Source of the DNA: Geobacter metallireducens GS-15
Lineage (GTDB): Bacteria; Desulfobacterota; Desulfuromonadia; Geobacterales; Geobacteraceae
Length of the DNA: 32,000 nucleotides
Reading direction: 5' to 3'
Assembly (NCBI RefSeq): GCF_000012925.1
Contig: NC_007517.1
Location: forward strand, 3,090,001-3,122,000
Shown here: one piece after another, positions 1 to 32,000 of the stretch
How the letters are laid out: each line of letters begins with the position of its first letter
Position numbering within the stretch: position 1 is the stretch's first letter
Notes under the pieces: generated by a model
Database searches by the model: none
The model's input: the letters and a program-made list of their open reading frames with translations, nothing else
What the model was told of the DNA's origin: nothing
Position numbers and translations under genes: made by a program

Positions 1-805
1 ACCTGACGAGACGGACCCGCTCCGGGGTGAGCCCCGCGACAGGGAGAATGTCGAGGAGTTGGGGGAACTCCCGCCAGGTGTCGCGGGTGTAGTTCCCGCC
101 GATGGCGATGCCGATCAGGCCGCACACCTCCCGCAGGTTGGCGATGATCGCGGCAAAGCTCCCCTCTCCCGAGACAAAGGGACGCAGCCGGTCATGGATT
201 TGCGGCGGGCCGTCGAGGGTCACCTTGGCGCCGTCCAGGCCGAGGGGGAGAAGATCTTTCACCAGCGTCCGGGTGAGGAGGGTACCGTTGGTGACCAGGC
301 TGAAGGAAAACCGGTCGCCGCCGGTCGCCCGCAGCGGTCCGGCGATCCGGCGGATCAGGTCGGGGCGCAGCAGCGCCTCGCCGCCGTAGAAATTGAGCGA
401 GACCCTCCGTCCCCGGGCCAGGTGTTCCCGCTCCACCAAGGATACGAAGAGGTCGGCGGTCTCCCCGTCCATCTGGCGCAGGCTCGGCTGATTCGCCTCG
501 AAGCAGTAAGGGCAGGCGAGGTTGCAGGCCCGGGTCAGGACCACCACGGCGCTGCAGCGGCGCCGCCGCGCGTTGATCCGGTCGAACCAGGCGAGCATCT
601 CCCGCTGCTCCGTTCCCGGGTCTTCGGCGAGAAAGCCGTGGCGGGAGAGGGTTTCGGCGGGCTTAGGCGAAAGGGTGCCGCCGCGGGCGGCTTCGAGGAG
701 GGGGGCGGGTACGCGGAGCACCGCTCCGGTGCGGCAGGAGAAGAGAATGAGATGGCCCGGCTGCTCCGTGCAGGGGAAGACTTTCACGTGGCGGGAGAGG
801 ATCAT
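1..805 (-). CDS. Radical SAM enzyme, probable peptide (RiPP) maturase; N-terminal 268 aa, 3' end beyond window
   Basis: The minus frame is open from the window edge to the ATG at 805-803. It is not in the ORF track because it runs off the window. My translation is MILSRHVKVFPCTEQ...RRRCSAVVVLTRACNLACPYCFEANQPS...LNFYGGEALL...GAKVTLDGPPQIHD. It carries the canonical CxxxCxxC motif at C94/C98/C101 and a GGE-like SAM motif. About 90 aa precede the cluster. The listed + ORF 59..847 is its antisense shadow. Confidence 0.85.
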   Translation of the reverse strand, partial: MILSRHVKVFPCTEQPGHLILFSCRTGAVLRVPAPLLEAARGGTLSPKPAETLSRHGFLAEDPGTEQREMLAWFDRINARRRRCSAVVVLTRACNLACPYCFEANQPSLRQMDGETADLFVSLVEREHLARGRRVSLNFYGGEALLRPDLIRRIAGPLRATGGDRFSFSLVTNGTLLTRTLVKDLLPLGLDGAKVTLDGPPQIHDRLRPFVSGEGSFAAIIANLREVCGLIGIAIGGNYTRDTWREFPQLLDILPVAGLTPERVRLVR

Positions 806-820
806 GGCTACCCCCAAAAG

Positions 821-845
821 AGCCGGGGGAACCCGTCCCCCGGCT
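821..845 (-). terminator. GC-rich hairpin with a short U-tract between the peptide gene and the radical SAM gene (leaky terminator/attenuator)
   Basis: The minus strand reads AGCCGGGGG-ACGGGTT-CCCCCGGCT followed by CTTTTG. That is a 9-bp stem with a 7-nt loop. It lies 30 nt after the peptide stop and 16 nt before the maturase ATG. Confidence 0.6.
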
Positions 846-875
846 AAATACACCGCACGCCATCGCAAGCATCCG

Positions 876-980
876 TTAAAAGAAGAAAGCAACACTCACC
901 GTGCAACAGGCCAGGGGCCCATCGGCCGACTCCTCAACCCCTTCGTCGAGAACAACCACTTCCTCACGTTCCTCAGTCAT
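876..980 (-). CDS. 34-aa candidate RiPP precursor peptide (acidic leader, Cys-Cys hydrophobic C-terminus)
   Basis: ATG at 980-978 and TAA at 878-876. My translation is MTEEREEVVVLDEGVEESADGPLACCTVSVAFFF. A GGAGG Shine-Dalgarno sits 8 nt upstream (aacGGAAGGAGGtgagcgccATG). It lies immediately upstream of, and co-oriented with, the radical SAM gene. It is too short for the ORF track. Confidence 0.7.
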   Translation of the reverse strand: MTEEREEVVVLDEGVEESADGPLACCTVSVAFFF

Positions 981-1131
981 GGCGCTCACCTCCTTCCGTT
1001 GACCTCGCCTTGGCGGCAGCAGCAAAATAACGGGTGACACAACAAAACTTTCCTGCTAAAAATCCGGAAAATTGTTCTCACCTCGCGCAACGTCAAATAA
1101 CCAGGACCCATAACATTCACAAGCAACTCAC

Positions 1132-3084
1132 ATGCCCGAATCGCCATCAATCAACGACGTTATTGAATCCTCCCACCCCCCCTTGGGGAGCCGGGCAAAT
1201 ACGTCGTTGATTCGCATGGTTATCTCGGCACTTCTCGTCTGTTTCACCCTTCTTTTCACCGGTGCCCCCCCCCTCCACGCCGCAGAGGAGAGTGACTCAA
1301 ATTTGTTGGAGCTCTACTACGAGCCCAGCGATTTGGCGGTATCAGCCGCCACCCGCTCCCCCCGCCCCCTTTCCCGCAGCGCCGAAGACATCACCGTGGT
1401 CACCGCCGCGGAGATCGAGGCCCAGAACGCCCATAACCTGGCAGAGGTGCTGAACAGGGTCCCCGGGGTCCAGGTCGACCTGCGGGGTGGACTCGTCACC
1501 GACTACTCGCTGCTGGGCTCCAGTTTCCGCCATGTCCTGGTCCTCGTGGATGGCGTCTCCATGAGCAATCTGTCCGACAACGCCGCGGTCATCGCCCAGA
1601 TCCCGGTGGGGAACATCGAACGGATCGAAATCGTGAAGGGGCCGGCCTCCACGGCCTGGGGCTCCGCCCTGGGGGGGGTCATCAACGTTATCACTAAATC
1701 CCCCCGGGAAACTGCCATCCCCGGCGGGTCCGCCTCCTTCTCCGGGGGGGAGCGCGGCACCCGCGACGCCCAAGGCGAGCTGACCGGGACCATGGGACGG
1801 CTGGGCTACTACCTCTCGGGCGGCAACGTCCGGTCCGACGGCTTCCGCCCCCATAATGCCTCCGACAGCAACAACCTCTATGCCAAGCTCCTCTGGAGCC
1901 TCCGCGACAAGGGGAGCATCCGCTTCACCATCAACTACCTCAAGGGTGCAGCGGGCGAAGGGGTCTTCCCGCTCCCCGCCCGGCTGCTCCCCATTCTGTC
2001 CGAAGGCACAGTCACCTCCGATTTAGAGACAAGCCGACTCACCTCGACCCTTGCCCTGAATTACCACCTCACCGAGCGGCTCGCCCTTGACCTTGCTCTC
2101 AAAGGCTCCCTCCTTGACGCGGATAGCAGGCGTTACTTCCTGACTTCCGGCGACACATTCCAACTCGTCGACAATAAGGAGGAAGCCGCCGGAGCGAGTG
2201 CTCTCCTCACGTGGCGGCAGGGGCTCCACACGGTGGTCGGCGGCATGGATTTCGACCACGGCCACACAAAAACCAGTAGCGACACCTTCACCCTGCTCGG
2301 CACCTTCCCCGCGCCGAGCGAGGGGACCAACGACAAGTGGGGCTTCTTCCTGAACGACACCATCGCCTGGGAGCGGTTCACCCTCACCCCGGCGCTGCGT
2401 TATGACCGGACCAGCCGCGATGGCGAGTTCTGGAGCCAGAGCCTCGGGGCAACCGTCAACCTCACCGACCGGACCCTCCTGCGGGCCAACTACGCCCGGG
2501 GGTACAGCCTGTCGACCATCAATTTCGACCCGGCCTTCACCAACGAACGGATCTGGGCAATCCACGCGGGAATCGAGACGACGGAAATCCCCTTCCTCTG
2601 GCTCAAGGCGGGATGGTTCCGCAACACGGCCCGGGATGTCGCCGTCAACGGTGAACGGCTGAGACTGCTCAAGGAAGGGTTCGAGGTGGAGGCCCGCACC
2701 ACCCCCTTCTTTGATACCTGGCTCTCCCTGGGCTACGTCTTCATCGACGCCAGGAACGCCGACACCGACCGGCGGCTTCAGGAAATTCCCCGCCAGACGT
2801 GGGACCTGGGGCTCCACTATGACGACCGCACCTTCCGGGGCGCCCTCCTGGGGCACTATATCTGGTGGAACGAACCCTCGACGAGGGGCGGCATTGCGTT
2901 CAATGCCCGCTACGATGACTTCATCTGGGACCTGAACCTGGGGTGGAAGGCCTACAAGGGTCAAAACGCCGAAGCGGAGCTCTTCTTCACGGGCCACAAC
3001 CTGTTCAACGGCAGGCAGTACACGAACGAAATCTTCGTCAACCCCAGCCGCTGGTTCGAAGGCGGCCTCCGCATCAAGTGGTAA
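1132..3084 (+). CDS. TonB-dependent outer-membrane receptor (small, ~620-650 aa)
   Basis: Plug-domain signature DITVVTAAEIEAQNAHNLAEVLNRVPGVQV and IERIEIVKGPAS, a beta-barrel-type sequence, and a terminal aromatic residue (GGLRIKW). The signal peptide MVISALLVCFTLLFTGAPPLHA/AEE suggests the true start may be the ATG at 1216. Confidence 0.9.
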   Translation: MPESPSINDVIESSHPPLGSRANTSLIRMVISALLVCFTLLFTGAPPLHAAEESDSNLLELYYEPSDLAVSAATRSPRPLSRSAEDITVVTAAEIEAQNAHNLAEVLNRVPGVQVDLRGGLVTDYSLLGSSFRHVLVLVDGVSMSNLSDNAAVIAQIPVGNIERIEIVKGPASTAWGSALGGVINVITKSPRETAIPGGSASFSGGERGTRDAQGELTGTMGRLGYYLSGGNVRSDGFRPHNASDSNNLYAKLLWSLRDKGSIRFTINYLKGAAGEGVFPLPARLLPILSEGTVTSDLETSRLTSTLALNYHLTERLALDLALKGSLLDADSRRYFLTSGDTFQLVDNKEEAAGASALLTWRQGLHTVVGGMDFDHGHTKTSSDTFTLLGTFPAPSEGTNDKWGFFLNDTIAWERFTLTPALRYDRTSRDGEFWSQSLGATVNLTDRTLLRANYARGYSLSTINFDPAFTNERIWAIHAGIETTEIPFLWLKAGWFRNTARDVAVNGERLRLLKEGFEVEARTTPFFDTWLSLGYVFIDARNADTDRRLQEIPRQTWDLGLHYDDRTFRGALLGHYIWWNEPSTRGGIAFNARYDDFIWDLNLGWKAYKGQNAEAELFFTGHNLFNGRQYTNEIFVNPSRWFEGGLRIKW

Positions 3085-3104
3085 CGGAAACTATTTAGGA
3101 ACGC

Positions 3105-3968
3105 ATGAACCGACTGATCCTCCACATACTCGCTGTACTGCTCCTCTGGGGCTTCCCGGCTTTCGCCGCGGAAGTCGTGGTGGTGCAGGGCGAGCGCCTG
3201 GCACCCTTCGAGGCCGCATTCCACGGCTTCAAGGACACGGCCGGCGTGCGTTCCGTGGAGCGGTTCGTGCTCTCCGACCTTCGGGGTGCCGACGTGGTCC
3301 GGGCCGTGCGGGAGGCCCGCCCCCGGCTGGTGCTGGCAGTGGGGCGCGACGCCCTGGCGAGGGTGCGGGATATTCGCGAGATTCCGGTGGTCTACGTGAT
3401 GGTGCCCCCCTCCGCAACCGCCGACGCCACGGGACGCAACGTGACCGGCATCGAGATGGACGTGCCGGCGGAGCGCTACCTCTCCCTCTGCGGAAATGGG
3501 CTGGGTGGCAAGCGTGTGGGGATCATCTACAACCCGGCCAAGACCGGTGCGCTGGTGCAGGAGGCCCGCCAGGCGGCGGAGCGGCTCGGCATCACCCTGG
3601 TGGTCCGCAGGGCCGACGACCCCCGCGAGGCGGTCCGTGAGCTTTCCTCCCTCAAGGGGAAGGTGGACACCCTCTGGCTCCTCCCCGACCCGACGGTGGT
3701 GACCCGCGACACCATGGAGTCCTTCGCCCTCTTCTCCCAGCAAAACCGGGTGCCGGTGGTGGCCTTTGCCGCCAAGTACCTGCAGCAGGGGGCCGTTGCC
3801 GCCATCGAGGTGGACCCGGCCGACATGGGACGGCAGGCCGGCCGCATGGCCCGCCGCATCCTGGACGGCGCTTCGCCCCAAGCGGAAACGCCGGAGCATC
3901 CCGCAAAGACGCGCCTGAAGGTGAACCACTCCGTGGCGCAGCACTTGGGCATCACGTTGAAGGAGTAA
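3105..3968 (+). CDS. Periplasmic ABC-type substrate-binding-like protein (PF04392/ABC_sub_bind type)
   Basis: Signal peptide MNRLILHILAVLLLWGFPAFA/AE. The sequence pattern (VGIIYNP..., VDTLWLLPD, VPVVAF) is typical of this family as I remember it. It starts 20 nt after the TBDR stop. Confidence 0.7.
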   Translation: MNRLILHILAVLLLWGFPAFAAEVVVVQGERLAPFEAAFHGFKDTAGVRSVERFVLSDLRGADVVRAVREARPRLVLAVGRDALARVRDIREIPVVYVMVPPSATADATGRNVTGIEMDVPAERYLSLCGNGLGGKRVGIIYNPAKTGALVQEARQAAERLGITLVVRRADDPREAVRELSSLKGKVDTLWLLPDPTVVTRDTMESFALFSQQNRVPVVAFAAKYLQQGAVAAIEVDPADMGRQAGRMARRILDGASPQAETPEHPAKTRLKVNHSVAQHLGITLKE

Positions 3969-3974
3969 CCCCCC

Positions 3975-5546
3975 ATGGATAAGAACTCCCCCTGTGATTC
4001 TTCCCAACCGGCGAACCCCACCCCGCCACGGGACGTCCGCGGGAGCTTTCGCGCCAAACTCTTCTCGGCGACAGCCGCCGGCATCGTTATCCTCTCGGCT
4101 GTTTCCATCGTCTTCTTCCTCACCAACCAGCACGCCATACTCCACGAGAATCTTGTCACCGAGGGTCAGCTCCTGACCCGCCTCCTTGCCCATAACGCCC
4201 GTCTGGGGCTCTTTGCCGCCAACCGCGACCAGCTCGCCGACCTGGCCGATGGGGTGATACGGACCCCCGACGTGCTGGAGGTAACCATCGTCGACCGGGA
4301 TGGCCGGACCCTGGCCCGCGCGGCGCGGCAATCGGTGAGCGATGGCGGGAGCAGCGCCGCCCTGACGCAGGAGTTTTCGGAGCCGGTCTTCGCGCTCCAG
4401 GGCAAGGGGAACGATGATGACCTCTACTTCTCGCCGGCGCAACAGCCGCCCCAGGCCGGCCAGCGCCTCGGGACGGTGCGGGTCGTGATGGATGAAGAGA
4501 AGGTCCATGCCCACGTCCGCCGCCTCACCGCCACGGCGGTCATTGGGGCGCTGGCGTTTCTGGCCGTTGGAATGGGGCTGGTCTACTTGATCATCCGCGG
4601 CATCACCCGTCCCCTCACCCACCTGTCGGATGAGGTCAGGGCCATCGAAAGGGGAGAGACGAACGTACTCCTCCCGGTGGAATCGGAGGACGAGATCGGC
4701 GAGCTCACCGCATCCTACAACCGGATGGTGAACGCCCTCAGGCAGCGGCGGGAGGAACGGGACGAGGCGGAGAGGCAGTTGCGGGAGCTGAATGCCCGTC
4801 TGGAGGATAAGGTCATTGACCGGACCGCCCAGCTGGAGGCGGTGAACCGGGAACTGGAGTCGTTCAGCTATTCGGCCGCCCATGACCTGCGGGCGCCGCT
4901 CTTGCGCCTGAACGGCCTCTGCAAGGCCCTGAAGGAGGACTGCGGCGAGCGGCTCGACGAGGAGGCCCGCGCGTATATCCGGCGCATCGCCACGGTGGGA
5001 AGGCAGATGGAGCGGGTGATCTCGACCATGTCGACCCTGTTCAACGTGCAGCGGCGGGGAATGACCTGCCGGGAGATGGACCTGGGCGCCATGGTGCGGG
5101 CGATCGTCGCGACGCTGCGGCAGGCCGATCCCCTGCGGGAGGTGGCGCTGACGGTGGGGCCAGAAGTGACGGCCCACGGCGACACGGAACTCATCTGGAC
5201 GGCCCTGGAGAACATGGTGGGGAACGCCTGGAAGTTCACGTCACGCACCCCCGATGCCCGCATCGAGTTCGGCAGCATCGAGCGGGACGGGGAGAAGGTC
5301 TTCCTCCTGAAAGACAACGGGGTCGGTTTCGACATGGCCTATGTGGGCAAACTGTTCAAGCCCTTCGAGCGGCTCCACGGCCCCGATGAGTTCCCCGGCA
5401 CCGGGGTGGGGCTCGCCATCGTTCACCGGGTCATGGAACGCCACGACGGCCGCGTCTGGCTCGAAAGCACGCCGGGGGCCGGAACCACCTGTTACTTCAC
5501 TCTGCCTTCCTGCTCGACGTCGACCACGAAAACAACATCTTTTTGA
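3975..5546 (+). CDS. Membrane sensor histidine kinase (two TM segments, HAMP, HisKA, HATPase_c)
   Basis: HAMP region (ITRPLTHLSDEVRAIERGE...IGELTASYNRMVNAL), coiled coil, H-box [20 protein letters not shown]-box LENMVGNAWKF, and G-boxes DNGVGFD and GTGVGLAIV. Confidence 0.9.
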   Translation: MDKNSPCDSSQPANPTPPRDVRGSFRAKLFSATAAGIVILSAVSIVFFLTNQHAILHENLVTEGQLLTRLLAHNARLGLFAANRDQLADLADGVIRTPDVLEVTIVDRDGRTLARAARQSVSDGGSSAALTQEFSEPVFALQGKGNDDDLYFSPAQQPPQAGQRLGTVRVVMDEEKVHAHVRRLTATAVIGALAFLAVGMGLVYLIIRGITRPLTHLSDEVRAIERGETNVLLPVESEDEIGELTASYNRMVNALRQRREERDEAERQLRELNARLEDKVIDRTAQLEAVNRELESFSYSAAHDLRAPLLRLNGLCKALKEDCGERLDEEARAYIRRIATVGRQMERVISTMSTLFNVQRRGMTCREMDLGAMVRAIVATLRQADPLREVALTVGPEVTAHGDTELIWTALENMVGNAWKFTSRTPDARIEFGSIERDGEKVFLLKDNGVGFDMAYVGKLFKPFERLHGPDEFPGTGVGLAIVHRVMERHDGRVWLESTPGAGTTCYFTLPSCSTSTTKTTSF

Positions 5547-5692
5547 ATAACACGGAGAAACGGAGAGCACGGAGAAGCCCATACCCTGTAGTTTTTGTTC
5601 AGCAATCAGAAGACACCATCAACCAAGTTGATTGTGACTGACATACCCGATTTTGCTCCGTGTCCTCCGTCTCTCCGTGTTATATTTTTTTT
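5547..5692. repeat. ~137-bp inverted-repeat element with triple-heptad arms, followed by T8
   Basis: The left arm at 5547-5574 is ATAACACGGAGAAACGGAGAGCACGGAG, which contains 3x ACGGAGA. The right arm at 5656-5683 is CTCCGTGTCCTCCGTCTCTCCGTGTTAT. Its reverse complement matches the left arm at 25/28 positions. The run TTTTTTTT at 5685-5692 follows. Confidence 0.8.
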
Positions 5693-5746
5693 GAATTATT
5701 TCCTCTTTACGACAACTATTCCATCCCTTGCAATCGTGAGGTTCCC

Positions 5747-7762
5747 ATGCCCACTGAAATACGACGCTCCGTCTGCCCCTACGACTGCCCCGACACCTGC
5801 GGCCTCCTGGTGGAGGTGGAGGACGGCCGGGCCATGCGCGTTTCCGGCGACCCGGAGCACCCCTTCACCCGGGGCACCCTCTGCCCCAAGATGCTCCACT
5901 ATGAGAAGACGGCCCACTCCCCCCTGCGCCTCACAACCCCCCTCGTCCGCATCGGCCCCAAGGGGAAGGGGGAGTTCCGCGCCGCCACCTGGAACGAGGC
6001 TGTTGCCATAATCGCGGCCCGCTGGCGGGAGATTATCTCCGGCTACGGGGCCGAGGCAATCCTCCCCTACTCCTACGCCGGAACCATGGGGCTCGTGCAC
6101 CGCAACTGCGGCCACGCGTTCTTCCACCGGCTGGGGGCGTCACGGCTCGACAGGACCATCTGCTCGCCGGCCAAGGAGGCGGGGTGGAAGGCAATCATGG
6201 GGGATACGCCGTCCCCCCACCCGGACGAGGTGGCGGAAAGCGATCTGGTGATCCTCTGGGGGATCAATGCGGCGGCCACCAACATCCACTTCCTCCATGG
6301 AGTCAGGGAGACAAGGAAGCGGGGCGCCCAGGTCTGGCTCATCGACACCTATGAGACCCCCACCGCCGCCGCGGCGGACCGGGTCATCCTCTCCCGCCCC
6401 GGGAGCGACGGCGCCCTGGCCCTGGGGATGATGCACGTCATCGCCCGGGAAGGGCTCATCGACAAGGCCTTCGTGGAGGAGCGGATCCAGGGCTTTGCCG
6501 AACTGGCGGAGCAGATCCTCCCCGGCTACCCGCCGGAGCGGGTGAGCGCCATCACCGGTGTTCCCGCTTCGGTCATCGAAGATATGGCGCGCTGCTACGC
6601 CCGGGCGCAAGCCCCCTTCATCCGGCTGGGGAGCGGGCTCTCCCGCTACGGCAACGGCGCCATGACGGTCCGCACCATCTGTGCGCTGCCGGCCCTGGTG
6701 GGGGCCTACGGAAAGCGGGGGGGAGGGCTCCTGGCCTCCACCAGCACCGGCGCCGCCTTTGCCATGAAGGAGGTGACCCGGGAGGACTTCATGCTGCGCC
6801 CCACCCGGATCGTGAACATGAACCGCCTGGGGCACGCCCTGACGGAGCTGTCCGACCCGCCAGTGAAGTCCCTCTACGTCTACCACTCAAACCCGGCATC
6901 GGTGACCCCGGACCAGAACGCGATCCTTCGAGGACTTGCCCGCAACGACCTCTTCACCGTGGTGCACGATCGGTTCATGACCGACACGGCCCGCTGGGCC
7001 GACGTGGTGCTCCCCGCCTGCTCGTCCCTGGAGACGGGGGATGTCTACCGGGCCTACGGCACCTACTGCATCCAGCGTGCATGGCCGGCCATCCCGCCAG
7101 TGGGGGAGAGCAGGTCCAACTGGGACACCTTCGCGTTTCTGGCCGAGGCCATGGGGTTCGACGAACCGTACTTCAGCCAGACCGAGGAGGAGATCATCGA
7201 GCACCTTGTAGCGATCCCCGCCCCCATGAGGGATGGGATCGACCTGGCCCGCTTCGAGGAAGGGAAGGGGGTGGAGCTTCCCCTGGCCCCGGACGCCCCC
7301 CGCACCTTCCGGACCCCGTCGGGGAAGGTGGAAATCCTCAACCACCGGGAGCCGGAACCCCTTCCCCGGCATCTCCCCACCCACGAGGAAGAGGGGAATC
7401 TCCCCCTCATGCTCATGACCGCGCCGACCCTCTACGCCCTCAACGCCTCCTTCTACGAGCAGGATGAACTACGGGAAAGACAGGGGGGGATGCGCCTCAT
7501 GGTGAACCCGGTCGAGGCCGGGACGCGGGGAATCGGGGACGGCGAGCGGGTGATCGCCTGCAACGAACGGGGCAAAGTGGAGTTCACCCTTGCGGTGACC
7601 GACCGGGTCCCTCCCGGCGTGGCCGTGGCCGAGGGAGTCTGGTGGTCGGAGCACGCCCCCGGCGACCGGACCGTGAACGCCCTCACCAGCCAGCGCCTCA
7701 CCGACCGGGGGAACGGGAGCACGTTCTATGACACGAGGATAGAGGTGAAGAAAGCGAGATAG
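5747..7762 (+). CDS. Molybdopterin (bis-MGD) oxidoreductase family protein, cytoplasmic (no Tat signal)
   Basis: The N-terminal 4Fe-4S motif is MPTEIRRSVCPYDCPDTCGLLVEV...GTLCPKM. It has the length and conserved blocks of the COG0243 family. I prefer the ATG at 5747 because the 5660 extension reads through the repeat element. Confidence 0.85.
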   Translation: MPTEIRRSVCPYDCPDTCGLLVEVEDGRAMRVSGDPEHPFTRGTLCPKMLHYEKTAHSPLRLTTPLVRIGPKGKGEFRAATWNEAVAIIAARWREIISGYGAEAILPYSYAGTMGLVHRNCGHAFFHRLGASRLDRTICSPAKEAGWKAIMGDTPSPHPDEVAESDLVILWGINAAATNIHFLHGVRETRKRGAQVWLIDTYETPTAAAADRVILSRPGSDGALALGMMHVIAREGLIDKAFVEERIQGFAELAEQILPGYPPERVSAITGVPASVIEDMARCYARAQAPFIRLGSGLSRYGNGAMTVRTICALPALVGAYGKRGGGLLASTSTGAAFAMKEVTREDFMLRPTRIVNMNRLGHALTELSDPPVKSLYVYHSNPASVTPDQNAILRGLARNDLFTVVHDRFMTDTARWADVVLPACSSLETGDVYRAYGTYCIQRAWPAIPPVGESRSNWDTFAFLAEAMGFDEPYFSQTEEEIIEHLVAIPAPMRDGIDLARFEEGKGVELPLAPDAPRTFRTPSGKVEILNHREPEPLPRHLPTHEEEGNLPLMLMTAPTLYALNASFYEQDELRERQGGMRLMVNPVEAGTRGIGDGERVIACNERGKVEFTLAVTDRVPPGVAVAEGVWWSEHAPGDRTVNALTSQRLTDRGNGSTFYDTRIEVKKAR

Positions 7763-7820
7763 CAAGTAGCGAAGTAGCAAGTAGTAAGAAACAATAACTA
7801 TCTCGTTATCTCGCTATTTT
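7753..7820 (+). terminator. Stem (AGCGAGATA/TATCTCGCT) enclosing heptad repeats, followed by ATTTT; probable terminator of the oxidoreductase gene
   Basis: 7753-7761 AGCGAGATA pairs with 7807-7815 TATCTCGCT. The loop holds GCAAGTA/GCGAAGTA/GCAAGTA/GTAAG repeats at 7761-7788 and a duplicated TATCTCG. A T4 run follows. Confidence 0.45.
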
Positions 7821-7822
7821 AC

Positions 7823-7849
7823 TAAAGTTCCCTCAATGCCAGCCGATAC
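7823..7849 (+). promoter_or_regulatory. Sigma28 (FliA)-type promoter for cheV
   Basis: The sequence is TAAAGTTC-N11-GCCGATAC. The enterobacterial consensus is TAAAGTTT-N11-GCCGATAA, so 14/16 positions match with exact spacing. It lies ~55 nt upstream of the cheV ATG. Confidence 0.75.
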
Positions 7850-7903
7850 GAGTATCAGGCCTTCGGTCGGAAGGCAGATCACAGCGACGAGGGGAACGCG
7901 CCC

Positions 7904-8842
7904 ATGGCTGACCACACTATCCTGCTGGAAAGCGGCACCAACGAGCTCGAGATCGTCGAGTTCATGCTCAATGAACACAACGAAAAGGGGGAGGCGATCC
8001 CCTCCTACTTCGGCGTCAACGTGGCCAAGGTCCGGGAGATCATCCGCAAGCCCCAGATGTGGAAGGTTCCCAATGCCCATCCCGCCATCGCGGGGATGAT
8101 GAAGCTCCGCGACAAGGTCATCACGGTGGTTGATCTGGCCACCACCCTCGGCAAGAACATGAGCTGCCTCGCCCCGGACCGGGTCATCGTCCTGGAATTC
8201 AACCGGATGATGATCGGCGTGCTGGTGAACGGCGTTTCTCGCATCTACCGCATCTCGTGGGAGCAGGTGGAGCCGCCGGTACGGGCCATCGAGTCGGCCT
8301 ACGTGACCGGCATGGTGAAAATGGAGGACCGGATCATCCTGATCCTCGACTTCGAGAAGATCGTGGGCGAGATCTGCTGCATGGACGTCCTCCACGAGAT
8401 CGGCCATGACCAGCTCCTGGAGGGGGCCATCCTCGACCGGAGCCGCCACCGCATCCTCGTGGCGGACGACTCGACCTTCATCCGCAACAGCATCTGCTCG
8501 TCGCTGCGGGCCGCCGGCTACAACGTGGAGGAGGCGGAGAACGGCGAGGATGCCTGGAACATGATCGTCGCCAAGCTCTCTCACTGCCGGGCCGCCGGAA
8601 CTCCCCTCAGAAGCGAGCTGGACCTCCTCATCACCGACGTGGAGATGCCGAAGATGGACGGACTCCACCTCACCTCCCTCGTGAAGAAGGACGACGTGCT
8701 CAAGGAGCTGCCGGTACTGATCTTCTCGTCCCTGGCCACCGAGGATAACCGGCGCAAATGGAAGGACCTGGGGGCGCTCGATATCGTCACCAAGCCCGAC
8801 CTGCCGAACCTGGTGAAGATCGCGGATGGTGTCATGAACTGA
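7904..8842 (+). CDS. cheV: Chemotaxis coupling protein CheV (CheW-like domain plus receiver domain)
   Basis: The N-terminal CheW-like region is LLESGTNELEIVEF...VINLRGKV-like (MKLRDKVITVVDL). The C-terminal REC domain is ILVADDSTFIR...LLITDVEMPKMDG...SSL...KP. Confidence 0.9.
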   Translation: MADHTILLESGTNELEIVEFMLNEHNEKGEAIPSYFGVNVAKVREIIRKPQMWKVPNAHPAIAGMMKLRDKVITVVDLATTLGKNMSCLAPDRVIVLEFNRMMIGVLVNGVSRIYRISWEQVEPPVRAIESAYVTGMVKMEDRIILILDFEKIVGEICCMDVLHEIGHDQLLEGAILDRSRHRILVADDSTFIRNSICSSLRAAGYNVEEAENGEDAWNMIVAKLSHCRAAGTPLRSELDLLITDVEMPKMDGLHLTSLVKKDDVLKELPVLIFSSLATEDNRRKWKDLGALDIVTKPDLPNLVKIADGVMN

Positions 8843-8867
8843 ACGCCCCCATATCCGCATGTAAAAA

Positions 8868-8895
8868 GCCGCCCAGTCAAAAAGGGCGGCTTTTT
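8868..8895 (+). terminator. Rho-independent terminator after cheV
   Basis: GCCGCCC-agtcaaaaa-GGGCGGC followed by TTTTT. An A-run precedes the stem, so it may work in both directions. Confidence 0.8.
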
Positions 8896-8955
8896 ACGTT
8901 TGGGAGCTGCAATCAAGGAGAAAGGCCGTTCTCATTCTTCGCAGGCTACGGTAGT

Positions 8956-10080
8956 ATGCCGGGTGCCATGCACGACGAACCGGACCATCCCGAACTCTCC
9001 ATCACCGTCCCGACCCTGAATGAGGCCGAGGGGCTCGAACGCTTCTTCGCGATGCTCTCCGCCCAGCAGGGGGTCAGGTTTGAGCTGGTGATCGCCGACG
9101 GCGGCTCCACGGACGGGACGCCGGAGAGCGCCCGGAGGCTGGCCGCTGCCACCCCCTTCGCGGCAACGGTCATCGAAACCGGCCGCGGACGTGGACGGCA
9201 GATGAATGCCGGCGCCGCGGCTGCCGCGGGCGACACCCTTCTCTTTCTCCACGCCGACTGCGCCTTCCCCGATCCCCTGGCCCTGCGGACCGCCCTGGAT
9301 GCCTTCACGCAGACGGTTGCCGCCGGGGGAAGCCACCGGGTGGCCGGGCACTTCCGGCTCCGCTTCGAGCGCACAGATTCCGCCCCTTCCCTCCCCTACT
9401 ATTTCTACGAGTGGAAGGCCCGGCTCCACCGGCCCGGATGCACCCACGGCGACCAGGGGCTCCTCCTCGGGCGGCGCTTTTTTGCCGAGGCAGGCCCCTT
9501 CGACGAGTCGTTCCCGATCCTGGAGGACGTGGGGCTGGCAGAGCGGATCGCGGCCCTGGGGGAGTGGCTGCTCCTGCCGGCAGAGATTGTCACCTCGGCC
9601 CGCCGCTTCGAGGCGGAGGGATTGCGGGAGCGCCAGACCCTGAACGCCCTCCTCATGAACTTCGCGGCCATGGGCTGGGATCCGTTCCTGGCGGAACTGC
9701 CACGCCTCTACCAGAGCCAGGACCGGGCCGGACGCCTCCTCCTCGGTCCGGTACTCCGCCTCATCGCCAGGTTGCTCCGCCCCCTTCCCCGCCGGGAGCG
9801 CGGGAGGCTCTGGCGCGAGACCGGGCGTTACGTGCGGGCCAACGCCTGGCAGATTCCCTTTTTCCTCGACGTGCGGCGCCACTTCCGGCAGGGGACGCCC
9901 GTGGGCGAAGGAGAGACGCCGCGCCTCGATCTCCACGACCGCATCTTCGACCGGCTCACCGAAAACGGGGCCGGCCATCGGGCAACGGCGCTCCTGGTCT
10001 GGATCTGGTTCCGGCTGTCGCTCCTCCGGGAGCCCCTTACACCACCAGCCGCGCGAAATCCGGAAGGGAACGGATCGTGA
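8956..10080 (+). CDS. Family 2 glycosyltransferase with a C-terminal extension
   Basis: LSITVPTLNEAEGLERFF...FELVIADGGSTDGT...GRGRQMNAGA...LLFLHADC is typical of GT2. The ORF-track start at 8758 overlaps cheV and the terminator, so I chose the ATG at 8956 (alternative 8968). Confidence 0.8.
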   Translation: MPGAMHDEPDHPELSITVPTLNEAEGLERFFAMLSAQQGVRFELVIADGGSTDGTPESARRLAAATPFAATVIETGRGRGRQMNAGAAAAAGDTLLFLHADCAFPDPLALRTALDAFTQTVAAGGSHRVAGHFRLRFERTDSAPSLPYYFYEWKARLHRPGCTHGDQGLLLGRRFFAEAGPFDESFPILEDVGLAERIAALGEWLLLPAEIVTSARRFEAEGLRERQTLNALLMNFAAMGWDPFLAELPRLYQSQDRAGRLLLGPVLRLIARLLRPLPRRERGRLWRETGRYVRANAWQIPFFLDVRRHFRQGTPVGEGETPRLDLHDRIFDRLTENGAGHRATALLVWIWFRLSLLREPLTPPAARNPEGNGS

Positions 10081-10909
10081 CCGGGCCGTGGCAGATGAAG
10101 TCACCATCCACCTGCACCGCCTTGTTGCCGCCGATGGTCACGGTATCGGCATCGAAGACCGTGACCCCCGCACCGGCGGCCCCGCGCCCGGCAGCCACCC
10201 TCAGGGCGAGCCGGAGGTAATCGCGCCGCCTCCCCGCCTCGACGCAGACCACCCGGAAGCGGGGCTCGAAGAGGCTTGCGCCGGGGGCCAGGACGAAGCT
10301 CCCGCCGTAGCGGGCCGCATTGCAGACGATGACGCTGTGGCAGGAGCGGCGCGCCCCCGCCGCTTCCACCTCCATGGGCCTCCCATCCCAGGCGGAGAGG
10401 GTCCGAAGGGCCGAGAGGAGGTAGGCCCCCTTGCCGAAGCGCTTTTTCTCCTCGCCAAGCACCCCCTCCACCACGAAGCCGTCGAACCCGGCGCCGGCCA
10501 TGAGAAAGAAGCGGCGACTGACGCCGAACCCTTCCAGGAGCCCCACCGACAGGGGGCGGGCCTCCCGCCGGATGATCCGGCGCACCGCCTCGTCCACGGA
10601 GCCGATCCCCAGCTCCCGGGCACAGACATTGGCGGTGCCCAGGGGGAGGAAGGCCAGGGTCGCCCTGCCCGGCACGAGGCCGTTGATGACGCCGTTCATG
10701 GTTCCATCCCCCCCGCCCGCCACGATAAAGGGATGATCCTCCTCCGCGCAGGCCCGGGCGGCAAAGGCGGCGGCATCGTCGGGACCGCCGGTGAGGAGCA
10801 CTGAGGGGGAGAAGCCGGCTGCGGCCAGGCGAGCCGTCACCCGGTCGACCAGTGACGCGGAATAGCTCCCCGACGTGGGATTGATGATGAGGGTGCAGGA
10901 ACGGGGCAC
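10037..10909 (-). CDS. Diacylglycerol kinase-family lipid kinase (YegS/BmrU-like)
   Basis: LIINPTSGS..., GGDGTMNGVINGL and LPLGTANVCAREL are DAGK catalytic-domain motifs. Confidence 0.85.
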   Translation of the reverse strand: MPRSCTLIINPTSGSYSASLVDRVTARLAAAGFSPSVLLTGGPDDAAAFAARACAEEDHPFIVAGGGDGTMNGVINGLVPGRATLAFLPLGTANVCARELGIGSVDEAVRRIIRREARPLSVGLLEGFGVSRRFFLMAGAGFDGFVVEGVLGEEKKRFGKGAYLLSALRTLSAWDGRPMEVEAAGARRSCHSVIVCNAARYGGSFVLAPGASLFEPRFRVVCVEAGRRRDYLRLALRVAAGRGAAGAGVTVFDADTVTIGGNKAVQVDGDFICHGPVTIRSLPDFARLVV

Positions 10910-11064
10910 GAAACAACTCCTTGTGAAATGGCATGTGGCGGCAGTATAGCACCCCCCTCGGGAGAGGGACCACGATTTTGATGGACGGCCGTGTCAACCG
11001 GCATTGCCGATGGGGCGTTTTCGATACTATACGAGTAACCCATCAAACAAAAGGAGGTACTGAG

Positions 11065-11547
11065 ATGAAACGGATCAGTTTTGTGCTGGCGGCCGCAGCG
11101 GTCGTCGTCTCTCTTGCCGGAATCAACCACGGGGCATGGGCCCAGATCGGGCCGGGAGATGGAGCGGGCATGGGTGCGGGAACGGGAGCGGGGACAGGGC
11201 CCAAGAGGGGCGCGGGCAAGATGCGGAAAATGGACCCGGAACGGATGCTCCAACGAATGGAGGCAAACCTCGGGCTCAGCGCCGAGCAGAAGGAGAAGAT
11301 CAGGCCGATTCTCCAGGAGCAGATACAGGAGATGCAGGCCATCCGCAACGACACCACCCTCACCCGCGTCCAGAAGCGTGAAAAGATGCAGGAGATGCGC
11401 GACAAGTATCACGCAAGAATCGGTGAGCAGCTAACCGCCGAACAGCGCCAGAAAGCCGATGACATGCGGAAAAAGGCCAAGGAGCGGTGGGAAAAGCGGA
11501 AAAACCGGGTGAAACAAGGTCCGAAGCCGACGAGTGATGTCAAATAG
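11065..11547 (+). CDS. Periplasmic Spy/CpxP-like (LTxxQ-repeat) protein
   Basis: AAGGAGG SD at 11051-11057. Signal peptide MKRISFVLAAAAVVVSLAGINHGAWA/Q. LxxEQ motifs LSAEQKEKIRPI and LTAEQRQKADDM. Highly charged helical sequence. Confidence 0.7.
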   Translation: MKRISFVLAAAAVVVSLAGINHGAWAQIGPGDGAGMGAGTGAGTGPKRGAGKMRKMDPERMLQRMEANLGLSAEQKEKIRPILQEQIQEMQAIRNDTTLTRVQKREKMQEMRDKYHARIGEQLTAEQRQKADDMRKKAKERWEKRKNRVKQGPKPTSDVK

Positions 11548-11578
11548 CCCCTTCCGTTACACTGCAACCGAAGAAAAA

Positions 11579-11603
11579 GGCCGCCCACGTGGGTGGCCTT
11601 TTT
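11579..11603 (+). terminator. Rho-independent terminator
   Basis: GGCCGCCCA-cg-TGGGTGGCC (one G.U pair) followed by TTTTT, with an A-run preceding. Confidence 0.8.
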
Positions 11604-11636
11604 CTTCTCAGCGATCCTGTTTTTCGCCTCAGCTCC

Positions 11637-11664
11637 TTGACGGGAAAAGAATGTCAATTAATAT
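11637..11664 (+). promoter_or_regulatory. Sigma70-type promoter for the Ig-like lipoprotein gene
   Basis: TTGACG-N16-TAATAT in an AT-rich patch, ~80 nt upstream of the ATG at 11747. Confidence 0.5.
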
Positions 11665-11746
11665 TATTCAATACTTACTTTGTTGGATCGACGATGTAAC
11701 CGGTAGTATTGGAGATTAGACCGCAAGATGCAAGGGAGGAGGAGTA

Positions 11747-12808
11747 GTGATGAAGGGGTTTATTAAGCTGTTTTTCGCCGCAATCGTTCTTTGCGTTTTA
11801 GTCGTCGGATGCGGGAGCGGAGGGGGTGGGGGAGGAGTCACCGCCATCGATCTCATTCGGCCCGAAATATCCCAGACCCTGCCGGCCAACGGCGCCACCA
11901 ACGTAGGGACCACCTCCCCCATCATCATCACCTTCAGCGAACCGATGAATCAGGACTCTGTGAAAGCCGCCTTTTCATTGGCCACAGGTTCAACCACTAT
12001 TCCTTGCACCTTCAGCTATAACGGCACCACGGCAACGTTCACCCCCCCTGCCCTCAACGGCAATACACCATATACCGCCACCATCGCCGCCACTGCCAAG
12101 GACATGGCGGGAAACAGCCTGGGAGGCGATCATGCCTGGACGTTCACAACCGGCATAGGGCAGGACACCACGCCGCCCACCGTCCAGTCCTATGCCCCGA
12201 CCGGCACCGCCGTCGGCATCAACTCCACCATCGCCATAACCTTCAGTGAACCGATGAATACCGACTCCGTAAAAGCTGCGTTCTCGCTGACCCCGACCGC
12301 GGACCCGACCAAGAAAATTTCCGGAACTTTCAGCTTCATCGGTGATACGGCGGTCTTTACACCGGACACTCTCCTTGACTATTATACCTCCTATACAGTC
12401 ACCATCGCTACAACAGCGACAGATCTGGTCGGTAACAACATGACAGCACTTCCCCCCTGGAATTTCACTACTAGACCACCTCCCGCCAAGGACACTGAAG
12501 CACCAATCGTGAGTCCCGGATTAGAATTTCCCTTGGACGGCTCCACCGACGTGCCCCGCAATACGCCAATATCCGTCTCGTTCAATGAACCGATAGCCCC
12601 CTTCTACTACGGCTCCATCAATGGTTTCCCGACGAAAGTGACCATCGACTACACCACCAACACCGTTACCATGAAGCCCACGACCCTGCTGACAGCCAAC
12701 ACTACCTACACGGTCTCCATCAGGGTGACAGACCTGGCCGGCAACTCAATGGCCACTACATACCAGTGGCAATTCACGACAGGCGCTACCCCGACATCCC
12801 TTCCGTGA
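11747..12808 (+). CDS. Lipoprotein with three SbsA/Big_5-type Ig-like repeats
   Basis: Lipobox LVVGC followed by a Gly run. Three ~100-aa repeats each contain P..V....P..G...V.....I.ITFSEPMN.DSVKAAFSL...F.P...L...T.YTVTI...A.D..GN......W.FTT. Confidence 0.8.
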   Translation: MMKGFIKLFFAAIVLCVLVVGCGSGGGGGGVTAIDLIRPEISQTLPANGATNVGTTSPIIITFSEPMNQDSVKAAFSLATGSTTIPCTFSYNGTTATFTPPALNGNTPYTATIAATAKDMAGNSLGGDHAWTFTTGIGQDTTPPTVQSYAPTGTAVGINSTIAITFSEPMNTDSVKAAFSLTPTADPTKKISGTFSFIGDTAVFTPDTLLDYYTSYTVTIATTATDLVGNNMTALPPWNFTTRPPPAKDTEAPIVSPGLEFPLDGSTDVPRNTPISVSFNEPIAPFYYGSINGFPTKVTIDYTTNTVTMKPTTLLTANTTYTVSIRVTDLAGNSMATTYQWQFTTGATPTSLP

Positions 12809-12832
12809 AACGGAGTGCGCCATGCACAAAAA

Positions 12833-12861
12833 GGGGGGACGATGCACCGCATCGTCCCCCC
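12833..12861. terminator. Bidirectional terminator between convergent genes
   Basis: GGGGGGACGATG-caccg-CATCGTCCCCCC is a 12-bp stem. It is flanked by AAAAA upstream and TTT downstream. Confidence 0.75.
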
Positions 12862-12891
12862 CTTTCCGTTCCAACCTCAGTGATGTTTACC

Positions 12892-13299
12892 CTACCCAAG
12901 CTTCCCCTTCAGGAACTCCAACCCCTTCTCCAGGAGCCCCCCTTCGGGGATTTGCCCGTCGGGGGTGAGCTTGTCGACGACGCCGGGAAGGAGCTCGGAG
13001 AGCTTCGAGCTCAGGTCGTCCGGAGAGATCCCCACTTTGGCGGCCAGGTTCTGGATGGTCTCGCTCCCGAGCCCTTCCTTGATCTGGTCGGCGTTGATGG
13101 GGAGGTTCTGACCCGTACTGACCCACGAGGAGATGATGTCACCGAGCCCCTTGTCCTTGAAGTTCTGGACAAGGTTGCCCAGTCCCCCCTGGCCGCCGAG
13201 CATCTCCATCACACCGCCGAGCAACCCCTCCTGTCCCTCTCCCTGACCGCCGCCCAGCATTCCCGTCGCCTTGCTAACCAACTCGTCAAGCAGTCCCAT
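12892..13299 (-). CDS. YidB/DUF937 family protein
   Basis: MGLLDELV...LGGLG.LV..F...GLGDIISSWVSTGQNLPI...QI...LG...I..LA.K.GIS.....S.LSELLP..VDKLTP.G is the characteristic DUF937 pattern. Confidence 0.75.
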   Translation of the reverse strand: MGLLDELVSKATGMLGGGQGEGQEGLLGGVMEMLGGQGGLGNLVQNFKDKGLGDIISSWVSTGQNLPINADQIKEGLGSETIQNLAAKVGISPDDLSSKLSELLPGVVDKLTPDGQIPEGGLLEKGLEFLKGKLG

Positions 13300-13347
13300 G
13301 ATAATCCTCCTCTGTCCGTGATGGAGAAATCCAAAGCCTCGATCGGG

Positions 13348-13950
13348 TTATTGTTCCTTGCCACCCTGCTTGGGCGCCCGGTAGCCCGCCTTGATGGCCT
13401 CGGACTCGGTCATGTAGCTACCCTTCTTGGTCTTGCCGTACCAGCGGCTCCCTTCCTTGTGATAGACCTTGGAATCGGGGTTCACCCAGACCATCCCCCT
13501 GCCGGCGGGAGGGACAGCTACTTTGGCGGGAGCAGCGGCCTTGGGCATCGCCGGGGTCTTGGCGGCTGGCACGGTCATGGTGGGCTTGGGCGCAGCCGGC
13601 ATCGCCGGTTTTGCAGCCGCTTTTGCAGCCGCTTTTGCGCCGCCCCCCACGGTCACGAGAGGAGCGATCTTCTCCACCGTCTTGGCCGGCAGCTTTGCCT
13701 TCGTTGAAAGCTCGGACGTCGAGGTGTAAGGACGGCCGGCCATGATCTTCTTGGCCGTTGCGGCGCCAACTCCCGGCAGCTTCTCCAGCTCCGTCTGAGT
13801 GGCGGAGTTCAGGTCAACGGGTCCAGAGACGGCCGTTGCTGCCACGCCCGCGGCCTTGGGCGCCGCGAATGCGCTTGAAAGCGGCATAAGCGCCACAAGA
13901 GAGAACATCCCCGCACATGCTGCAATTCCTCTGATGATACCTCGCTTCAT
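13348..13950 (-). CDS. Secreted helix-hairpin-helix (ComEA-like) protein with an Ala/Pro/Lys linker and a C-terminal YHxxxSxWYGKTK motif
   Basis: The SD AAAGGGGGAAG lies before the ATG at 13950. Signal peptide ...LSSAFA/AP. The HhH region is VDLNSATQTELEKLPGVGAATAKKI. The C-terminus is VWVNPDSKVYHKEGSRWYGKTKKGSYMTESEAIKAGYR. Confidence 0.75.
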   Translation of the reverse strand: MKRGIIRGIAACAGMFSLVALMPLSSAFAAPKAAGVAATAVSGPVDLNSATQTELEKLPGVGAATAKKIMAGRPYTSTSELSTKAKLPAKTVEKIAPLVTVGGGAKAAAKAAAKPAMPAAPKPTMTVPAAKTPAMPKAAAPAKVAVPPAGRGMVWVNPDSKVYHKEGSRWYGKTKKGSYMTESEAIKAGYRAPKQGGKEQ

Positions 13951-14079
13951 ACTTCCCCCTTTCAATTCCATAATAGTCAGGCTTCAGCTTCTGCCGTGCG
14001 TATCAAAATATTACCGCATTTTCAGCGGAAATCTCTAACAATATTCCCCCTTGGTGGGAAAATTTTACTCATCGGTTCC

Positions 14080-16515
14080 TCATTTTTCTCCTTCCTGCTT
14101 CTTCTCATCCTTGTCGGAAGCGCCGAACATCTTCATGCTTTCAATCATCTCCCGCAGCCGCTTGTCCACCAGGTGGTTGATGCTCTCTTCCGGATAGGTG
14201 CCGTCCTCCTGCCGCTCGCCGGCCGCAACGCCGGTGAGGAGCTCGATCCCCTGGTCAATGGTCTCCACGCTCCAGATGTGAAACTTGCCGTCGCGCACCG
14301 CCTGGACCACCTCGTCGTTCAGCATCAGATGCCGCTCGTTGGATTTGGGGATGATGACCCCCTGCTCGCCCGTGAGTCCCTTGGCCTTGCAGACGGCGTA
14401 GAACCCCTCGATCTTGAAGTTGACGCCGCCGATGGGCTGGATCATGCCGTGCTGGTTGACGCTGCCGGTGACGGCGATCCCCTGCCTGATCGGTACCCCG
14501 GAGAAGGCGGACAACAGGCAGTAGAGCTCGGTGGAGGAGGCGCTGTCCCCCTCGACTCCCTCGTAGTTCTGCTCGAAGCAGATGGAGGCGGAGAACGAGA
14601 GAGGCTTGTCGTGGGCGAACTTCCCCCCCAGGTAGCCGGTGAGGATCAGGACCCCCTTGTCGTGGATGGGTCCCGAGAGCTTCACCTCCCGCTCGATGTT
14701 GACCATGCCGGCCCGTCCGAGATACACCCGGGCCGTGACCCGGGACGGACGGCCAAAGGTGTGGTCTCCCAGGGAGATGACCGACAGGCCGTTGATCTGC
14801 CCCGGCATGGCGCCGTCCACGTCAACGAGGATGGTCCCGTCGTCGAAGAGCTCCTGCATCCGCTCCTCGATCCGGTTGCTCCGGTAGACCTTCTGTTCGA
14901 TGGCGTTGGCCACGTGGGCGTGGGTGACGGGGCCGCCGCCGTCCTTGCCGGCCCAGTAGCTGGCCTCGCGGATGAGGTCGGCGATCTCCATGAACTGGGA
15001 GGAGAGCTTCTCCTGGTCCTCCACCAGCCGGGCCGAGTACTCGATGAGCCCGGCCACGCCGCTGCGGTCGAAGGGGAGGAGCTTCTCGTTCTTGCAGTGG
15101 GTGGAAACGAAGAGGGCATAGTCCTTCAGCACCTCCGGGGTGCGGGCGATGCGGCTGTCGAAATCCACCTTCACCTTGAAGAACTTCCGGTAGTCGGGCT
15201 CCAGGTGGTAGAGGAGGTAGTAGATCCACGGCGAGCCGATCATGATGATCTTGGCCTGGAGGGGTATTGCCTCAGGCTTCATGGAGACGATGGTGATGAA
15301 GCGGTACTGCTCCAGGGGGTCTTCGAACTTGATCTCGGCACTACGGATGCAGCGTTTCAACGCATCCCATGAGTAGGGGTTGACGAGGACCTCGCGGGCG
15401 TCGACGATGAGGTAGCCGCTATTGGCCCTGTGGAGCGCCCCCGGCTTGATCATGGTGAAGTTGGTGGTAGCCGTTCCCCCCATCTGCATGATGTGCTCGG
15501 TGCGACCGAAGAGGTTGCTGTAAGTGGGGTTTGGTTCGAAGACCACCGGCGCCCCTTCGGCGTCATGGTTATCGACGAAGACGTTCACCTGGTAGCGCTC
15601 GAAGGAGGGCTCCTGGCGGGGGAGCTTGAGCCCCGGAATAGGGGACTGGACCTGCTGCTGGGGCTTGAAGTCCTCCAGGTTGGCGATGATGTCCTCCTGA
15701 ACGGTGTTCAGATACTCCAGAACCTTGGGGGACTCACCGTACTTCTCCCGGAGCGGATCGATGTGGTGCCCCACCGAGGCATTGCCCAGGTCCCGGTCCA
15801 GCTGGGCGAGGCTCTCCTTGGTCTGCTTCTCGTTGTCGCGCACCTGGCGAAGCACGTCGTTGAGCTTCTCGGTCAGTTCCTGCCCCCCCTCCTCCAGCTT
15901 CCCCTTCTCCTGGTCGCTAAGGGCCTCGTACTCCTCCTGGGTGTAGTTGCGCTCCTCCTTCTGGGGAACCATGACGAGCCCCGAGACGGTGCGCTGCAGG
16001 GCAAACCCTTTCTCCTGGGCCTCGGCCTCCAGCTGCCCGAACAGCTCGTTGTTCTTCTCCTGGTATGCCTCGACGATGGTGGCCTTGTTGTTCTCGTACT
16101 CCTTGCTGTCCAGGGCCTTGGGGATGATGGAGCGAACCGTGGTGATCAGCTCATCCATGTCCAGGGAAAGCTCGGTCCCCTTCCCTGCCGGCAGCGCCAG
16201 GGCAATGGGGAGGTCAGGGCTCTTGAAGTTGTTGACATAGACCCAGTCGGAAGGGATCGGCTCGGTCTTGGCCTTCTTCTTCAGGATGTTCTTGATGGTA
16301 GAGGTGCGGCCGGTGCCGGCCTCGCCGGTCAGGAAGAGGTTGAAGCCGCTCTCCCGAATGTCGAGACCGAAGTCGATGGAAGCGAGCGCCCGGGCCTGTC
16401 CCAGGGTTCCTTCCAGCTCGGGGAGGTCGTCGGTGGTGGTGAAATCGAACTGACCGGGATCGCAGGTCCAGCGGAGCTGCTCGGGAAGAAGTTTTCTCTG
16501 GCTGGGGAGTGGCAT
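14080..16515 (-). CDS. Lon-like protease (COG1067/LonC-like): AAA-like domain with a coiled-coil insertion, plus a Ser-Lys protease domain
   Basis: P-loop-like LTGEAGTGRTS. A long charged helical insert spans ~res 140-260. The C-terminal Lon protease domain carries GDSASSTELYCLLSA and PIGGVNFKIEG. Confidence 0.85.
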   Translation of the reverse strand: MPLPSQRKLLPEQLRWTCDPGQFDFTTTDDLPELEGTLGQARALASIDFGLDIRESGFNLFLTGEAGTGRTSTIKNILKKKAKTEPIPSDWVYVNNFKSPDLPIALALPAGKGTELSLDMDELITTVRSIIPKALDSKEYENNKATIVEAYQEKNNELFGQLEAEAQEKGFALQRTVSGLVMVPQKEERNYTQEEYEALSDQEKGKLEEGGQELTEKLNDVLRQVRDNEKQTKESLAQLDRDLGNASVGHHIDPLREKYGESPKVLEYLNTVQEDIIANLEDFKPQQQVQSPIPGLKLPRQEPSFERYQVNVFVDNHDAEGAPVVFEPNPTYSNLFGRTEHIMQMGGTATTNFTMIKPGALHRANSGYLIVDAREVLVNPYSWDALKRCIRSAEIKFEDPLEQYRFITIVSMKPEAIPLQAKIIMIGSPWIYYLLYHLEPDYRKFFKVKVDFDSRIARTPEVLKDYALFVSTHCKNEKLLPFDRSGVAGLIEYSARLVEDQEKLSSQFMEIADLIREASYWAGKDGGGPVTHAHVANAIEQKVYRSNRIEERMQELFDDGTILVDVDGAMPGQINGLSVISLGDHTFGRPSRVTARVYLGRAGMVNIEREVKLSGPIHDKGVLILTGYLGGKFAHDKPLSFSASICFEQNYEGVEGDSASSTELYCLLSAFSGVPIRQGIAVTGSVNQHGMIQPIGGVNFKIEGFYAVCKAKGLTGEQGVIIPKSNERHLMLNDEVVQAVRDGKFHIWSVETIDQGIELLTGVAAGERQEDGTYPEESINHLVDKRLREMIESMKMFGASDKDEKKQEGEK

Positions 16516-16580
16516 GACGGGCCTCCTTATTCATTGCATTTGAATTGAACAAGTATACCACGCCTTCAGGATTTGTAAGG

Positions 16581-17222
16581 TCAGGGGGCCGGTTCAGCCG
16601 TCTCAAGGAAAGGAAGCCGCTCGTCGAGGAGGAACGGAAACCGCCCGGCCACCGAACGGCGGACGTCACCCAGGGGGACGGGGCGACCGAGGATGGCGGA
16701 GAGAGAGGTGATGGGGCAGGCAACAATGCCGCAGGGGTTGATGGAGCGGAAGGGGGCCAATTCGTTGGTGACGTTGAGGGCGAAACCGTGCATCGTCACC
16801 CAGCGGCGAACGCCGACGCCGATGGAAGCCAGCTTCCCCCCGTCGGTCCAGATGCCGGTGCGGCCTGGTTCGCGGCGGGCGGCGACGCCGAATTCGGCCG
16901 CCACATTGATGAGTAGTTCTTCGAGGATACGGAGGTAGCGGTGAAGGTCGCGGCCACGGCGCCCCAGGTCGATGACGGGGTAGCCGACCAGTTGCCCCGG
17001 CCCGTGGAACGTCACGTCGCCGCCACGGTTGGCTTCCACCACCCGGATTCCGGGGTCGAGCACATTCTCCCGGCAACCGCCCCGACCAATAGTGTAGACC
17101 GGCGGATGCTCCAGGAGGAGAAGCGTCTCCGGCGACGTTCCGGCAGCCACCCCGGCCGCCAGTTGTTCCTGAATGGCCAGCGCCGCCTCGAACTCCAACT
17201 TCCCCAGGTCACGAATCATCAT
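16581..17222 (-). CDS. lipB: Octanoyltransferase (lipoyl(octanoyl) transferase) LipB
   Basis: LLLLEHPPVYTIGRGG, RGGDVTFHGPGQLVGYPV, KLASIGV and HGFALNV are LipB motifs. The start overlaps the upstream kinase stop by 4 nt. Confidence 0.9.
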   Translation of the reverse strand: MMIRDLGKLEFEAALAIQEQLAAGVAAGTSPETLLLLEHPPVYTIGRGGCRENVLDPGIRVVEANRGGDVTFHGPGQLVGYPVIDLGRRGRDLHRYLRILEELLINVAAEFGVAARREPGRTGIWTDGGKLASIGVGVRRWVTMHGFALNVTNELAPFRSINPCGIVACPITSLSAILGRPVPLGDVRRSVAGRFPFLLDERLPFLETAEPAP

Positions 17223-19069
17223 GCCGGGTCGGCGACGTTCGGCGGGACAGGGGGTGTTTCGCTGCCAAGGGTGAATGAGAAGCAGGCGCCTTCCCCGGGC
17301 CTTCCCTCGGCCCGGATGGTACCGCCGTGGCGATGGATGACCCGTTGCACCGTTGTCAGCCCGATGCCGATCCCCTCGAACTCTTCGGCGGAGTGGAGCC
17401 GCTGGAAGGCGCCGAAGAGCTTCCCCACGTACCGCATGTCGAACCCGGCGCCGTTATCGCGGATGAAATACACCGTCTCGCCGTTTGCCTCGGCGGTGCC
17501 GAACTCGATCCGCGCATCCTCCTTGTTGGCGGTGTACTTCCAGGAATTGTGGAGGAGGTTGGTCATGACCACCCCCATCAGCACGGGATCGGCATGCACC
17601 CGGACCCCTTCGGTGATCCTGAAGGCCACGCTGCGGGCAGGTTCGGACAGAGCGAGATCCTCGGCCACCTTGCGTACCATCCGCGACAGGTCGAGGGAAA
17701 CGCGCCTCAGGGGCTCCCGTGACAGCCGCGACAGGTTCAGCAGCGCGTCTATCAGCTGCTCCATCTTGGCGGTGGCCGCTCTGATCCGCTCCAGGTAACC
17801 GTGGGCCTCGTCGTTGATCTCCCGGCAGTAATCTTCCACGAGCAGGGCGCTGTATCCCTCGATATGACGCAACGGAGCCCGCAGGTCATGGGACACCGAA
17901 TAGCAGAAGCTCTCCAGCTCCCGGTTGCTGGCCTCCAGTTGGGCCGTCCGCTCATGGACCCGCCGCTCCAGTTCGGTGTTGAGCCGGCGGATCTCCTCCT
18001 CGCTCCGCAACCGCTGGATGGCAAGGGCCAAAAACTCCGACATCCGGCAGATGGCGTCGAGGTCCGGGTCCGTGTAATCGCGCGGAGGATTGGCGAGGGA
18101 AATCTGGGCGACGAGGGCGTGGCCGAAAACCACCGGCACCGACAGGAACCGGAGAACGGCAATATGCCCCTGCGGCACCCCCTTGGCGGCCCCATGGCGG
18201 GAGGGGTTGTTGGTGTAGAACGGCTTACGCGTGTTGAGGGAGTGCCCCCACAGTCCCCCATAGTGCCCGGCGGCATCGGGTACAAATGCCAGGTTCCTCC
18301 CCGGGGAGGCAAAACAGTCGATTCCCTCCATCATGTCGGTGGTGAGGTTCAACTGCATGACGCCGGTTTCCGACTCGACGATTCCCACGTAACCGTGGTC
18401 GCTCCCGGTCAACTCCTTGGCCTTTTCCAGGACGATGAGCGCTATGTCCCTGAACGTGGCGTAGGTGGAGATGAGGGGGGGATAGAGTTCGGCCAGGGCG
18501 GCATCCACCCGCGCCTGCCACAGCAGCTTCTCGGTCCGCTCCGCCACTTTCCGCTCCAGGTCCTTGTAGAGGAGACTGTTGCGGAGCACGAGGGACAGAA
18601 CGCCCGAAAGCCGTGCCAGGGAGGCGTAGATGGTGTCGAGGCCGGTGCTCTCCATGACCCCCAGCAGCATGAGGACGCCGACCCTTTCACCGCCGGCATC
18701 GAGGGGGAAGACCAGGCTGTCGGATTCTTCCGCCGGGGCGAGAAGCTCCTTCGCCTCCGGCGGGCTCTCCCCGGACGACCAGACAACGGGCCCATGAACG
18801 GCATGGCTTCGTGCGGCAAGACGCCGCAAGGATTCCGGGCGCTCCCCCCCTTGCGCCCGGCCGGGGCAGACACTCACCAGTTCATACGCCGGCCGCTCGG
18901 AAGACGGGACGCACTGCATCAGCGCCACAATCCGCACCCCGATCAGCTCGCGGATCTGCGCCGTGATGTAGCTGCCGCACTCCCCCGGGTTCTCCGCCAG
19001 CCGCAGGACATTCTCCAGCAACTCCACAAAGAGGAAATTCAACGACTTGCGATAGGAGTCGTCACTCAT
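17219..19069 (-). CDS. Cytoplasmic sensor histidine kinase with tandem GAF-like N-terminal domains
   Basis: H-box [20 protein letters not shown]-box MTNLLHNSWKYT, and G-boxes DNGAGFD and GIGIGLTTV. The N-terminal ~380 aa has no TM segment and is GAF-like. I chose the ATG at 19069 (MSDDSYRK...), which overlaps the DUF1638 stop by 8 nt. Confidence 0.85.
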   Translation of the reverse strand: MSDDSYRKSLNFLFVELLENVLRLAENPGECGSYITAQIRELIGVRIVALMQCVPSSERPAYELVSVCPGRAQGGERPESLRRLAARSHAVHGPVVWSSGESPPEAKELLAPAEESDSLVFPLDAGGERVGVLMLLGVMESTGLDTIYASLARLSGVLSLVLRNSLLYKDLERKVAERTEKLLWQARVDAALAELYPPLISTYATFRDIALIVLEKAKELTGSDHGYVGIVESETGVMQLNLTTDMMEGIDCFASPGRNLAFVPDAAGHYGGLWGHSLNTRKPFYTNNPSRHGAAKGVPQGHIAVLRFLSVPVVFGHALVAQISLANPPRDYTDPDLDAICRMSEFLALAIQRLRSEEEIRRLNTELERRVHERTAQLEASNRELESFCYSVSHDLRAPLRHIEGYSALLVEDYCREINDEAHGYLERIRAATAKMEQLIDALLNLSRLSREPLRRVSLDLSRMVRKVAEDLALSEPARSVAFRITEGVRVHADPVLMGVVMTNLLHNSWKYTANKEDARIEFGTAEANGETVYFIRDNGAGFDMRYVGKLFGAFQRLHSAEEFEGIGIGLTTVQRVIHRHGGTIRAEGRPGEGACFSFTLGSETPPVPPNVADPA

Positions 19070-19643
19070 TGAAACCCTCCAGCGCCTTCCTGACGGCATC
19101 GGCCAGGCGATCAGGCGCAACCGCCTTAACCTCCACCGGCAATCCGACGTAACACCCTATCTCCGCAAGGGTTTCCGCAGGCACCGGCACCACTCCCGTA
19201 TCGAGATAGAAGATGCGGCGATGCATCTCCTGCATGAAGAGCCGCGCGCTTTCAGGGGTAACGAAACCAAGCCGCTCCCGGAATACCTCCCGCCAGCGCG
19301 CGGTCCATTCGGGAAGCAGGAAAAAGGCCCCTTCTCTCCGCAACCGCCGGTATTCCTCCCTCCCCAGCACCAGCTCGCAGCAGTTGTGCCCCTTCACCCG
19401 GCAGGCCCCCTCGCGGGACGCAAGCAGGTCCATCCGGGCTTGGCAGTCGCCGAAGAGCAGCACGATGCGCTGTCCGGCGAGGGATTGAACAAGGGCCGTC
19501 AGGGCCTGCTCCAGACGCTCCGGCTCCATGTGGAGCATGGAATCCAGAAACCTCACGGGCCAGGGGAATTTCCCCGCCCGCCCGAGGGCCGCCAGCTCAT
19601 CACGGAAGATGCCGCAGCTGACGACCAGCACATCGGCCGGCAT
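19062..19643 (-). CDS. DUF1638 domain protein
   Basis: VLVVSCGIFRDEL...LDSMLHM.PE.L...LLFGDC...NCCELVLG matches the pattern I associate with DUF1638, which is commonly next to corrinoid methyltransferase genes. The ATG at 19643 has a GAGGGG SD; the track start at 19658 is a GTG. Confidence 0.7.
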   Translation of the reverse strand: MPADVLVVSCGIFRDELAALGRAGKFPWPVRFLDSMLHMEPERLEQALTALVQSLAGQRIVLLFGDCQARMDLLASREGACRVKGHNCCELVLGREEYRRLRREGAFFLLPEWTARWREVFRERLGFVTPESARLFMQEMHRRIFYLDTGVVPVPAETLAEIGCYVGLPVEVKAVAPDRLADAVRKALEGFNE

Positions 19644-19654
19644 GGTTTCGCCCC

Positions 19655-20677
19655 TCACCGCCCGCCTCCGTGCCCCTCGACCGCGGCCCGCACGGCAAGC
19701 AACGTTTCCAGCGGCGTATCGAGGGGAACGTCCGCGGATGACGACGCCAGGACAAAGTGGGGGTCATCCCGGCGGTCGGCAAGGATCGCGGCGGCCCTCG
19801 CCCCTGCCTGTTCCGGGGTAAGCCGGTTCAGGACCGGCCCGTTCAGGTTGCCGAGGATCAGCTTCTCCTCTCCCACGATGGAGCGGGCCGCGGCGAAGCT
19901 GTCGCCGGGGCCGATGACGAACCCCGCCACATTGGGAAGATCCTTCACAAGCGGCAAGAACGGCATGGCCGGGTTGCCCCCGTGATGGAGGATGATGGGG
20001 ATGGGGGTTCGGGCGAAGGCCTGCGCCAGCGGCGGGACGATGGAACGGGAAATGACCTCGGGAGTAACGAGCGTCGGATTTGCCAGCATGAGGGGAATGG
20101 CGATGCAGGCGGCACCTGCCGCGGCCAGTGCCCCGGCCATGGCGGCAAAGTGCTCCGTGGCGGCTGCCAGCACCGTTTCCGCCAGCGCCGGCTCGAAGAG
20201 GAGTGTTTCAAGCCATCCGTCGAGCCCCATGAGCATGGCCGGCAGATCCACCGGCGCGGTGAGGACCCCGGCCAGGGGAACGCTCCCGCAAAAATGGTCC
20301 GCCAGCCGCCGGACGCTCTCGCAAAGGTAGGCAAGGCCGGGACAGGTATCAATGGCGGGAGGGGACAGGGATGCGGCGTCGCGGGGCGCGCGGAAAGGAT
20401 GCCTGCGGACCATGGGGGGACCGTCGGGATGGTAGCGAAGTTCGGCGCCGTATGCCTCGGCCTCCAGGGCCAGGGCGAAGGGTGCGAAGATGATGTCGGG
20501 GGAAACGAGCTCGGCAACCCGCACCTGCCCTTGGGCGTAGAGGGCCGGATCGGCATAGTAGCTGGCCAGGGGGGCGTTGATCAACCGGGCGCCGTAGAGG
20601 CTCAGGGTCAGGGCAAAAGGTGGCCGGTCAGGCTTTTCTCCGGTGAAGACGGCCATGACCCTCTCGGCGGCGGTCAT
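19655..20677 (-). CDS. Uroporphyrinogen-decarboxylase-superfamily protein, MtaA/MT2-like, lacking the Zn-ligand cysteines
   Basis: A 340-aa product starts at MTAAERVMAVFTGEKPDRPPF. The ATG at 20677-20675 overlaps the corrinoid gene's TGA (ATGA). The track's 511-aa version over-extends into the upstream gene. ILHHGGN sits where MT2 enzymes have H-x-C. Confidence 0.75.
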   Translation of the reverse strand: MTAAERVMAVFTGEKPDRPPFALTLSLYGARLINAPLASYYADPALYAQGQVRVAELVSPDIIFAPFALALEAEAYGAELRYHPDGPPMVRRHPFRAPRDAASLSPPAIDTCPGLAYLCESVRRLADHFCGSVPLAGVLTAPVDLPAMLMGLDGWLETLLFEPALAETVLAAATEHFAAMAGALAAAGAACIAIPLMLANPTLVTPEVISRSIVPPLAQAFARTPIPIILHHGGNPAMPFLPLVKDLPNVAGFVIGPGDSFAAARSIVGEEKLILGNLNGPVLNRLTPEQAGARAAAILADRRDDPHFVLASSSADVPLDTPLETLLAVRAAVEGHGGGR

Positions 20678-21384
20678 TGCTCCCCCCCGGCGTCCAGCGA
20701 GCGTTCCCAGAGGGATTTGAAGAGAACAGGCGCATCCATGGCGCTGCCGGCCGTGCCGTCTCCCCCCACCTCCGCCACCAGCTCGGGACGGACCTTGAAA
20801 ACGGCCCCCCCCACCGCAAGCATGATCCTGCCGGAGAGTCCCCGTCGGTCGAGCTCGTCGCGCACCCCGCGGATTCCCCGGGCAGTGACGAACATCATGG
20901 CCGAAACCCCGATAACCCGCGCGCCCGTTTCCACGGCCCGGTCGACGAATTCGGCGGGGCTCACGTCGTTTCCCATGTCGATCACGGCCCATCCGGCTGC
21001 CCGGAGGAAGGTGCCGACCATGCCGCGGCCAAGGGAATGGTAATCGTCCTCGATGTTGCCGATCACCACCGGCCCCTTGACCTCGCCGAACACCCCCTTC
21101 GGGGCGGCGGCCAGGGCCTTGTTCAGGATATCCTCGGCCACCTTCCCGGCCACAAAGCCCTGGGCCAGGGAGATAGCCTCCCGCTCCCACCGGTCGCCCA
21201 CCGTCCGAAGAACCGGCTCAAGGATCTCCGCAATGGCGTCCCCATAGCCGTGAACGGCCGCCCACTGGTCCACGAGACGGCTTGCCCCGTCCCGGTCGGC
21301 ATCGTTGATACGCCGCAACACTTCAGCGACAAGCTTCTGAAGCGTCGTCCCCTCTCCGGTCATATCAGGCATCGGCGCCGCCAT
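20674..21384 (-). CDS. Corrinoid (cobalamin B12-binding domain) protein, MtaC/MtbC-like
   Basis: An N-terminal helical cap domain is followed by a Rossmann-like domain. The B12-binding signature is GNIEDDYHSLGRGMV (DxHxxG), then VIGVSAM and GG. The start could be the ATG at 21384 or 21399. I prefer 21384 given the sigma54 promoter geometry and a GGGGTGA SD. Confidence 0.8.
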   Translation of the reverse strand: MAAPMPDMTGEGTTLQKLVAEVLRRINDADRDGASRLVDQWAAVHGYGDAIAEILEPVLRTVGDRWEREAISLAQGFVAGKVAEDILNKALAAAPKGVFGEVKGPVVIGNIEDDYHSLGRGMVGTFLRAAGWAVIDMGNDVSPAEFVDRAVETGARVIGVSAMMFVTARGIRGVRDELDRRGLSGRIMLAVGGAVFKVRPELVAEVGGDGTAGSAMDAPVLFKSLWERSLDAGGEQ

Positions 21385-21417
21385 GTTCACCCCGTTCATC
21401 GTGGACTACACTAAGCG

Positions 21418-21434
21418 ATGCAAACTAAATGCCA
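21418..21434 (-). promoter_or_regulatory. Sigma54 (-24/-12) promoter upstream of the corrinoid protein gene
   Basis: The minus strand reads TGGCAT-TTAGT-TTGCAT. The consensus is TGGCAC-N5-TTGCW, so the GG and GC elements are correctly spaced. Confidence 0.65.
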
Positions 21435-21438
21435 TAAA

Positions 21439-21455
21439 GTTGCAATTATTGCAAC
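21439..21455. promoter_or_regulatory. Perfect 17-bp palindrome centred on the E2 stop codon
   Basis: GTTGCAAT-T-ATTGCAAC on the forward strand. The E2 TAA (21446-21448) is at its centre. It lies 5 nt upstream of the sigma54 -24 element. Confidence 0.5.
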
Positions 21456-22741
21456 AACATCAGGACAGGTTTTTCAACGATGCGCCGGAACTCCCCGAGG
21501 AACCGGGCCGCGTAGGCGCCGTCAACGATCCGGTGGTCACAGGAGAGGGTCACCCGCATGGTCTTCGCCGCCACCACCCGGCCGTCCCGGACCACCGGGC
21601 GGTCAGCCACGTTCCCCACGGCCAGGATTGCGGCCTGGGGCGGGAAGATCACCGCTGCGAACTCATCGATGCCGAACATCCCCAGGTTCGAGATGCTGAA
21701 CGTACCGCCGGATATCTCCTCCTGGCTGATCCTGCCGCTGCGGGCCCGGTCCGCGAGGCGCACCGTCTCCAGGGCAATCTCCTTCAGAGCGAGCCCCTGG
21801 CACCCCTTCACCACCGGCACCAGGAGGCCGTCGTCCACCGCCACGGCGATCCCGATGTTCACCTCGCAGTGGGTGACGATCCGGTCGCCGGCGAAGGATG
21901 CGTTCAGCCTCGGATACTTTGCCAGGGCCATGGCCGCCGCCTTGACCACGAGATCGTTAAAGGTGACCTCGTTCCCGCTCCCCTTCAGCTCCCGGACGAT
22001 CTCAACCCCCTCCTCCATGGCGATCTCCACCGTCTCGTAGAAGTGGGGGATGGTCTGCCACGCCTGGCTGGTGACGCGGGCAATGGCGCCCCGCATCCGC
22101 GACAGGGGTTCGCCCTCTGCACCCTCGCCGGTGGCGACAGCACTCTCCGGTGCTGGCTTCTCCGTCAGGTACCGCTCCAGATCCTCCTGGAGAATCCTCC
22201 CCTCGGGGCCGCTGCCGGTCACGAGGCTTAGGTCGATCCCCCGCTCCCGCGCCATCCGCCTAACCACGGGGGCAGCCCGCTCACCCTCGCCGCGTTCCGC
22301 TTCCGGCGGGGCCGGTGCGGACGCCTTCTCCTCGGGAAGCTCCATGACCCGCTCCGGCACGTCACCCGCCGGAGCGGCAGGGGTTGCTTCCGGCGTCGGC
22401 TGCGGTTCGGCTTTCTGCGGCGACGGCTTCGACTCCTCCGGCGATGGCTTGGGCTCCTCCGGCGATGGCGTCGGCTTCTCCGGAGCGACTGGGGGAATCT
22501 CCCCGCCCGCGCCGATGACGCCGATCACCGTCCCCACGGCCACCAGCTCCCCCGGTTTCACCCGCTGCTCGGCGAGGGTTCCCGAGGCGAACGCCTCCAG
22601 CTCCATGGTGGCCTTGTCGGTCTCCACCTCGGCGATGATCTCGCCCCGCTCCACTCGCTCGCCCACGCTCTTCTTCCAGGAAACGAGCCGGCCTTCGGTC
22701 ATGGTATCCGAGAGTTTGGGCATGGTGATATCGGTTGGCAT
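21446..22741 (-). CDS. Dihydrolipoamide acyltransferase (E2) of a 2-oxoacid dehydrogenase complex
   Basis: Lipoyl domain (MPKLSDTMTEG...VETDKATMELEA), Pro/Glu/Lys linker, PSBD (AAPVVRRMARERGIDL..V.GSGP.GRI) and catalytic domain with CDHRIVDGA. Confidence 0.95.
   Translation of the reverse strand: MPTDITMPKLSDTMTEGRLVSWKKSVGERVERGEIIAEVETDKATMELEAFASGTLAEQRVKPGELVAVGTVIGVIGAGGEIPPVAPEKPTPSPEEPKPSPEESKPSPQKAEPQPTPEATPAAPAGDVPERVMELPEEKASAPAPPEAERGEGERAAPVVRRMARERGIDLSLVTGSGPEGRILQEDLERYLTEKPAPESAVATGEGAEGEPLSRMRGAIARVTSQAWQTIPHFYETVEIAMEEGVEIVRELKGSGNEVTFNDLVVKAAAMALAKYPRLNASFAGDRIVTHCEVNIGIAVAVDDGLLVPVVKGCQGLALKEIALETVRLADRARSGRISQEEISGGTFSISNLGMFGIDEFAAVIFPPQAAILAVGNVADRPVVRDGRVVAAKTMRVTLSCDHRIVDGAYAARFLGEFRRIVEKPVLMLLQ
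22420..22482. repeat. Three imperfect 21-bp tandem repeats inside the E2 linker
   Basis: The units are gcgacggcttcgactcctccg, gcgatggcttgggctcctccg and gcgatggcgtcggcttctccg. They encode the PEE(P/S)KPS-type linker repeats. Confidence 0.8.
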
Positions 22742-22754
22742 CCGTGCCTCCTTG

Positions 22755-23741
22755 TCAGTATTTCTGACTCATTACGTCCCGAACCGCTGCGGCGATGGTC
22801 TCCACCTGCGGGATGCAGAGCTTCTCGATCTTGCGCGAGTAAGGCATGGGGACGTCGAGCCCCGACACCCGCCGCACCGGCGCCAGGAGCCGGTCGAAGC
22901 ACTCCTCGGCGATGATGGAGGCCAGGTGCCCCCCGAGGCCGGCGGCGCGCCAGCACTCCTCCACCACCACGGCCCGGCCGGTCTTCTGCACCGAGGCAAC
23001 AAAGGTCTCCGTGTCCAGGGGCGCCAGGGTCCGCAGGTCCACCACCTCGCAGGAGCTCCCCTCCTTCTCCAGTTCCGCCGCCGCCTGCAGCGCCAGGATG
23101 GTCATGCGCGAATAGGCGACGATGGTCACATCCTTCCCCTCCCGCTTCACCTCGGCCTTCCCCAGGGGGACCAGGAACTCCGGGTCGTCGGGCACCTCCC
23201 CCTTGCTGTTGTAGAGGAGCTCGTGCTCCAGGAACATCACCGGGTTGTTGTCGCGGATGGAGGCCTTCAGGAGCCCCCGGGCGTCGGCAGGCGTCGCCGG
23301 CACCGCCACATGGATGCCGGGGCAGTGCATGAAGTAGGTTTCCAGGCTCTGGGAGTGCTGGGCCCCCAGCTGGCTCCCACCGCCCCCCGGGGCGCGGACC
23401 ACCATGGGGAGATGGGTCTGCCCCCCGAACATGGAGCTGATCTTGGCCATGTGGTTCACGATCTGGTCCATGGCCAGGAGGGCGAAGTTCACCGTCATCA
23501 GTTCCGCCACGGGCCTCAAGCCACCCATGGCCGCCCCGATGGAGACGCCGATGATGGTGTTCTCGGAGATGGGGGTATCCTTCACCCGCTCCTCGCCGAA
23601 CTCGGCCAGAAGCCCCCGGGTCACCTTGAAGGAGCCCTCGTACAGGGCCACGTCCTCCCCCCAGGCAACCACGGACGGGTCGCGCCGCATCTCTTCTTTC
23701 AGGGCCTTGTTCAGGGCATCGCGGTAGGTCATTTCATGCAT
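22755..23741 (-). CDS. 2-oxoacid (pyruvate/acetoin-type) dehydrogenase E1 beta subunit
   Basis: MTYRDALNKALKEEM...V...GEDV..Y.G.FKVT.GL...FG..RV.DTPISE is the typical transketolase-like E1-beta pattern. An AAGGAGG SD precedes the downstream E2. Confidence 0.95.
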   Translation of the reverse strand: MHEMTYRDALNKALKEEMRRDPSVVAWGEDVALYEGSFKVTRGLLAEFGEERVKDTPISENTIIGVSIGAAMGGLRPVAELMTVNFALLAMDQIVNHMAKISSMFGGQTHLPMVVRAPGGGGSQLGAQHSQSLETYFMHCPGIHVAVPATPADARGLLKASIRDNNPVMFLEHELLYNSKGEVPDDPEFLVPLGKAEVKREGKDVTIVAYSRMTILALQAAAELEKEGSSCEVVDLRTLAPLDTETFVASVQKTGRAVVVEECWRAAGLGGHLASIIAEECFDRLLAPVRRVSGLDVPMPYSRKIEKLCIPQVETIAAAVRDVMSQKY

Positions 23742-23773
23742 GGGAAACCTCCGTTACTATAACGGCTGAGAGC

Positions 23774-23792
23774 ACAGCGGGTTCACCGCTGT
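23774..23792. repeat. Hairpin ACAGCGG-gttca-CCGCTGT at the E1-beta-proximal edge of the low-GC cassette
   Basis: A 7-bp stem with a 5-nt loop, read directly. It shares the core AGCGG(G)TTCAC with the palindrome at 24735-24768. Confidence 0.6.
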
Positions 23793-23836
23793 TGCGCTTG
23801 GTTGAATAGTATTCTGCACCTCATCCTGTTCTGCTA

Positions 23837-24328
23837 CTAATCCATAGAAATGAGTTTCAAAGTTCTCTCCGGCAAAGATTTCTGTCTATTTCCCTCTATA
23901 AGCTCTTCAGTGATTGTTAGCATAAGTTGTGTAAACTTGTTCTGACTTATAAGTTTGTCACGAGTATCAGGGCTGTGCCAAGCCTGCTTTAACAACTCTG
24001 TTGCATGATGGTGAATCATAAGTGCTATTGGTTTTGACATGGATGGGAATTGTTCTAATATTTTAGATTTTGTTTCATCAATACTTTGCAAGAACTCGCT
24101 GAACTGTTTTGTTTTGTGTTGCTCTTCTATTTGTACCCGTACTTTATGCTCTTCAAACCTTGTCTGTAATTCCTCTATTTCATGACGCAATTTCACATCA
24201 GCTAAATCTTTGTCTCTCTTGAGCTTGTTCAAGTCGTCATTGTGTTTTTTTTGCCATTCCAGCGATTCACTCTTGATTGTTTCAAGTAAACCCGCTACGA
24301 AACTTCCGAGATCTTGACCTGCTGACAT
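23837..24328 (-). CDS. Hypothetical soluble coiled-coil protein (163 aa), low-GC cassette gene 2
   Basis: ORF with an AGGAGG SD (aggaggtaagtcATG), 3 nt after gene 1's stop. Lys/Glu-rich heptad-like sequence. I recognise no domain. Confidence 0.7.
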   Translation of the reverse strand: MSAGQDLGSFVAGLLETIKSESLEWQKKHNDDLNKLKRDKDLADVKLRHEIEELQTRFEEHKVRVQIEEQHKTKQFSEFLQSIDETKSKILEQFPSMSKPIALMIHHHATELLKQAWHSPDTRDKLISQNKFTQLMLTITEELIEGNRQKSLPERTLKLISMD

Positions 24329-24331
24329 GAC

Positions 24332-24703
24332 TTACCTCCTAAATTTATTTAGATTCTCATATACGTTCTTAACATTCGAATTTAGTAACACATTGTAAAG
24401 GGAATACAATTTTTGCGCTTTCACTTCATCTACGTATGACTGTACTAAGTTCTCCAAGTCATCAAAAAAGCGCGGAGGAATATCCCTCTGGAATTTGTAC
24501 AATAAAGGCTTAACATATGAGGCTAGTTCATTCATGTTAGCCCGTTGTATCTCTGTTACCTTACCGTCACGTCTATCTTCTTCACGTGATGCGCACTCTT
24601 GGCTGAATTTTTCAAATTTTTGTTTTTGACGTTCCAAGCGAGTCTCTTTCATATAATACCAAACCGCCCAGATGATAATTCCTAAGATGACAATCTCTAA
24701 CAT
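24332..24703 (-). CDS. Hypothetical single-pass membrane protein (123 aa), low-GC cassette gene 1
   Basis: The N-terminal TM helix MLEIVILGIIIWAVWYYM is followed by KETRLERQKQK (positive-inside) and a charged helical cytoplasmic domain. GGAGA SD. I recognise no domain. Confidence 0.7.
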   Translation of the reverse strand: MLEIVILGIIIWAVWYYMKETRLERQKQKFEKFSQECASREEDRRDGKVTEIQRANMNELASYVKPLLYKFQRDIPPRFFDDLENLVQSYVDEVKAQKLYSLYNVLLNSNVKNVYENLNKFRR

Positions 24704-24734
24704 TTCTGTTCATTCTCCAGTTCAACTCGTGATT

Positions 24735-24768
24735 GAGCGGTTCACGCGCGCACGCGCGTGAACCGCTC
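24735..24768. repeat. Perfect 16+16 bp GC-rich palindrome at the distal edge of the low-GC cassette
   Basis: GAGCGGTTCACGCGCG-CA-CGCGCGTGAACCGCTC. There is no adjacent T-tract on either strand. Confidence 0.85.
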
Positions 24769-24789
24769 ATCCTCCCGAATGGAACATTT

Positions 24790-25074
24790 CTACCTGCTCA
24801 TCCCCCACAGCCGAACAAGCATGTCTGTTTTTCGTGAGCCCACACCGTGCCATAGCGAAACAAGTCCGATGTACTCTTCAGTCACTTCGTAGATGATGCA
24901 GTATTTCACCGGGCCGGAATCGACATACAACTCTTTCAGCACCACCTGTTGGCCGGCAAGCAGATAGGGCGCATCGACACCGGCAAAGTTGTTTGCGCAG
25001 AGGAGCTTTTTCCAGCGAACGCTTAAGCGGACGTTTTGCCATTCCGCAGCTCTCTTCTTAAAGTATCGAAGAAT
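24790..25074 (-). pseudogene. ParE/RelE-family toxin-like ORF with no canonical start codon
   Basis: The open frame runs from TGA-TGA-ATT to TAG. It translates as ILRYFKKRAAEWQNVRLSVRWKKLLCANNFAGVDAPYLLAGQQVVLKELYVDSGPVKYCIIYEVTEEYIGLVSLWHGVGSRKTDML... The tail has a ParE-like hydrophobic-strand...H-G...R pattern. No ATG, GTG or TTG occurs before residue ~44. It overlaps the antitoxin 3' end by 52 nt. Confidence 0.45.
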
Positions 25075-25298
25075 TCATCATTTTCCGAAACGACCGTGCC
25101 CAACCCGGAACGAAGTTCGTACCAGCCCCGCTCAACCAAATCGAAGAACTCCTTCTGCTCATCGGCGTGCCGCACGTACATACGCAACGAGTCCCGGAGC
25201 ACGTCCTGCTCGTTGCGTCCTTCCCGTTGAGCAATCCGCTTCAGGTTCATGCTGTCGGTTTCATCAAGCCTGAGCCCCATTTGTCTGCTGCTTCCCAT
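25023..25298 (-). CDS. Ribbon-helix-helix antitoxin, ParD-like
   Basis: The RHH region is MGLRLDETDSMNLKRIAQREGRNEQDVLRDSLRMYV. The C-terminal helical region (ERGWYELRSG...FFDTLRRELR) resembles ParD-type antitoxins. I chose the ATG at 25298, which has a GAAGGTG SD; the track start is 25340. Confidence 0.65.
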   Translation of the reverse strand: MGSSRQMGLRLDETDSMNLKRIAQREGRNEQDVLRDSLRMYVRHADEQKEFFDLVERGWYELRSGLGTVVSENDEFFDTLRRELRNGKTSA

Positions 25299-25336
25299 AC
25301 ATTTCACCTTCCCGGTATCATTAATACCGATACACA

Positions 25337-25780
25337 TCACCGCATACCAGCCGACAAGATATCTATCTCCACTATCCAGAGGGCCAACGTCGGACGATAG
25401 TCAACCGTATGTCGCTGTTTCGCTGTTCGACAGGACAGAGCTAATCGGCGCGAAGTCTTTTTTCCGCGACCGGTCGAGCGCGTTGTCAGGCATGTCTCCC
25501 ATGTTTCGTGGATAGCTTCACGTACCACATCCGTCAGCCTCAATCCTTGAGCAAACTGTCTCAAAGCGTCGTTCATCAGCGTTTGATAGTTACCGCCGAT
25601 TATTTCAGCCCGAGCTTTGAATGTTGCCAGGACGTCGTTGTCAACACGCATCGTTATGCGGGATTTGCCGCCGGTCTCGGCCTGAAATTTCGCCAGGACA
25701 GGCGTTTCACTGACCGGTTCTGCGTCTGTAAAATCAAGGTCTTTGTATTTGTCGTACATTTTGTCAGAACTGACTTTCAT
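25337..25780 (-). CDS. BrnA-type (CopG/RHH) antitoxin with an atypically long C-terminal tail
   Basis: DLDFTDAEPV...PVLAKFQAETGGKSRITMRVDNDVLATFKARAEIIGGNYQTLMNDALRQF is the characteristic BrnA pattern. The ORF then runs ~55 aa further (147 aa in total). Confidence 0.7.
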   Translation of the reverse strand: MKVSSDKMYDKYKDLDFTDAEPVSETPVLAKFQAETGGKSRITMRVDNDVLATFKARAEIIGGNYQTLMNDALRQFAQGLRLTDVVREAIHETWETCLTTRSTGRGKKTSRRLALSCRTAKQRHTVDYRPTLALWIVEIDILSAGMR

Positions 25781-25847
25781 AGCGTCTCCGTTGCGGCTCG
25801 TTGGCCTTCCAGGCTGAGATCAGCCGTATCGTTTCCTCTCTATGACT
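25764..25847 (-). pseudogene. BrnT (DUF497) toxin C-terminal stub
   Basis: The frame reads SHREETIRLISAWKANEPQRRRYESQF*. This matches the BrnT C-terminal pattern ...IR(I/L)ISAR.A...ER..Y. The stop overlaps the brnA start by 17 nt, as in intact brnTA pairs. The upstream ~65 aa of a normal BrnT is absent, because the 168-aa gene ends at 25850. Confidence 0.5.
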
Positions 25848-25849
25848 GT

Positions 25850-26356
25850 TCAGATCTTGCGGCTGTCGTAAGCCCAGTGCAACAATGCCTGGCGCTGTTT
25901 TCTCCGGCAATCCAGGTCTCCCGGAACACAATTCAACCTCAACTGCGCACTATGCCTTCTCATGGCTTTCCACCGGCCGATCTGCCGGGCATCATCCGCA
26001 CATCTCCGCCCCATGAAGTAGCGGCAATACCACTGGAACCACCCCCGGGGGTCTTCGTGATAGATCCACCCCCTGGCCCGCCAGTAGGACAACGGCTTGG
26101 AGGCGTTGACGCCGAAATGGTTCAATTCAGGAACGTGGCGTTCGTGACAGAGCTTGGCATTGGTAAACCACTCTTCAGGAAACTCGTCGATACAGTCTGT
26201 CATGTACTTCCCGCCGAAAACGCCCAGCTCAAGCATCTCCCTTGGCGTCAGTTCGGGCTTGAATTCCGGATGGAAATTCATGCCCACCGGTTCTGACAGC
26301 GTATAGATGTAGTTCCTCTGCATGAGGTCGTCCACGACAACGTATATTTGATCCAT
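25850..26356 (-). CDS. Conserved-looking hypothetical protein (168 aa), family not recognised
   Basis: The ORF has distinctive Trp/Arg-rich motifs (DPRGWFQWYCRYFMGRRCADDARQIGRW). It starts at the ATG at 26356; the track's GTG at 26383 overlaps the upstream stop. Confidence 0.65.
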   Translation of the reverse strand: MDQIYVVVDDLMQRNYIYTLSEPVGMNFHPEFKPELTPREMLELGVFGGKYMTDCIDEFPEEWFTNAKLCHERHVPELNHFGVNASKPLSYWRARGWIYHEDPRGWFQWYCRYFMGRRCADDARQIGRWKAMRRHSAQLRLNCVPGDLDCRRKQRQALLHWAYDSRKI

Positions 26357-26379
26357 GGTCAGTCTCTTTCTGCCACAGT

Positions 26380-27351
26380 TCACACATGGTTGCGCAGCAT
26401 CAGCTCGGCCGGATGAGGCGACAGGTAGTACTGCTGCTGCAGGTAGCTCTGACCGTACTTGCCGACGTAATGCTTCAACAGGGTAAGCGGAACAATGAGG
26501 GGGACCAGCCGGTCGTGATATTCCTTGATGACCCCGAGTAGTTCTTCCTTTTCAGCAGGGCTCAGATCCCGCTTGAAATAGCCCATGATATGCGTCAGCA
26601 CGTTGGTGTTCTTCTTGACCGTGGCATGCAGGGCAAGGGCCTTCATGAAGAGCGCTTCGTAGCTTTGGGCCAGCTCGGGCCAAGACATCCCTTTGCCGTG
26701 CGCCACCAGGCTTCCCATTTCCCGGTAGATGCTGGTGCTGTGGGCCAGGATGAGCAGCTTGTGACGGGCATGGAAAGTCACCAGGTGGCCCAGGTCGGGA
26801 CTGTCCAGCAGGAAATCCTTCCAGCGGCGGTAGCAGAAGATCCGCTCGATGAAATTTTCCCGGATGGCCGCGTCATTGAGCCTCCCCTCTTCCTCTGCCG
26901 GAAGAAGAGGGAAATGCTTGACCACTGCTGCGGCAAACAGGCCGCTGCCGCTCCTGGTCGGCATCCCCTCGTTGTGAACCTTGACCCGAAACAGGCCTGA
27001 ACTGGGGGAATCTTTCTTGAAGATGAAACCGCACAACTCTTCATCCGCCAATTCCGTAACCTTTTGCTTACAGAAGGCGCGCATCTGTTCGGTCTTGTCG
27101 ATGCGGGTCTTGTTCGTCACGAGCCGGGGGTGCTCGGGGTCTCCCTCAAGGCGCATTGCCTCGCGAGGGACCGGCATGCCGCAGCCGACCTCCGGGCAGA
27201 CCGGCACGAAGGTGAAGAACTTGCCCAGTACGTCGGTTATGTAGTGATCGTGCTTGTGGCCGCCGTCATAGCGCACCTTCTCTCCCAGGAGGCAGGAACT
27301 GACGCCAACCTTTATCGGTCTGTTCCAGTTGACCGCCTCAGGCATAAACAT
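26380..27351 (-). CDS. DUF523 (TudS-like 2-thiouracil desulfurase family) fused to DUF1722 (YbgA-like)
   Basis: The N-terminus VGVSSCLLGEKVRYDGGHK...PVCPEVGCGMPVPRE...SPSSG is the DUF523 Cys pattern. The C-terminal half (FHARHKLLILAHS...Y..LG...) is YbgA-like. The ATG at 27351 or 27345 overlaps the E1-alpha stop by 14 or 8 nt. Confidence 0.8.
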   Translation of the reverse strand: MFMPEAVNWNRPIKVGVSSCLLGEKVRYDGGHKHDHYITDVLGKFFTFVPVCPEVGCGMPVPREAMRLEGDPEHPRLVTNKTRIDKTEQMRAFCKQKVTELADEELCGFIFKKDSPSSGLFRVKVHNEGMPTRSGSGLFAAAVVKHFPLLPAEEEGRLNDAAIRENFIERIFCYRRWKDFLLDSPDLGHLVTFHARHKLLILAHSTSIYREMGSLVAHGKGMSWPELAQSYEALFMKALALHATVKKNTNVLTHIMGYFKRDLSPAEKEELLGVIKEYHDRLVPLIVPLTLLKHYVGKYGQSYLQQQYYLSPHPAELMLRNHV

Positions 27352-28315
27352 CTTCCCACACCTCACTATCCTCGGGCCACGGCGAATCCTCGGCAAACTT
27401 CACCGCATCGGCCACCGTCACCAGGGCCTGCTGTTTGATCCCCTCCAGCTGGGCCTCGGTGGCTATCTCTTCCTCCACCAGCCGGTTCGCGAAGGCCGGG
27501 ATGGGGTCGCGGCTCTTCCACAGCTCCACCTCGGCAAGGCTGCGGTATTTGCCCGGATCGGACATGGAGTGCCCCCGGAACCGGTAGGTGATCGCCTCGA
27601 TGAGGAAGGGGCGGTTCTGCTCCCGCACCCACTCGGCCGCCCATTTGACCGCCTCGTACACCGCGATCACGTCCATGCCGTGAACCCGCTCCGACGGGAT
27701 GTCGTAGCCGCAGGTCCGCCGGTGGATGTCAGGGAGTGCCGATGCCCTCTCCACGGAGGTGCCGATGCCGTAACTGTTGTTCTCGCAGATGAAGAGGACC
27801 GGCAGTTCCCAGAGCCGGGCCCAGTTGAGTGATTCGTGGAACGTTCCCTGGTTCGCGGCGCCGTCGCCGAAGAAACAGGCGACGATCCGTCCCTCCTTCC
27901 GGAATTTGGCGGCAAAGGCGAGCCCCACGGCGATGGGGAACTGGCCGCCGACAATGGCGTATCCCCCCATGAAGGAGAGATTCGGGTCGAAGAGGTGCAT
28001 GGAGCCCCCCTTCCCCTTGCAGATGCCGGTCCGCTTGCCGAAGAGCTCGGCCATGACCCGCCGCGGCTCGGCCCCCCGGACGATGGCCTGGGCGTGTTCC
28101 CGGTAGGCGGAGAGGATGTAGTCGTCCCGGTGGAGGCCGGCGGTGGCCCCCACGGCCACGGCCTCCTGGCCGCTGTAGAGGTGGAGGAAGCCGGTGATGT
28201 GCCCCTTGGTGTACTGTTCGGCGCACGACTCCTCGAACTCGCGGGAAAGGACCATCTGTTCGTACATCCTGATAAGTTCGGCGTCGGGGAGAAGGGCGCG
28301 GAGTTTCGATTCCAT
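27338..28315 (-). CDS. 2-oxoacid (pyruvate/acetoin-type) dehydrogenase E1 alpha subunit (TPP-binding)
   Basis: MESKLRALLPDAELIRMYEQMVLSREFEE...GFLHLYSGQEAV...GGSMH...GDGA.NQG...E.LN.A.LW.LPV.F.CENN.Y is the E1-alpha TPP motif pattern. The ATG at 28315 has a GAGG SD. Confidence 0.95.
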   Translation of the reverse strand: MESKLRALLPDAELIRMYEQMVLSREFEESCAEQYTKGHITGFLHLYSGQEAVAVGATAGLHRDDYILSAYREHAQAIVRGAEPRRVMAELFGKRTGICKGKGGSMHLFDPNLSFMGGYAIVGGQFPIAVGLAFAAKFRKEGRIVACFFGDGAANQGTFHESLNWARLWELPVLFICENNSYGIGTSVERASALPDIHRRTCGYDIPSERVHGMDVIAVYEAVKWAAEWVREQNRPFLIEAITYRFRGHSMSDPGKYRSLAEVELWKSRDPIPAFANRLVEEEIATEAQLEGIKQQALVTVADAVKFAEDSPWPEDSEVWEDVYA

Positions 28316-28331
28316 GGGGACCTCGCTATCC

Positions 28332-28350
28332 GGGCGGGTAGTGCCCGCCC
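28332..28350 (-). other. GC hairpin between the truncated kinase gene and E1-alpha
   Basis: GGGCGGG-nnnnn-CCCGCCC is a 7-bp stem. No U-tract follows on the minus strand, so terminator function is uncertain. Confidence 0.4.
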
Positions 28351-28371
28351 TTGGGGGCAAACTCGGTGAGT

Positions 28372-29592
28372 TCAGCGTATTCTTTCAACCTGGGCCTGCT
28401 CCAGCAGGCTGTCGATGTGGAGTTTCATGCGCTGGATTTCCGCCACGATTCGCTCCAGGCACTGCTCCCCCCCTTCGCCGATCTGCCCGGCATGATCTTC
28501 CGCAAGGATGCGGCTGAAACTCTCCATATGCCGCAGGGGGGCCCGCAGGTCATGGGAGACCGAATAGCTGAAGGACTCCAGTTCCCGGTTGGAGTTCTCG
28601 AGCTGCACCGTCCGCTCGGTGACCCGCAGTTCAAGGTCGGCATTGAGGCGGCGCAACTCGTCCTCGGCACGCTGCCGCTCCCGGATTTGCGCCTCCAGCT
28701 GCCGGTTGGCCTTCTCCAGGTCCGCCGTCCGCAGGAGGACCTCGTGGCGGAGCTTTTCCGGTTGTCTCAGCATGAGATAGGCGAGAAGCGCCAGGATGCC
28801 GCTGATGCCGCCAACCATGAGGTATTCCACGTAAAGGAACGGGGAAGTCTGCCACCCCTGTTTCGGCGCCACGGCCAGCTTCCAGGTGCCGTTGGGGACG
28901 TCGATGGTGCTTTCCACCGGCGCCTGGAGCGGTCCGTCAGAGCGGGCAATGGATTCCCACCGGCCCGTGTCCGGGTTGAGCCTGGTGAGCTCATACCCGT
29001 ACCCCCCCTTATCGAGAGCTTCCAGATTGCTTGCGGCGAGGAGGTCCCGGAGGCGCATCAAGACATTGACGAAGCCCCAGAAACGCTCCCCCCTGCCCGG
29101 TTCGGGGAGAAAAACCGCCAGCCTGCCAACGGCTCCTACCCCCCCTTGCCTCAGCTCGAAGGGGCCGGCAAGGGTCATCTGCCGGCTCTCGATCGCCCGT
29201 TGCGCCTCGGTGCGACGGAGGGGGTCGCTGAGGAGGTCGTGGCCTATGGCCTTTTCGTTGCCGGCAAGGGGGTAGATGGTGGTCATGACCCCGGCCGGGG
29301 CGAGTTGCAGGCTGCTGATACCGCCGTAGGTCCGGATCATCTCGGCAGCGAGGGCATCAAAGTCCTTAATGGTGCCGGCCTGGCGCAGAATGGCGGCAAG
29401 GGCGTAGGTGGCGGAGAGGGAGCCGGATATCTGGCGCTCCAGCGAAAAGGCGGCACCCGCGGCGAGCTGGGCCACGTTCCGGCGCTGCTCGCGGCAACGC
29501 CCTTCTTCCACCTGGCGCACGAAGACCGACCCGGCTCCCAGAAACAAAGCGAAGAGCAGGATCGCCCCCCGTATCGGACCGCCATGCTTCAT
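28372..29592 (-). CDS. CHASE-type periplasmic sensor plus TM plus coiled coil plus HisKA(DHp) protein lacking an HATPase_c domain
   Basis: It is a paralog of the next gene: [18 protein letters not shown]...RAIESR...[11 protein letters not shown]... with H-box [19 protein letters not shown]. The ORF ends at ...[11 protein letters not shown], right after the DHp, and has no N, G1 or G2 boxes. Confidence 0.85.
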
Positions 29593-29613
29593 GGCCGAAT
29601 CCTCCCCATGCCA

Positions 29614-31305
29614 CTACTCCTCGCCCAGGGTAAAGAAGAAGGTGGCTCCACGGCCGACCGCCCCCTCCGCCCAAATCCGCCCCCCGTGACGGAGGATTAT
29701 CCGCCGCACCGTGGCCAGGCCGACGCCGGTCCCCTCGAACTCCGCGGCGCCGTGCAGCCGCTGGAACACGCCGAAGAGCCTGTCGGCGTATTTCATGTCG
29801 AAGCCGGCGCCGTTGTCCCGGACGAAAAAAAACCGCTCCCCCTCCTCGGCCTCCACCCCGAATTCGATCAGCGCCCCCTCTTTTCCCCCGGTATATTTCC
29901 AGGCATTGCCCAGAAGGTTTTCCAGGGCAACCCGCAGAAGCCCCGCATCGCCCGGCGCCATAACCCCGTCGGCAATACGGAAGGTCACGGAGCGGCCAGG
30001 ATCGCCCCCCTGGAGATCCGCGGCGATTTCCCGGGCCATGGCGCCAAGATCGACGCTCTGGCGAACCAGTTCGCCGGCGCTCACCCGGGACAACTCGTGG
30101 AGATGGCCGATGAGCTCCTTCATCCGGTCACCGGCCTTGCATATCCGCATCAGGATCTGCATGCCGTTTTCGTCCAGGGAGCCGGCGTGCTCTTCCCTGA
30201 GGGTCCGGGTAAAGCCTTCAATGGTGTTCAGAGGCGCCCGAAGGTCGTGGGAAACCGAATAGGTGAACAATTCCAGCTCCTGGTTGACGGCCGCCAACTG
30301 GGAAGTCCTCTCGGCAACCCGCTGCTCCAGATCGGCATTGAGACGCCGAACCTCCTCCTCGACCCGCGCCCGCTCCCGTGCTTCCTCTTCGAGACGCCCC
30401 CTGGCCGTCTGGAGCTCGGCCGTCCGTTTTGCCACTTCGATCCGCAACAGCGCCGGCTGCCGCTGGAACAGGTAGGCAAGACTCCCCATCGCCAGGCTGA
30501 CCAGGATAACCGTGGCGCCGTACCACACTATTCCCGAGCGCGTGAGCCATCCCCCCGACGGCGACACCGAGAGTACCCATTTCCCGTTGGGCACGTCGAA
30601 GGCAAACTCCACCGGATCTGCCAGGAGAGTCCCCCCCCCTTGGGCAACTACAATTTTTTCACCGCTGCCGGGATGGAGGCGGGATACCCGATACGCATAG
30701 CCGTTTTTTGCGAGAAGGTTCAGGTTGCTGGCGTCCATAAGGGTCCGCAGCCGGATGATGGCCGCCGTAAACCCCCAGAACCGCTCGCCTCCCCGGCCGT
30801 CGGAAAGGAACACCGCCTGCCGCCCCACAACCGCCTTCCCCCCCTGTTTGAGCTCGAAGGGACCATCGAGGGAAAGCCGGCGGGACTCGATGGCCCGCAG
30901 CGCTTCGAAGCTGCGAACAGGGTCCCGGAGGATGTCGAACCCGACGGCCTTTTCGTTGCCGGCAAGGGGGTAGACCTCGGTTATGACCCCCTCGGGCACC
31001 AGCTGGAGAGTGTCGATGCCGCCGTAGACCTTGATCATCTCCGCCGCCAGGGAGGCGAAATTCTCAATTCTGCCCTGTTGTCGGAGGATGGCGGCCAGGG
31101 CGTTGGTGGCCGACAGGGAGCGAAAAAGCTGATGATCAAGGGAATGGGCCGCGTTGGCGGCAATCTGGGACACGGTTTGGCGGTACTCCTGCTTCCGCTC
31201 GCGCGCCAGCTCGCCGGCAAGTACCGCGCCCATCCCCATGAAAAGCGAAAATACCAGCAGTGCCCATAGGGTCGCTCTGTTCAGACTCACCGGCTTGTGC
31301 TCCAC
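29614..31305 (-). CDS. CHASE-type sensor histidine kinase (complete: sensor, TM, HisKA, HATPase_c)
   Basis: [18 protein letters not shown]...GPFELKQGG, H-box [20 protein letters not shown]-box LENLLGNAWKYT, and G-boxes DNGAGFD and GTGVGLATV. Confidence 0.9.
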   Translation of the reverse strand: MEHKPVSLNRATLWALLVFSLFMGMGAVLAGELARERKQEYRQTVSQIAANAAHSLDHQLFRSLSATNALAAILRQQGRIENFASLAAEMIKVYGGIDTLQLVPEGVITEVYPLAGNEKAVGFDILRDPVRSFEALRAIESRRLSLDGPFELKQGGKAVVGRQAVFLSDGRGGERFWGFTAAIIRLRTLMDASNLNLLAKNGYAYRVSRLHPGSGEKIVVAQGGGTLLADPVEFAFDVPNGKWVLSVSPSGGWLTRSGIVWYGATVILVSLAMGSLAYLFQRQPALLRIEVAKRTAELQTARGRLEEEARERARVEEEVRRLNADLEQRVAERTSQLAAVNQELELFTYSVSHDLRAPLNTIEGFTRTLREEHAGSLDENGMQILMRICKAGDRMKELIGHLHELSRVSAGELVRQSVDLGAMAREIAADLQGGDPGRSVTFRIADGVMAPGDAGLLRVALENLLGNAWKYTGGKEGALIEFGVEAEEGERFFFVRDNGAGFDMKYADRLFGVFQRLHGAAEFEGTGVGLATVRRIILRHGGRIWAEGAVGRGATFFFTLGEE

Positions 31306-31328
31306 GGCCCATCCATTCCCTTATGCCC

Positions 31329-32000
31329 TCACCCCTCCGTACCGCCTTTTTTCACAAAGTTCAGGGTCCCCCCGGCCAGAAGCTCCTGCCGCTGCCGGTC
31401 TGAGACCTCCAGAATGGTGACAATCTCCCGTCCGTCCACCCGCACCGGTATCTCTGCGGCGCCGGAGGCCACGAGCCGGCGCACATCGGGGAACACGAGG
31501 CGGTCCCCCTGCTTCACCAGGTCGTAGTCGGCGGGATTTCTGAACGTGAGGGGGAGGATGCCGAAGTTCACCAGGTTCGCCTTGTGGATCCGGGCGAAGC
31601 TCTTGACGATCTTGGCCCGGATGCCGAGATAGCGCGGCGCCAGGGCCGCATGCTCCCGGCTCGACCCCTGGCCGTAGTTCTCCCCGCCGATGACGACGCC
31701 GTTCCCCTTCTCCTTGGCCCGCTTGTGGAAATCGGGGTCCAGATGCTCGAAGACGAACTGGCTGATGGCCGGGATGTTGCTCCGGTAGGGGAGCACCTTA
31801 TTCCCCGCAGGCATGATGGTGTCGGTGGAGATATTGTCCCCCACGGTGAGGATGACCTCCGCCTCCAAGGTCTCGGGGAGGGGATCGTAGTCGGGGAACG
31901 GGATGATGTTGGGGCCGGTGACGATCTCCACCCGCTTCGCCTCCTCGGGGGGGAGGGGGAAGATGATGCTGGAGTCGTCCAGGATGTAGTTCTCAGGGTT
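31329..32000 (-). CDS. Aconitate hydratase family protein, C-terminal swivel domain (5' end beyond window)
   Basis: GDNISTDTI.PAG, GGENYGQGSSREHAA..P..LG..A...KSFARIH..NL.N.G..PL is the aconitase domain-4 pattern. The frame stays open upstream of the listed GTG (31931) to the window end (…NPENYILDDSSIIFPLPPEEAKR). Confidence 0.85.
   Translation of the reverse strand, partial: NPENYILDDSSIIFPLPPEEAKRVEIVTGPNIIPFPDYDPLPETLEAEVILTVGDNISTDTIMPAGNKVLPYRSNIPAISQFVFEHLDPDFHKRAKEKGNGVVIGGENYGQGSSREHAALAPRYLGIRAKIVKSFARIHKANLVNFGILPLTFRNPADYDLVKQGDRLVFPDVRRLVASGAAEIPVRVDGREIVTILEVSDRQRQELLAGGTLNFVKKGGTEG

Follow-up and report, generated by a model that had tools for sequence, protein, structure and literature searches.

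On the evidence of curated profile matches and gene order, the locus examined here is the Geobacter metallireducens geopeptide cassette, a two-gene operon that encodes a precursor peptide and its radical SAM maturase. The cassette is already known, in that the family has been named and the exact sequences are held in RefSeq under geopeptide names. It is genetically coupled to the genes of an outer-membrane receptor of the TonB-dependent type, a periplasmic PF04392 binding protein and a histidine kinase with a HAMP domain. The family has carried its name for years without a chemistry or a function, and its definition uses sequence and adjacency alone. It occurs in G. metallireducens and G. sulfurreducens, both genetically tractable model metal reducers, and Haft and Basu (2011) are said to be the source of the geopeptide families. 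Our search of the open-access literature returned no paper using the name geopeptide, and the only publication found on SPASM-type RiPPs of Geobacter was a perspective on SbtM, which is a different system (PMC9204691). The Cys-Cys geometry with its fast-evolving tail, the conserved terminator-like hairpin and the linkage to a receptor, a binding protein and a kinase lead from a "hypothetical RiPP" to concrete experiments. All coordinates below refer to the window, the whole 32,000-nucleotide stretch of DNA that was analysed. The cassette and its elements occupy the left end of the window:

1..805, minus strand: 5' part of the geopeptide radical SAM/SPASM maturase gene, 268 of 446 codons in the window (TIGR04280, RefSeq WP_004511726.1)
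503..526, minus strand: CNLACPYC, the CX3CX2C motif (C94, C98, C101) of the SAM-binding [4Fe-4S] cluster (PF04055, 56.4 bits)
548..805, minus strand: N-terminal RRE-like domain of the maturase, presumed leader binder, 86 residues, three strands then helices (AF2 pLDDT 88.9)
816..845, minus strand: terminator-like hairpin, stem 845..836 / 830..821, loop 835..831, then C-UUUU at 820..816
876..980, minus strand: geopeptide precursor gene, 34 aa, assigned from its translation, TIGR04229, RefSeq identity and conservation
989..993, minus strand: ribosome-binding site GGAGG, 8 nt 5' of the peptide ATG, read from the sequence

The precursor frame (980..876) translates as MTEEREEVVVLDEGVEESADGPLACCTVSVAFFF* and consists of an acidic leader with the segment VVVLDEG, a Cys-Cys pair at residues 25-26 and the hydrophobic 8-residue tail TVSVAFFF. 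Both this 34-aa Cys-Cys frame and the GGAGG ahead of it (993..989) had been proposed in the first-pass annotation, and both are present as described. The peptide passes TIGR04229 "geopeptide", an NCBIfam equivalog model, with 34.5 bits against the curated cut-off of 30, and the match takes in all 22 model positions (residues 8-30). Its sequence is identical to RefSeq WP_004511725.1, named 'geopeptide' in G. metallireducens, and its gene lies directly 5' of the TIGR04280 enzyme gene across a spacer of 70 nt. A Pfam search of the peptide gave no match, and an HMM built from 46 peptides, run over the 32-kb window, found the known frame and no further copy of the precursor.

Related loci were sought with an alignment-based metagenome scan, which was far more productive than a single-query scan of genome contigs; the latter returned one close relative (Geomesophilobacter) and distant radical SAM genes. 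Conservation of the small frame beside homologous radical SAM genes, on which the first-pass reading had been staked, was found in 44-50 loci, upstream of the enzyme. From these, 50 peptides were gathered and 46 aligned. They share a leader motif, hydrophobic-x-hydrophobic-L-(D/E)-x-G, with an invariant G that is followed after 8-13 residues (mode 11) by an invariant Cys-Cys and then by a tail of variable sequence, about 8 residues long. Tail length lies between 7 and 12 residues in 49 of the 50 precursors and is most often 8 (22/50); no acceptor residue is conserved in the tail. In the comparison with the closest relative (enzyme identity 97%), both Cys codons carry synonymous changes only, while five of the eight tail residues differ; a closely related tail reads SVSFGFVI. 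TIGR04229 covers part of this diversity, since five of six related precursors or candidates that were tested gave no match. A candidate precursor of the G. sulfurreducens type carries Met-Cys in place of Cys-Cys, so two cross-links cannot be universal in the family. The first-pass description of the system as Geobacter-specific was too narrow: many metagenomic relatives lie beyond the named Geobacter species, with enzyme identities down to 27-35%.

The maturase frame starts with an ATG at 805 and continues past the left end of the window; the full-length protein of 446 aa was taken from a 100% identical contig (L107:6361-7701, minus strand). It matches TIGR04280 "geopeptide radical SAM maturase" (cut-off 400), where the 268-aa fragment scores 414.9 bits and the full-length protein 673.3 bits, and it is the sequence of WP_004511726.1, so named in G. 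metallireducens. With both models above their cut-offs, the earlier RiPP reading and the name geopeptide given in the first pass hold. GeoRSP is a system separate from geopeptide; no GeoRSP-named model appeared among the 25 best NCBIfam matches, and no PqqD gene is conserved nearby. The CxxxCxxC motif named in the first pass is present, and C94, C98 and C101 are invariant in 20 homologues. When the gene was extended leftwards, a full SPASM region was found, a point that the first pass had asked to have checked (TIGR04085, 49.8 bits against 27, residues 322-400), and the motif CX9-15GX4C ... CX2CX5CX3C ... C is readable in the full-length protein. C322, C341, C376, C379, C385, C389 and C405 are invariant, and beyond the core motif eight further cysteines are invariant across the 20 maturase homologues.

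An N-terminal extension of about 90 residues had also been noted, and about 86 residues do precede the radical SAM core. In the AF2 model they form a β3-α3 topology, the one expected of a PqqD-like winged-helix domain, and the best PDB matches are RRE proteins, namely TbiB1 with its leader, LynD, CteB and TigE, although with weak E-values (0.011 at best, for TbiB1, probability 0.98; TMq 0.56 for TigE). A Pfam sequence search of the domain gave no PqqD match. For the whole maturase the AF2 model has a pLDDT of 85.5 and its fold matches are led by CteB (E 1.5e-20), followed by TigE, anSME and SuiB; CteB is also the closest solved structure by HMM (E 5e-33).

The operon stops at the maturase. Partner genes of the PqqD, protease or exporter kinds, which the first-pass annotation had suggested might follow the enzyme, are not there, and the gene beyond is convergent. 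Clustering of the conserved neighbours in 53 loci likewise gave no PqqD, protease, exporter, immunity gene or DNA-binding regulator. A DUF4160/DUF2442 pair that lies downstream of the enzyme at two loci (L024 and L025) was rejected as a partner, being absent from the genome of the window and from most loci.

The nearest families by score are radical SAM/SPASM maturases for Cys-containing or Cys-rich peptides (TIGR04463, CefB, PapB, Clo7bot, QhpD, CcpM and SCIFF), and the characterised PapB, QhpD and SCIFF/CteB enzymes make thioethers. SCIFF/CteB, the sactipeptide systems and the ranthipeptide systems (PapB, QhpD) resemble the cassette in combining a putative RRE-like N-terminus, a radical SAM core and SPASM with a Cys-bearing substrate. 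However, the geopeptide precursor offers only one pair of neighbouring cysteines and a short tail of variable sequence, rather than several spaced cysteines with defined acceptors. The enzyme did not pass the models of characterised thioether synthases (SCIFF 68.9 of 425 bits, PapB 108.1 of 340, RumMC 56.7 of 720, QhpD 90.7 of 453) and lay far beneath the SCIFF, PapB and QhpD cut-offs. By analogy, the modification is probably a Cys-based cross-linking, and thioether links at the cysteines, as suggested in the first pass, are a reasonable form of it. The N-terminal domain would bind the leader of the precursor as a β-strand, the 5'-deoxyadenosyl radical would take a hydrogen off a tail residue, and one or both Cys sulfurs, possibly held on an auxiliary cluster, would form thioether rings, one or two in number and fixed in size. 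Since the acceptor residues vary, a link to the α-carbon (sactionine type) would be the best-tolerated geometry; a tail without a conserved acceptor is a poor fit to β- or γ-carbon links of the ranthipeptide kind to Asp, Glu or Thr.

Two alternatives bear on the cassette itself. Spurious ORFs abound in this GC-rich genome and anSME is among the fold matches of the enzyme, so the small frame might be read as a chance frame and its neighbour as a non-RiPP radical SAM enzyme, such as an anaerobic sulfatase maturase acting on a distant substrate, an identity that the first pass had itself raised. We reject this reading as almost certainly wrong: the frame passes the curated TIGR04229 model, keeps a fixed geometry across about 50 loci and changes its Cys codons synonymously, while on TIGR03942, the model for anaerobic sulfatase maturases, the enzyme reaches 58.9 bits, far under the cut-off of 349.45. 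A non-thioether chemistry at the Cys-Cys pair is a more serious competitor, though still an unlikely one; it could be a Cys oxidation or heterocyclisation like that of SbtM, an epimerisation, a C-C or C-O cross-link in the tail, or a formylglycine-like residue. Radical SAM/SPASM enzymes perform many chemistries, and the fold match to anSME and the tail without a conserved acceptor are both compatible with such a reaction. The eight invariant non-core cysteines could fully ligate both auxiliary clusters, as in anSME, and a substrate Cys would then have no open site to bind. The SbtM enzyme of Geobacter and related bacteria takes 4 Da off a Cys peptide (PMC9204691). Cross-linking is favoured over these chemistries by the nearest families, which are Cys-peptide maturases, by the low anSME score, and by the fixed tail length, which suggests a constraint on ring size. 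The selenobiotic system of SbtM is similar in that a radical SAM/SPASM maturase acts on the Cys (or Sec) of a short peptide in the same bacterial group (PMC9204691), but it is a separate family whose substrate motif is GGUG rather than Cys-Cys, and no selenobiotic model was among the best NCBIfam matches of the geopeptide pair.

Between the two genes, the hairpin (845..821) begins 30 nt past the precursor stop and has a 10-bp stem of eight G-C and two A-U pairs with a 5-nt loop. Its position and short U-tract agree with the first-pass description, which had given the stem as 9 bp. Taken alone, the hairpin of the window, with its short U-tract, is not significant: a terminator scan of the window returned one site against 1.5 expected by chance, and 30 of 200 shuffled sequences folded equally well (fold z-score -1.1). 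It is nevertheless accepted as real for its conserved position in relatives. Among 39 related peptide-enzyme spacers, 37 contain a stem of 7 bp or more without interruption, where shuffled sequences give 10.0; in 29 this stem is followed by four or more U, against 1.7 for shuffled sequences, and 29 have a fold z-score below -2; in the closest relative the hairpin differs by one loop base only. Judged by its position in these spacers, the hairpin is a conserved family feature between precursor and maturase genes, in keeping with the attenuator noted in the first pass. We presume that it is a partial terminator. Most transcripts would end there, past the peptide gene, and the enzyme would be made through read-through, so that under this proposal the precursor would greatly outnumber the enzyme. 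An Rfam search of positions 600-1400 matched no family, and the leader region is therefore not a known riboswitch. A sigma-54 promoter was considered as a common feature of the peptide genes and dropped, being present upstream in only 2 of 42 loci.

The strongest contextual clue lies on the opposite strand, in a group of genes absent from the first-pass annotation that starts with a receptor gene divergent from the peptide gene:

1132..3084, plus strand: TonB-dependent receptor, Plug + 22-strand barrel type, 650 aa as read (PF07715, PF00593), divergent from the peptide gene
3105..3968, plus strand: periplasmic solute-binding protein of family PF04392 (ABC_sub_bind; Pfam)
3975..5546, plus strand: membrane sensor histidine kinase (HAMP, HisKA, HATPase_c; Pfam)

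These three are the only neighbours that recur in the clustering of the 53 loci (receptor in 42, binding protein in 31, kinase in 24). Of 43 loci with 600 bp or more of upstream sequence, 42 have a receptor homologue within 4 kb of the peptide-enzyme pair, in divergent (17) or co-directional (20) orientation relative to the cassette, and even beside enzymes only 27% identical (L087). Where 4.5 kb or more of upstream sequence was available, 20 of 23 loci had the binding protein; where 6 kb or more was available, 13 of 19 had a kinase homologue. Such near-constant association with an outer-membrane importer and a periplasmic sensor suggests that the modified geopeptide is released and later imported or sensed.

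Combined, these elements give a model that we consider fairly probable as a whole: an RRE-guided thioether peptide, made with a hairpin-limited supply of enzyme, is exported, re-imported by the receptor and bound by a periplasmic protein that reports to the kinase. The mature peptide would exit the cell via machinery encoded elsewhere, the adjacent receptor would bring it back across the outer membrane, and the binding protein would capture it and report to the kinase. Secretion is an assumption here, as no exporter or leader protease is linked to the cassette. The peptide would be a secreted signal or ligand carrier and not a classical bacteriocin. A more specific version, which we put forward tentatively and with clearly less confidence, is that the geopeptide is a diffusible, cross-linked ligand with a strain-specific tail, re-imported through the TonB-dependent receptor and read by the PF04392 protein and the HAMP kinase, either as an autoinducer or as a metal-carrying peptide. 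We know of no such TonB-gated autoinducer or metal-peptide sensing layout described for radical SAM RiPPs.

The closest parallel in gene linkage is methanobactin (MbnA/B/C, MbnT, MbnE, MbnIR), whose operons likewise place RiPP genes beside a TonB-dependent transporter, a periplasmic binding protein and a regulator or signalling module, the product being secreted and re-imported (PMC3621798). Its modifying enzymes MbnBC are unrelated and not radical SAM proteins, its operons usually carry an exporter whereas none was found at geopeptide loci, and its sensing uses a sigma/anti-sigma pair where the geopeptide locus would use a binding protein and a histidine kinase.

Two other accounts of the linked genes were weighed against re-import of the peptide. 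The receptor, binding protein and kinase may form an independent sensor of an external ligand, for instance a metal or an aromatic compound, with the geopeptide as a regulated output and not the ligand; the peptide would then be a product that stays in the cell or the periplasm, or else a toxin of narrow spectrum. At sites with neither a radical SAM gene nor a receptor, PF04392 relatives do pair with HAMP kinases or chemoreceptors, and the PF04392 proteins with solved structures bind aromatic amino acids (PMC10443332). In addition, no exporter is linked, and the fast-evolving tail resembles bacteriocin or immunity-type diversification. However, the 42/43 linkage to a TonB importer despite repeated rearrangement is more easily explained if the product is the transported ligand; moreover, the module has no conserved DNA-binding regulator, the sigma-54 promoter is not common to the peptide genes, and there is no conserved immunity gene. 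On balance, we consider an independent sensor rather improbable. Even less likely, in our estimate, is a role of the peptide as a scaffold for a Cys-Cys-derived small molecule, perhaps a thiol-rich metal chelator, salvaged by the receptor and binding protein. PQQ and mycofactocin are excised from precursors in pathways that require a peptidase, an oxidase and others, while only the radical SAM gene is conserved here, and a discarded part would not need a constrained tail length. In favour of a scaffold, the Cys-Cys pair and its spacing alone are invariant with freely varying flanks, and a TonB-dependent receptor exists for RiPP-derived PQQ (PqqU NCBIfam model; PDB 9c4o). Should the geopeptide prove to be the ligand of the linked module, Gram-negative anaerobes would have a form of peptide signalling or scavenging that is new; otherwise the system would be one more radical SAM RiPP.

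Regarding the linked proteins themselves, NCBIfam searches of the receptor, binding protein and kinase returned only generic matches, all far under the cut-offs. No ABC permease or ATPase lies near the binding protein, and no DNA-binding regulator is linked to the kinase within the window; the G. pickeringii locus has a stand-alone receiver only. Relatives of the binding protein with 33% identity are paired with a HAMP-containing kinase or chemoreceptor. A PDB sequence search of the receptor found only plug-domain similarity to BtuB and CirA, and shorter start choices for this receptor are also present in RefSeq.

Judged by profile scores, the peptide-enzyme pair at the left end of the window is an already known and annotated family in public databases. 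The precursor scores 34.5 bits against the NCBIfam model TIGR04229 'geopeptide' (cut-off 30), and the window fragment of the enzyme scores 414.9 bits against TIGR04280 'geopeptide radical SAM maturase' (cut-off 400); RefSeq gives the same names to WP_004511725.1 and WP_004511726.1, respectively. Since both curated models are passed, the geopeptide name given in the first-pass annotation and its RiPP interpretation are correct. The short ORF, GGAGG, hairpin and radical SAM gene that it described were all re-read in the sequence, the sole correction being a stem of 10 rather than 9 bp. The peptide, enzyme, receptor, binding protein and kinase are all identical to proteins of G. metallireducens GS-15 or RCH3. 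The features of the locus are as follows.

980..876, minus strand: geopeptide precursor ORF of 34 codons (ATG 980..978, TAA 878..876), translated as MTEEREEVVVLDEGVEESADGPLACCTVSVAFFF
993..989, minus strand: GGAGG, 8 nt ahead of the precursor ATG, read from the sequence
845..821, minus strand: hairpin with a 10-bp stem (8 G-C, 2 A-U) and a 5-nt loop, then C-UUUU, 30 nt after the precursor stop
805 to beyond the left end, minus strand: radical SAM maturase gene by ORF reading, ATG at 805, 268 codons in the window
1132-3084, divergent from the peptide gene: TonB-dependent receptor, in 42 of 53 family loci
3105-3968, divergent: PF04392 solute-binding protein, in 31 of 53 loci
3975-5546, divergent: HAMP-HisKA kinase, in 24 of 53 loci

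No mention of geopeptide was found in the open-access literature. The present analysis adds the range and fixed geometry of the precursors, a conserved terminator and the linkage to receptor, binder and kinase, although curators' notes may already record this linkage. The geopeptide is a predicted RiPP whose conserved surroundings, in a model organism, are suggestive.

The maturase matches PF04055 (56.4 bits) and carries the cluster motif C94-x3-C98-x2-C101, with about 86 residues preceding the core. The full protein was read from contig L107, which is 100% identical to window positions 1-1000 and continues leftwards; it has 446 aa and scores 673.3 bits against TIGR04280. The leftward extension proposed earlier revealed a C-terminal SPASM domain at residues 322-400 (TIGR04085, 49.8 bits vs 27). 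Its canonical pattern, CX13GX4C ... CX2CX5CX3C ... C, is readable in the 97% identical P0001, and in 20 homologues eight further Cys, all lying outside the core motif, do not vary. An anaerobic sulfatase maturase (anSME), which the first-pass annotation had named as a possible non-RiPP identity, was rejected at 58.9 bits against a cut-off of 349.

In an AF2 model of P0001 (pLDDT 85.5), the best full-length PDB match was the thioether synthase CteB (5why/5wgg, E 1.5e-20), followed by TigE, anSME and SuiB; CteB was also the closest solved sequence by profile search (E 5e-33). A separate model of residues 1-86 (pLDDT 88.9) shows three strands and then helices. All their best PDB matches are RRE proteins, namely the lasso-peptide RRE TbiB1 with leader bound (E 0.011, prob 0.98) and LynD, then CteB and TigE (TMq 0.56), with weak statistics; no PqqD match of this domain was found by sequence. 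On this modelling it is likely, though not proven, to be an RRE.

In L107 the gene beyond the maturase, for a Pta-N-like protein (AAA_26), is convergent; the operon therefore comprises only peptide and enzyme. A DUF4160 and DUF2442 pair lies 3' of the maturase in the closest relative (L024:6186-6859) and G. pickeringii (L025:9346-10019); it is missing from the window's own genome, where the convergent gene follows directly. About 2.4 kb past the maturase 3' end, left of the window, is a second radical SAM gene of 441 aa (L107:2677-4002) with a counterpart in G. pickeringii (L025:12476-13801). It matches no NCBIfam model at E 1e-10, adjoins a chromate-transporter pair and occupies the same relative position in both species.

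Scanning metagenomes with an alignment of 20 enzyme sequences yielded 79 loci. A regular expression located an ORF of 27-45 aa upstream of the enzyme gene in 44 of them, ending mostly 47-130 nt (in a few cases up to about 300 nt) before it, and six further precursors were spotted by eye, four with Lys-rich leaders. The small ORF, whose conservation beside homologous enzymes had been in question, therefore recurs in 44 plus 6 loci. The aligned precursors share an invariant Gly in hydrophobic-x-hydrophobic-L-(D/E)-x-G and an invariant Cys-Cys, separated by 8-13 residues (mode 11). Past Cys-Cys, 49 of 50 peptides have a tail of 7-12 residues (mode 8, 22/50), and its sequence is free except for small residues at +2/+3 and often Arg or Lys at +8. 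Relative to the closest relative (enzyme 97% identical) both Cys codons differ only synonymously, whereas 5 of 8 tail residues are changed, which indicates that Cys-Cys is under purifying selection and that the tail changes rapidly.

Most precursor diversity is missed by the curated peptide model, as TIGR04229 did not match five of six related precursors or candidates. Even where the enzyme is only 27-35% identical (L080, L087, L088, L089), a Cys-Cys peptide is encoded just upstream, and in L087 and L088 a TonB-dependent receptor nearby as well, so the system reaches beyond the curated family. Precursors upstream of the radical SAM gene in L044, L048, L059 and L061 have long Lys-rich repeat leaders, e.g. 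KKKATKKKATKKK, and then the usual Cys-Cys with a tail of about 9 residues, a quite different leader upon the same core geometry. At a G. sulfurreducens/anodireducens-type locus, the candidate ORF in the precursor position (L026:7780-7884, MKKSTRIAVLNAGSIRNPNQPGYMCVVIFGRVA) keeps the leader motif, spacing and 8-residue tail and has Met-Cys in place of Cys-Cys, in which case only the second Cys would be indispensable; the ORF does not match TIGR04229.

The window hairpin alone is unremarkable (fold z-score -1.1; one terminator-like site in the window vs 1.5 expected), but the family-wide pattern is not. Among 39 family spacers, fold z is below -2 in 29, and 37 contain an unbroken stem of 7 bp or more (10.0 in shuffles). 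At least 4 U in the 8 nt after the stem are found in 29 spacers (1.7 in shuffles), and at least 5 U in 21 (0.4). Hairpin sequence varies between loci, while position and G-run/C-run character are retained. Because the element takes up almost the whole spacer, the enzyme gene would be expressed via read-through, in line with the partial terminators that other RiPP operons are known to carry between precursor gene and enzyme gene.

When every ORF from -7 to +6 kb at 53 family loci was clustered, the receptor, binding protein and kinase were the only neighbour families conserved; no conserved PqqD, peptidase, exporter or immunity gene was found in this range. Where at least 600 bp of upstream sequence was available, the receptor lay within 4 kb in 42 of 43 loci and within 1 kb in 41, with a divergent orientation in 17 and a co-directional one in 20. 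Of 23 loci reaching 4.5 kb or more upstream, 20 have the binding protein; of 19 reaching 6 kb or more, 13 have the kinase. Relatives of the binding protein at 33% identity adjoin a HAMP kinase (L110) or a HAMP chemoreceptor (L111), and both the TonB-dependent receptor and the radical SAM gene are missing there; this suggests that such binding proteins act as co-receptors for membrane transducers. The ligands of solved PF04392 proteins are aromatic amino acids (PMC10443332). The receptor is duplicated near the cassette in three loci (L001:765-3403 and 7042-9623; L036:2363-6325; L064:2932-6450 and 8103-11137), as is the binding protein in L001 and L064. At one metagenomic locus (L112:401-5010) the maturase gene is closely followed by genes for a kinase and a sigma-54-dependent response regulator; overall, few peptide genes (2/42) have a sigma-54 promoter motif upstream.

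Beyond the observed identity, architecture and conserved features, we infer a mechanism in which the N-terminal domain would bind the leader motif and the enzyme would take hydrogen from the tail, a Cys sulfur closing the predicted ring. Closure by sulfur of a ring of fixed size is suggested by two observations: the nearest families of the maturase are all named after Cys-containing peptide substrates, those known to be characterised forming thioethers, and tail length is constrained. With a variable acceptor, attachment at the alpha carbon would be more plausible than at the beta or gamma carbon of particular side chains. Chemistry other than thioether formation is one main alternative. The full maturase stays below the cut-offs of the characterised thioether families SCIFF (68.9 vs 425), PapB (108 vs 340), QhpD (91 vs 453) and RumMC (57 vs 720).

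As for the fate of the product, we favour release followed by re-import and sensing, because importer, periplasmic binder and kinase are almost always adjacent. A precedent for this arrangement is found in methanobactin operons, where importer, periplasmic binder and regulator are linked to a RiPP precursor (PMC3621798). Weak points of the proposed mechanism are that no exporter, protease or DNA-binding regulator is linked at these loci. As further main alternatives, the sensory module could do no more than control the cassette, or a small molecule derived from Cys-Cys could be cut out of the peptide.

Directly after the kinase lies a molybdopterin oxidoreductase gene (5660-7762), and in G. 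pickeringii a gene of this family likewise comes after the module (L025:1-1918); a 138-aa ORF overlapping its start (5595-6011) might correspond to the stand-alone receiver of G. pickeringii. Two adjoining tandem CHASE-domain histidine kinase ORFs occupy 28372-29592 and 29614-31305 (minus strand), the first apparently without an ATPase domain. A CheW plus receiver (CheV-like) protein is encoded at 7904-8842. Next come a glycosyltransferase of family 2 (8758-10080) and a protein bearing three Ig-like domains of the Big_5 type (11747-12808).

Follow-up and report, generated by a model that had tools for sequence, protein, structure and literature searches.

The corrinoid protein, the MtaA-like protein of the URO-D superfamily, the DUF1638 protein and the sensor histidine kinase encoded after them form, on sequence evidence, one conserved signalling cassette rather than a stray piece of a methyl-transfer pathway. 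This four-gene cassette is apparently new to the literature, and we favour, with modest confidence, a role as a corrinoid-based sensory input module for sensor proteins. It was analysed in a 32,000-nucleotide stretch of the Geobacter metallireducens GS-15 genome, referred to here as the window (Table 1). As the original prediction had it, all three genes of the trio, including DDYHSLG, lie at 19062-21399 on the minus strand (Pfam), with E2 and E1beta upstream and the GAF-HisKA-HATPase kinase and LipB downstream (Pfam/NCBIfam). The four genes are joined by ATGA, GTGA and 8-nt overlaps, a pattern of translational coupling.

Table 1. Features of the cassette and its surroundings (window coordinates).
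Feature	Position	Strand	Basis or remark
Corrinoid (cobalamin-binding) protein	20674..21399	-	B12-binding_2 cap + B12-binding Rossmann domain
DDYHSLG (DxHxxG part)	21028-21048 (21028-21045)	-	in corrinoid protein
MtaA-like URO-D-superfamily TIM-barrel protein, 340 aa	19655..20677	-	ATG at 20677; PF01208 8.9e-58
HHGGN	19973-19987	-	in URO-D-like protein
SSSADVPLDTP	19712-19744	-	in URO-D-like protein
DUF1638 protein, 198 aa	19062..19658	-	PF07796 1.5e-31
Sensor histidine kinase	17219..19069	-	GAF-X, GAF_2, HisKA, HATPase_c (Pfam, except GAF-X)
GAF-X, kinase N-terminal domain, ~170 aa + start of signalling helix	18509..19069	-	cassette-specific
Kinase GAF_2 (canonical)	about 18014-18457	-	Pfam
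Kinase HisKA	about 17720-17911	-	Pfam
Kinase HATPase_c	about 17267-17590	-	Pfam
LipB octanoyl/lipoyl transferase	16581..17222	-	NCBIfam LipB 200 bits vs cut-off 155; context, outside cassette
Segment missing from sister lineage, 653 bp	16607-17259		blastn vs L082
Lineage-specific 7.1-kb segment	21310..28390	-	blastn of L080 vs window; context, outside cassette
E2	21446-22741	-	upstream of cassette; in 7.1-kb segment
E1beta	22755-23741	-	upstream of cassette; in 7.1-kb segment
42% G+C islet	23837-24703		composition; in 7.1-kb segment
BrnA-like antitoxin	25337-25780	-	Pfam/NCBIfam; in 7.1-kb segment
DUF523/DUF1722	26380-27396	-	Pfam/NCBIfam; in 7.1-kb segment
PDH-type E1alpha	27338-28360	-	Pfam/NCBIfam; in 7.1-kb segment
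ORF of 177 aa, no assigned family		-	in 7.1-kb segment
Truncated CHASE-HisKA kinase gene, 406 aa	28372..29592	-	Pfam; without HATPase_c

A search for the URO-D-like family, with each species represented by a single genome, gave 76 loci, 65 of which had enough flanking DNA. The order corrinoid protein, URO-D-like protein, DUF1638 and GAF-X protein was kept in 59 of the 65. Hosts belong to at least nine phyla of anaerobes, with cassettes in Desulfobacterota, Spirochaetota, Bacteroidota, Nitrospirota, Chloroflexota, Planctomycetota, Acidobacteriota, Pseudomonadota and a Methanoperedens archaeon; judged from record titles, nearly all carriers are anaerobes or microaerophiles. De novo clustering of the neighbours returned the four cassette families as near-universal (76, 70, 64 and 64 loci), the next family reaching 19.

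The linkage also holds in reverse. A library-wide phmmer search with GAF-X alone gave 491 cluster representatives (E<=1e-3) among 1.84 billion, and in these matches GAF-X is nearly always N-terminal. Of six whose neighbourhoods were inspected, five lie directly downstream of B12-binding, URO-D and DUF1638 genes, with one of these five on a truncated contig where URO-D alone is visible; the weakest hit lacks the upstream trio. Gene fusions join members of the cassette, linking URO-D with DUF1638 (P0003), DUF1638 with GAF-X and a kinase (P0156, P0206, P0207, P0209), and a kinase with the corrinoid protein (L078). The suggestion of a sensory device feeding the adjacent kinase is strongly favoured by the conserved order across phyla, the kinase-side search and these fusions.

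The sensor protein after the trio is cytoplasmic and usually a histidine kinase; its input is constant and its outputs vary. Among 58 downstream proteins, 53 carry HATPase_c, 35 HisKA, 19 HisKA_2/HWE and 25 a receiver domain, and other GAF-X outputs include one HD-GYP protein and one GAF-PocR-PAS protein without a kinase. The genes that follow the cassette mostly encode receiver proteins (18/70) and further kinases. In the window, the kinase likely starts at the ATG at 19069, overlapping the DUF1638 stop by 8 nt; the longest open reading frame begins at a TTG at 19120 (17219-19120), and orthologues in G. sulfurreducens and G. grbiciae are 614-616 aa long.

The kinase is linked to the trio, as proposed earlier, but through its N-terminal ~170 residues and not through the Pfam GAF domain (residues 222-369) of the "GAF kinase" then described. 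This GAF-X domain has no match to a Pfam model and is the sole part of the kinase conserved beside the trio; in spirochaete kinases of ~400 aa it is the lone sensor domain. Its AlphaFold2 model (pLDDT 90.2) matched GAF domains exclusively in a Foldseek search of the PDB (TM 0.5-0.68). Numbered from the methionine at 19069, R40, P69, P122 and G131 are invariant and R71 nearly so, and GAF-X has no invariant Cys.

These residues bear on a possible though not expected alternative, in which the three proteins make up a small orphan system for methyl transfer or detoxification of some methylated or methylatable compound, and the kinase binds that compound directly through GAF-X and does no more than control expression of the operon. 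GAF domains are usually small-molecule binders, and the invariant and nearly invariant Arg could hold an anionic ligand; the URO-D-like protein, described below, has a fully conserved active-site-like residue set. Sensors are commonly encoded next to the enzymes under their control, as with the Methanosarcina kinases MsmS and RdmS, which regulate methyl-sulfide methyltransferase genes (PMC6944256). A sensor gene at the end of an enzyme operon is also the normal layout of regulator and target. However, such a scheme hardly accounts for the fusions of DUF1638, GAF-X and kinase, nor for a GAF-X that is kept as outputs shift from HisKA to HWE to HD-GYP with no DNA-binding response regulator conserved near the cassette. 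It would also imply a half-pathway lacking a second methyltransferase or activase in 76 loci, and it fits poorly with near-obligate coupling in both search directions.

Absence of a substrate-specific MT1 methyltransferase had been noted as unusual. In the window, none of the 28 plausible genes has a Pfam match to MttB, MtaB or MtgB, and across the 76 other loci the cassette has no conserved metabolic neighbour, whether MT1, pterin methyltransferase or RamA/RACE; genes for a methyl donor, a methyl acceptor or a reductive activase are likewise missing from the cassette and its surroundings. Absence of an MT1 is no anomaly by itself, since URO-D enzymes of the MtsA type (the MtsA/MtsB system) perform both half-reactions.

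The least probable of the readings considered assigns the corrinoid and URO-D-like proteins to an acetyl-CoA (Wood-Ljungdahl-like) pathway involving CO dehydrogenase, an idea put forward for GSU2386/GSU2387 of G. sulfurreducens (PMC7894505). In no locus is a CODH/ACS, corrinoid iron-sulfur protein or pterin methyltransferase gene linked to the cassette, whose obligate partner is a kinase. The G. sulfurreducens corrinoid and URO-D-like proteins were undetected in proteomes from four electron-donor regimes, including under autotrophic-like conditions (PMC7894505).

The corrinoid protein matches B12-binding_2 (3.8e-08) and B12-binding (3.3e-20) in Pfam and is 241 aa as the longest open reading frame, with M6-M13 as a possible true start. 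Its top NCBIfam model is TIGR02370 (methyltransferase cognate corrinoid protein) at 91 bits, below the cut-off of 215, and its top PDB matches are the Moorella, Desulfitobacterium, MttC and MtmC corrinoid proteins. It retains DxHxxG, SxL/M and GG, and D119, H121, G124, S166 and G197-G198 are at least 90% conserved across 71 cassette copies. With its predicted cobalamin-binding motifs kept, the protein looks functional and not decayed.

In the DUF1638 protein, C15, H43, D71-C72, N92-C93 and P116-E117-W118 are conserved among 65 cassette copies and recur in paralogues and fusion proteins. No solved structural relative was found. The Cys3-His motif is a potential site for a metal or cluster. A split B12-dependent methionine synthase of Phaeobacter inhibens genetically needs DUF1638, whose gene adjoins that of a stand-alone B12-binding protein (PMC5764234), and a role in recharging cobalamin has been predicted (PMC12478193).

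The AlphaFold2 model of the URO-D-like protein (pLDDT 93.8) has MtaA 4AY7 as its top Foldseek match (TM 0.87), with UroD at TM ~0.8; in sequence, too, it lies nearer MtaA (E 7e-19) than UroD (E 9e-06). The MtaA/CmuA NCBIfam models reach 51-85 bits, where their cut-offs are 235-600. The loss of zinc ligands read earlier from the sequence was borne out by residue alignment to the solved MtaA structure 4AY7 and by a 30-sequence family alignment. In the former, 'LH247-I-C249-GN' of MtaA aligns with 'LH231-H232-G233-GN', and 'LAPGC325GIAPMTP' with 'LASSS314A315D316VPLDTP', replacing the H-x-C…C zinc site by HHG…(S/A)D. In the latter, no member has a Cys at either position, and H231, H232 and D316 are among 34 invariant residues. 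Zn-mediated thiol activation had accordingly looked impossible; the MtaA zinc-thiolate site is indeed gone, but a conclusion of "no metal site" is unwarranted, the ligands having been replaced by the invariant His-His…Asp set into which, we propose, the site was turned. Model quality, similarity to MtaA and the invariant residues together give the appearance of a functional, not decayed, protein. Methyl transfer by it is assumed from MtaA homology. The equivalent of the zinc site differs by subfamily (core family, HHG; L002/L007, YYC; Geomonas, SGT), so the barrel could be a binding partner rather than an enzyme. L002 is a distant paralogous cassette, with a URO-D-like protein 26% identical and YYCGG at the site, and the kinase that comes next again has an N-terminus with no annotation.

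Tetrapyrroles are bound by URO-D-fold proteins, and stand-alone B12-binding proteins are accompanied by DUF1638 (PMC5764234). Both observations, with the UroD Foldseek matches, would suit a cobalamin-availability sensor, in which the kinase is controlled by whether the corrinoid protein is apo or holo, and the other two proteins load or process the cofactor. The closer relationship to MtaA argues against this very unlikely reading, as does the absence of any cobalamin riboswitch or conserved B12 transport or synthesis gene beside the cassette.

In the sensory input module that we favour, the trio would supply the input to a cytoplasmic sensor protein, which would recognise it through the dedicated N-terminal GAF-fold domain and pass the signal to its own output, here GAF-HisKA-HATPase. 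The MtaA-like protein would dock on the corrinoid protein and shuttle a methyl group between cobalt and a small molecule, not a zinc-activated thiol. DUF1638 may service or hold the corrinoid protein and provide a physical bridge to the GAF domain. The latter would switch the kinase depending on whether the carrier is in its methyl-Co(III), Co(I) or oxidised Co(II) form, so that the cassette would report the supply of methyl donor or acceptor, or anything destroying the reduced cofactor. Methyl donor or acceptor, redox state and light may each be sensed; we infer both cobalt state as the signal and the direction of information flow.

The same cassette might instead sense redox state, oxygen or light with no external methyl substrate, a doubtful variant in which the labile Co(I)/methyl-Co(III) cofactor, very low-potential and sensitive to oxidants and light, is itself the sensing element. 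The MtaA-like protein and DUF1638 would then only reset it by re-methylation and re-reduction, and the kinase would read oxidised Co(II). The anaerobic or microaerophilic carriers, the predicted recharging role of DUF1638 and its Cys3-His motif are consistent with this. B12-binding domains with the same cap serve as light sensors elsewhere, and related modules include CarH and a B12-binding GGDEF protein (PDB 8j2y), yet the CarH model gives 48.5 bits, far under its cut-off of 400. In the window lineage the cassette gained oxygen-tolerant PDH, LipB and Lon-like protease neighbours, and leaving an oxygen-sensitive pyruvate:ferredoxin oxidoreductase would presumably require such genes; stress genes, however, are not consistently adjacent at other loci, and the invariant His-His…Asp site points to a genuine substrate.

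The trio had also been placed within a lipoate-dependent dehydrogenase operon as part of a five-gene block. The trio-kinase order is kept across genomes, but the PDH/LipB linkage is limited to the window and Geobacter grbiciae. Neither PDH nor LipB accompanies the cassette in G. sulfurreducens or in a sister lineage that is ~75% identical, and both are missing from the 76 other loci, save one E1-like pair on the opposite strand. The 7.1-kb segment carrying the PDH genes stands in place of 655 bp of the sister lineage, where an intact 563-aa CHASE kinase orthologue directly precedes the cassette (L080; tblastn, blastn); lipB lies within the other missing segment. By this comparison, PDH E1/E2 and lipB were inserted around a pre-existing cassette in one Geobacter lineage and fall outside its mechanism, and the truncated CHASE kinase, its catalytic end cut off, marks the upstream edge. 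The position inside a dehydrogenase operon is a recent, local accident. That the module works with or on the dehydrogenase is highly improbable and largely refuted by synteny, even though the cassette sits between E2 and lipB with no terminator-like site between them and the lipB ATG shares bases with the kinase stop (ATGA): the PDH block arrived by insertion and destroyed the gene next to it.

Several known systems resemble the cassette in part. MtaA/MtaC (and MtbA) of methanogens likewise pair a URO-D-type TIM barrel with a cap+Rossmann DxHxxG corrinoid protein, and MtaA 4AY7 is the best match in both sequence and structure. The cassette, in contrast, lacks the H-x-C…C site and an MT1 partner, scores far under the family cut-offs, occurs mostly in bacteria, and has DUF1638 and a sensor protein as obligate partners. 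MsmS and RdmS of Methanosarcina acetivorans are multi-GAF sensor kinases tied to corrinoid/MtaA-like methyltransferases, and sense redox state and dimethyl sulfide (PMC6944256). Their own GAF domains do the sensing, by way of heme or thiols, and the kinases regulate the methyltransferase genes, whereas GAF-X has no invariant Cys and DUF1638 is always present, sometimes fused to the sensor.

The three-part split methionine synthase of Phaeobacter inhibens also has a stand-alone B12-binding cap+Rossmann protein with DUF1638 adjoining (PMC5764234). There, homocysteine- and folate-binding methyltransferase pieces and a RamA-like activase yield methionine; the cassette pairs its B12-binding protein with a zinc-less MtaA-like barrel, has no RamA-like gene in its vicinity and has a kinase as output. 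Type 1 mlp clusters (Kountz and Balskus, PMC10418091) are likewise widespread in anaerobes, combining orphan MtaA-like and corrinoid proteins without an H4folate methyltransferase. Those clusters, found mostly in Firmicutes, comprise a Ram/RACE activase together with two or three different Mlps, whereas the cassette has one URO-D-like gene, DUF1638 in place of RACE, and a sensor protein. Finally, CarH, AerR and the B12-binding GGDEF protein use a cobalamin-binding cap+Rossmann module for signalling and not catalysis. These are single proteins in which B12 domain and output are either fused or in direct contact, and unlike the cassette they need neither a methyltransferase-like protein nor DUF1638; the cassette corrinoid protein is more similar to those of methyltransferase systems than to CarH (91 vs 48.5 bits).

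We scanned one genome per GTDB species for the family of the URO-D-like protein, the 340-aa MtaA-like protein of the window, and obtained 76 loci. tblastn with the window proteins placed the genes for the corrinoid protein, the URO-D-like protein and DUF1638 (the trio) in almost every locus, with a kinase match behind them. This match covers only residues ~5-200, a stretch without Pfam annotation, and not the Pfam GAF domain at 222-369; we refer to the cassette-specific N-terminal ~170 residues as GAF-X. All four genes occur in order at 59 of the 65 loci with enough flanking DNA, and the exceptions are mostly distant subfamilies. De novo ORF clustering recovered the four cassette families in 76, 70, 64 and 64 loci, the next-commonest family being an ABC ATPase (19 loci). 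A search for conserved metabolic neighbours from which the substrate could be told gave nothing consistent, the ABC transporter genes varying in place and orientation. No substrate-specific methyltransferase (MT1, of the MttB/MtaB/MtgB type) is among the conserved neighbours of the 76 loci. Its absence from the window, already part of the original prediction, was confirmed by a Pfam scan, with no MT1-family member among 28 plausible genes. A survey of the five-gene block had been proposed as well; what proved to be conserved across phyla is the trio with the GAF-X sensor. Carriers belong to Desulfobacterota, Spirochaetota, Bacteroidota, Nitrospirota, Chloroflexota, Planctomycetota, Acidobacteriota (Geothrix) and Pseudomonadota (Accumulibacter, Thiodiazotropha), and include a Methanoperedenaceae archaeon. 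Among them is G. sulfurreducens PCA (AAR35757-AAR35760, with AAR35757 the kinase and AAR35759 the URO-D-like protein).

The linkage also holds when approached from the sensor. Exhaustive phmmer searching with GAF-X over 1.84 billion cluster representatives gave 491 members, in which the domain almost always forms the extreme N-terminus. Word-indexed searches with the single sequence or a 58-sequence profile returned none, which reflects a limit of the index, since phmmer gave 491. For five of six phmmer-found GAF-X proteins that we looked up, trio genes (B12-binding, URO-D, DUF1638) lie directly upstream, one of the five being on a truncated contig with URO-D alone visible; the sixth, the weakest match listed, has no trio. 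Several proteins fuse the components: URO-D with DUF1638 in P0003, and DUF1638 with GAF-X and kinase in P0156, P0206, P0207 and P0209. On a G. sulfurreducens-like metagenome contig (L078), one ORF of 982 aa encodes both the upstream dCache-PAS kinase and the corrinoid protein; its counterpart in G. sulfurreducens (L077) is two genes 1 nt apart. The joined ORF may be a true fusion or may stem from a sequencing error. By tight coupling, fusions and reciprocal linkage, the trio and the GAF-X protein constitute a four-gene unit.

Often another histidine kinase gene immediately precedes the corrinoid gene, so that kinases frequently stand on either side of the cassette. This upstream kinase is of the CHASE type in a Geobacter sister lineage (L080-L082, ~75% identical) and of the dCache type in G. 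sulfurreducens. A distant type of cassette was seen at two loci, each with a corrinoid protein and a URO-D-like protein that is only 24-26% identical and has VYYCGG at the site. In one of them (L002), DUF1638 is present as well, with a kinase whose N-terminal ~245 aa are unannotated; in the other (L007), a 268-aa protein without Pfam match comes next in their place. Cassettes of this kind may extend beyond the HHGGN family.

Coordinates of features in the window and at surveyed loci
Sequence	Feature	Coordinates	Strand	Remarks
Window	Aconitase-small-subunit gene	31329-31931	-	First in transcription order among the genes listed
Window	CHASE kinase, first of two	29614-31305	-	
Window	CHASE-HisKA kinase, second of two	28372-29592	-	406 aa, without HATPase_c
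Window	PDH-type E1alpha	27338-28360	-	
Window	Unrelated genes between E1alpha and E1beta	23742-27337		~3.6 kb
Window	DUF523/DUF1722 gene	26380-27396	-	Longest ORF
Window	Low-G+C islet	23837-24703		Two small ORFs
Window	E1beta	22755-23741	-	
Window	E2	21446-22741	-	
Window	Segment from E1alpha to E2	21310-28390		7.1 kb
Window	Sigma-54-type element	21419-21434	-	In the 46-nt E2-corrinoid spacer
Window	Corrinoid protein	20674-21399	-	
Window	URO-D family protein	19655-20677	-	340 aa
Window	DUF1638	19062-19658	-	
Window	GAF-HisKA-HATPase kinase	17219-19120	-	GAF-X residues numbered from M at 19069
Window	Window-specific segment with lipB	16607-17259		653 bp
Window	LipB	16581-17222	-	
Window	LonC-like protease	14080-16515	-	
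L002	Distant cassette type	15250-19539	-	
L002	DUF1638	17223-18011		
L007	Distant cassette type	1457-3962	+	
L004	Kinase upstream of corrinoid gene	8340-9290		
L031	Kinase upstream of corrinoid gene	8228-8980		
L077	Kinase upstream of corrinoid gene	7055-9322		
L077	Counterpart of the L078 kinase-corrinoid ORF	7055-10004		Two genes
L078	Kinase-corrinoid ORF	3393-6341		982 aa
L080	Kinase upstream of corrinoid gene	318-3726		
L086	GAF-X-GAF-PocR-PAS protein	5001-8186		Directly after trio
L088	GAF-X-HD-GYP protein	5001-8129		Directly after trio

In the window, start/stop overlaps (ATGA, GTGA and 8 nt) join the four cassette genes. The trio had been described as part of a lipoate-dependent dehydrogenase operon, and this part of the original prediction did not stand: the linkage is lineage-specific, and the PDH block was inserted locally and recently. 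Linkage of the trio to E1/E2 and LipB is confined to the window and G. grbiciae (95% identical; same order E1beta-E2-cassette-LipB-LonC) and is absent from G. sulfurreducens, from L080-L082 and from 75 of the 76 survey loci. The G. sulfurreducens cassette lies between the dCache kinase and the trp operon. In the sister lineage, the aconitase small subunit is followed by two CHASE kinases, the cassette and LonC, and both PDH and LipB are absent. Nucleotide comparison showed that the 7.1-kb segment from E1alpha to E2 stands for 655 bp in the sister, and that the HATPase end of the second CHASE kinase falls within these 655 bp. That kinase is cut short in the window, ending 11 nt before E1alpha, and its orthologue in L080 is intact at 563 aa. 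Because the kinase is truncated next to E1alpha and intact in the sister, the PDH block is an insertion.

The lipB gene, whose ATG overlaps the kinase stop (ATGA), lies in a separate window-specific segment missing from the sister lineage. The same cassette is thus bordered by a second lipoate-related insertion, a hint that co-expression has been selected for in this lineage. No terminator-like site was found between E2, the cassette and lipB; their co-transcription in this lineage is likely, and is not part of the general biology of the cassette. Neither E3 (lpdA) nor lipA is present in the window, and no Rfam RNA, riboswitches included, was found there or in seven diverse loci. A near-perfect sigma-54-type -24/-12 element, TGGCATTTAGTTTGCA, is the sole match in the window (0.01 expected). 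The -12 part carries a mutation in G. grbiciae, no comparable element lies upstream of the other 71 corrinoid genes, and we set this one aside as evidence. The genes parting E1alpha from E1beta look like secondary insertions into the inserted operon. They comprise a DUF523/DUF1722 (2-thiouracil desulfurase family) gene, an unknown 177-aa ORF, a BrnA-like antitoxin with a 105-aa partner, and an islet of 42% G+C in a genome of ~64%. Taken as longest ORFs, E1alpha and the DUF523/DUF1722 gene share 59 nt; the TTG assigned as start of the DUF523/DUF1722 gene probably lies too far upstream.

The URO-D-like protein scores 196 bits on PF01208 and has the URO-D-type (beta/alpha)8 barrel fold (AlphaFold2 pLDDT 93.8; Foldseek to 4AY7, TM 0.87, E 3.8e-20). 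In a PDB search with a 30-member family profile, the nearest solved protein is MtaA of Methanosarcina mazei (4AY7, E 7e-19), and uroporphyrinogen decarboxylases are weaker matches, at E 9e-06 at best. No HemE model is among its NCBIfam matches at E<=0.01. A UroD (HemE)-like decarboxylase was accordingly ruled out by relative similarity, MtaA being closer than UroD. The protein nevertheless stays at 51-85 bits on the MtaA/MtbA/CmuA NCBIfam models, below their cut-offs of 235-600 (TIGR01463, 68 vs 235; NF040654, 61 vs 400; NF041608, 51 vs 600; NF004889, 85 vs 244).

The motifs quoted in the original prediction were found in place, and the loss of the H-x-C…C zinc ligands was borne out by alignment to 4AY7 and across 30 family members. 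H247-I-C249 of MtaA corresponds to H231-H232-G233, and GC325GIAPMTP to S314-A315-D316-VPLDTP, with S314/A315 as the counterpart of C325; this C-terminal part of the alignment was obtained with an MtaA peptide, as a PDB search with the C-terminal third of the protein did not reach MtaA. None of the 30 members has a Cys at either former zinc-ligand position, and H231, H232 and D316 are among 34 invariant positions. For these two reasons, the alignments indicate a replacement of the zinc-thiolate site, not its mere loss. The residues at the site vary by subfamily: the core family has HHG, Geomonas has SGT, and YYC is found in a paralogous cassette whose last gene is likewise a kinase. Given this variation, the barrel may serve as a state-specific binding partner and not as an enzyme.

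The corrinoid protein consists of a B12-binding_2 cap and a B12-binding domain (Pfam) with the DxHxxG, SxL/SxM and GG motifs; D119, H121, G124, S166 and G197-G198 are conserved. Its scores lie below the cut-offs for methyltransferase corrinoid proteins (TIGR02370, 91 vs 215 bits; MtbC, 81 vs 350; MtgC, 76 vs 310) and for CarH (48.5 vs 400). By TIGR02370 and its PDB relatives (1y80, 4jgi, MttC, MtmC) it is nearer to the methyltransferase type than to CarH, and Pfam detected no MerR or other DNA-binding domain in it.

The DUF1638 product scores 109.9 bits on PF07796 (gathering score 27), a family with no solved relative. C15, H43, C72, C93 and a PEW…RW motif are kept in cassette copies, distant paralogues and fusions, as seen in the window protein, the L002 copy, P0003, P0156, P0206, P0207 and P0209. 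The Cys-His-Cys-Cys set may be a metal or iron-sulfur cluster site. In published work DUF1638 is known solely by genetics: it and a RamA-like activase are required for a three-part B12-dependent methionine synthase, and the DUF1638 gene there adjoins that of a stand-alone B12-binding protein (PMC5764234); DUF1638 has been predicted to aid cobalamin recharging (PMC12478193). The cassette provides a second, independent context, always with a stand-alone corrinoid protein and sometimes with fusion to a sensor. These contexts narrow the role of DUF1638 to servicing or reading corrinoid proteins.

GAF-X comprises ~170 residues, of which R40, P69, P122 and G131 are invariant and R71 nearly so. Pfam gave no match in kinase residues 1-220 at E<=0.01, GAF, GAF_2 and GAF_3 included, and the stand-alone members P0127 and P0188 match no family. 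The AlphaFold2 model (pLDDT 90.2) has, among its best 50 PDB matches in Foldseek, nearly all GAF domains and a few LuxR-type ligand-binding domains (TM 0.46-0.68, E about 1e-5). Since the model matches almost only GAF domains, at modest TM, GAF-X is predicted to be a divergent GAF. It defines a subfamily of about 500 clusters at 50% identity for which there is no Pfam model. We considered the Cys of a common 'PGxCA' motif as methyl acceptor or heme ligand and rejected it, as it is missing in several members.

The window protein is a two-component histidine kinase by its HisKA (1.2e-10) and HATPase_c (6.5e-18) domains in Pfam. What stands behind GAF-X differs from protein to protein: among 58 proteins, 35 are HisKA kinases, 19 are HisKA_2/HWE kinases and 25 are hybrids with receivers. 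GAF-X also heads an HD-GYP protein of the cyclic-di-GMP phosphodiesterase type (L088) and a kinase-less GAF-PocR-PAS protein (L086), and in ~400-aa spirochaete kinases it is the sole sensor domain. An input that stays fixed while the outputs change is what characterizes a sensory module. The main rival reading, a plain regulator-target relation between kinase and trio, is weakened by these variable outputs, by the fusions and by the fact that no complete pathway is encoded.

We infer instead that the trio serves the GAF-X protein as its input device, and the four-gene unit, the fusions and the reciprocal linkage favor the sensory device that the original prediction had offered as an alternative. 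In the mechanism we envisage, the MtaA-like barrel would dock on the corrinoid protein in the way MtaA docks on MtaC and exchange a methyl group with a small molecule held at the predicted His-His…Asp site. DUF1638 would service the carrier and bridge it to GAF-X, and the kinase would read the cobalt state of the carrier. Candidate signals are a methyl donor or acceptor, redox state or oxygen, and light. It is conceivable, though less likely than not, that the cobalamin carrier, a re-tooled MtaA-like methyltransferase and DUF1638 make up a three-protein corrinoid machine that turns a cobalt event (methylation, demethylation or oxidation) into a conformational signal read by a dedicated GAF domain.

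We know of no two-component system with an input based on vitamin B12 chemistry. If true, the proposal would describe a novel way to feed such systems, with methyl-corrinoid chemistry serving signaling rather than metabolism, and would give DUF1638 its first mechanistic role. This input would then reach a class of sensor kinases located in the cytoplasm, along with at least one HD-GYP protein; the carriers are sulfate reducers, Geobacter, spirochaetes, Bacteroidales, Anaerolineae, Accumulibacter and Methanoperedens. G. sulfurreducens PCA is genetically tractable and carries the cassette, which makes the hypothesis directly testable. The results also correct annotations as uroporphyrinogen decarboxylase, methanogen-type methyltransferase or acetyl-CoA-pathway component.

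The four-gene cassette appears to be undescribed: we found no description of it in the searchable literature, including that mentioning DUF1638/PF07796. The one published comment found on its orthologues suggested GSU2386 and GSU2387 for the acetyl-CoA pathway, neither being detected in that proteome (PMC7894505), and our survey lends this role no support. With one URO-D-like gene each, the cassettes differ from the type 1 mlp cluster as defined in PMC10418091, and their conserved neighbours include no RACE/DUF4445-like family. In score and in having no DNA-binding domain, the corrinoid protein departs from the CarH/AerR type. The cassette would work partly like MtaA/MtaC, yet it lacks the zinc site and the family-level scores of that pair. 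It is reminiscent of B12 photoreceptors and of the methyltransferase-associated kinases MsmS/RdmS (PMC6944256), and differs from both in needing three accessory proteins.

Follow-up and report, generated by a model that had tools for sequence, protein, structure and literature searches.

The genes for the two E1 subunits of pyruvate dehydrogenase, pdhA and pdhB, are separated by 3,596 nt in Geobacter metallireducens GS-15, and the question that this locus raises is how the intervening genes came to lie there and what they mean for the operon. The locus spans Gmet_2752 to ~Gmet_2760, with all genes on the minus strand, and was analyzed within a 32-kb stretch of the genome (the window; Table 1); no paper citing the locus tags of this locus was found in the literature. 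The sequence-only reading that preceded this analysis had described an insert of about 3.6 kb in essentially this place, with all of its genes co-oriented with the operon, and had suggested layered, nested acquisitions for it. Size, place and orientation hold, and so does the layering, but the layers lie side by side and are not nested. We propose that genuine insertion in multiple events, specific to this lineage, brought the 3.6 kb into the pdhA|pdhB junction, and we regard this explanation as a whole, including a step by an integron cassette and read-through transcription, as likely.

Table 1. Features of the pdhA–pdhB locus, in window positions.
Feature	Positions	Strand	Remarks
pdhA, pyruvate dehydrogenase E1-alpha, ~Gmet_2760	27338..28315	-	PF00676 E = 2e-96; intact; left flank of insert
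DUF523 (2-thiouracil desulfurase family) + DUF1722 fusion gene	26380..27351	-	PF04463 E = 2e-40; PF08349 E = 4e-45
Conserved 168-aa protein, second older-layer gene	25850..26356	-	92% aa identity with G. hydrogenophilus
Replaceable distal slot	23754..25845	-	without counterpart in G. hydrogenophilus
BrnT toxin remnant (putative), ~26 C-terminal codons + stop	25764..25845	-	translation ...EETIRLISAWKANEPQRRRYESQF*; cut at left breakpoint of slot
BrnA antitoxin ORF	25337..25780	-	PF14384 E = 7.9e-14
Weak attC-like hairpin 3' of BrnA domain	25425..25491	-	not significant alone
Mobile ParD/ParE module	24724..25360	-	promoter + operator, RHH antitoxin, disabled toxin, 3' hairpin
RHH antitoxin Gmet_2756	25023..25298	-	part of ParD/ParE module
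ParE-family toxin pseudogene	24790..25042	-	94-nt out-of-frame deletion
ParDE 3' element, Gmet_R2003	24716..24789	-	flanks AAATGTTCCATTYGGG...AATNACGAGTTG, conserved
Low-GC two-gene unit, 963 nt (integron-type cassette reading)	23763..24725	-	boundaries read from sequence
Gmet_2755, 123 aa, first gene of low-GC unit	24332..24703	-	ORF call
Gmet_2754, 163 aa, second gene of low-GC unit	23837..24328	-	all-helical in AF2 model
attC-like site of low-GC unit	23757..23807	-	top attC covariance-model match in window
Ancestral spacer remnant TTATAGTAA + CGGAGGTTTCCC	23742..23762	-	carries pdhB Shine-Dalgarno
pdhB, pyruvate dehydrogenase E1-beta, ~Gmet_2753	22755..23741	-	PF02779 + PF02780; intact; right flank of insert
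E2 dihydrolipoamide acetyltransferase	21446..22741	-	13 nt 3' of pdhB

The junction in relatives and its ancestral state

The flanking genes are well defined, with pdhA scoring 447 bits against TIGR03182 (cut-off 393.85) and pdhB 436 bits against NF006667 (cut-off 321), while the top NCBIfam match of the E2 gene is the PDH acetyltransferase TIGR01349 (E = 8e-109, under the equivalog cut-off). Relative to the closest species, G. hydrogenophilus (locus L001), pdhA and pdhB are 97% and 96% identical in amino acids and ~90% in nucleotides, and this excess of amino acid over nucleotide identity suggests that both intact genes are constrained. The two E1 genes had been said to be normally adjacent or overlapping, and in 58 of 78 related Geobacteraceae loci they do overlap, by 8 nt (ATGYCTGA); the E2 gene follows E1-beta in every related locus compared. 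When the relatives are ordered by E1-beta similarity, the compact loci include L002 (an uncultured Geobacter MAG, 92% E1-beta identity), and loci with a gap include relatives closer than L002. The comparison shows that pdhA and pdhB were ancestrally coupled in translation through the 8-nt overlap. The other 20 loci have gaps of 18-5,828 nt. What other lineages carry at this junction varies, from miniature inverted-repeat elements to an Ivy-like gene, a transporter or a 5.8-kb mixture of genes.

We propose that the overlap opened to a short spacer in the clade of GS-15, as the junction sequences shared within it suggest. The left junction motif TGAGGCGGT is present in the window and in L003, with TGAGGCGAT as the L001 version; CGGAGGTTTCCC-ATG is common to the window, L001 and L003; and TTATAGTAACGGAGG is similar to the L020 spacer TTGATAGAAACGGAGA, both junction motifs being present in L020 as diverged versions. 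The opening would have retained both reading frames and provided pdhB with its own Shine-Dalgarno (TGA-GGCGGT ... CGGAGGTTTCCC-ATG), which, as previously recognized, is still in place as GGAGG 8 nt 5' of the start codon. As judged by comparison of the loci, the spacer then served as the landing place for cargo.

Side-by-side layers of cargo

GC content falls stepwise along the insert, as had been estimated by eye, from 0.63-0.70 in the flanks to ~0.53-0.61 (27300-25750), ~0.51-0.54 (25750-24700) and ~0.36-0.39 (24700-23800; ~0.37 for the low-GC unit), and the mean gene G+C of the GS-15 genome implied by Aklujkar (2009) is ~59%. These steps, partial sharing with G. hydrogenophilus and the independent occurrence elsewhere of the ParDE module and the low-GC pair constitute the evidence for layering. 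The first 1.5 kb of the insert is common only to G. hydrogenophilus (91% nucleotide identity over 27337-25846) and holds two genes. The DUF523-DUF1722 gene is 96% identical in amino acids to its counterpart at L001 6785-7723, and its first 14 nt lie across the pdhA stop, an overlap noticed earlier, whereas the L001 copy starts 31 nt past the pdhA stop. The 168-aa protein has no match in Pfam, NCBIfam, PHROG or PADLOC, its AF2 model is unusable (pLDDT 54.7), and its homologues number at least 8,000, the 119 non-self matches listed showing 73-86% identity. In other Geobacterales, homologues occur on their own, in three unrelated settings. On this sequence comparison, the layer formed by the two genes is older than the split between GS-15 and G. 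hydrogenophilus.

Beyond this layer, blastn of the window against L001 gives homology at 32000-25846 and 23753-21452 only, resuming 12 nt ahead of pdhB, and between the identical breakpoints L001 has 1.68 kb of different genes, an NmrA/epimerase-like gene and a 293-aa ORF on the opposite strand. The slot in GS-15 is occupied by the BrnT remnant and BrnA, the ParD/ParE module and the low-GC unit; the first two of these are type II toxin-antitoxin modules, each of which has lost its toxin. The BrnA assignment made from the sequence stands, with a further match to the PHROG 4692 antitoxin (E = 5e-7); the domain covers aa 15-77, and a 70-aa tail reads through non-coding spacer. The stub that had been called BrnT lies directly 5' of BrnA and overlaps it, has no Pfam match, and is tentatively linked to BrnT by this adjacency and a weak match to the C-terminus of the PDB 7vd7 toxin (E = 0.27). 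The left breakpoint of the slot falls within BrnT and not at a G/TT, so that illegitimate recombination or deletion must account for at least one event.

By its distribution the ParD/ParE module is an independent mobile unit. A copy at the nuoG|nuoH junction of L109 (MAG CAZBEB01) has 86-87% nucleotide identity over exactly the span of the module, a Trichloromonas copy (L110), with recG on one side and a GTPase gene on the other, has 75-79% identity, and there are 26 further metagenome copies. The module's own promoter is partly decayed in GS-15. The ParE-like frame had been read as lacking a start, which is not the case: the ATG is at 25042, codons 1-11 are intact, the deletion takes ~codons 12-42, and codons 43-115 run on in another frame, as is seen in tblastn with the 115-aa L109 toxin (aa 1-11 at 100%, aa 43-115 at 90% in a different frame). 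Most other copies have the extra ~95 nt, and a full-length ParE homologue passes PF05016 (24.0 bits, cut-off 23). The 3' element contains a perfect 17-bp palindrome (24734-24769; inverted repeat 100% complementary; DNA fold z = -5.8), is kept in 6 relatives, among which 2 stem pairs show compensatory changes, and is present in four copies in GS-15 in all (Aklujkar, 2009; Fig. S8, Table S4).

The low-GC unit and its attC-like site

The two genes of the low-GC unit are listed in Aklujkar (2009), Gmet_2755 at 36.6% GC among recent acquisitions and Gmet_2754 at 37.8% GC. Family searches with Gmet_2755 gave sub-threshold matches only; it probably has a membrane-spanning hydrophobic N-terminus followed by a charged helical region. 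Gmet_2754 is predicted by AF2 (pLDDT 78.6; helices 3-96, 99-118, 122-144, 154-161) to fold as one ~94-residue helix and three short helices. It has only 32 homologue clusters (Desulfovibrio spp., Fundidesulfovibrio and a low-GC MAG contig), every homologue examined has a partner of 123-145 aa ahead of it, and the pair is patchy across phyla.

Exactly at the 3' end of the pair, on the gene strand, lies the best match in the 64-kb search space to covariance models built from 15 class-1 attC sites. Its 5' half reads R'' ATTCAAC, spacer CAAGC, L'' GCA-A-CAGCGG and loop TGAAC, and its 3' half L' CCGCTG-TGC, spacer TCTCAGCC and R' G/TTATAG. It scores 14.7 bits (E = 0.12) with model R1 and 17.8 bits (E = 0.018, filters off) with model R2, the E-values being rough because calibration was short, and the next-best match in the window reaches 10.5 bits. 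No match of 17.8 bits or more was found outside the array of locus L095 in 1.33 Mb of Geobacteraceae loci (default filters), nor, L095 again aside, in a further 92 kb scanned with filters off. The R''-5 nt-L''-extrahelical base-stem architecture is that of all 11 reference attCs, but the score is modest against the 32-38 bits of genuine held-out attCs, R' GTTATAG departs from the attC consensus GTTRRRY, and the site is short (51 nt) with one spacer 2 nt longer than in the model. In L095 a homologous pair is flanked by four attC matches on the same strand, and the G/TTAGGGC at the 5' end of this pair is exactly complementary to its own R'' GCCCTAAC.

The GS-15 unit extends from G/TTGAAC to the G of the R' box; TTGAAC pairs with R'' at 6 of 7 positions, and the L109 ParDE homology stops at GAG/TT, the 5' edge of the unit. 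TTGAAC or TTGAAA also follows two other copies of the ParDE 3' element, and the 5' boundary is ambiguous, as TTGAAC could belong to that element. The ParDE hairpin was undetected by the attC models, and the BrnA-side hairpin, on the gene strand and third-ranked in the window with both (R1 11.8 bits, E = 0.74; R2 9.4 bits, E = 3.6), may be a decayed attC; since neither is a canonical attC, there is at most one clear cassette and no demonstrable array. On these sequence features we lean towards the low-GC unit being an integron gene cassette that an integron integrase would have inserted outside an integron, as an isolated cassette ("SALIN" or attG-type), at the G/TT at the ParDE 3' end.

Origin and expression of the insert

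The main rival is that the distal cargo, the low-GC pair included, came without an integron integrase, by illegitimate recombination or, after transfer from another Geobacter, by homologous recombination in the conserved pdhA and pdhB flanks, the attC-like hairpin being there by chance or as a travelling RNA stem-loop (terminator or stabiliser). The marginal attC score, the non-canonical R' and the left breakpoint of the slot favor it, as do the junction cargo of L001, L003, L035 and L067, which occurs in both orientations without attC matches, the non-canonical hairpin with which the ParDE module travels, and the identity of the flanks between species, which suffices for homologous exchange. 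We nevertheless consider it unlikely, although deserving attention, as the top attC-model match sits on the correct strand at the position expected for a cassette and has the base-stem architecture of the reference sites, and the L095 pair lies within a real attC array with its cassette ends perfectly matched.

Acquisition of the whole 3.6 kb as one islet in a single event (integrase, transposon or phage), the GC steps then reflecting a pre-assembled mosaic donor, would agree with contiguous, co-oriented genes and with the 8-nt ATGNCTGA on both sides of the insert, which resembles a target duplication. Duplication of the overlap is, however, needed by any insertion that spares both genes and hence does not point to a transposase, and the 32-kb window is without an integrase or transposase, as the sequence-only reading had said of these two, and without a tRNA. 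A search for terminal repeats bounding the insert found none, ParDE and the low-GC pair each occur by themselves elsewhere, and G. hydrogenophilus has only the first 1.5 kb and then other distal cargo between the same breakpoints, all of which makes a single event very improbable. We find it scarcely credible that the operon was functionally extended in ancient times and has since stayed fixed in this form, or that the E1 genes come from different complexes. The high identities of DUF523-DUF1722 (96%) and the 168-aa protein (92%) between the two species that have them would suit an ancient extension, but both toxin genes are decayed, the last two genes are at ~37% GC against the genome mean, 168-aa homologues occur alone in unrelated contexts, and the intervening gene set is not conserved, L002 and 57 other loci being compact; in these compact relatives the E1 genes overlap, with the same E2 gene behind them, and they are thus not parts of different complexes.

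For the stepwise insertion that we prefer, the consequences for expression follow from the arrangement of the cargo. No convincing minus-strand terminator was found in the insert (3 terminator-like sites, 6.4 expected), and on the same strand the sole promoter-like match, which overlaps the Gmet_2755 start, is weak, agreeing at 9 of 12 positions. As the cargo is co-oriented with the operon and has no convincing terminator, transcription starting at the pdhA promoter most likely reads through it; the ParD promoter may contribute some transcription, and pdhB and E2 would be translated off the same long transcript via the new Shine-Dalgarno. An effect of the insert on read-through or on subunit stoichiometry, as had been suggested, is plausible. 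Since conserved core genes flank it, the cargo could also pass between strains by homologous recombination.

That integron cassettes can insert at GWT sites outside integrons is established (bioRxiv 10.1101/2022.09.11.507474), and G. metallireducens carries two or more intI genes (PMC2426708). As a hotspot of gene insertion, the pdhA|pdhB junction is real but fairly ordinary, since related bacteria have also filled it repeatedly. The locus is a new instance of already known processes, and is unusual mainly through its position inside a core metabolic operon.

The pdhA-pdhB junction across the Geobacteraceae

The genes pdhA, pdhB and E2 of GS-15 form a pyruvate dehydrogenase (PDH) operon, as both E1 genes are assigned at equivalog level and the synteny is kept in 78 loci, and the possibility raised by the sequence-only reading, that the two E1 genes are parts of different complexes, is not borne out. 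That reading had drawn a map of open reading frames for the ~3.6 kb between them and had seen the G+C content fall stepwise along the insert; both descriptions are correct, the G+C content passing from 0.63-0.70 in the flanks through ~0.53-0.61 and ~0.52 to ~0.37. Amino acid identity exceeds nucleotide identity in pdhA and pdhB, which are thus intact and under purifying selection. A literature search with locus tags Gmet_2752 to Gmet_2760 and the split operon found no paper that cites or discusses them, and an Rfam search over 21-29 kb of the window gave a single sub-threshold chance match and nothing else.

Features of the PDH operon and its insert in the GS-15 window, and contents of the pdhA-pdhB junction in relatives (positions are those of the window or of the locus named)
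Feature	Locus	Position	Strand	Remarks
pdhA (E1-alpha)	window	27338-28315	minus	PF00676; TIGR03182 447 bits (cut-off 393.85)
DUF523+DUF1722 fusion	window	26380-27351	minus	14-nt overlap with pdhA stop
168-aa ORF	window	25850-26356	minus	without family match
BrnA	window	25337-25780	minus	PF14384; short BrnT-like tail just before
RHH antitoxin	window	25023-25298	minus	Gmet_2756 (100% identity)
Broken ParE-like gene	window	24790-25042	minus	
Low-GC ORFs Gmet_2755 / Gmet_2754	window	24332-24703 and 23837-24328	minus	
pdhB (E1-beta)	window	22755-23741	minus	GGAGG 8 nt upstream; NF006667 436 bits (cut-off 321)
E2	window	21446-22741	minus	best match TIGR01349, under its cut-off
Junction cargo, 3,252 nt	L001 (G. 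hydrogenophilus)			
Junction cargo, 952 nt	L003			Ivy-like secreted protein
Junction cargo, 1,790 nt	L035			Asp-Al_Ex/TrkA_C transporter
Junction cargo, 5,828 nt	L067		both	TrmO, TPR, DUF169 and other genes
Junction cargo, 470 nt	L059			
Junction filler	L004	9848-10001		
Junction filler	L006	9714-10001		
Junction filler	L031	9805-10001		
Junction filler	L050	9712-10001		
Junction filler	L058	680-831		
Junction filler	L066	9721-10001		

The neighbourhood of the operon is unusual for PDH. Directly downstream of E2 (19062-21399, minus strand) lie a corrinoid-protein (B12-binding) gene, a URO-D-like methyltransferase and a DUF1638 gene, and upstream of the operon are two CHASE-domain histidine kinases and an aconitase-family fragment at 31329-31931.

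An E1-beta scan with one genome per species gave 80 Geobacteraceae loci, and both genes could be placed in 78 of these. In 58 of the 78, pdhA and pdhB overlap by 8 nt (...TATGTCTGAAATG...), which agrees with the earlier expectation that the E1 genes are normally contiguous or overlapping elsewhere, while 20 have gaps of 18 to 5,828 nt, and every gap-bearing locus has a fresh Shine-Dalgarno ahead of pdhB. At the control junction between pdhB and E2 the gaps range from -16 to 299 nt and hold no gene in any locus, so gene-sized cargo is specific to the alpha-beta junction, where five loci carry it besides the window. The two loci left out (L065, Geobacter sp. UBA9976, and L077, Geomonas silvestris; positions 1-10000 of each) lack pdhA within 10 kb upstream of pdhB; in both, unrelated genes, some of them on the opposite strand, and a new Shine-Dalgarno stand ahead of pdhB. 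Disruption of the junction may have gone further in these lineages, or pdhA may have moved elsewhere. The 166-nt spacer of one MAG (L020, 9834-10001) contains a 35-codon ORF (MKAKEFYRKFDEGEDIP...) without a Pfam match whose start resembles, by eye, the N-termini of CopG/BrnA-type antitoxins, a putative toxin-antitoxin (TA) remnant.

In many of the short gaps lie elements with inverted triple repeats at their ends (GCCACAGAGACACAGAG...CTCTGTGTCTCTGTGGC), some of them containing tiny zinc-ribbon-like ORFs. They match the "class 2 paired sites" with three TCTCCGTS repeats (Aklujkar et al., 2009, PMC2700814), and Table S4 of that paper places one such pair between Gmet_2509 and Gmet_2510, the second set of PDH E1 genes in GS-15. 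Taking inverted pairs of three tandem TCTCCGTS(Y) repeats as the criterion, class-2 elements are present at the pdhA-pdhB junction of L004, L006, L007, L031, L050, L058 and L066. The fillers behave like miniature inverted-repeat elements targeting intra-operon junctions. Fillers also occur in the pdhB-E2 gaps of L004, L006 and L007; a second type, with CAGGATGAACAGGAT-like ends, is found in L007 and L059; and some hold tiny Cys-rich ORFs, such as one of 65 aa in L006 with a weak Zn_ribbon_Top1 match. Elsewhere in the window, an inverted pair of CACGGAGA-type triple repeats (5551-5565, plus; 5665-5679, minus) sits in the intergenic gap that separates the gene of a HAMP-HisKA kinase (3975-5546) from that of a molybdopterin oxidoreductase (5660-7762); it matches both the class 2 paired sites and the miniature elements found at PDH junctions of other Geobacteraceae.

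An older layer, a replaceable slot and its toxin-antitoxin modules

The closest species is G. hydrogenophilus, whose flanks are 96-97% identical at the amino acid and ~90% at the nucleotide level. Its homology is continuous over window positions 32000-25846 (pdhA, DUF523-DUF1722 and the 168-aa gene), ends 4 nt past the stop of the 168-aa gene and picks up again only at 23753, 12 nt ahead of the pdhB ATG; between the two breakpoints it has 1.68 kb of unrelated DNA with an NmrA/epimerase-like gene and an opposite-strand 293-aa ORF. Because the homology breaks there, the insert has two parts: 27337-25846 is older than the split between the species, and 25845-23754 is a slot whose contents can be replaced. 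The layered acquisition suspected from composition alone is thereby upheld, since G. hydrogenophilus has the older part but other slot genes and an uncultured Geobacter MAG with 92% E1-beta identity has a compact junction; the same comparison shows that the gene set is not conserved as a whole across relatives, only part of it being shared with G. hydrogenophilus. Two further loci, L003 (88%) and L020 (86% E1-beta identity), have junction motifs in common with the window and G. hydrogenophilus, on the left TGA-GGCGGT and on the right CGGAGGTTTCCC-ATG, with the left motif being TGA-GGCGAT in G. hydrogenophilus and both motifs having diverged in L020. The shared motifs suggest that the overlap was opened once, in an ancestor, and then filled repeatedly.

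In the older layer, the 168-aa protein has at least 8,000 homologues and is 73-86% identical among the 119 non-self matches listed, with many invariant Cys, Trp and Arg residues. Since the homologues in three other genera are solitary and in unrelated neighbourhoods, its pairing with DUF523-DUF1722 is specific to the GS-15/G. hydrogenophilus lineage. The core of this uncharacterised family, which is without a Pfam model, is an almost invariant DPRGWFQWYCRY..GRRC.DD.RQI.RW with four invariant Cys. An AF2 model built on 20 sequences has a pLDDT of 54.7 and is unusable, and searches of Pfam, NCBIfam, PHROG and PADLOC with the 168-aa protein, the BrnT stub, the ParE remnant and the low-GC pair gave sub-threshold matches at most.

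The slot opens with BrnA (PF14384, E = 7.9e-14), preceded by a BrnT stub of ~26 codons that resembles the C-terminus of PDB 7vd7 (ETIRLISAWKANEPQRRRYE vs DVIRIISARKADRKERNRYE; weak, E = 0.27) and gives no Pfam match, PF04365 being the one expected for BrnT. As the breakpoint cuts this BrnT-like gene, the left junction of the slot was made by deletion or illegitimate recombination. The ParD/ParE unit that follows is an independent mobile module. Window positions 25360-24724 are 86-87% identical in nucleotide sequence to a module that lies co-oriented between nuoG and nuoH in MAG CAZBEB01 (L109) and 75-79% identical to a copy that Trichloromonas acetexigens (L110) has between recG and a GTPase gene. 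The full-length ParE homologue of the nuoG-nuoH module has 115 aa, is 90% identical to the window remnant and scores 24.0 bits against PF05016 (cut-off 23), and the arrangement is that of ParDE, a ParE/RelE-fold toxin downstream of and overlapping an RHH antitoxin, with the toxin of the window a pseudogene. In the latter, codons 1-11 are intact and are followed by a 94-nt deletion of approximately codons 12-42 that shifts the frame, while most other copies have the corresponding ~95-nt segment, among them 19 of the 26 from metagenomes. Gmet_2756 itself gives weak Arc/RHH PHROG matches and bears the UniRef name "Antitoxin, RHH family". Gmet_2756 and the BrnA gene are orphan antitoxins, and inactivation of the toxin first, leaving the antitoxin behind, is a common fate of TA modules. 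The two modules perhaps once stabilised the insert and would have lost their toxins since.

The module has a promoter, TTGCCA-N17-TATAAT in relatives and a weaker TTGTCG-N17-TGTATC in the window at about 25355-25320, and an operator-like palindrome, GGTAT...ATACC. A TTGAAT at its left end was considered as a cassette boundary and rejected, because many copies stay conserved further upstream and this stretch can be read as a sigma-70 promoter. A tblastn search of 72,556 plasmids with ParD and the ParE remnant gave no match, nor did a PDB sequence search with the ParE remnant. Two copies deserve further mention. The nuoG-nuoH one, at L109 3939-4668 (CAZBEB010000010.1), is a full-length ParD/ParE module with hairpin in the NADH dehydrogenase operon, a second case of this module inside a core operon, and its MAG is the very one noted above for a compact PDH junction. 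The other, a metagenome copy at L128 2999-3554 (Ga0172380_10007010), is without the ~95-nt segment, the toxin N-terminus and the promoter region; as it aligns to the window without the segment, it may share a similar toxin-inactivating deletion or have gained one independently.

At its 3' end (24716-24789) the ParDE module has a conserved element, AAATGTTCCATTYGGG-hairpin-AATNACGAGTTG, in which stem pairing is kept by compensatory changes at two positions across six copies and which in the window is a perfect 17-bp palindrome (24734-24769). This hairpin is Gmet_R2003, at genome positions 3,114,734-3,114,794, one of four copies of the "predicted short RNAs, group 2" (Aklujkar et al., 2009, PMC2700814); it is the 3' end of the ParDE module and not a free-standing small RNA. 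GS-15 has three further copies, Gmet_R2001, Gmet_R2002 and Gmet_R2004, next to Gmet_0082/0083, Gmet_1003 and Gmet_2967/2968, all of them hypothetical genes. The 2009 annotation gives these copies as putative short RNAs (Aklujkar et al., 2009, PMC2700814); that each forms the 3' end of a small mobile module is a testable alternative.

The low-GC pair and the routes of insertion

Gmet_2754 (37.8% G+C) and Gmet_2755 (36.6%), which end the slot, are listed as probable recent acquisitions (Aklujkar et al., 2009, PMC2700814, Table S1). Gmet_2754, for which AF2 predicts one long and three short helices, has only 32 homologue clusters, in Desulfovibrio, in Fundidesulfovibrio (where it is adapted to 58% GC) and on a low-GC MAG contig. 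A partner of 123-145 aa precedes the homologue in the three contexts examined, one partner ORF being cut at a contig end, and the pair therefore behaves as a mobile two-gene unit. We propose that this unit is probably an integron gene cassette, with a degree of confidence that moderately favours this reading. Two attC covariance models, R1 and R2 (the latter with 15 sites), were trained on genuine class-1 cassette attCs from plasmid records. All 11 reference attCs have the form R''(7)-5 nt-L''(3)-one extrahelical base-stem ... stem-L'(3)-5/6 nt-R'(7), and R2 finds held-out attCs at 32-38 bits with a strong preference for the correct strand. With filters off, the top window match of both models is 23757-23807, at about genome position 3,113,775-3,113,825 as reckoned from Gmet_R2003, on the gene strand and starting 30 nt past the Gmet_2754 stop, at 14.7 bits (E = 0.12) with R1 and 17.8 bits (E = 0.018) with R2, the runner-up having 10.5 bits; the E-values are rough, coming from a short calibration, and 17.8 bits is modest against the 32-38 bits of genuine sites. 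The sequence, ATTCAAC-CAAGC-GCA-A-CAGCGG-TGAAC-CCGCTG-TGC-TCTCAGCC-GTTATAG, fits the consensus at R'' (ATTCAAC for RYYYAAC), in the 5-nt spacer and in the extrahelical A after 3 nt, and departs from it in R', where GTTATAG fits only the GTT of GTTRRRY, and in the 3' spacer of 8 nt rather than 5-6. It lies 3' of the ORFs on the same strand, and the sole promoter-like match of the unit, which is also the single one on the coding strand in a consensus scan (24699-24672, overlapping the Gmet_2755 start), is weak (9/12).

In the related and control loci, 1.35 Mb in total, the 17.8-bit level is attained just twice, each time a little upstream of a homologous 123+162 aa pair (66% identity) at the attC-array locus L095. 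With filters off, L095 gives four attC matches on the same strand, two upstream of the pair (20.4 and 18.0 bits) and two downstream of it (12.1 and 11.4 bits). A cassette's 5' end (TTRRRY) should complement its own R'', so that the attC is rebuilt on circularisation. The 5' end of the L095 cassette, G/TTAGGGC (GTTAGGGC), is the exact complement of its own R'' GCCCTAAC. The 5' end of the window unit is G/TTGAAC (24726-24720), at the point where ParDE homology with the nuoG-nuoH copy stops (GAG/TT), and its TTGAAC pairs with R'' ATTCAAC at 6 of 7 positions; the argument from this end is not clean, because TTGAAC or TTGAAA also trails the ParDE element in two other contexts. What follows the G of the attC-like site, TTATAGTAA-CGGAGG, resembles the L020 spacer TTGATAGAAACGGAGA and so looks like native junction DNA. 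The attC-like site together with the G/TT junctions is the pattern expected for IntI-mediated insertion at G/TT, and excision by IntI would yield a circle of 963 bp joined as ...TCTCAGCCG/TTGAAC... and leave the scar GAG/TTATAG in the chromosome. At least two intI genes have been reported for G. metallireducens (PMC2426708), and experiments have shown that cassettes can insert at GWT sites outside integrons and be expressed there from promoters close by (bioRxiv 10.1101/2022.09.11.507474). If IntI inserted the low-GC unit, it is a natural example of this recently described spread, placed where the operon promoter can express it.

Other routes have to be weighed for the insert as a whole. For an integrase-, tRNA- or transposon-type island there is no integrase or transposase domain in the 32-kb window (the sequence-only reading had seen neither gene in the insert), nor an intI in the domain searches or a tRNA there, and the insert has no terminal repeats. 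Class-2 elements fill the same junction in relatives, and as the vehicle of the GS-15 insert they are rejected, no class-2 pair lying within 23742-27337. Slot cargo may be replaceable by site-specific insertion at a hairpin/GTT or by homologous recombination through the conserved pdh flanks.

A wider scheme treats pdhA-pdhB, and perhaps nuoG-nuoH and pdhB-E2, as landing pads at which one hairpin- or single-strand-directed system captures class-2 repeats, TA modules ending in the R2001-R2004 hairpin and attC cassettes, with the ParDE hairpin a non-canonical attC-like site of a Geobacter integron integrase; we consider it improbable. The 17-bp palindrome is rejected as a canonical ParDE attC, because an R'' box of the RYYYAAC type is missing and the polarity of the outer stem is wrong. 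Neither the window nor 92 kb of related loci gave an attC-model match at the ParDE hairpin, and the models did not accept the weak hairpin after BrnA (25425-25491; 9-12 bits). Were the landing-pad scheme true, mobile TA cassettes with a promoter of their own, seeding small cassette arrays within operons, would be a new class.

For the low-GC unit, an integron cassette is the reading that we retain. The entire cargo is co-oriented with the operon, and terminator-like sites on the coding strand are weak and rarer than expected by chance. We propose that a long read-through transcript serves pdhB, which has its own Shine-Dalgarno, and E2, with the ParD promoter possibly adding to it, and that the cargo would be expressed as a passenger. 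In work with GS-15, expression of pdhB and E2 may hinge on read-through across 3.6 kb of cargo.

Comparison with known systems

The low-GC unit resembles isolated cassettes (SALIN/CALIN; attG-type; Loot et al., bioRxiv 10.1101/2022.09.11.507474; Cury et al., IntegronFinder) in being a promoterless, co-oriented ORF unit that ends in an attC-like hairpin, in its apparent insertion at G/TT with no integrase nearby and a resident promoter able to express it, in a host reported to have intI genes and in the homologous unit within an attC array elsewhere. It differs from them in its single, suggestively scoring site with a non-canonical R' and in the hairpins of the neighbouring units, which the attC model refuses. 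We know of no described case of an isolated cassette between two subunit genes of one enzyme. Many otherwise uncharacterised cassettes code for defence systems.

Oliveira et al. are said to have described, in Nat Commun in 2017, hotspots of horizontal transfer between conserved core genes. The junction is like these in that one interval holds different accessory genes in each lineage, of mixed composition and often without a recognisable mobility gene, and in that turnover by homologous recombination through the flanks is plausible. Unlike them, it is internal to an operon, between subunit genes that are coupled in translation, so that insertions must keep both reading frames and supply a new ribosome-binding site. 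Like chromosomal ParDE and BrnTA modules, those of the slot have an RHH antitoxin followed by an overlapping ParE-family toxin with an autoregulatory-looking promoter/operator, and BrnA after a BrnT-like stub. The ParDE module is divergent from known ones, its antitoxin having no Pfam match and its toxin barely exceeding the PF05016 cut-off, and it differs from them in travelling with a conserved 3' hairpin (the Gmet_R2001-R2004 family) and in occupying at least two sites in operon junctions, pdhA-pdhB and nuoG-nuoH. Class 2 sites (PMC2700814) share the PDH-type junctions, pdhA-pdhB and pdhB-E2, in other Geobacteraceae, and differ from the GS-15 insert in being 100-470 nt long with at most a tiny ORF.

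Three known phenomena come together here, a core-gene transfer hotspot, decaying chromosomal TA modules and, probably, an isolated integron cassette. Two features are uncommon: the site is internal to an operon, between subunit genes whose translation is normally coupled, and quite different elements have filled this one junction repeatedly across the family. The comparison of 78 loci leads from a coupling overlap, by what we infer to be a single opening, to a spacer with a Shine-Dalgarno and on to a recurrent insertion point. It provides a concrete and well-bounded case, in a model electroactive bacterium, of genes being accumulated and swapped between the subunit genes of a central-metabolism enzyme with neither of them broken.

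Follow-up and report, generated by a model that had tools for sequence, protein, structure and literature searches.

What is a pair of small, low-GC genes doing in the middle of a split 2-oxoacid dehydrogenase operon of Geobacter metallireducens GS-15, and do its products act together? The window considered here, 32,000 nt of contig NC_007517.1 (positions 3,090,001 to 3,122,000 of the forward strand), carries on its minus strand gene 1 (24332–24703; an ORF of 123 amino acids with 100% identity to Gmet_2755) and, after it, gene 2 (23837–24328; an ORF of 163 amino acids, Q39S02 in UniProt, ABB32972.1). A sequence-only reading made without database searches had described two minus-strand genes 3 nt apart, and both ORFs are exactly as it gave them, with the gene 1 TAA ending at 24332 and the gene 2 ATG at 24328. 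At the junction (24329–24346, minus strand) the last codons of gene 1 contain AGGAGG, which lies within the 3′ end of that gene and 8 nt 5′ of the gene 2 ATG, and are followed by the TAA, the 3-nt gap and the ATG; judged by its layout, this is a translational-coupling arrangement. The proposal that each gene has its own Shine-Dalgarno sequence holds for gene 2, gene 1 having only a weak candidate, GGAG, 11 nt 5′ of its start.

The pair is the lowest-GC kilobase in the whole window (GC 0.374 versus 0.636 in the remainder), and its GC3 values, 0.40 and 0.37, are to be set against 0.92 for E1-beta, 0.87 for E1-alpha and 0.86 for E2. The low GC and the foreign origin previously surmised are both borne out, the latter by GC3 of 0.37–0.40 versus ~0.9 in host genes. 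Motifs of the close family were absent from other Geobacter in a scan of 185,579 species genomes, and both sequenced strains of G. metallireducens carry the pair intact. Throughout the low-GC clade to which this copy belongs the pair travels as a bare two-gene unit between unrelated hosts, its low GC being retained in hosts of differing GC. On this comparative showing the G. metallireducens copy came horizontally from a low-GC donor, as two genes with nothing else attached, and the site that received it is a mosaic island splitting the 2-oxoacid dehydrogenase operon.

Where are the edges of the import? In blastn comparison, nucleotide homology to the closest relative (locus L119) stops at the gene 2 stop, and therefore the spacer from there to the E1-beta start (23742–23836, minus strand) is its downstream edge. 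Upstream, the repeat finder gave a perfect, GC-rich palindrome of 17+17 nt at 24734–24769, unique within the window, with an RNA fold of −43.6 kcal/mol (z=−5.1). It lies 31 nt 5′ of the gene 1 start, between a ParE-like ORF and the pair, at the upstream border of the low-GC block, and could be a terminator or attenuator lacking a U-tract, or an operator. The suggestion that palindromes bracket the pair holds on this side only: the hairpin in the downstream spacer is weak, is no more stable than shuffled sequence (z=−0.63), has no U-run, and no terminator is predicted there. A search for att-like sites and flanking direct repeats gave no second copy of a palindrome arm near the downstream edge and direct repeats only at chance level, and a search of the entire window against Rfam gave zero families. 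As to the two toxin–antitoxin (TA) remnants described beside the pair, BrnA at 25337–25780 is supported (Pfam E=8e-14), and the ParE-like, RHH-like and BrnT-like pieces are without HMM support. The TA genes adjoining the pair look degraded.

Might the two frames be chance ORFs, or genes decaying in an AT-rich import? They have no annotation, a literature search yielded neither expression data nor any mention of Gmet_2753 to Gmet_2756, their tag prefixes, homolog tags or accessions, and decay is what the state of the neighbouring TA genes would bring to mind. Against this, dN/dS, measured for each gene relative to a copy with 85% identity and at dS of ~1.1–1.25, hence above 1, is 0.06 for gene 2 and 0.09 for gene 1; mean column identity is 71% in an alignment of 22 homologs; and frames are intact and the pairing kept in more than 100 loci. 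From these substitution patterns both genes are real and under strong purifying selection, and lack of function, in our estimate very improbable, is refuted as far as sequence can tell.

The family to which they belong is rare and, by the searches made, previously undescribed. A deep search of 1.84 billion proteins gave 73 representatives of gene 2, and another homolog search gave 32; a broad alignment being too diverse for locus scans, a narrower one was employed for these. Distribution is patchy across phyla and, by sequence match, spans at least four lineages, Geobacter, Solidesulfovibrio, Methylobacter and cyanobacteria-like contigs. Do the two genes stay together over that span? In all 29 of 29 close loci a gene 1 homolog directly neighbours a gene 2 homolog, the two sharing a strand and keeping their order, and 104 of 122 loci overall have an upstream same-strand partner ORF ending no more than 45 nt from the gene 2 start, those of the others that were inspected being contig-edge cases or fusion proteins. 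Co-occurrence, one of the checks proposed at the outset, has accordingly proved strict. The stop-to-start gap lies between −4 and +5 nt in 93 of the 104 homologous pairs, and the pairwise distances measured for one protein track those for the other (r=0.95 over 88 unique pairs). Taken together these comparative data show the pair, at the genome level, to be a conserved, translationally coupled and co-inherited module. The two proteins were also considered as paralogs of one another, which was rejected (hhalign E=0.19).

Gene 1 had been described as an N-terminal transmembrane (TM) helix followed by a charged, helical cytoplasmic domain, and hydropathy and modelling concur. Residues 1–17 are hydrophobic (Kyte-Doolittle 1.99) and are followed by a juxtamembrane stretch of charge +3, and the AF2 model (pLDDT 86) has a helix from 2 to 70 and three short helices. 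The predicted parts are an N-terminal signal-anchor TM helix (~2–18), a long helix forming a cytoplasmic stalk and, at the C-terminus, a small domain of three helices; the predicted topology has the protein held in the inner membrane by its N-terminal helix with the C-terminal domain in the cytoplasm. Residues invariant in the family alignment are R22, R25, Q53, R54, N56, E59, A61, L68, P77, L99, F121 and R123, and the cytoplasmic motifs QRxN-I/M-xELA, PP/TP, LYxL and the F..R end are present throughout the close family. What lies ahead of these motifs is another matter. A single bare TM helix serves here; the Methylobacter partner has two to three TM helices and a weak collinear match to gene 1 (hhalign E=0.0017, HHalign probability 16%); in another clade a signal peptide comes first, then a Cys-rich ectodomain and one TM helix, behind which the partner at locus L121 repeats the gene 1 cytoplasmic motifs. 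Across clades, then, alignment shows the cytoplasmic domain to be the conserved part of the partner and its membrane or extracytoplasmic part to differ.

Gene 2 encodes a soluble protein in which 33% of residues are charged. Its AF2 model (pLDDT 79, pTM only 0.35) has a long helix spanning 3–96 and three short C-terminal helices, and the conserved motifs are F-x-E-F-L-x-S-I-D, P-I-A-L-M-I-H-H-H-A-x-E-L-L-K-x-A-W and L-P-E-K-T. The portrayal of a soluble, Lys/Glu-rich protein with a HHH patch stands for this copy, which does contain MIHHHATELL, and does not extend to the family. A three-histidine metal site as a family feature was rejected because the same position reads IHQY, IHNQ, VHDY and so on among the wider relatives.

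Some gene 2 relatives depart from the two-gene plan. Two distant relatives, P0089 (family-profile E=1.3e-20) and P0122, join the gene 2 domain to a TIR domain; it is fused to HEAT in P0088 and P0093 and to a probable HTH in P0109 (Pfam HTH_3 below cut-off), and has a Gly-zipper tail in P0101. Fewer than ten proteins make up this fusion evidence. Those TIR, HEAT and HTH fusions whose contexts were read have no TM partner, and a second TIR protein is encoded 3 kb from one HEAT-fused relative.

Does anything already named resemble either protein? Scans of both against Pfam, NCBIfam, PADLOC and PHROGs gave sub-threshold noise only; the best match in PADLOC-DB v2.0 was of gene 1 to Csx1 (E=0.0031, 14.5 bits, noise), gene 2 having none, so that the check for a defence module proposed by the sequence-only reading found neither protein above noise. 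Pfam yielded no family common to 49 diverse relatives of gene 2, and in profile searches of PDB sequences no match fell below E=0.09. Foldseek with the AF2 models, another of the proposed checks, gave no confident match for either protein (gene 2 against PDB and BFVD, gene 1 against PDB; nothing below E=0.2). The earlier judgement that neither has a recognisable domain is upheld in all of these searches. Homology to a housekeeping or prophage structural family, which had been named as grounds for abandoning the defence idea, was likewise not found in Pfam, PHROGs, BFVD or 50,697 phage records, and neither window protein has an antitoxin-like DNA-binding domain (HTH, RHH, AbrB). Neither in sequence nor in fold nor in the defining features tested does the pair match a known family or system.

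The initial proposal was of a membrane-disrupting abortive infection (Abi) or addiction pair, and much that it presupposed has survived: the genes are foreign, real, domainless and strictly paired, and TIR fusions exist. PADLOC and the search for plasmid and phage copies have gone the other way, the defence setting is not a general one, and an Abi or TA reading of that kind is possible yet unsupported, in our view unlikely. It is best considered in its two parts. As a defence module, the pair would consist of an effector or sensor in the membrane (gene 1) and a cytosolic trigger or regulator (gene 2), with infection leading to oligomerisation and then to membrane damage or a signal, much as in defence systems with TM effectors. 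The bare-pair mobility of the low-GC clade between unrelated hosts would suit this, as would the patchy distribution, the TIR fusions in two distant relatives, the TIR protein near a HEAT-fused relative, and the fact that two independent low-GC copies, those of the window and of locus L004, adjoin unrelated TA genes. (A tie between the pair and one specific TA module was considered and rejected, the RelB/ParE at L004 being unlike the window's neighbours.)

In the wider genomic setting, the claim that such pairs sit in defence or TA hotspots does not hold generally. In Solidesulfovibrio the pair is syntenic, flanked by PeptU32-6PF2K and OYE/Fe-ADH; in Methylobacter it is syntenic between hopanoid/Mla/PRTase genes and proS, with MlaC/MlaA adjoining. 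These are the two largest clades, and in both most genomes have the pair once, its locus being conserved. Pooling 131 neighbours from 24 loci gave chiefly housekeeping or signalling genes. PADLOC matches among them, which may speak for a defence role, are few as raw counts: one Cas12f/TnpB-like and one REase_III, with weak PD-T4-6, mad and SduA. Plasmid searches and viral contigs yielded no copy of the pair, and tblastn of the 50,697 phage records no match. No third gene or neighbour is common to clades. A peptidase M50 (site-2 protease) gene occurs within 1–2 kb in 4 of the 24 loci only, and in two unrelated subfamilies; we treat this linkage as an unproven coincidence.

A defence role is rendered unlikely, though far from negligible, by this synteny amid housekeeping genes and the empty plasmid, phage and viral-contig searches, by the high conservation and low dN/dS, by PADLOC noise and the lack of an enzymatic or pore-forming signature in either protein, and by a 17-residue TM segment bearing a ~100-residue cytoplasmic domain, unlike small membrane toxins. 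The second part, an addiction pair in which one product is toxic (gene 1 might, for instance, depolarise the membrane), the other neutralises it and the operon-splitting island is thereby stabilised, we hold to be quite improbable. The genes are indeed small and tightly coupled, BrnA and TA-like fragments adjoin them, and as foreign DNA they have stayed intact in both sequenced strains; but Pfam, NCBIfam and PADLOC gave no toxin or antitoxin homology, neither protein has a DNA-binding domain, no plasmid copies were found, and in Solidesulfovibrio and Methylobacter the pair keeps, mostly as a single copy, to one locus. Moreover the examined fusions carry the gene 2 domain without a partner, unexpected of an obligate antidote or toxin.

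Residence in two genera suits a quieter possibility, a structural membrane-associated scaffold, cytoskeleton-like or for envelope or lipid homeostasis, that does not signal. The modelled long-helix, coiled-coil character of both proteins would fit it, as would the hopanoid biosynthesis and MlaC/MlaA genes beside the Methylobacter pair. We rate it as distinctly unlikely, since clades share no neighbour, no similarity was seen to scaffold folds such as PspA/ESCRT-III, DivIVA or flotillin, and signalling is better suited by the partner's variable ectodomain and by gene 2 being fused to TIR and HTH-like modules.

The reading we tentatively favour, as one that may be right, is that both gene products are subunits of a single membrane-tethered helical complex, probably an envelope sensor/adaptor, and that the pair found here is a recent import. 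Within the complex, gene 2 would be bound in a fixed ratio by the gene 1 cytoplasmic domain, on the inner side of the membrane; the assembly would serve as an envelope-associated sensor/adaptor; and a membrane or periplasmic cue, passing via gene 1, would alter the oligomeric state of gene 2 or release it. It is because of the architecture, and of the handful of fusion proteins, that a sensor/adaptor role is put forward. Such a complex would be neither an enzyme nor a classical TA pair, and would presumably have a resident cellular function in most lineages and a mobile accessory one in the low-GC clade.

The evidence suits this complex better than it suits a toxin or a phage-defence module. 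With TA proximity in two mobile copies and with the TIR fusions, however, a role in a conflict system is equally compatible. An undescribed membrane-surveillance conflict system, which we also regard as unlikely while keeping it in view, would have the variable part of gene 1 sense envelope perturbation (phage adsorption or injection, for example) and the gene 2 domain act as an oligomerising trigger, a module that would be wired to TIR NADase effectors in cyanobacteria-like lineages, with standalone pairs hitting a membrane or host target.

What matters here is that a two-protein family with a testable architecture is now defined for experiment: a conserved cytoplasmic domain, putatively for docking, borne on a variable, putative membrane sensor, with a soluble helical partner that in some relatives is joined to TIR, HEAT or probable HTH modules. 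If it signals or defends, a new principle of membrane-tethered sensing would be gained; if it is a housekeeping scaffold, a conserved unknown in sulfate reducers and methanotrophs would receive an annotation. The smaller point, for G. metallireducens, is of recent foreign DNA in a mosaic island that splits the operon. Its newness is one of family and system fit, by sequence, fold and tested features, and is not a claim of new mechanism.

How does the pair compare with what is known? With type II TA systems it has in common two small, abutting or overlapping, co-oriented genes with coupled translation, one mobile clade and TA neighbours; it differs in having no toxin or antitoxin family and no DNA-binding antitoxin, and in being syntenic and mostly single-copy in two genera, with only the low-GC clade mobile and plasmid copies not found. 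No link to phage lysis or structural proteins (holin- or spanin-like) was seen, PHROGs giving noise, phage records and viral contigs no match and the BFVD Foldseek search being empty. Conflict systems that depend on NTP have effector-associated adaptor domains (EADs), for which homotypic or heterotypic docking has been proposed (Kaur et al., eLife 2020, PMC7159879). Like gene 2 they are all-alpha domains that stand alone or are fused to TIR, here in cyanobacteria-like low-GC contigs, whereas the pair's obligate partner is a small membrane protein and STAND, vWA and MoxR NTPase are absent nearby, no NTPase core being present in the neighbourhoods examined. That paper has no matching domain, and among 49 family members there was no Pfam match above threshold to EAD, Death-like or TRADD-N, the one faint TRADD-like_N match (P0089, E=0.017) being outside the gene 2 domain.

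Membrane proteins with cytosolic partners are general knowledge from defence systems such as Kiwa (KwaA/KwaB), the TM effectors of CBASS and Pycsar, and Rst_2TM_1TM_TIR, and the likeness extends to the TIR link via gene 2 fusions and to one mobile clade beside TA genes. Unlike these, the pair has no PADLOC match, cyclase, nuclease or other enzymatic component, its large clades live in syntenic housekeeping contexts, and phage and plasmid copies were not found. LiaI–LiaH and PspB/C–PspA, again from general knowledge, resemble it in joining a small membrane anchor to a soluble, highly helical coiled-coil partner at the inner membrane; gene 2, however, is modelled by AF2 as one long helix and not the ESCRT-III hairpin of PspA/IM30, and searches for PspA_IM30/ESCRT-III gave no Pfam or PDB profile match and no Foldseek match with E below 1. 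There remain anti-sigma/sigma pairs, RseA–RpoE and RsgI–SigI being well-known cases. Gene 2 has no sigma-70 region or DNA-binding domain, one rare relative with a probable HTH excepted; Pfam and NCBIfam gave no anti-sigma or sigma-70 (regions 2 and 4) domain, and Foldseek matches to SigR had E above 3. The resemblance is one of plan: a single-pass anchor, a conserved cytoplasmic domain that would hold a soluble partner, an extracytoplasmic part that varies with lineage, and tightly coupled, co-transcribed genes.

The two minus-strand ORFs of the pair, gene 1 (24332-24703, 123 aa) and gene 2 (23837-24328, 163 aa), lie 3 nt apart at exactly the coordinates of the sequence-only reading, which had seen in them a low-GC cassette. 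Gene 1 is Gmet_2755 (100% identity), gene 2 (Q39S02/ABB32972.1) is found also in Geobacter metallireducens strain RCH3, and an AGGAGG stands 8 nt 5' of the gene 2 ATG, within the end of gene 1. An index of 5.8 billion proteins held 32 homologs of gene 2, and 73 representatives emerged when 1.84 billion were searched exhaustively with a profile; as a single query gene 1 has one relative, and a four-sequence profile of it 23. Do the two travel together, as a pair of interacting products should on the earlier proposal? All of the first 29 loci compared have the two genes side by side on one strand, in an unchanging order. Of 122 loci, drawn from genomes and metagenomes and including the window's own, 104 have a same-strand ORF upstream that ends no more than 45 nt from the gene 2 start, with a gap of -4 to +5 nt in 93 of these 104 pairs, and of those lacking one, the loci inspected either encode a fusion protein or are cut off by a contig edge. 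Over 88 unique pairs the divergence of one protein tracks that of the other (r=0.95 for pairwise distances), the gene 1-type partner being the faster evolving, so the proteins are co-inherited without partner swapping; the two genes form a strictly paired and translationally coupled module. On one low-GC contig (L120:95-792) the upstream partner, recognisable by its TM helix and ELARLV motif, is split over two frames, either as a frameshifted pseudogene or through an assembly error. Comparison with the closest copy (L119), which is 85% identical, gives a dN/dS of 0.06 (gene 2) and 0.09 (gene 1), with dS at ~1.1-1.25; the window ORFs are thus not artefacts of AT-rich DNA, and that they should be non-functional is highly improbable.

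The module joins two proteins: one is anchored in the membrane, its cytoplasmic domain conserved and its membrane part or ectodomain variable; the other is soluble and built on a long helix. Gene 1 opens with 17 hydrophobic residues followed by a positively charged stretch (hydropathy and charge), from which a cytoplasmic C-terminus is predicted, and in its AF2 model (pLDDT 86) a helix spanning 2-70 leads into a compact end of three helices. Past the anchor the family conserves T-R-L-E-R, Q-R-x-N-x-x-E-L-A, a Pro, L-Y-x-L and a C-terminal F...R, while the membrane part differs: one bare TM helix in Geobacter-type and Solidesulfovibrio partners, 2-3 TM in the Methylobacter clade and, at locus L121, a signal peptide, a Cys-rich ectodomain and one TM helix before a clearly gene-1-like cytoplasmic domain. 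The Methylobacter partner is collinear with the gene 1 family but the match is weak (profile-profile, E=0.0017, probability 16%). In the soluble gene 2 protein 33% of residues are charged, and AF2 models a helix spanning 3-96 and three shorter ones (pLDDT 79, pTM 0.35). Its close family (mean column identity 71%) has the invariant blocks F-x-E-F-L-x-x-I-D, P-x-x-L-M-I-H-H-H-A-x-E-L-L-x-x-A-W and L-P-E-x-T; in the wider family only I105, W117, P153 and an LPxKTL tail persist. There the HHH is replaced by HQY, NQ, DY and others, which rules out a His3 metal site as a family feature. Profile comparison led to rejection of the two genes being paralogs.

Among the 73 representatives, two have an N-terminal TIR fused to the gene 2 domain (P0089, with a full-length match at E=1.3e-20, and P0122), two have C-terminal HEAT repeats (P0088, P0093), one has a probable N-terminal HTH (P0109, with a Pfam HTH_3 match under the cut-off) and one a C-terminal glycine-zipper/TM tail (P0101). 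In the fusion proteins whose contexts were read, no TM partner stands upstream of the TIR, HEAT or HTH fusions, and from this pattern the domain behaves as an interaction/oligomerisation (adaptor/sensor) domain rather than a catalytic one. The reading tentatively favoured is that the cytoplasmic domain of gene 1 would dock gene 2 to the membrane's inner face, and that the complex would act as an envelope-associated sensor/adaptor in which a signal perceived via gene 1 might alter the assembly state of gene 2 or release it. That such long-helix proteins form a structural scaffold is unlikely, and that the pair is a membrane-surveillance conflict system is rather unlikely. In P0089 an extra region (residues ~170-250) between TIR and gene 2 domain has a faint TRADD-like_N match (E=0.017), a hint that it may be connected with adaptor systems of the Death/TRADD type. 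At locus L114, on a cyanobacterial-looking contig, a HEAT-fused gene 2 relative is followed by a second HEAT-repeat gene, and at 3 kb from the relative lies a gene for a TIR+GUN4 fusion protein (9898-11007, minus strand).

The TIR fusions, together with a mobile low-GC clade and TA genes as neighbours, favour a defence or Abi module, as earlier hypothesised. Set against this are the synteny and conservation of the pair, the want of any effector signature and the absence of PADLOC, plasmid and phage matches, so that a defence role is a rather unlikely one. On the supposed defence-island setting, 131 pooled neighbours from 24 diverse loci are by Pfam, as raw observed counts, mainly housekeeping and signalling proteins (response regulators, MCPs, RluB/ScpB, YrdC, RNR, Pta, NadE etc.), and PADLOC picks out a handful (one Cas12f/TnpB-like, one type III restriction enzyme, weak PD-T4-6, mad and SduA). 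By themselves these counts do not show such a habit for the 24 loci, and it is clearly absent in the Solidesulfovibrio and Methylobacter clades. In 4 of the 24 loci (L004:1242-2321, L039:6058-6714, L069:3199-3858, L070:5947-6597) the pair has a peptidase M50 (site-2 protease) gene 1-2 kb away, and these genes fall into two unrelated subfamilies; this may be coincidence, and would gain interest were gene 1 a membrane tether open to cleavage.

Three clades behave differently. In Solidesulfovibrio and related Desulfovibrionaceae the pair has a GC near that of the host and lies downstream of PeptU32-6PF2K/HisPhos in 14/23 loci, with downstream genes, including OYE flavin oxidoreductase and Fe-ADH, conserved in 9 to 12 of the 23; these shared flanks indicate vertical inheritance with local indels, and two MAGs of this group have a second copy. 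In Methylobacter (contigs up to 375 kb) one flank carries hopanoid biosynthesis, MlaC/MlaA and phosphoribosyltransferase genes and the other proS, common to 11 to 15 of 20 long loci. The low-GC clade (the window, L119, L004-6, L007 and L033-36) keeps a pair GC of 0.33-0.43 regardless of flank, and its flanks are unrelated: homology between window and L119 stops at the gene 2 stop, and the TA genes adjoining the pair in the window and in L004 are mutually unrelated. Its member L007 (WJKD01000453.1, 4.9 kb, 32% GC) comes from a 'Candidatus Lokiarchaeota' MAG (GCA_014729315.1); the contig is probably bacterial and mis-binned, because the gene beside the pair has a Por_Secre_tail (type IX secretion sorting) domain. 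A close-family motif scan of 185,579 species genomes found the pair in no other Geobacter species. No other kilobase of the 32-kb window has so low a GC as that of the pair (0.37 against 0.64 in the remainder), which has a GC3 of 0.40 and 0.37 versus 0.92, 0.87 and 0.86 in the flanking E1-beta, E1-alpha and E2 genes. The low GC and recent foreign origin formerly proposed are thereby upheld: the Geobacter copy is a recent import, as a bare two-gene unit.

That import sits in a co-oriented 3.6-kb mosaic island (23742-27337) between E1-alpha (27338-28360) and E1-beta (22755-23741) of a 2-oxoacid dehydrogenase operon. The island's genes differ stepwise in GC3 (DUF523/DUF1722 0.77, a 177-aa ORF 0.71, RHH-like 0.63, BrnA 0.54, the pair 0.37-0.40; host genes 0.86-0.92), which suggests several successive insertions. 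With no convincing terminator after gene 2, transcription of E1-beta and E2 probably relies on read-through or an island promoter. Of the TA remnants described previously, BrnA (25337-25780), with a C-terminal extension of roughly 70 aa, is verified by HMM; the ParE-like ORF (an open frame with no canonical start), the RHH-like ORF and the BrnT-like C-terminal fragment (24790-25340 and 25740-25931) resemble TA genes by eye, without Pfam or other HMM support. That the pair itself is a TA/addiction pair is quite improbable. The 177-aa ORF (25850-26383, minus strand), a second uncharacterised gene, has no match in Pfam, NCBIfam, PADLOC or PHROGs. Bracketing palindromes had also been claimed: the downstream hairpin is not significant, and the upstream one, a GC-rich perfect palindrome of 17+17 nt (TGAGCGGTTCACGCGCG/CGCGCGTGAACCGCTCA; 24734-24769), is (RNA fold z=-5.1). 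It occurs once in the window, lies 31 nt 5' of gene 1 and has no U-tract; it may serve as an attenuator or an operator, or may be the scar of a recombination. Downstream of E2, corrinoid-protein (B12-binding), URO-D-family methyltransferase-like and DUF1638 genes (19221-21399, minus strand; Pfam labels from identical contigs) look like a corrinoid-dependent methyltransferase cluster.

Both proteins gave only noise against Pfam, NCBIfam, PADLOC and PHROGs, and nothing rose above noise in PDB sequence profile searches, Foldseek (both models against PDB, gene 2 also against BFVD), Rfam, plasmid and phage tblastn or viral contigs, in keeping with the lack of recognisable domains remarked on at the outset; no mention of the gene pair or its homologs was found in the literature searched. 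The pair is new at the level of protein family or module, nothing known fitting by sequence, fold or tested system definitions – no surprise per se, but a neatly defined conserved unknown that is open to experiment, its link to TIR intriguing. Its logic is similar to that of anti-sigma/sigma pairs and of LiaI-LiaH-type anchor-plus-partner pairs, and through the TIR fusions it resembles the adaptor domains of bacterial conflict systems (PMC7159879); since the testable defining features of each are wanting in it, the pair is a member of none of these three groups.
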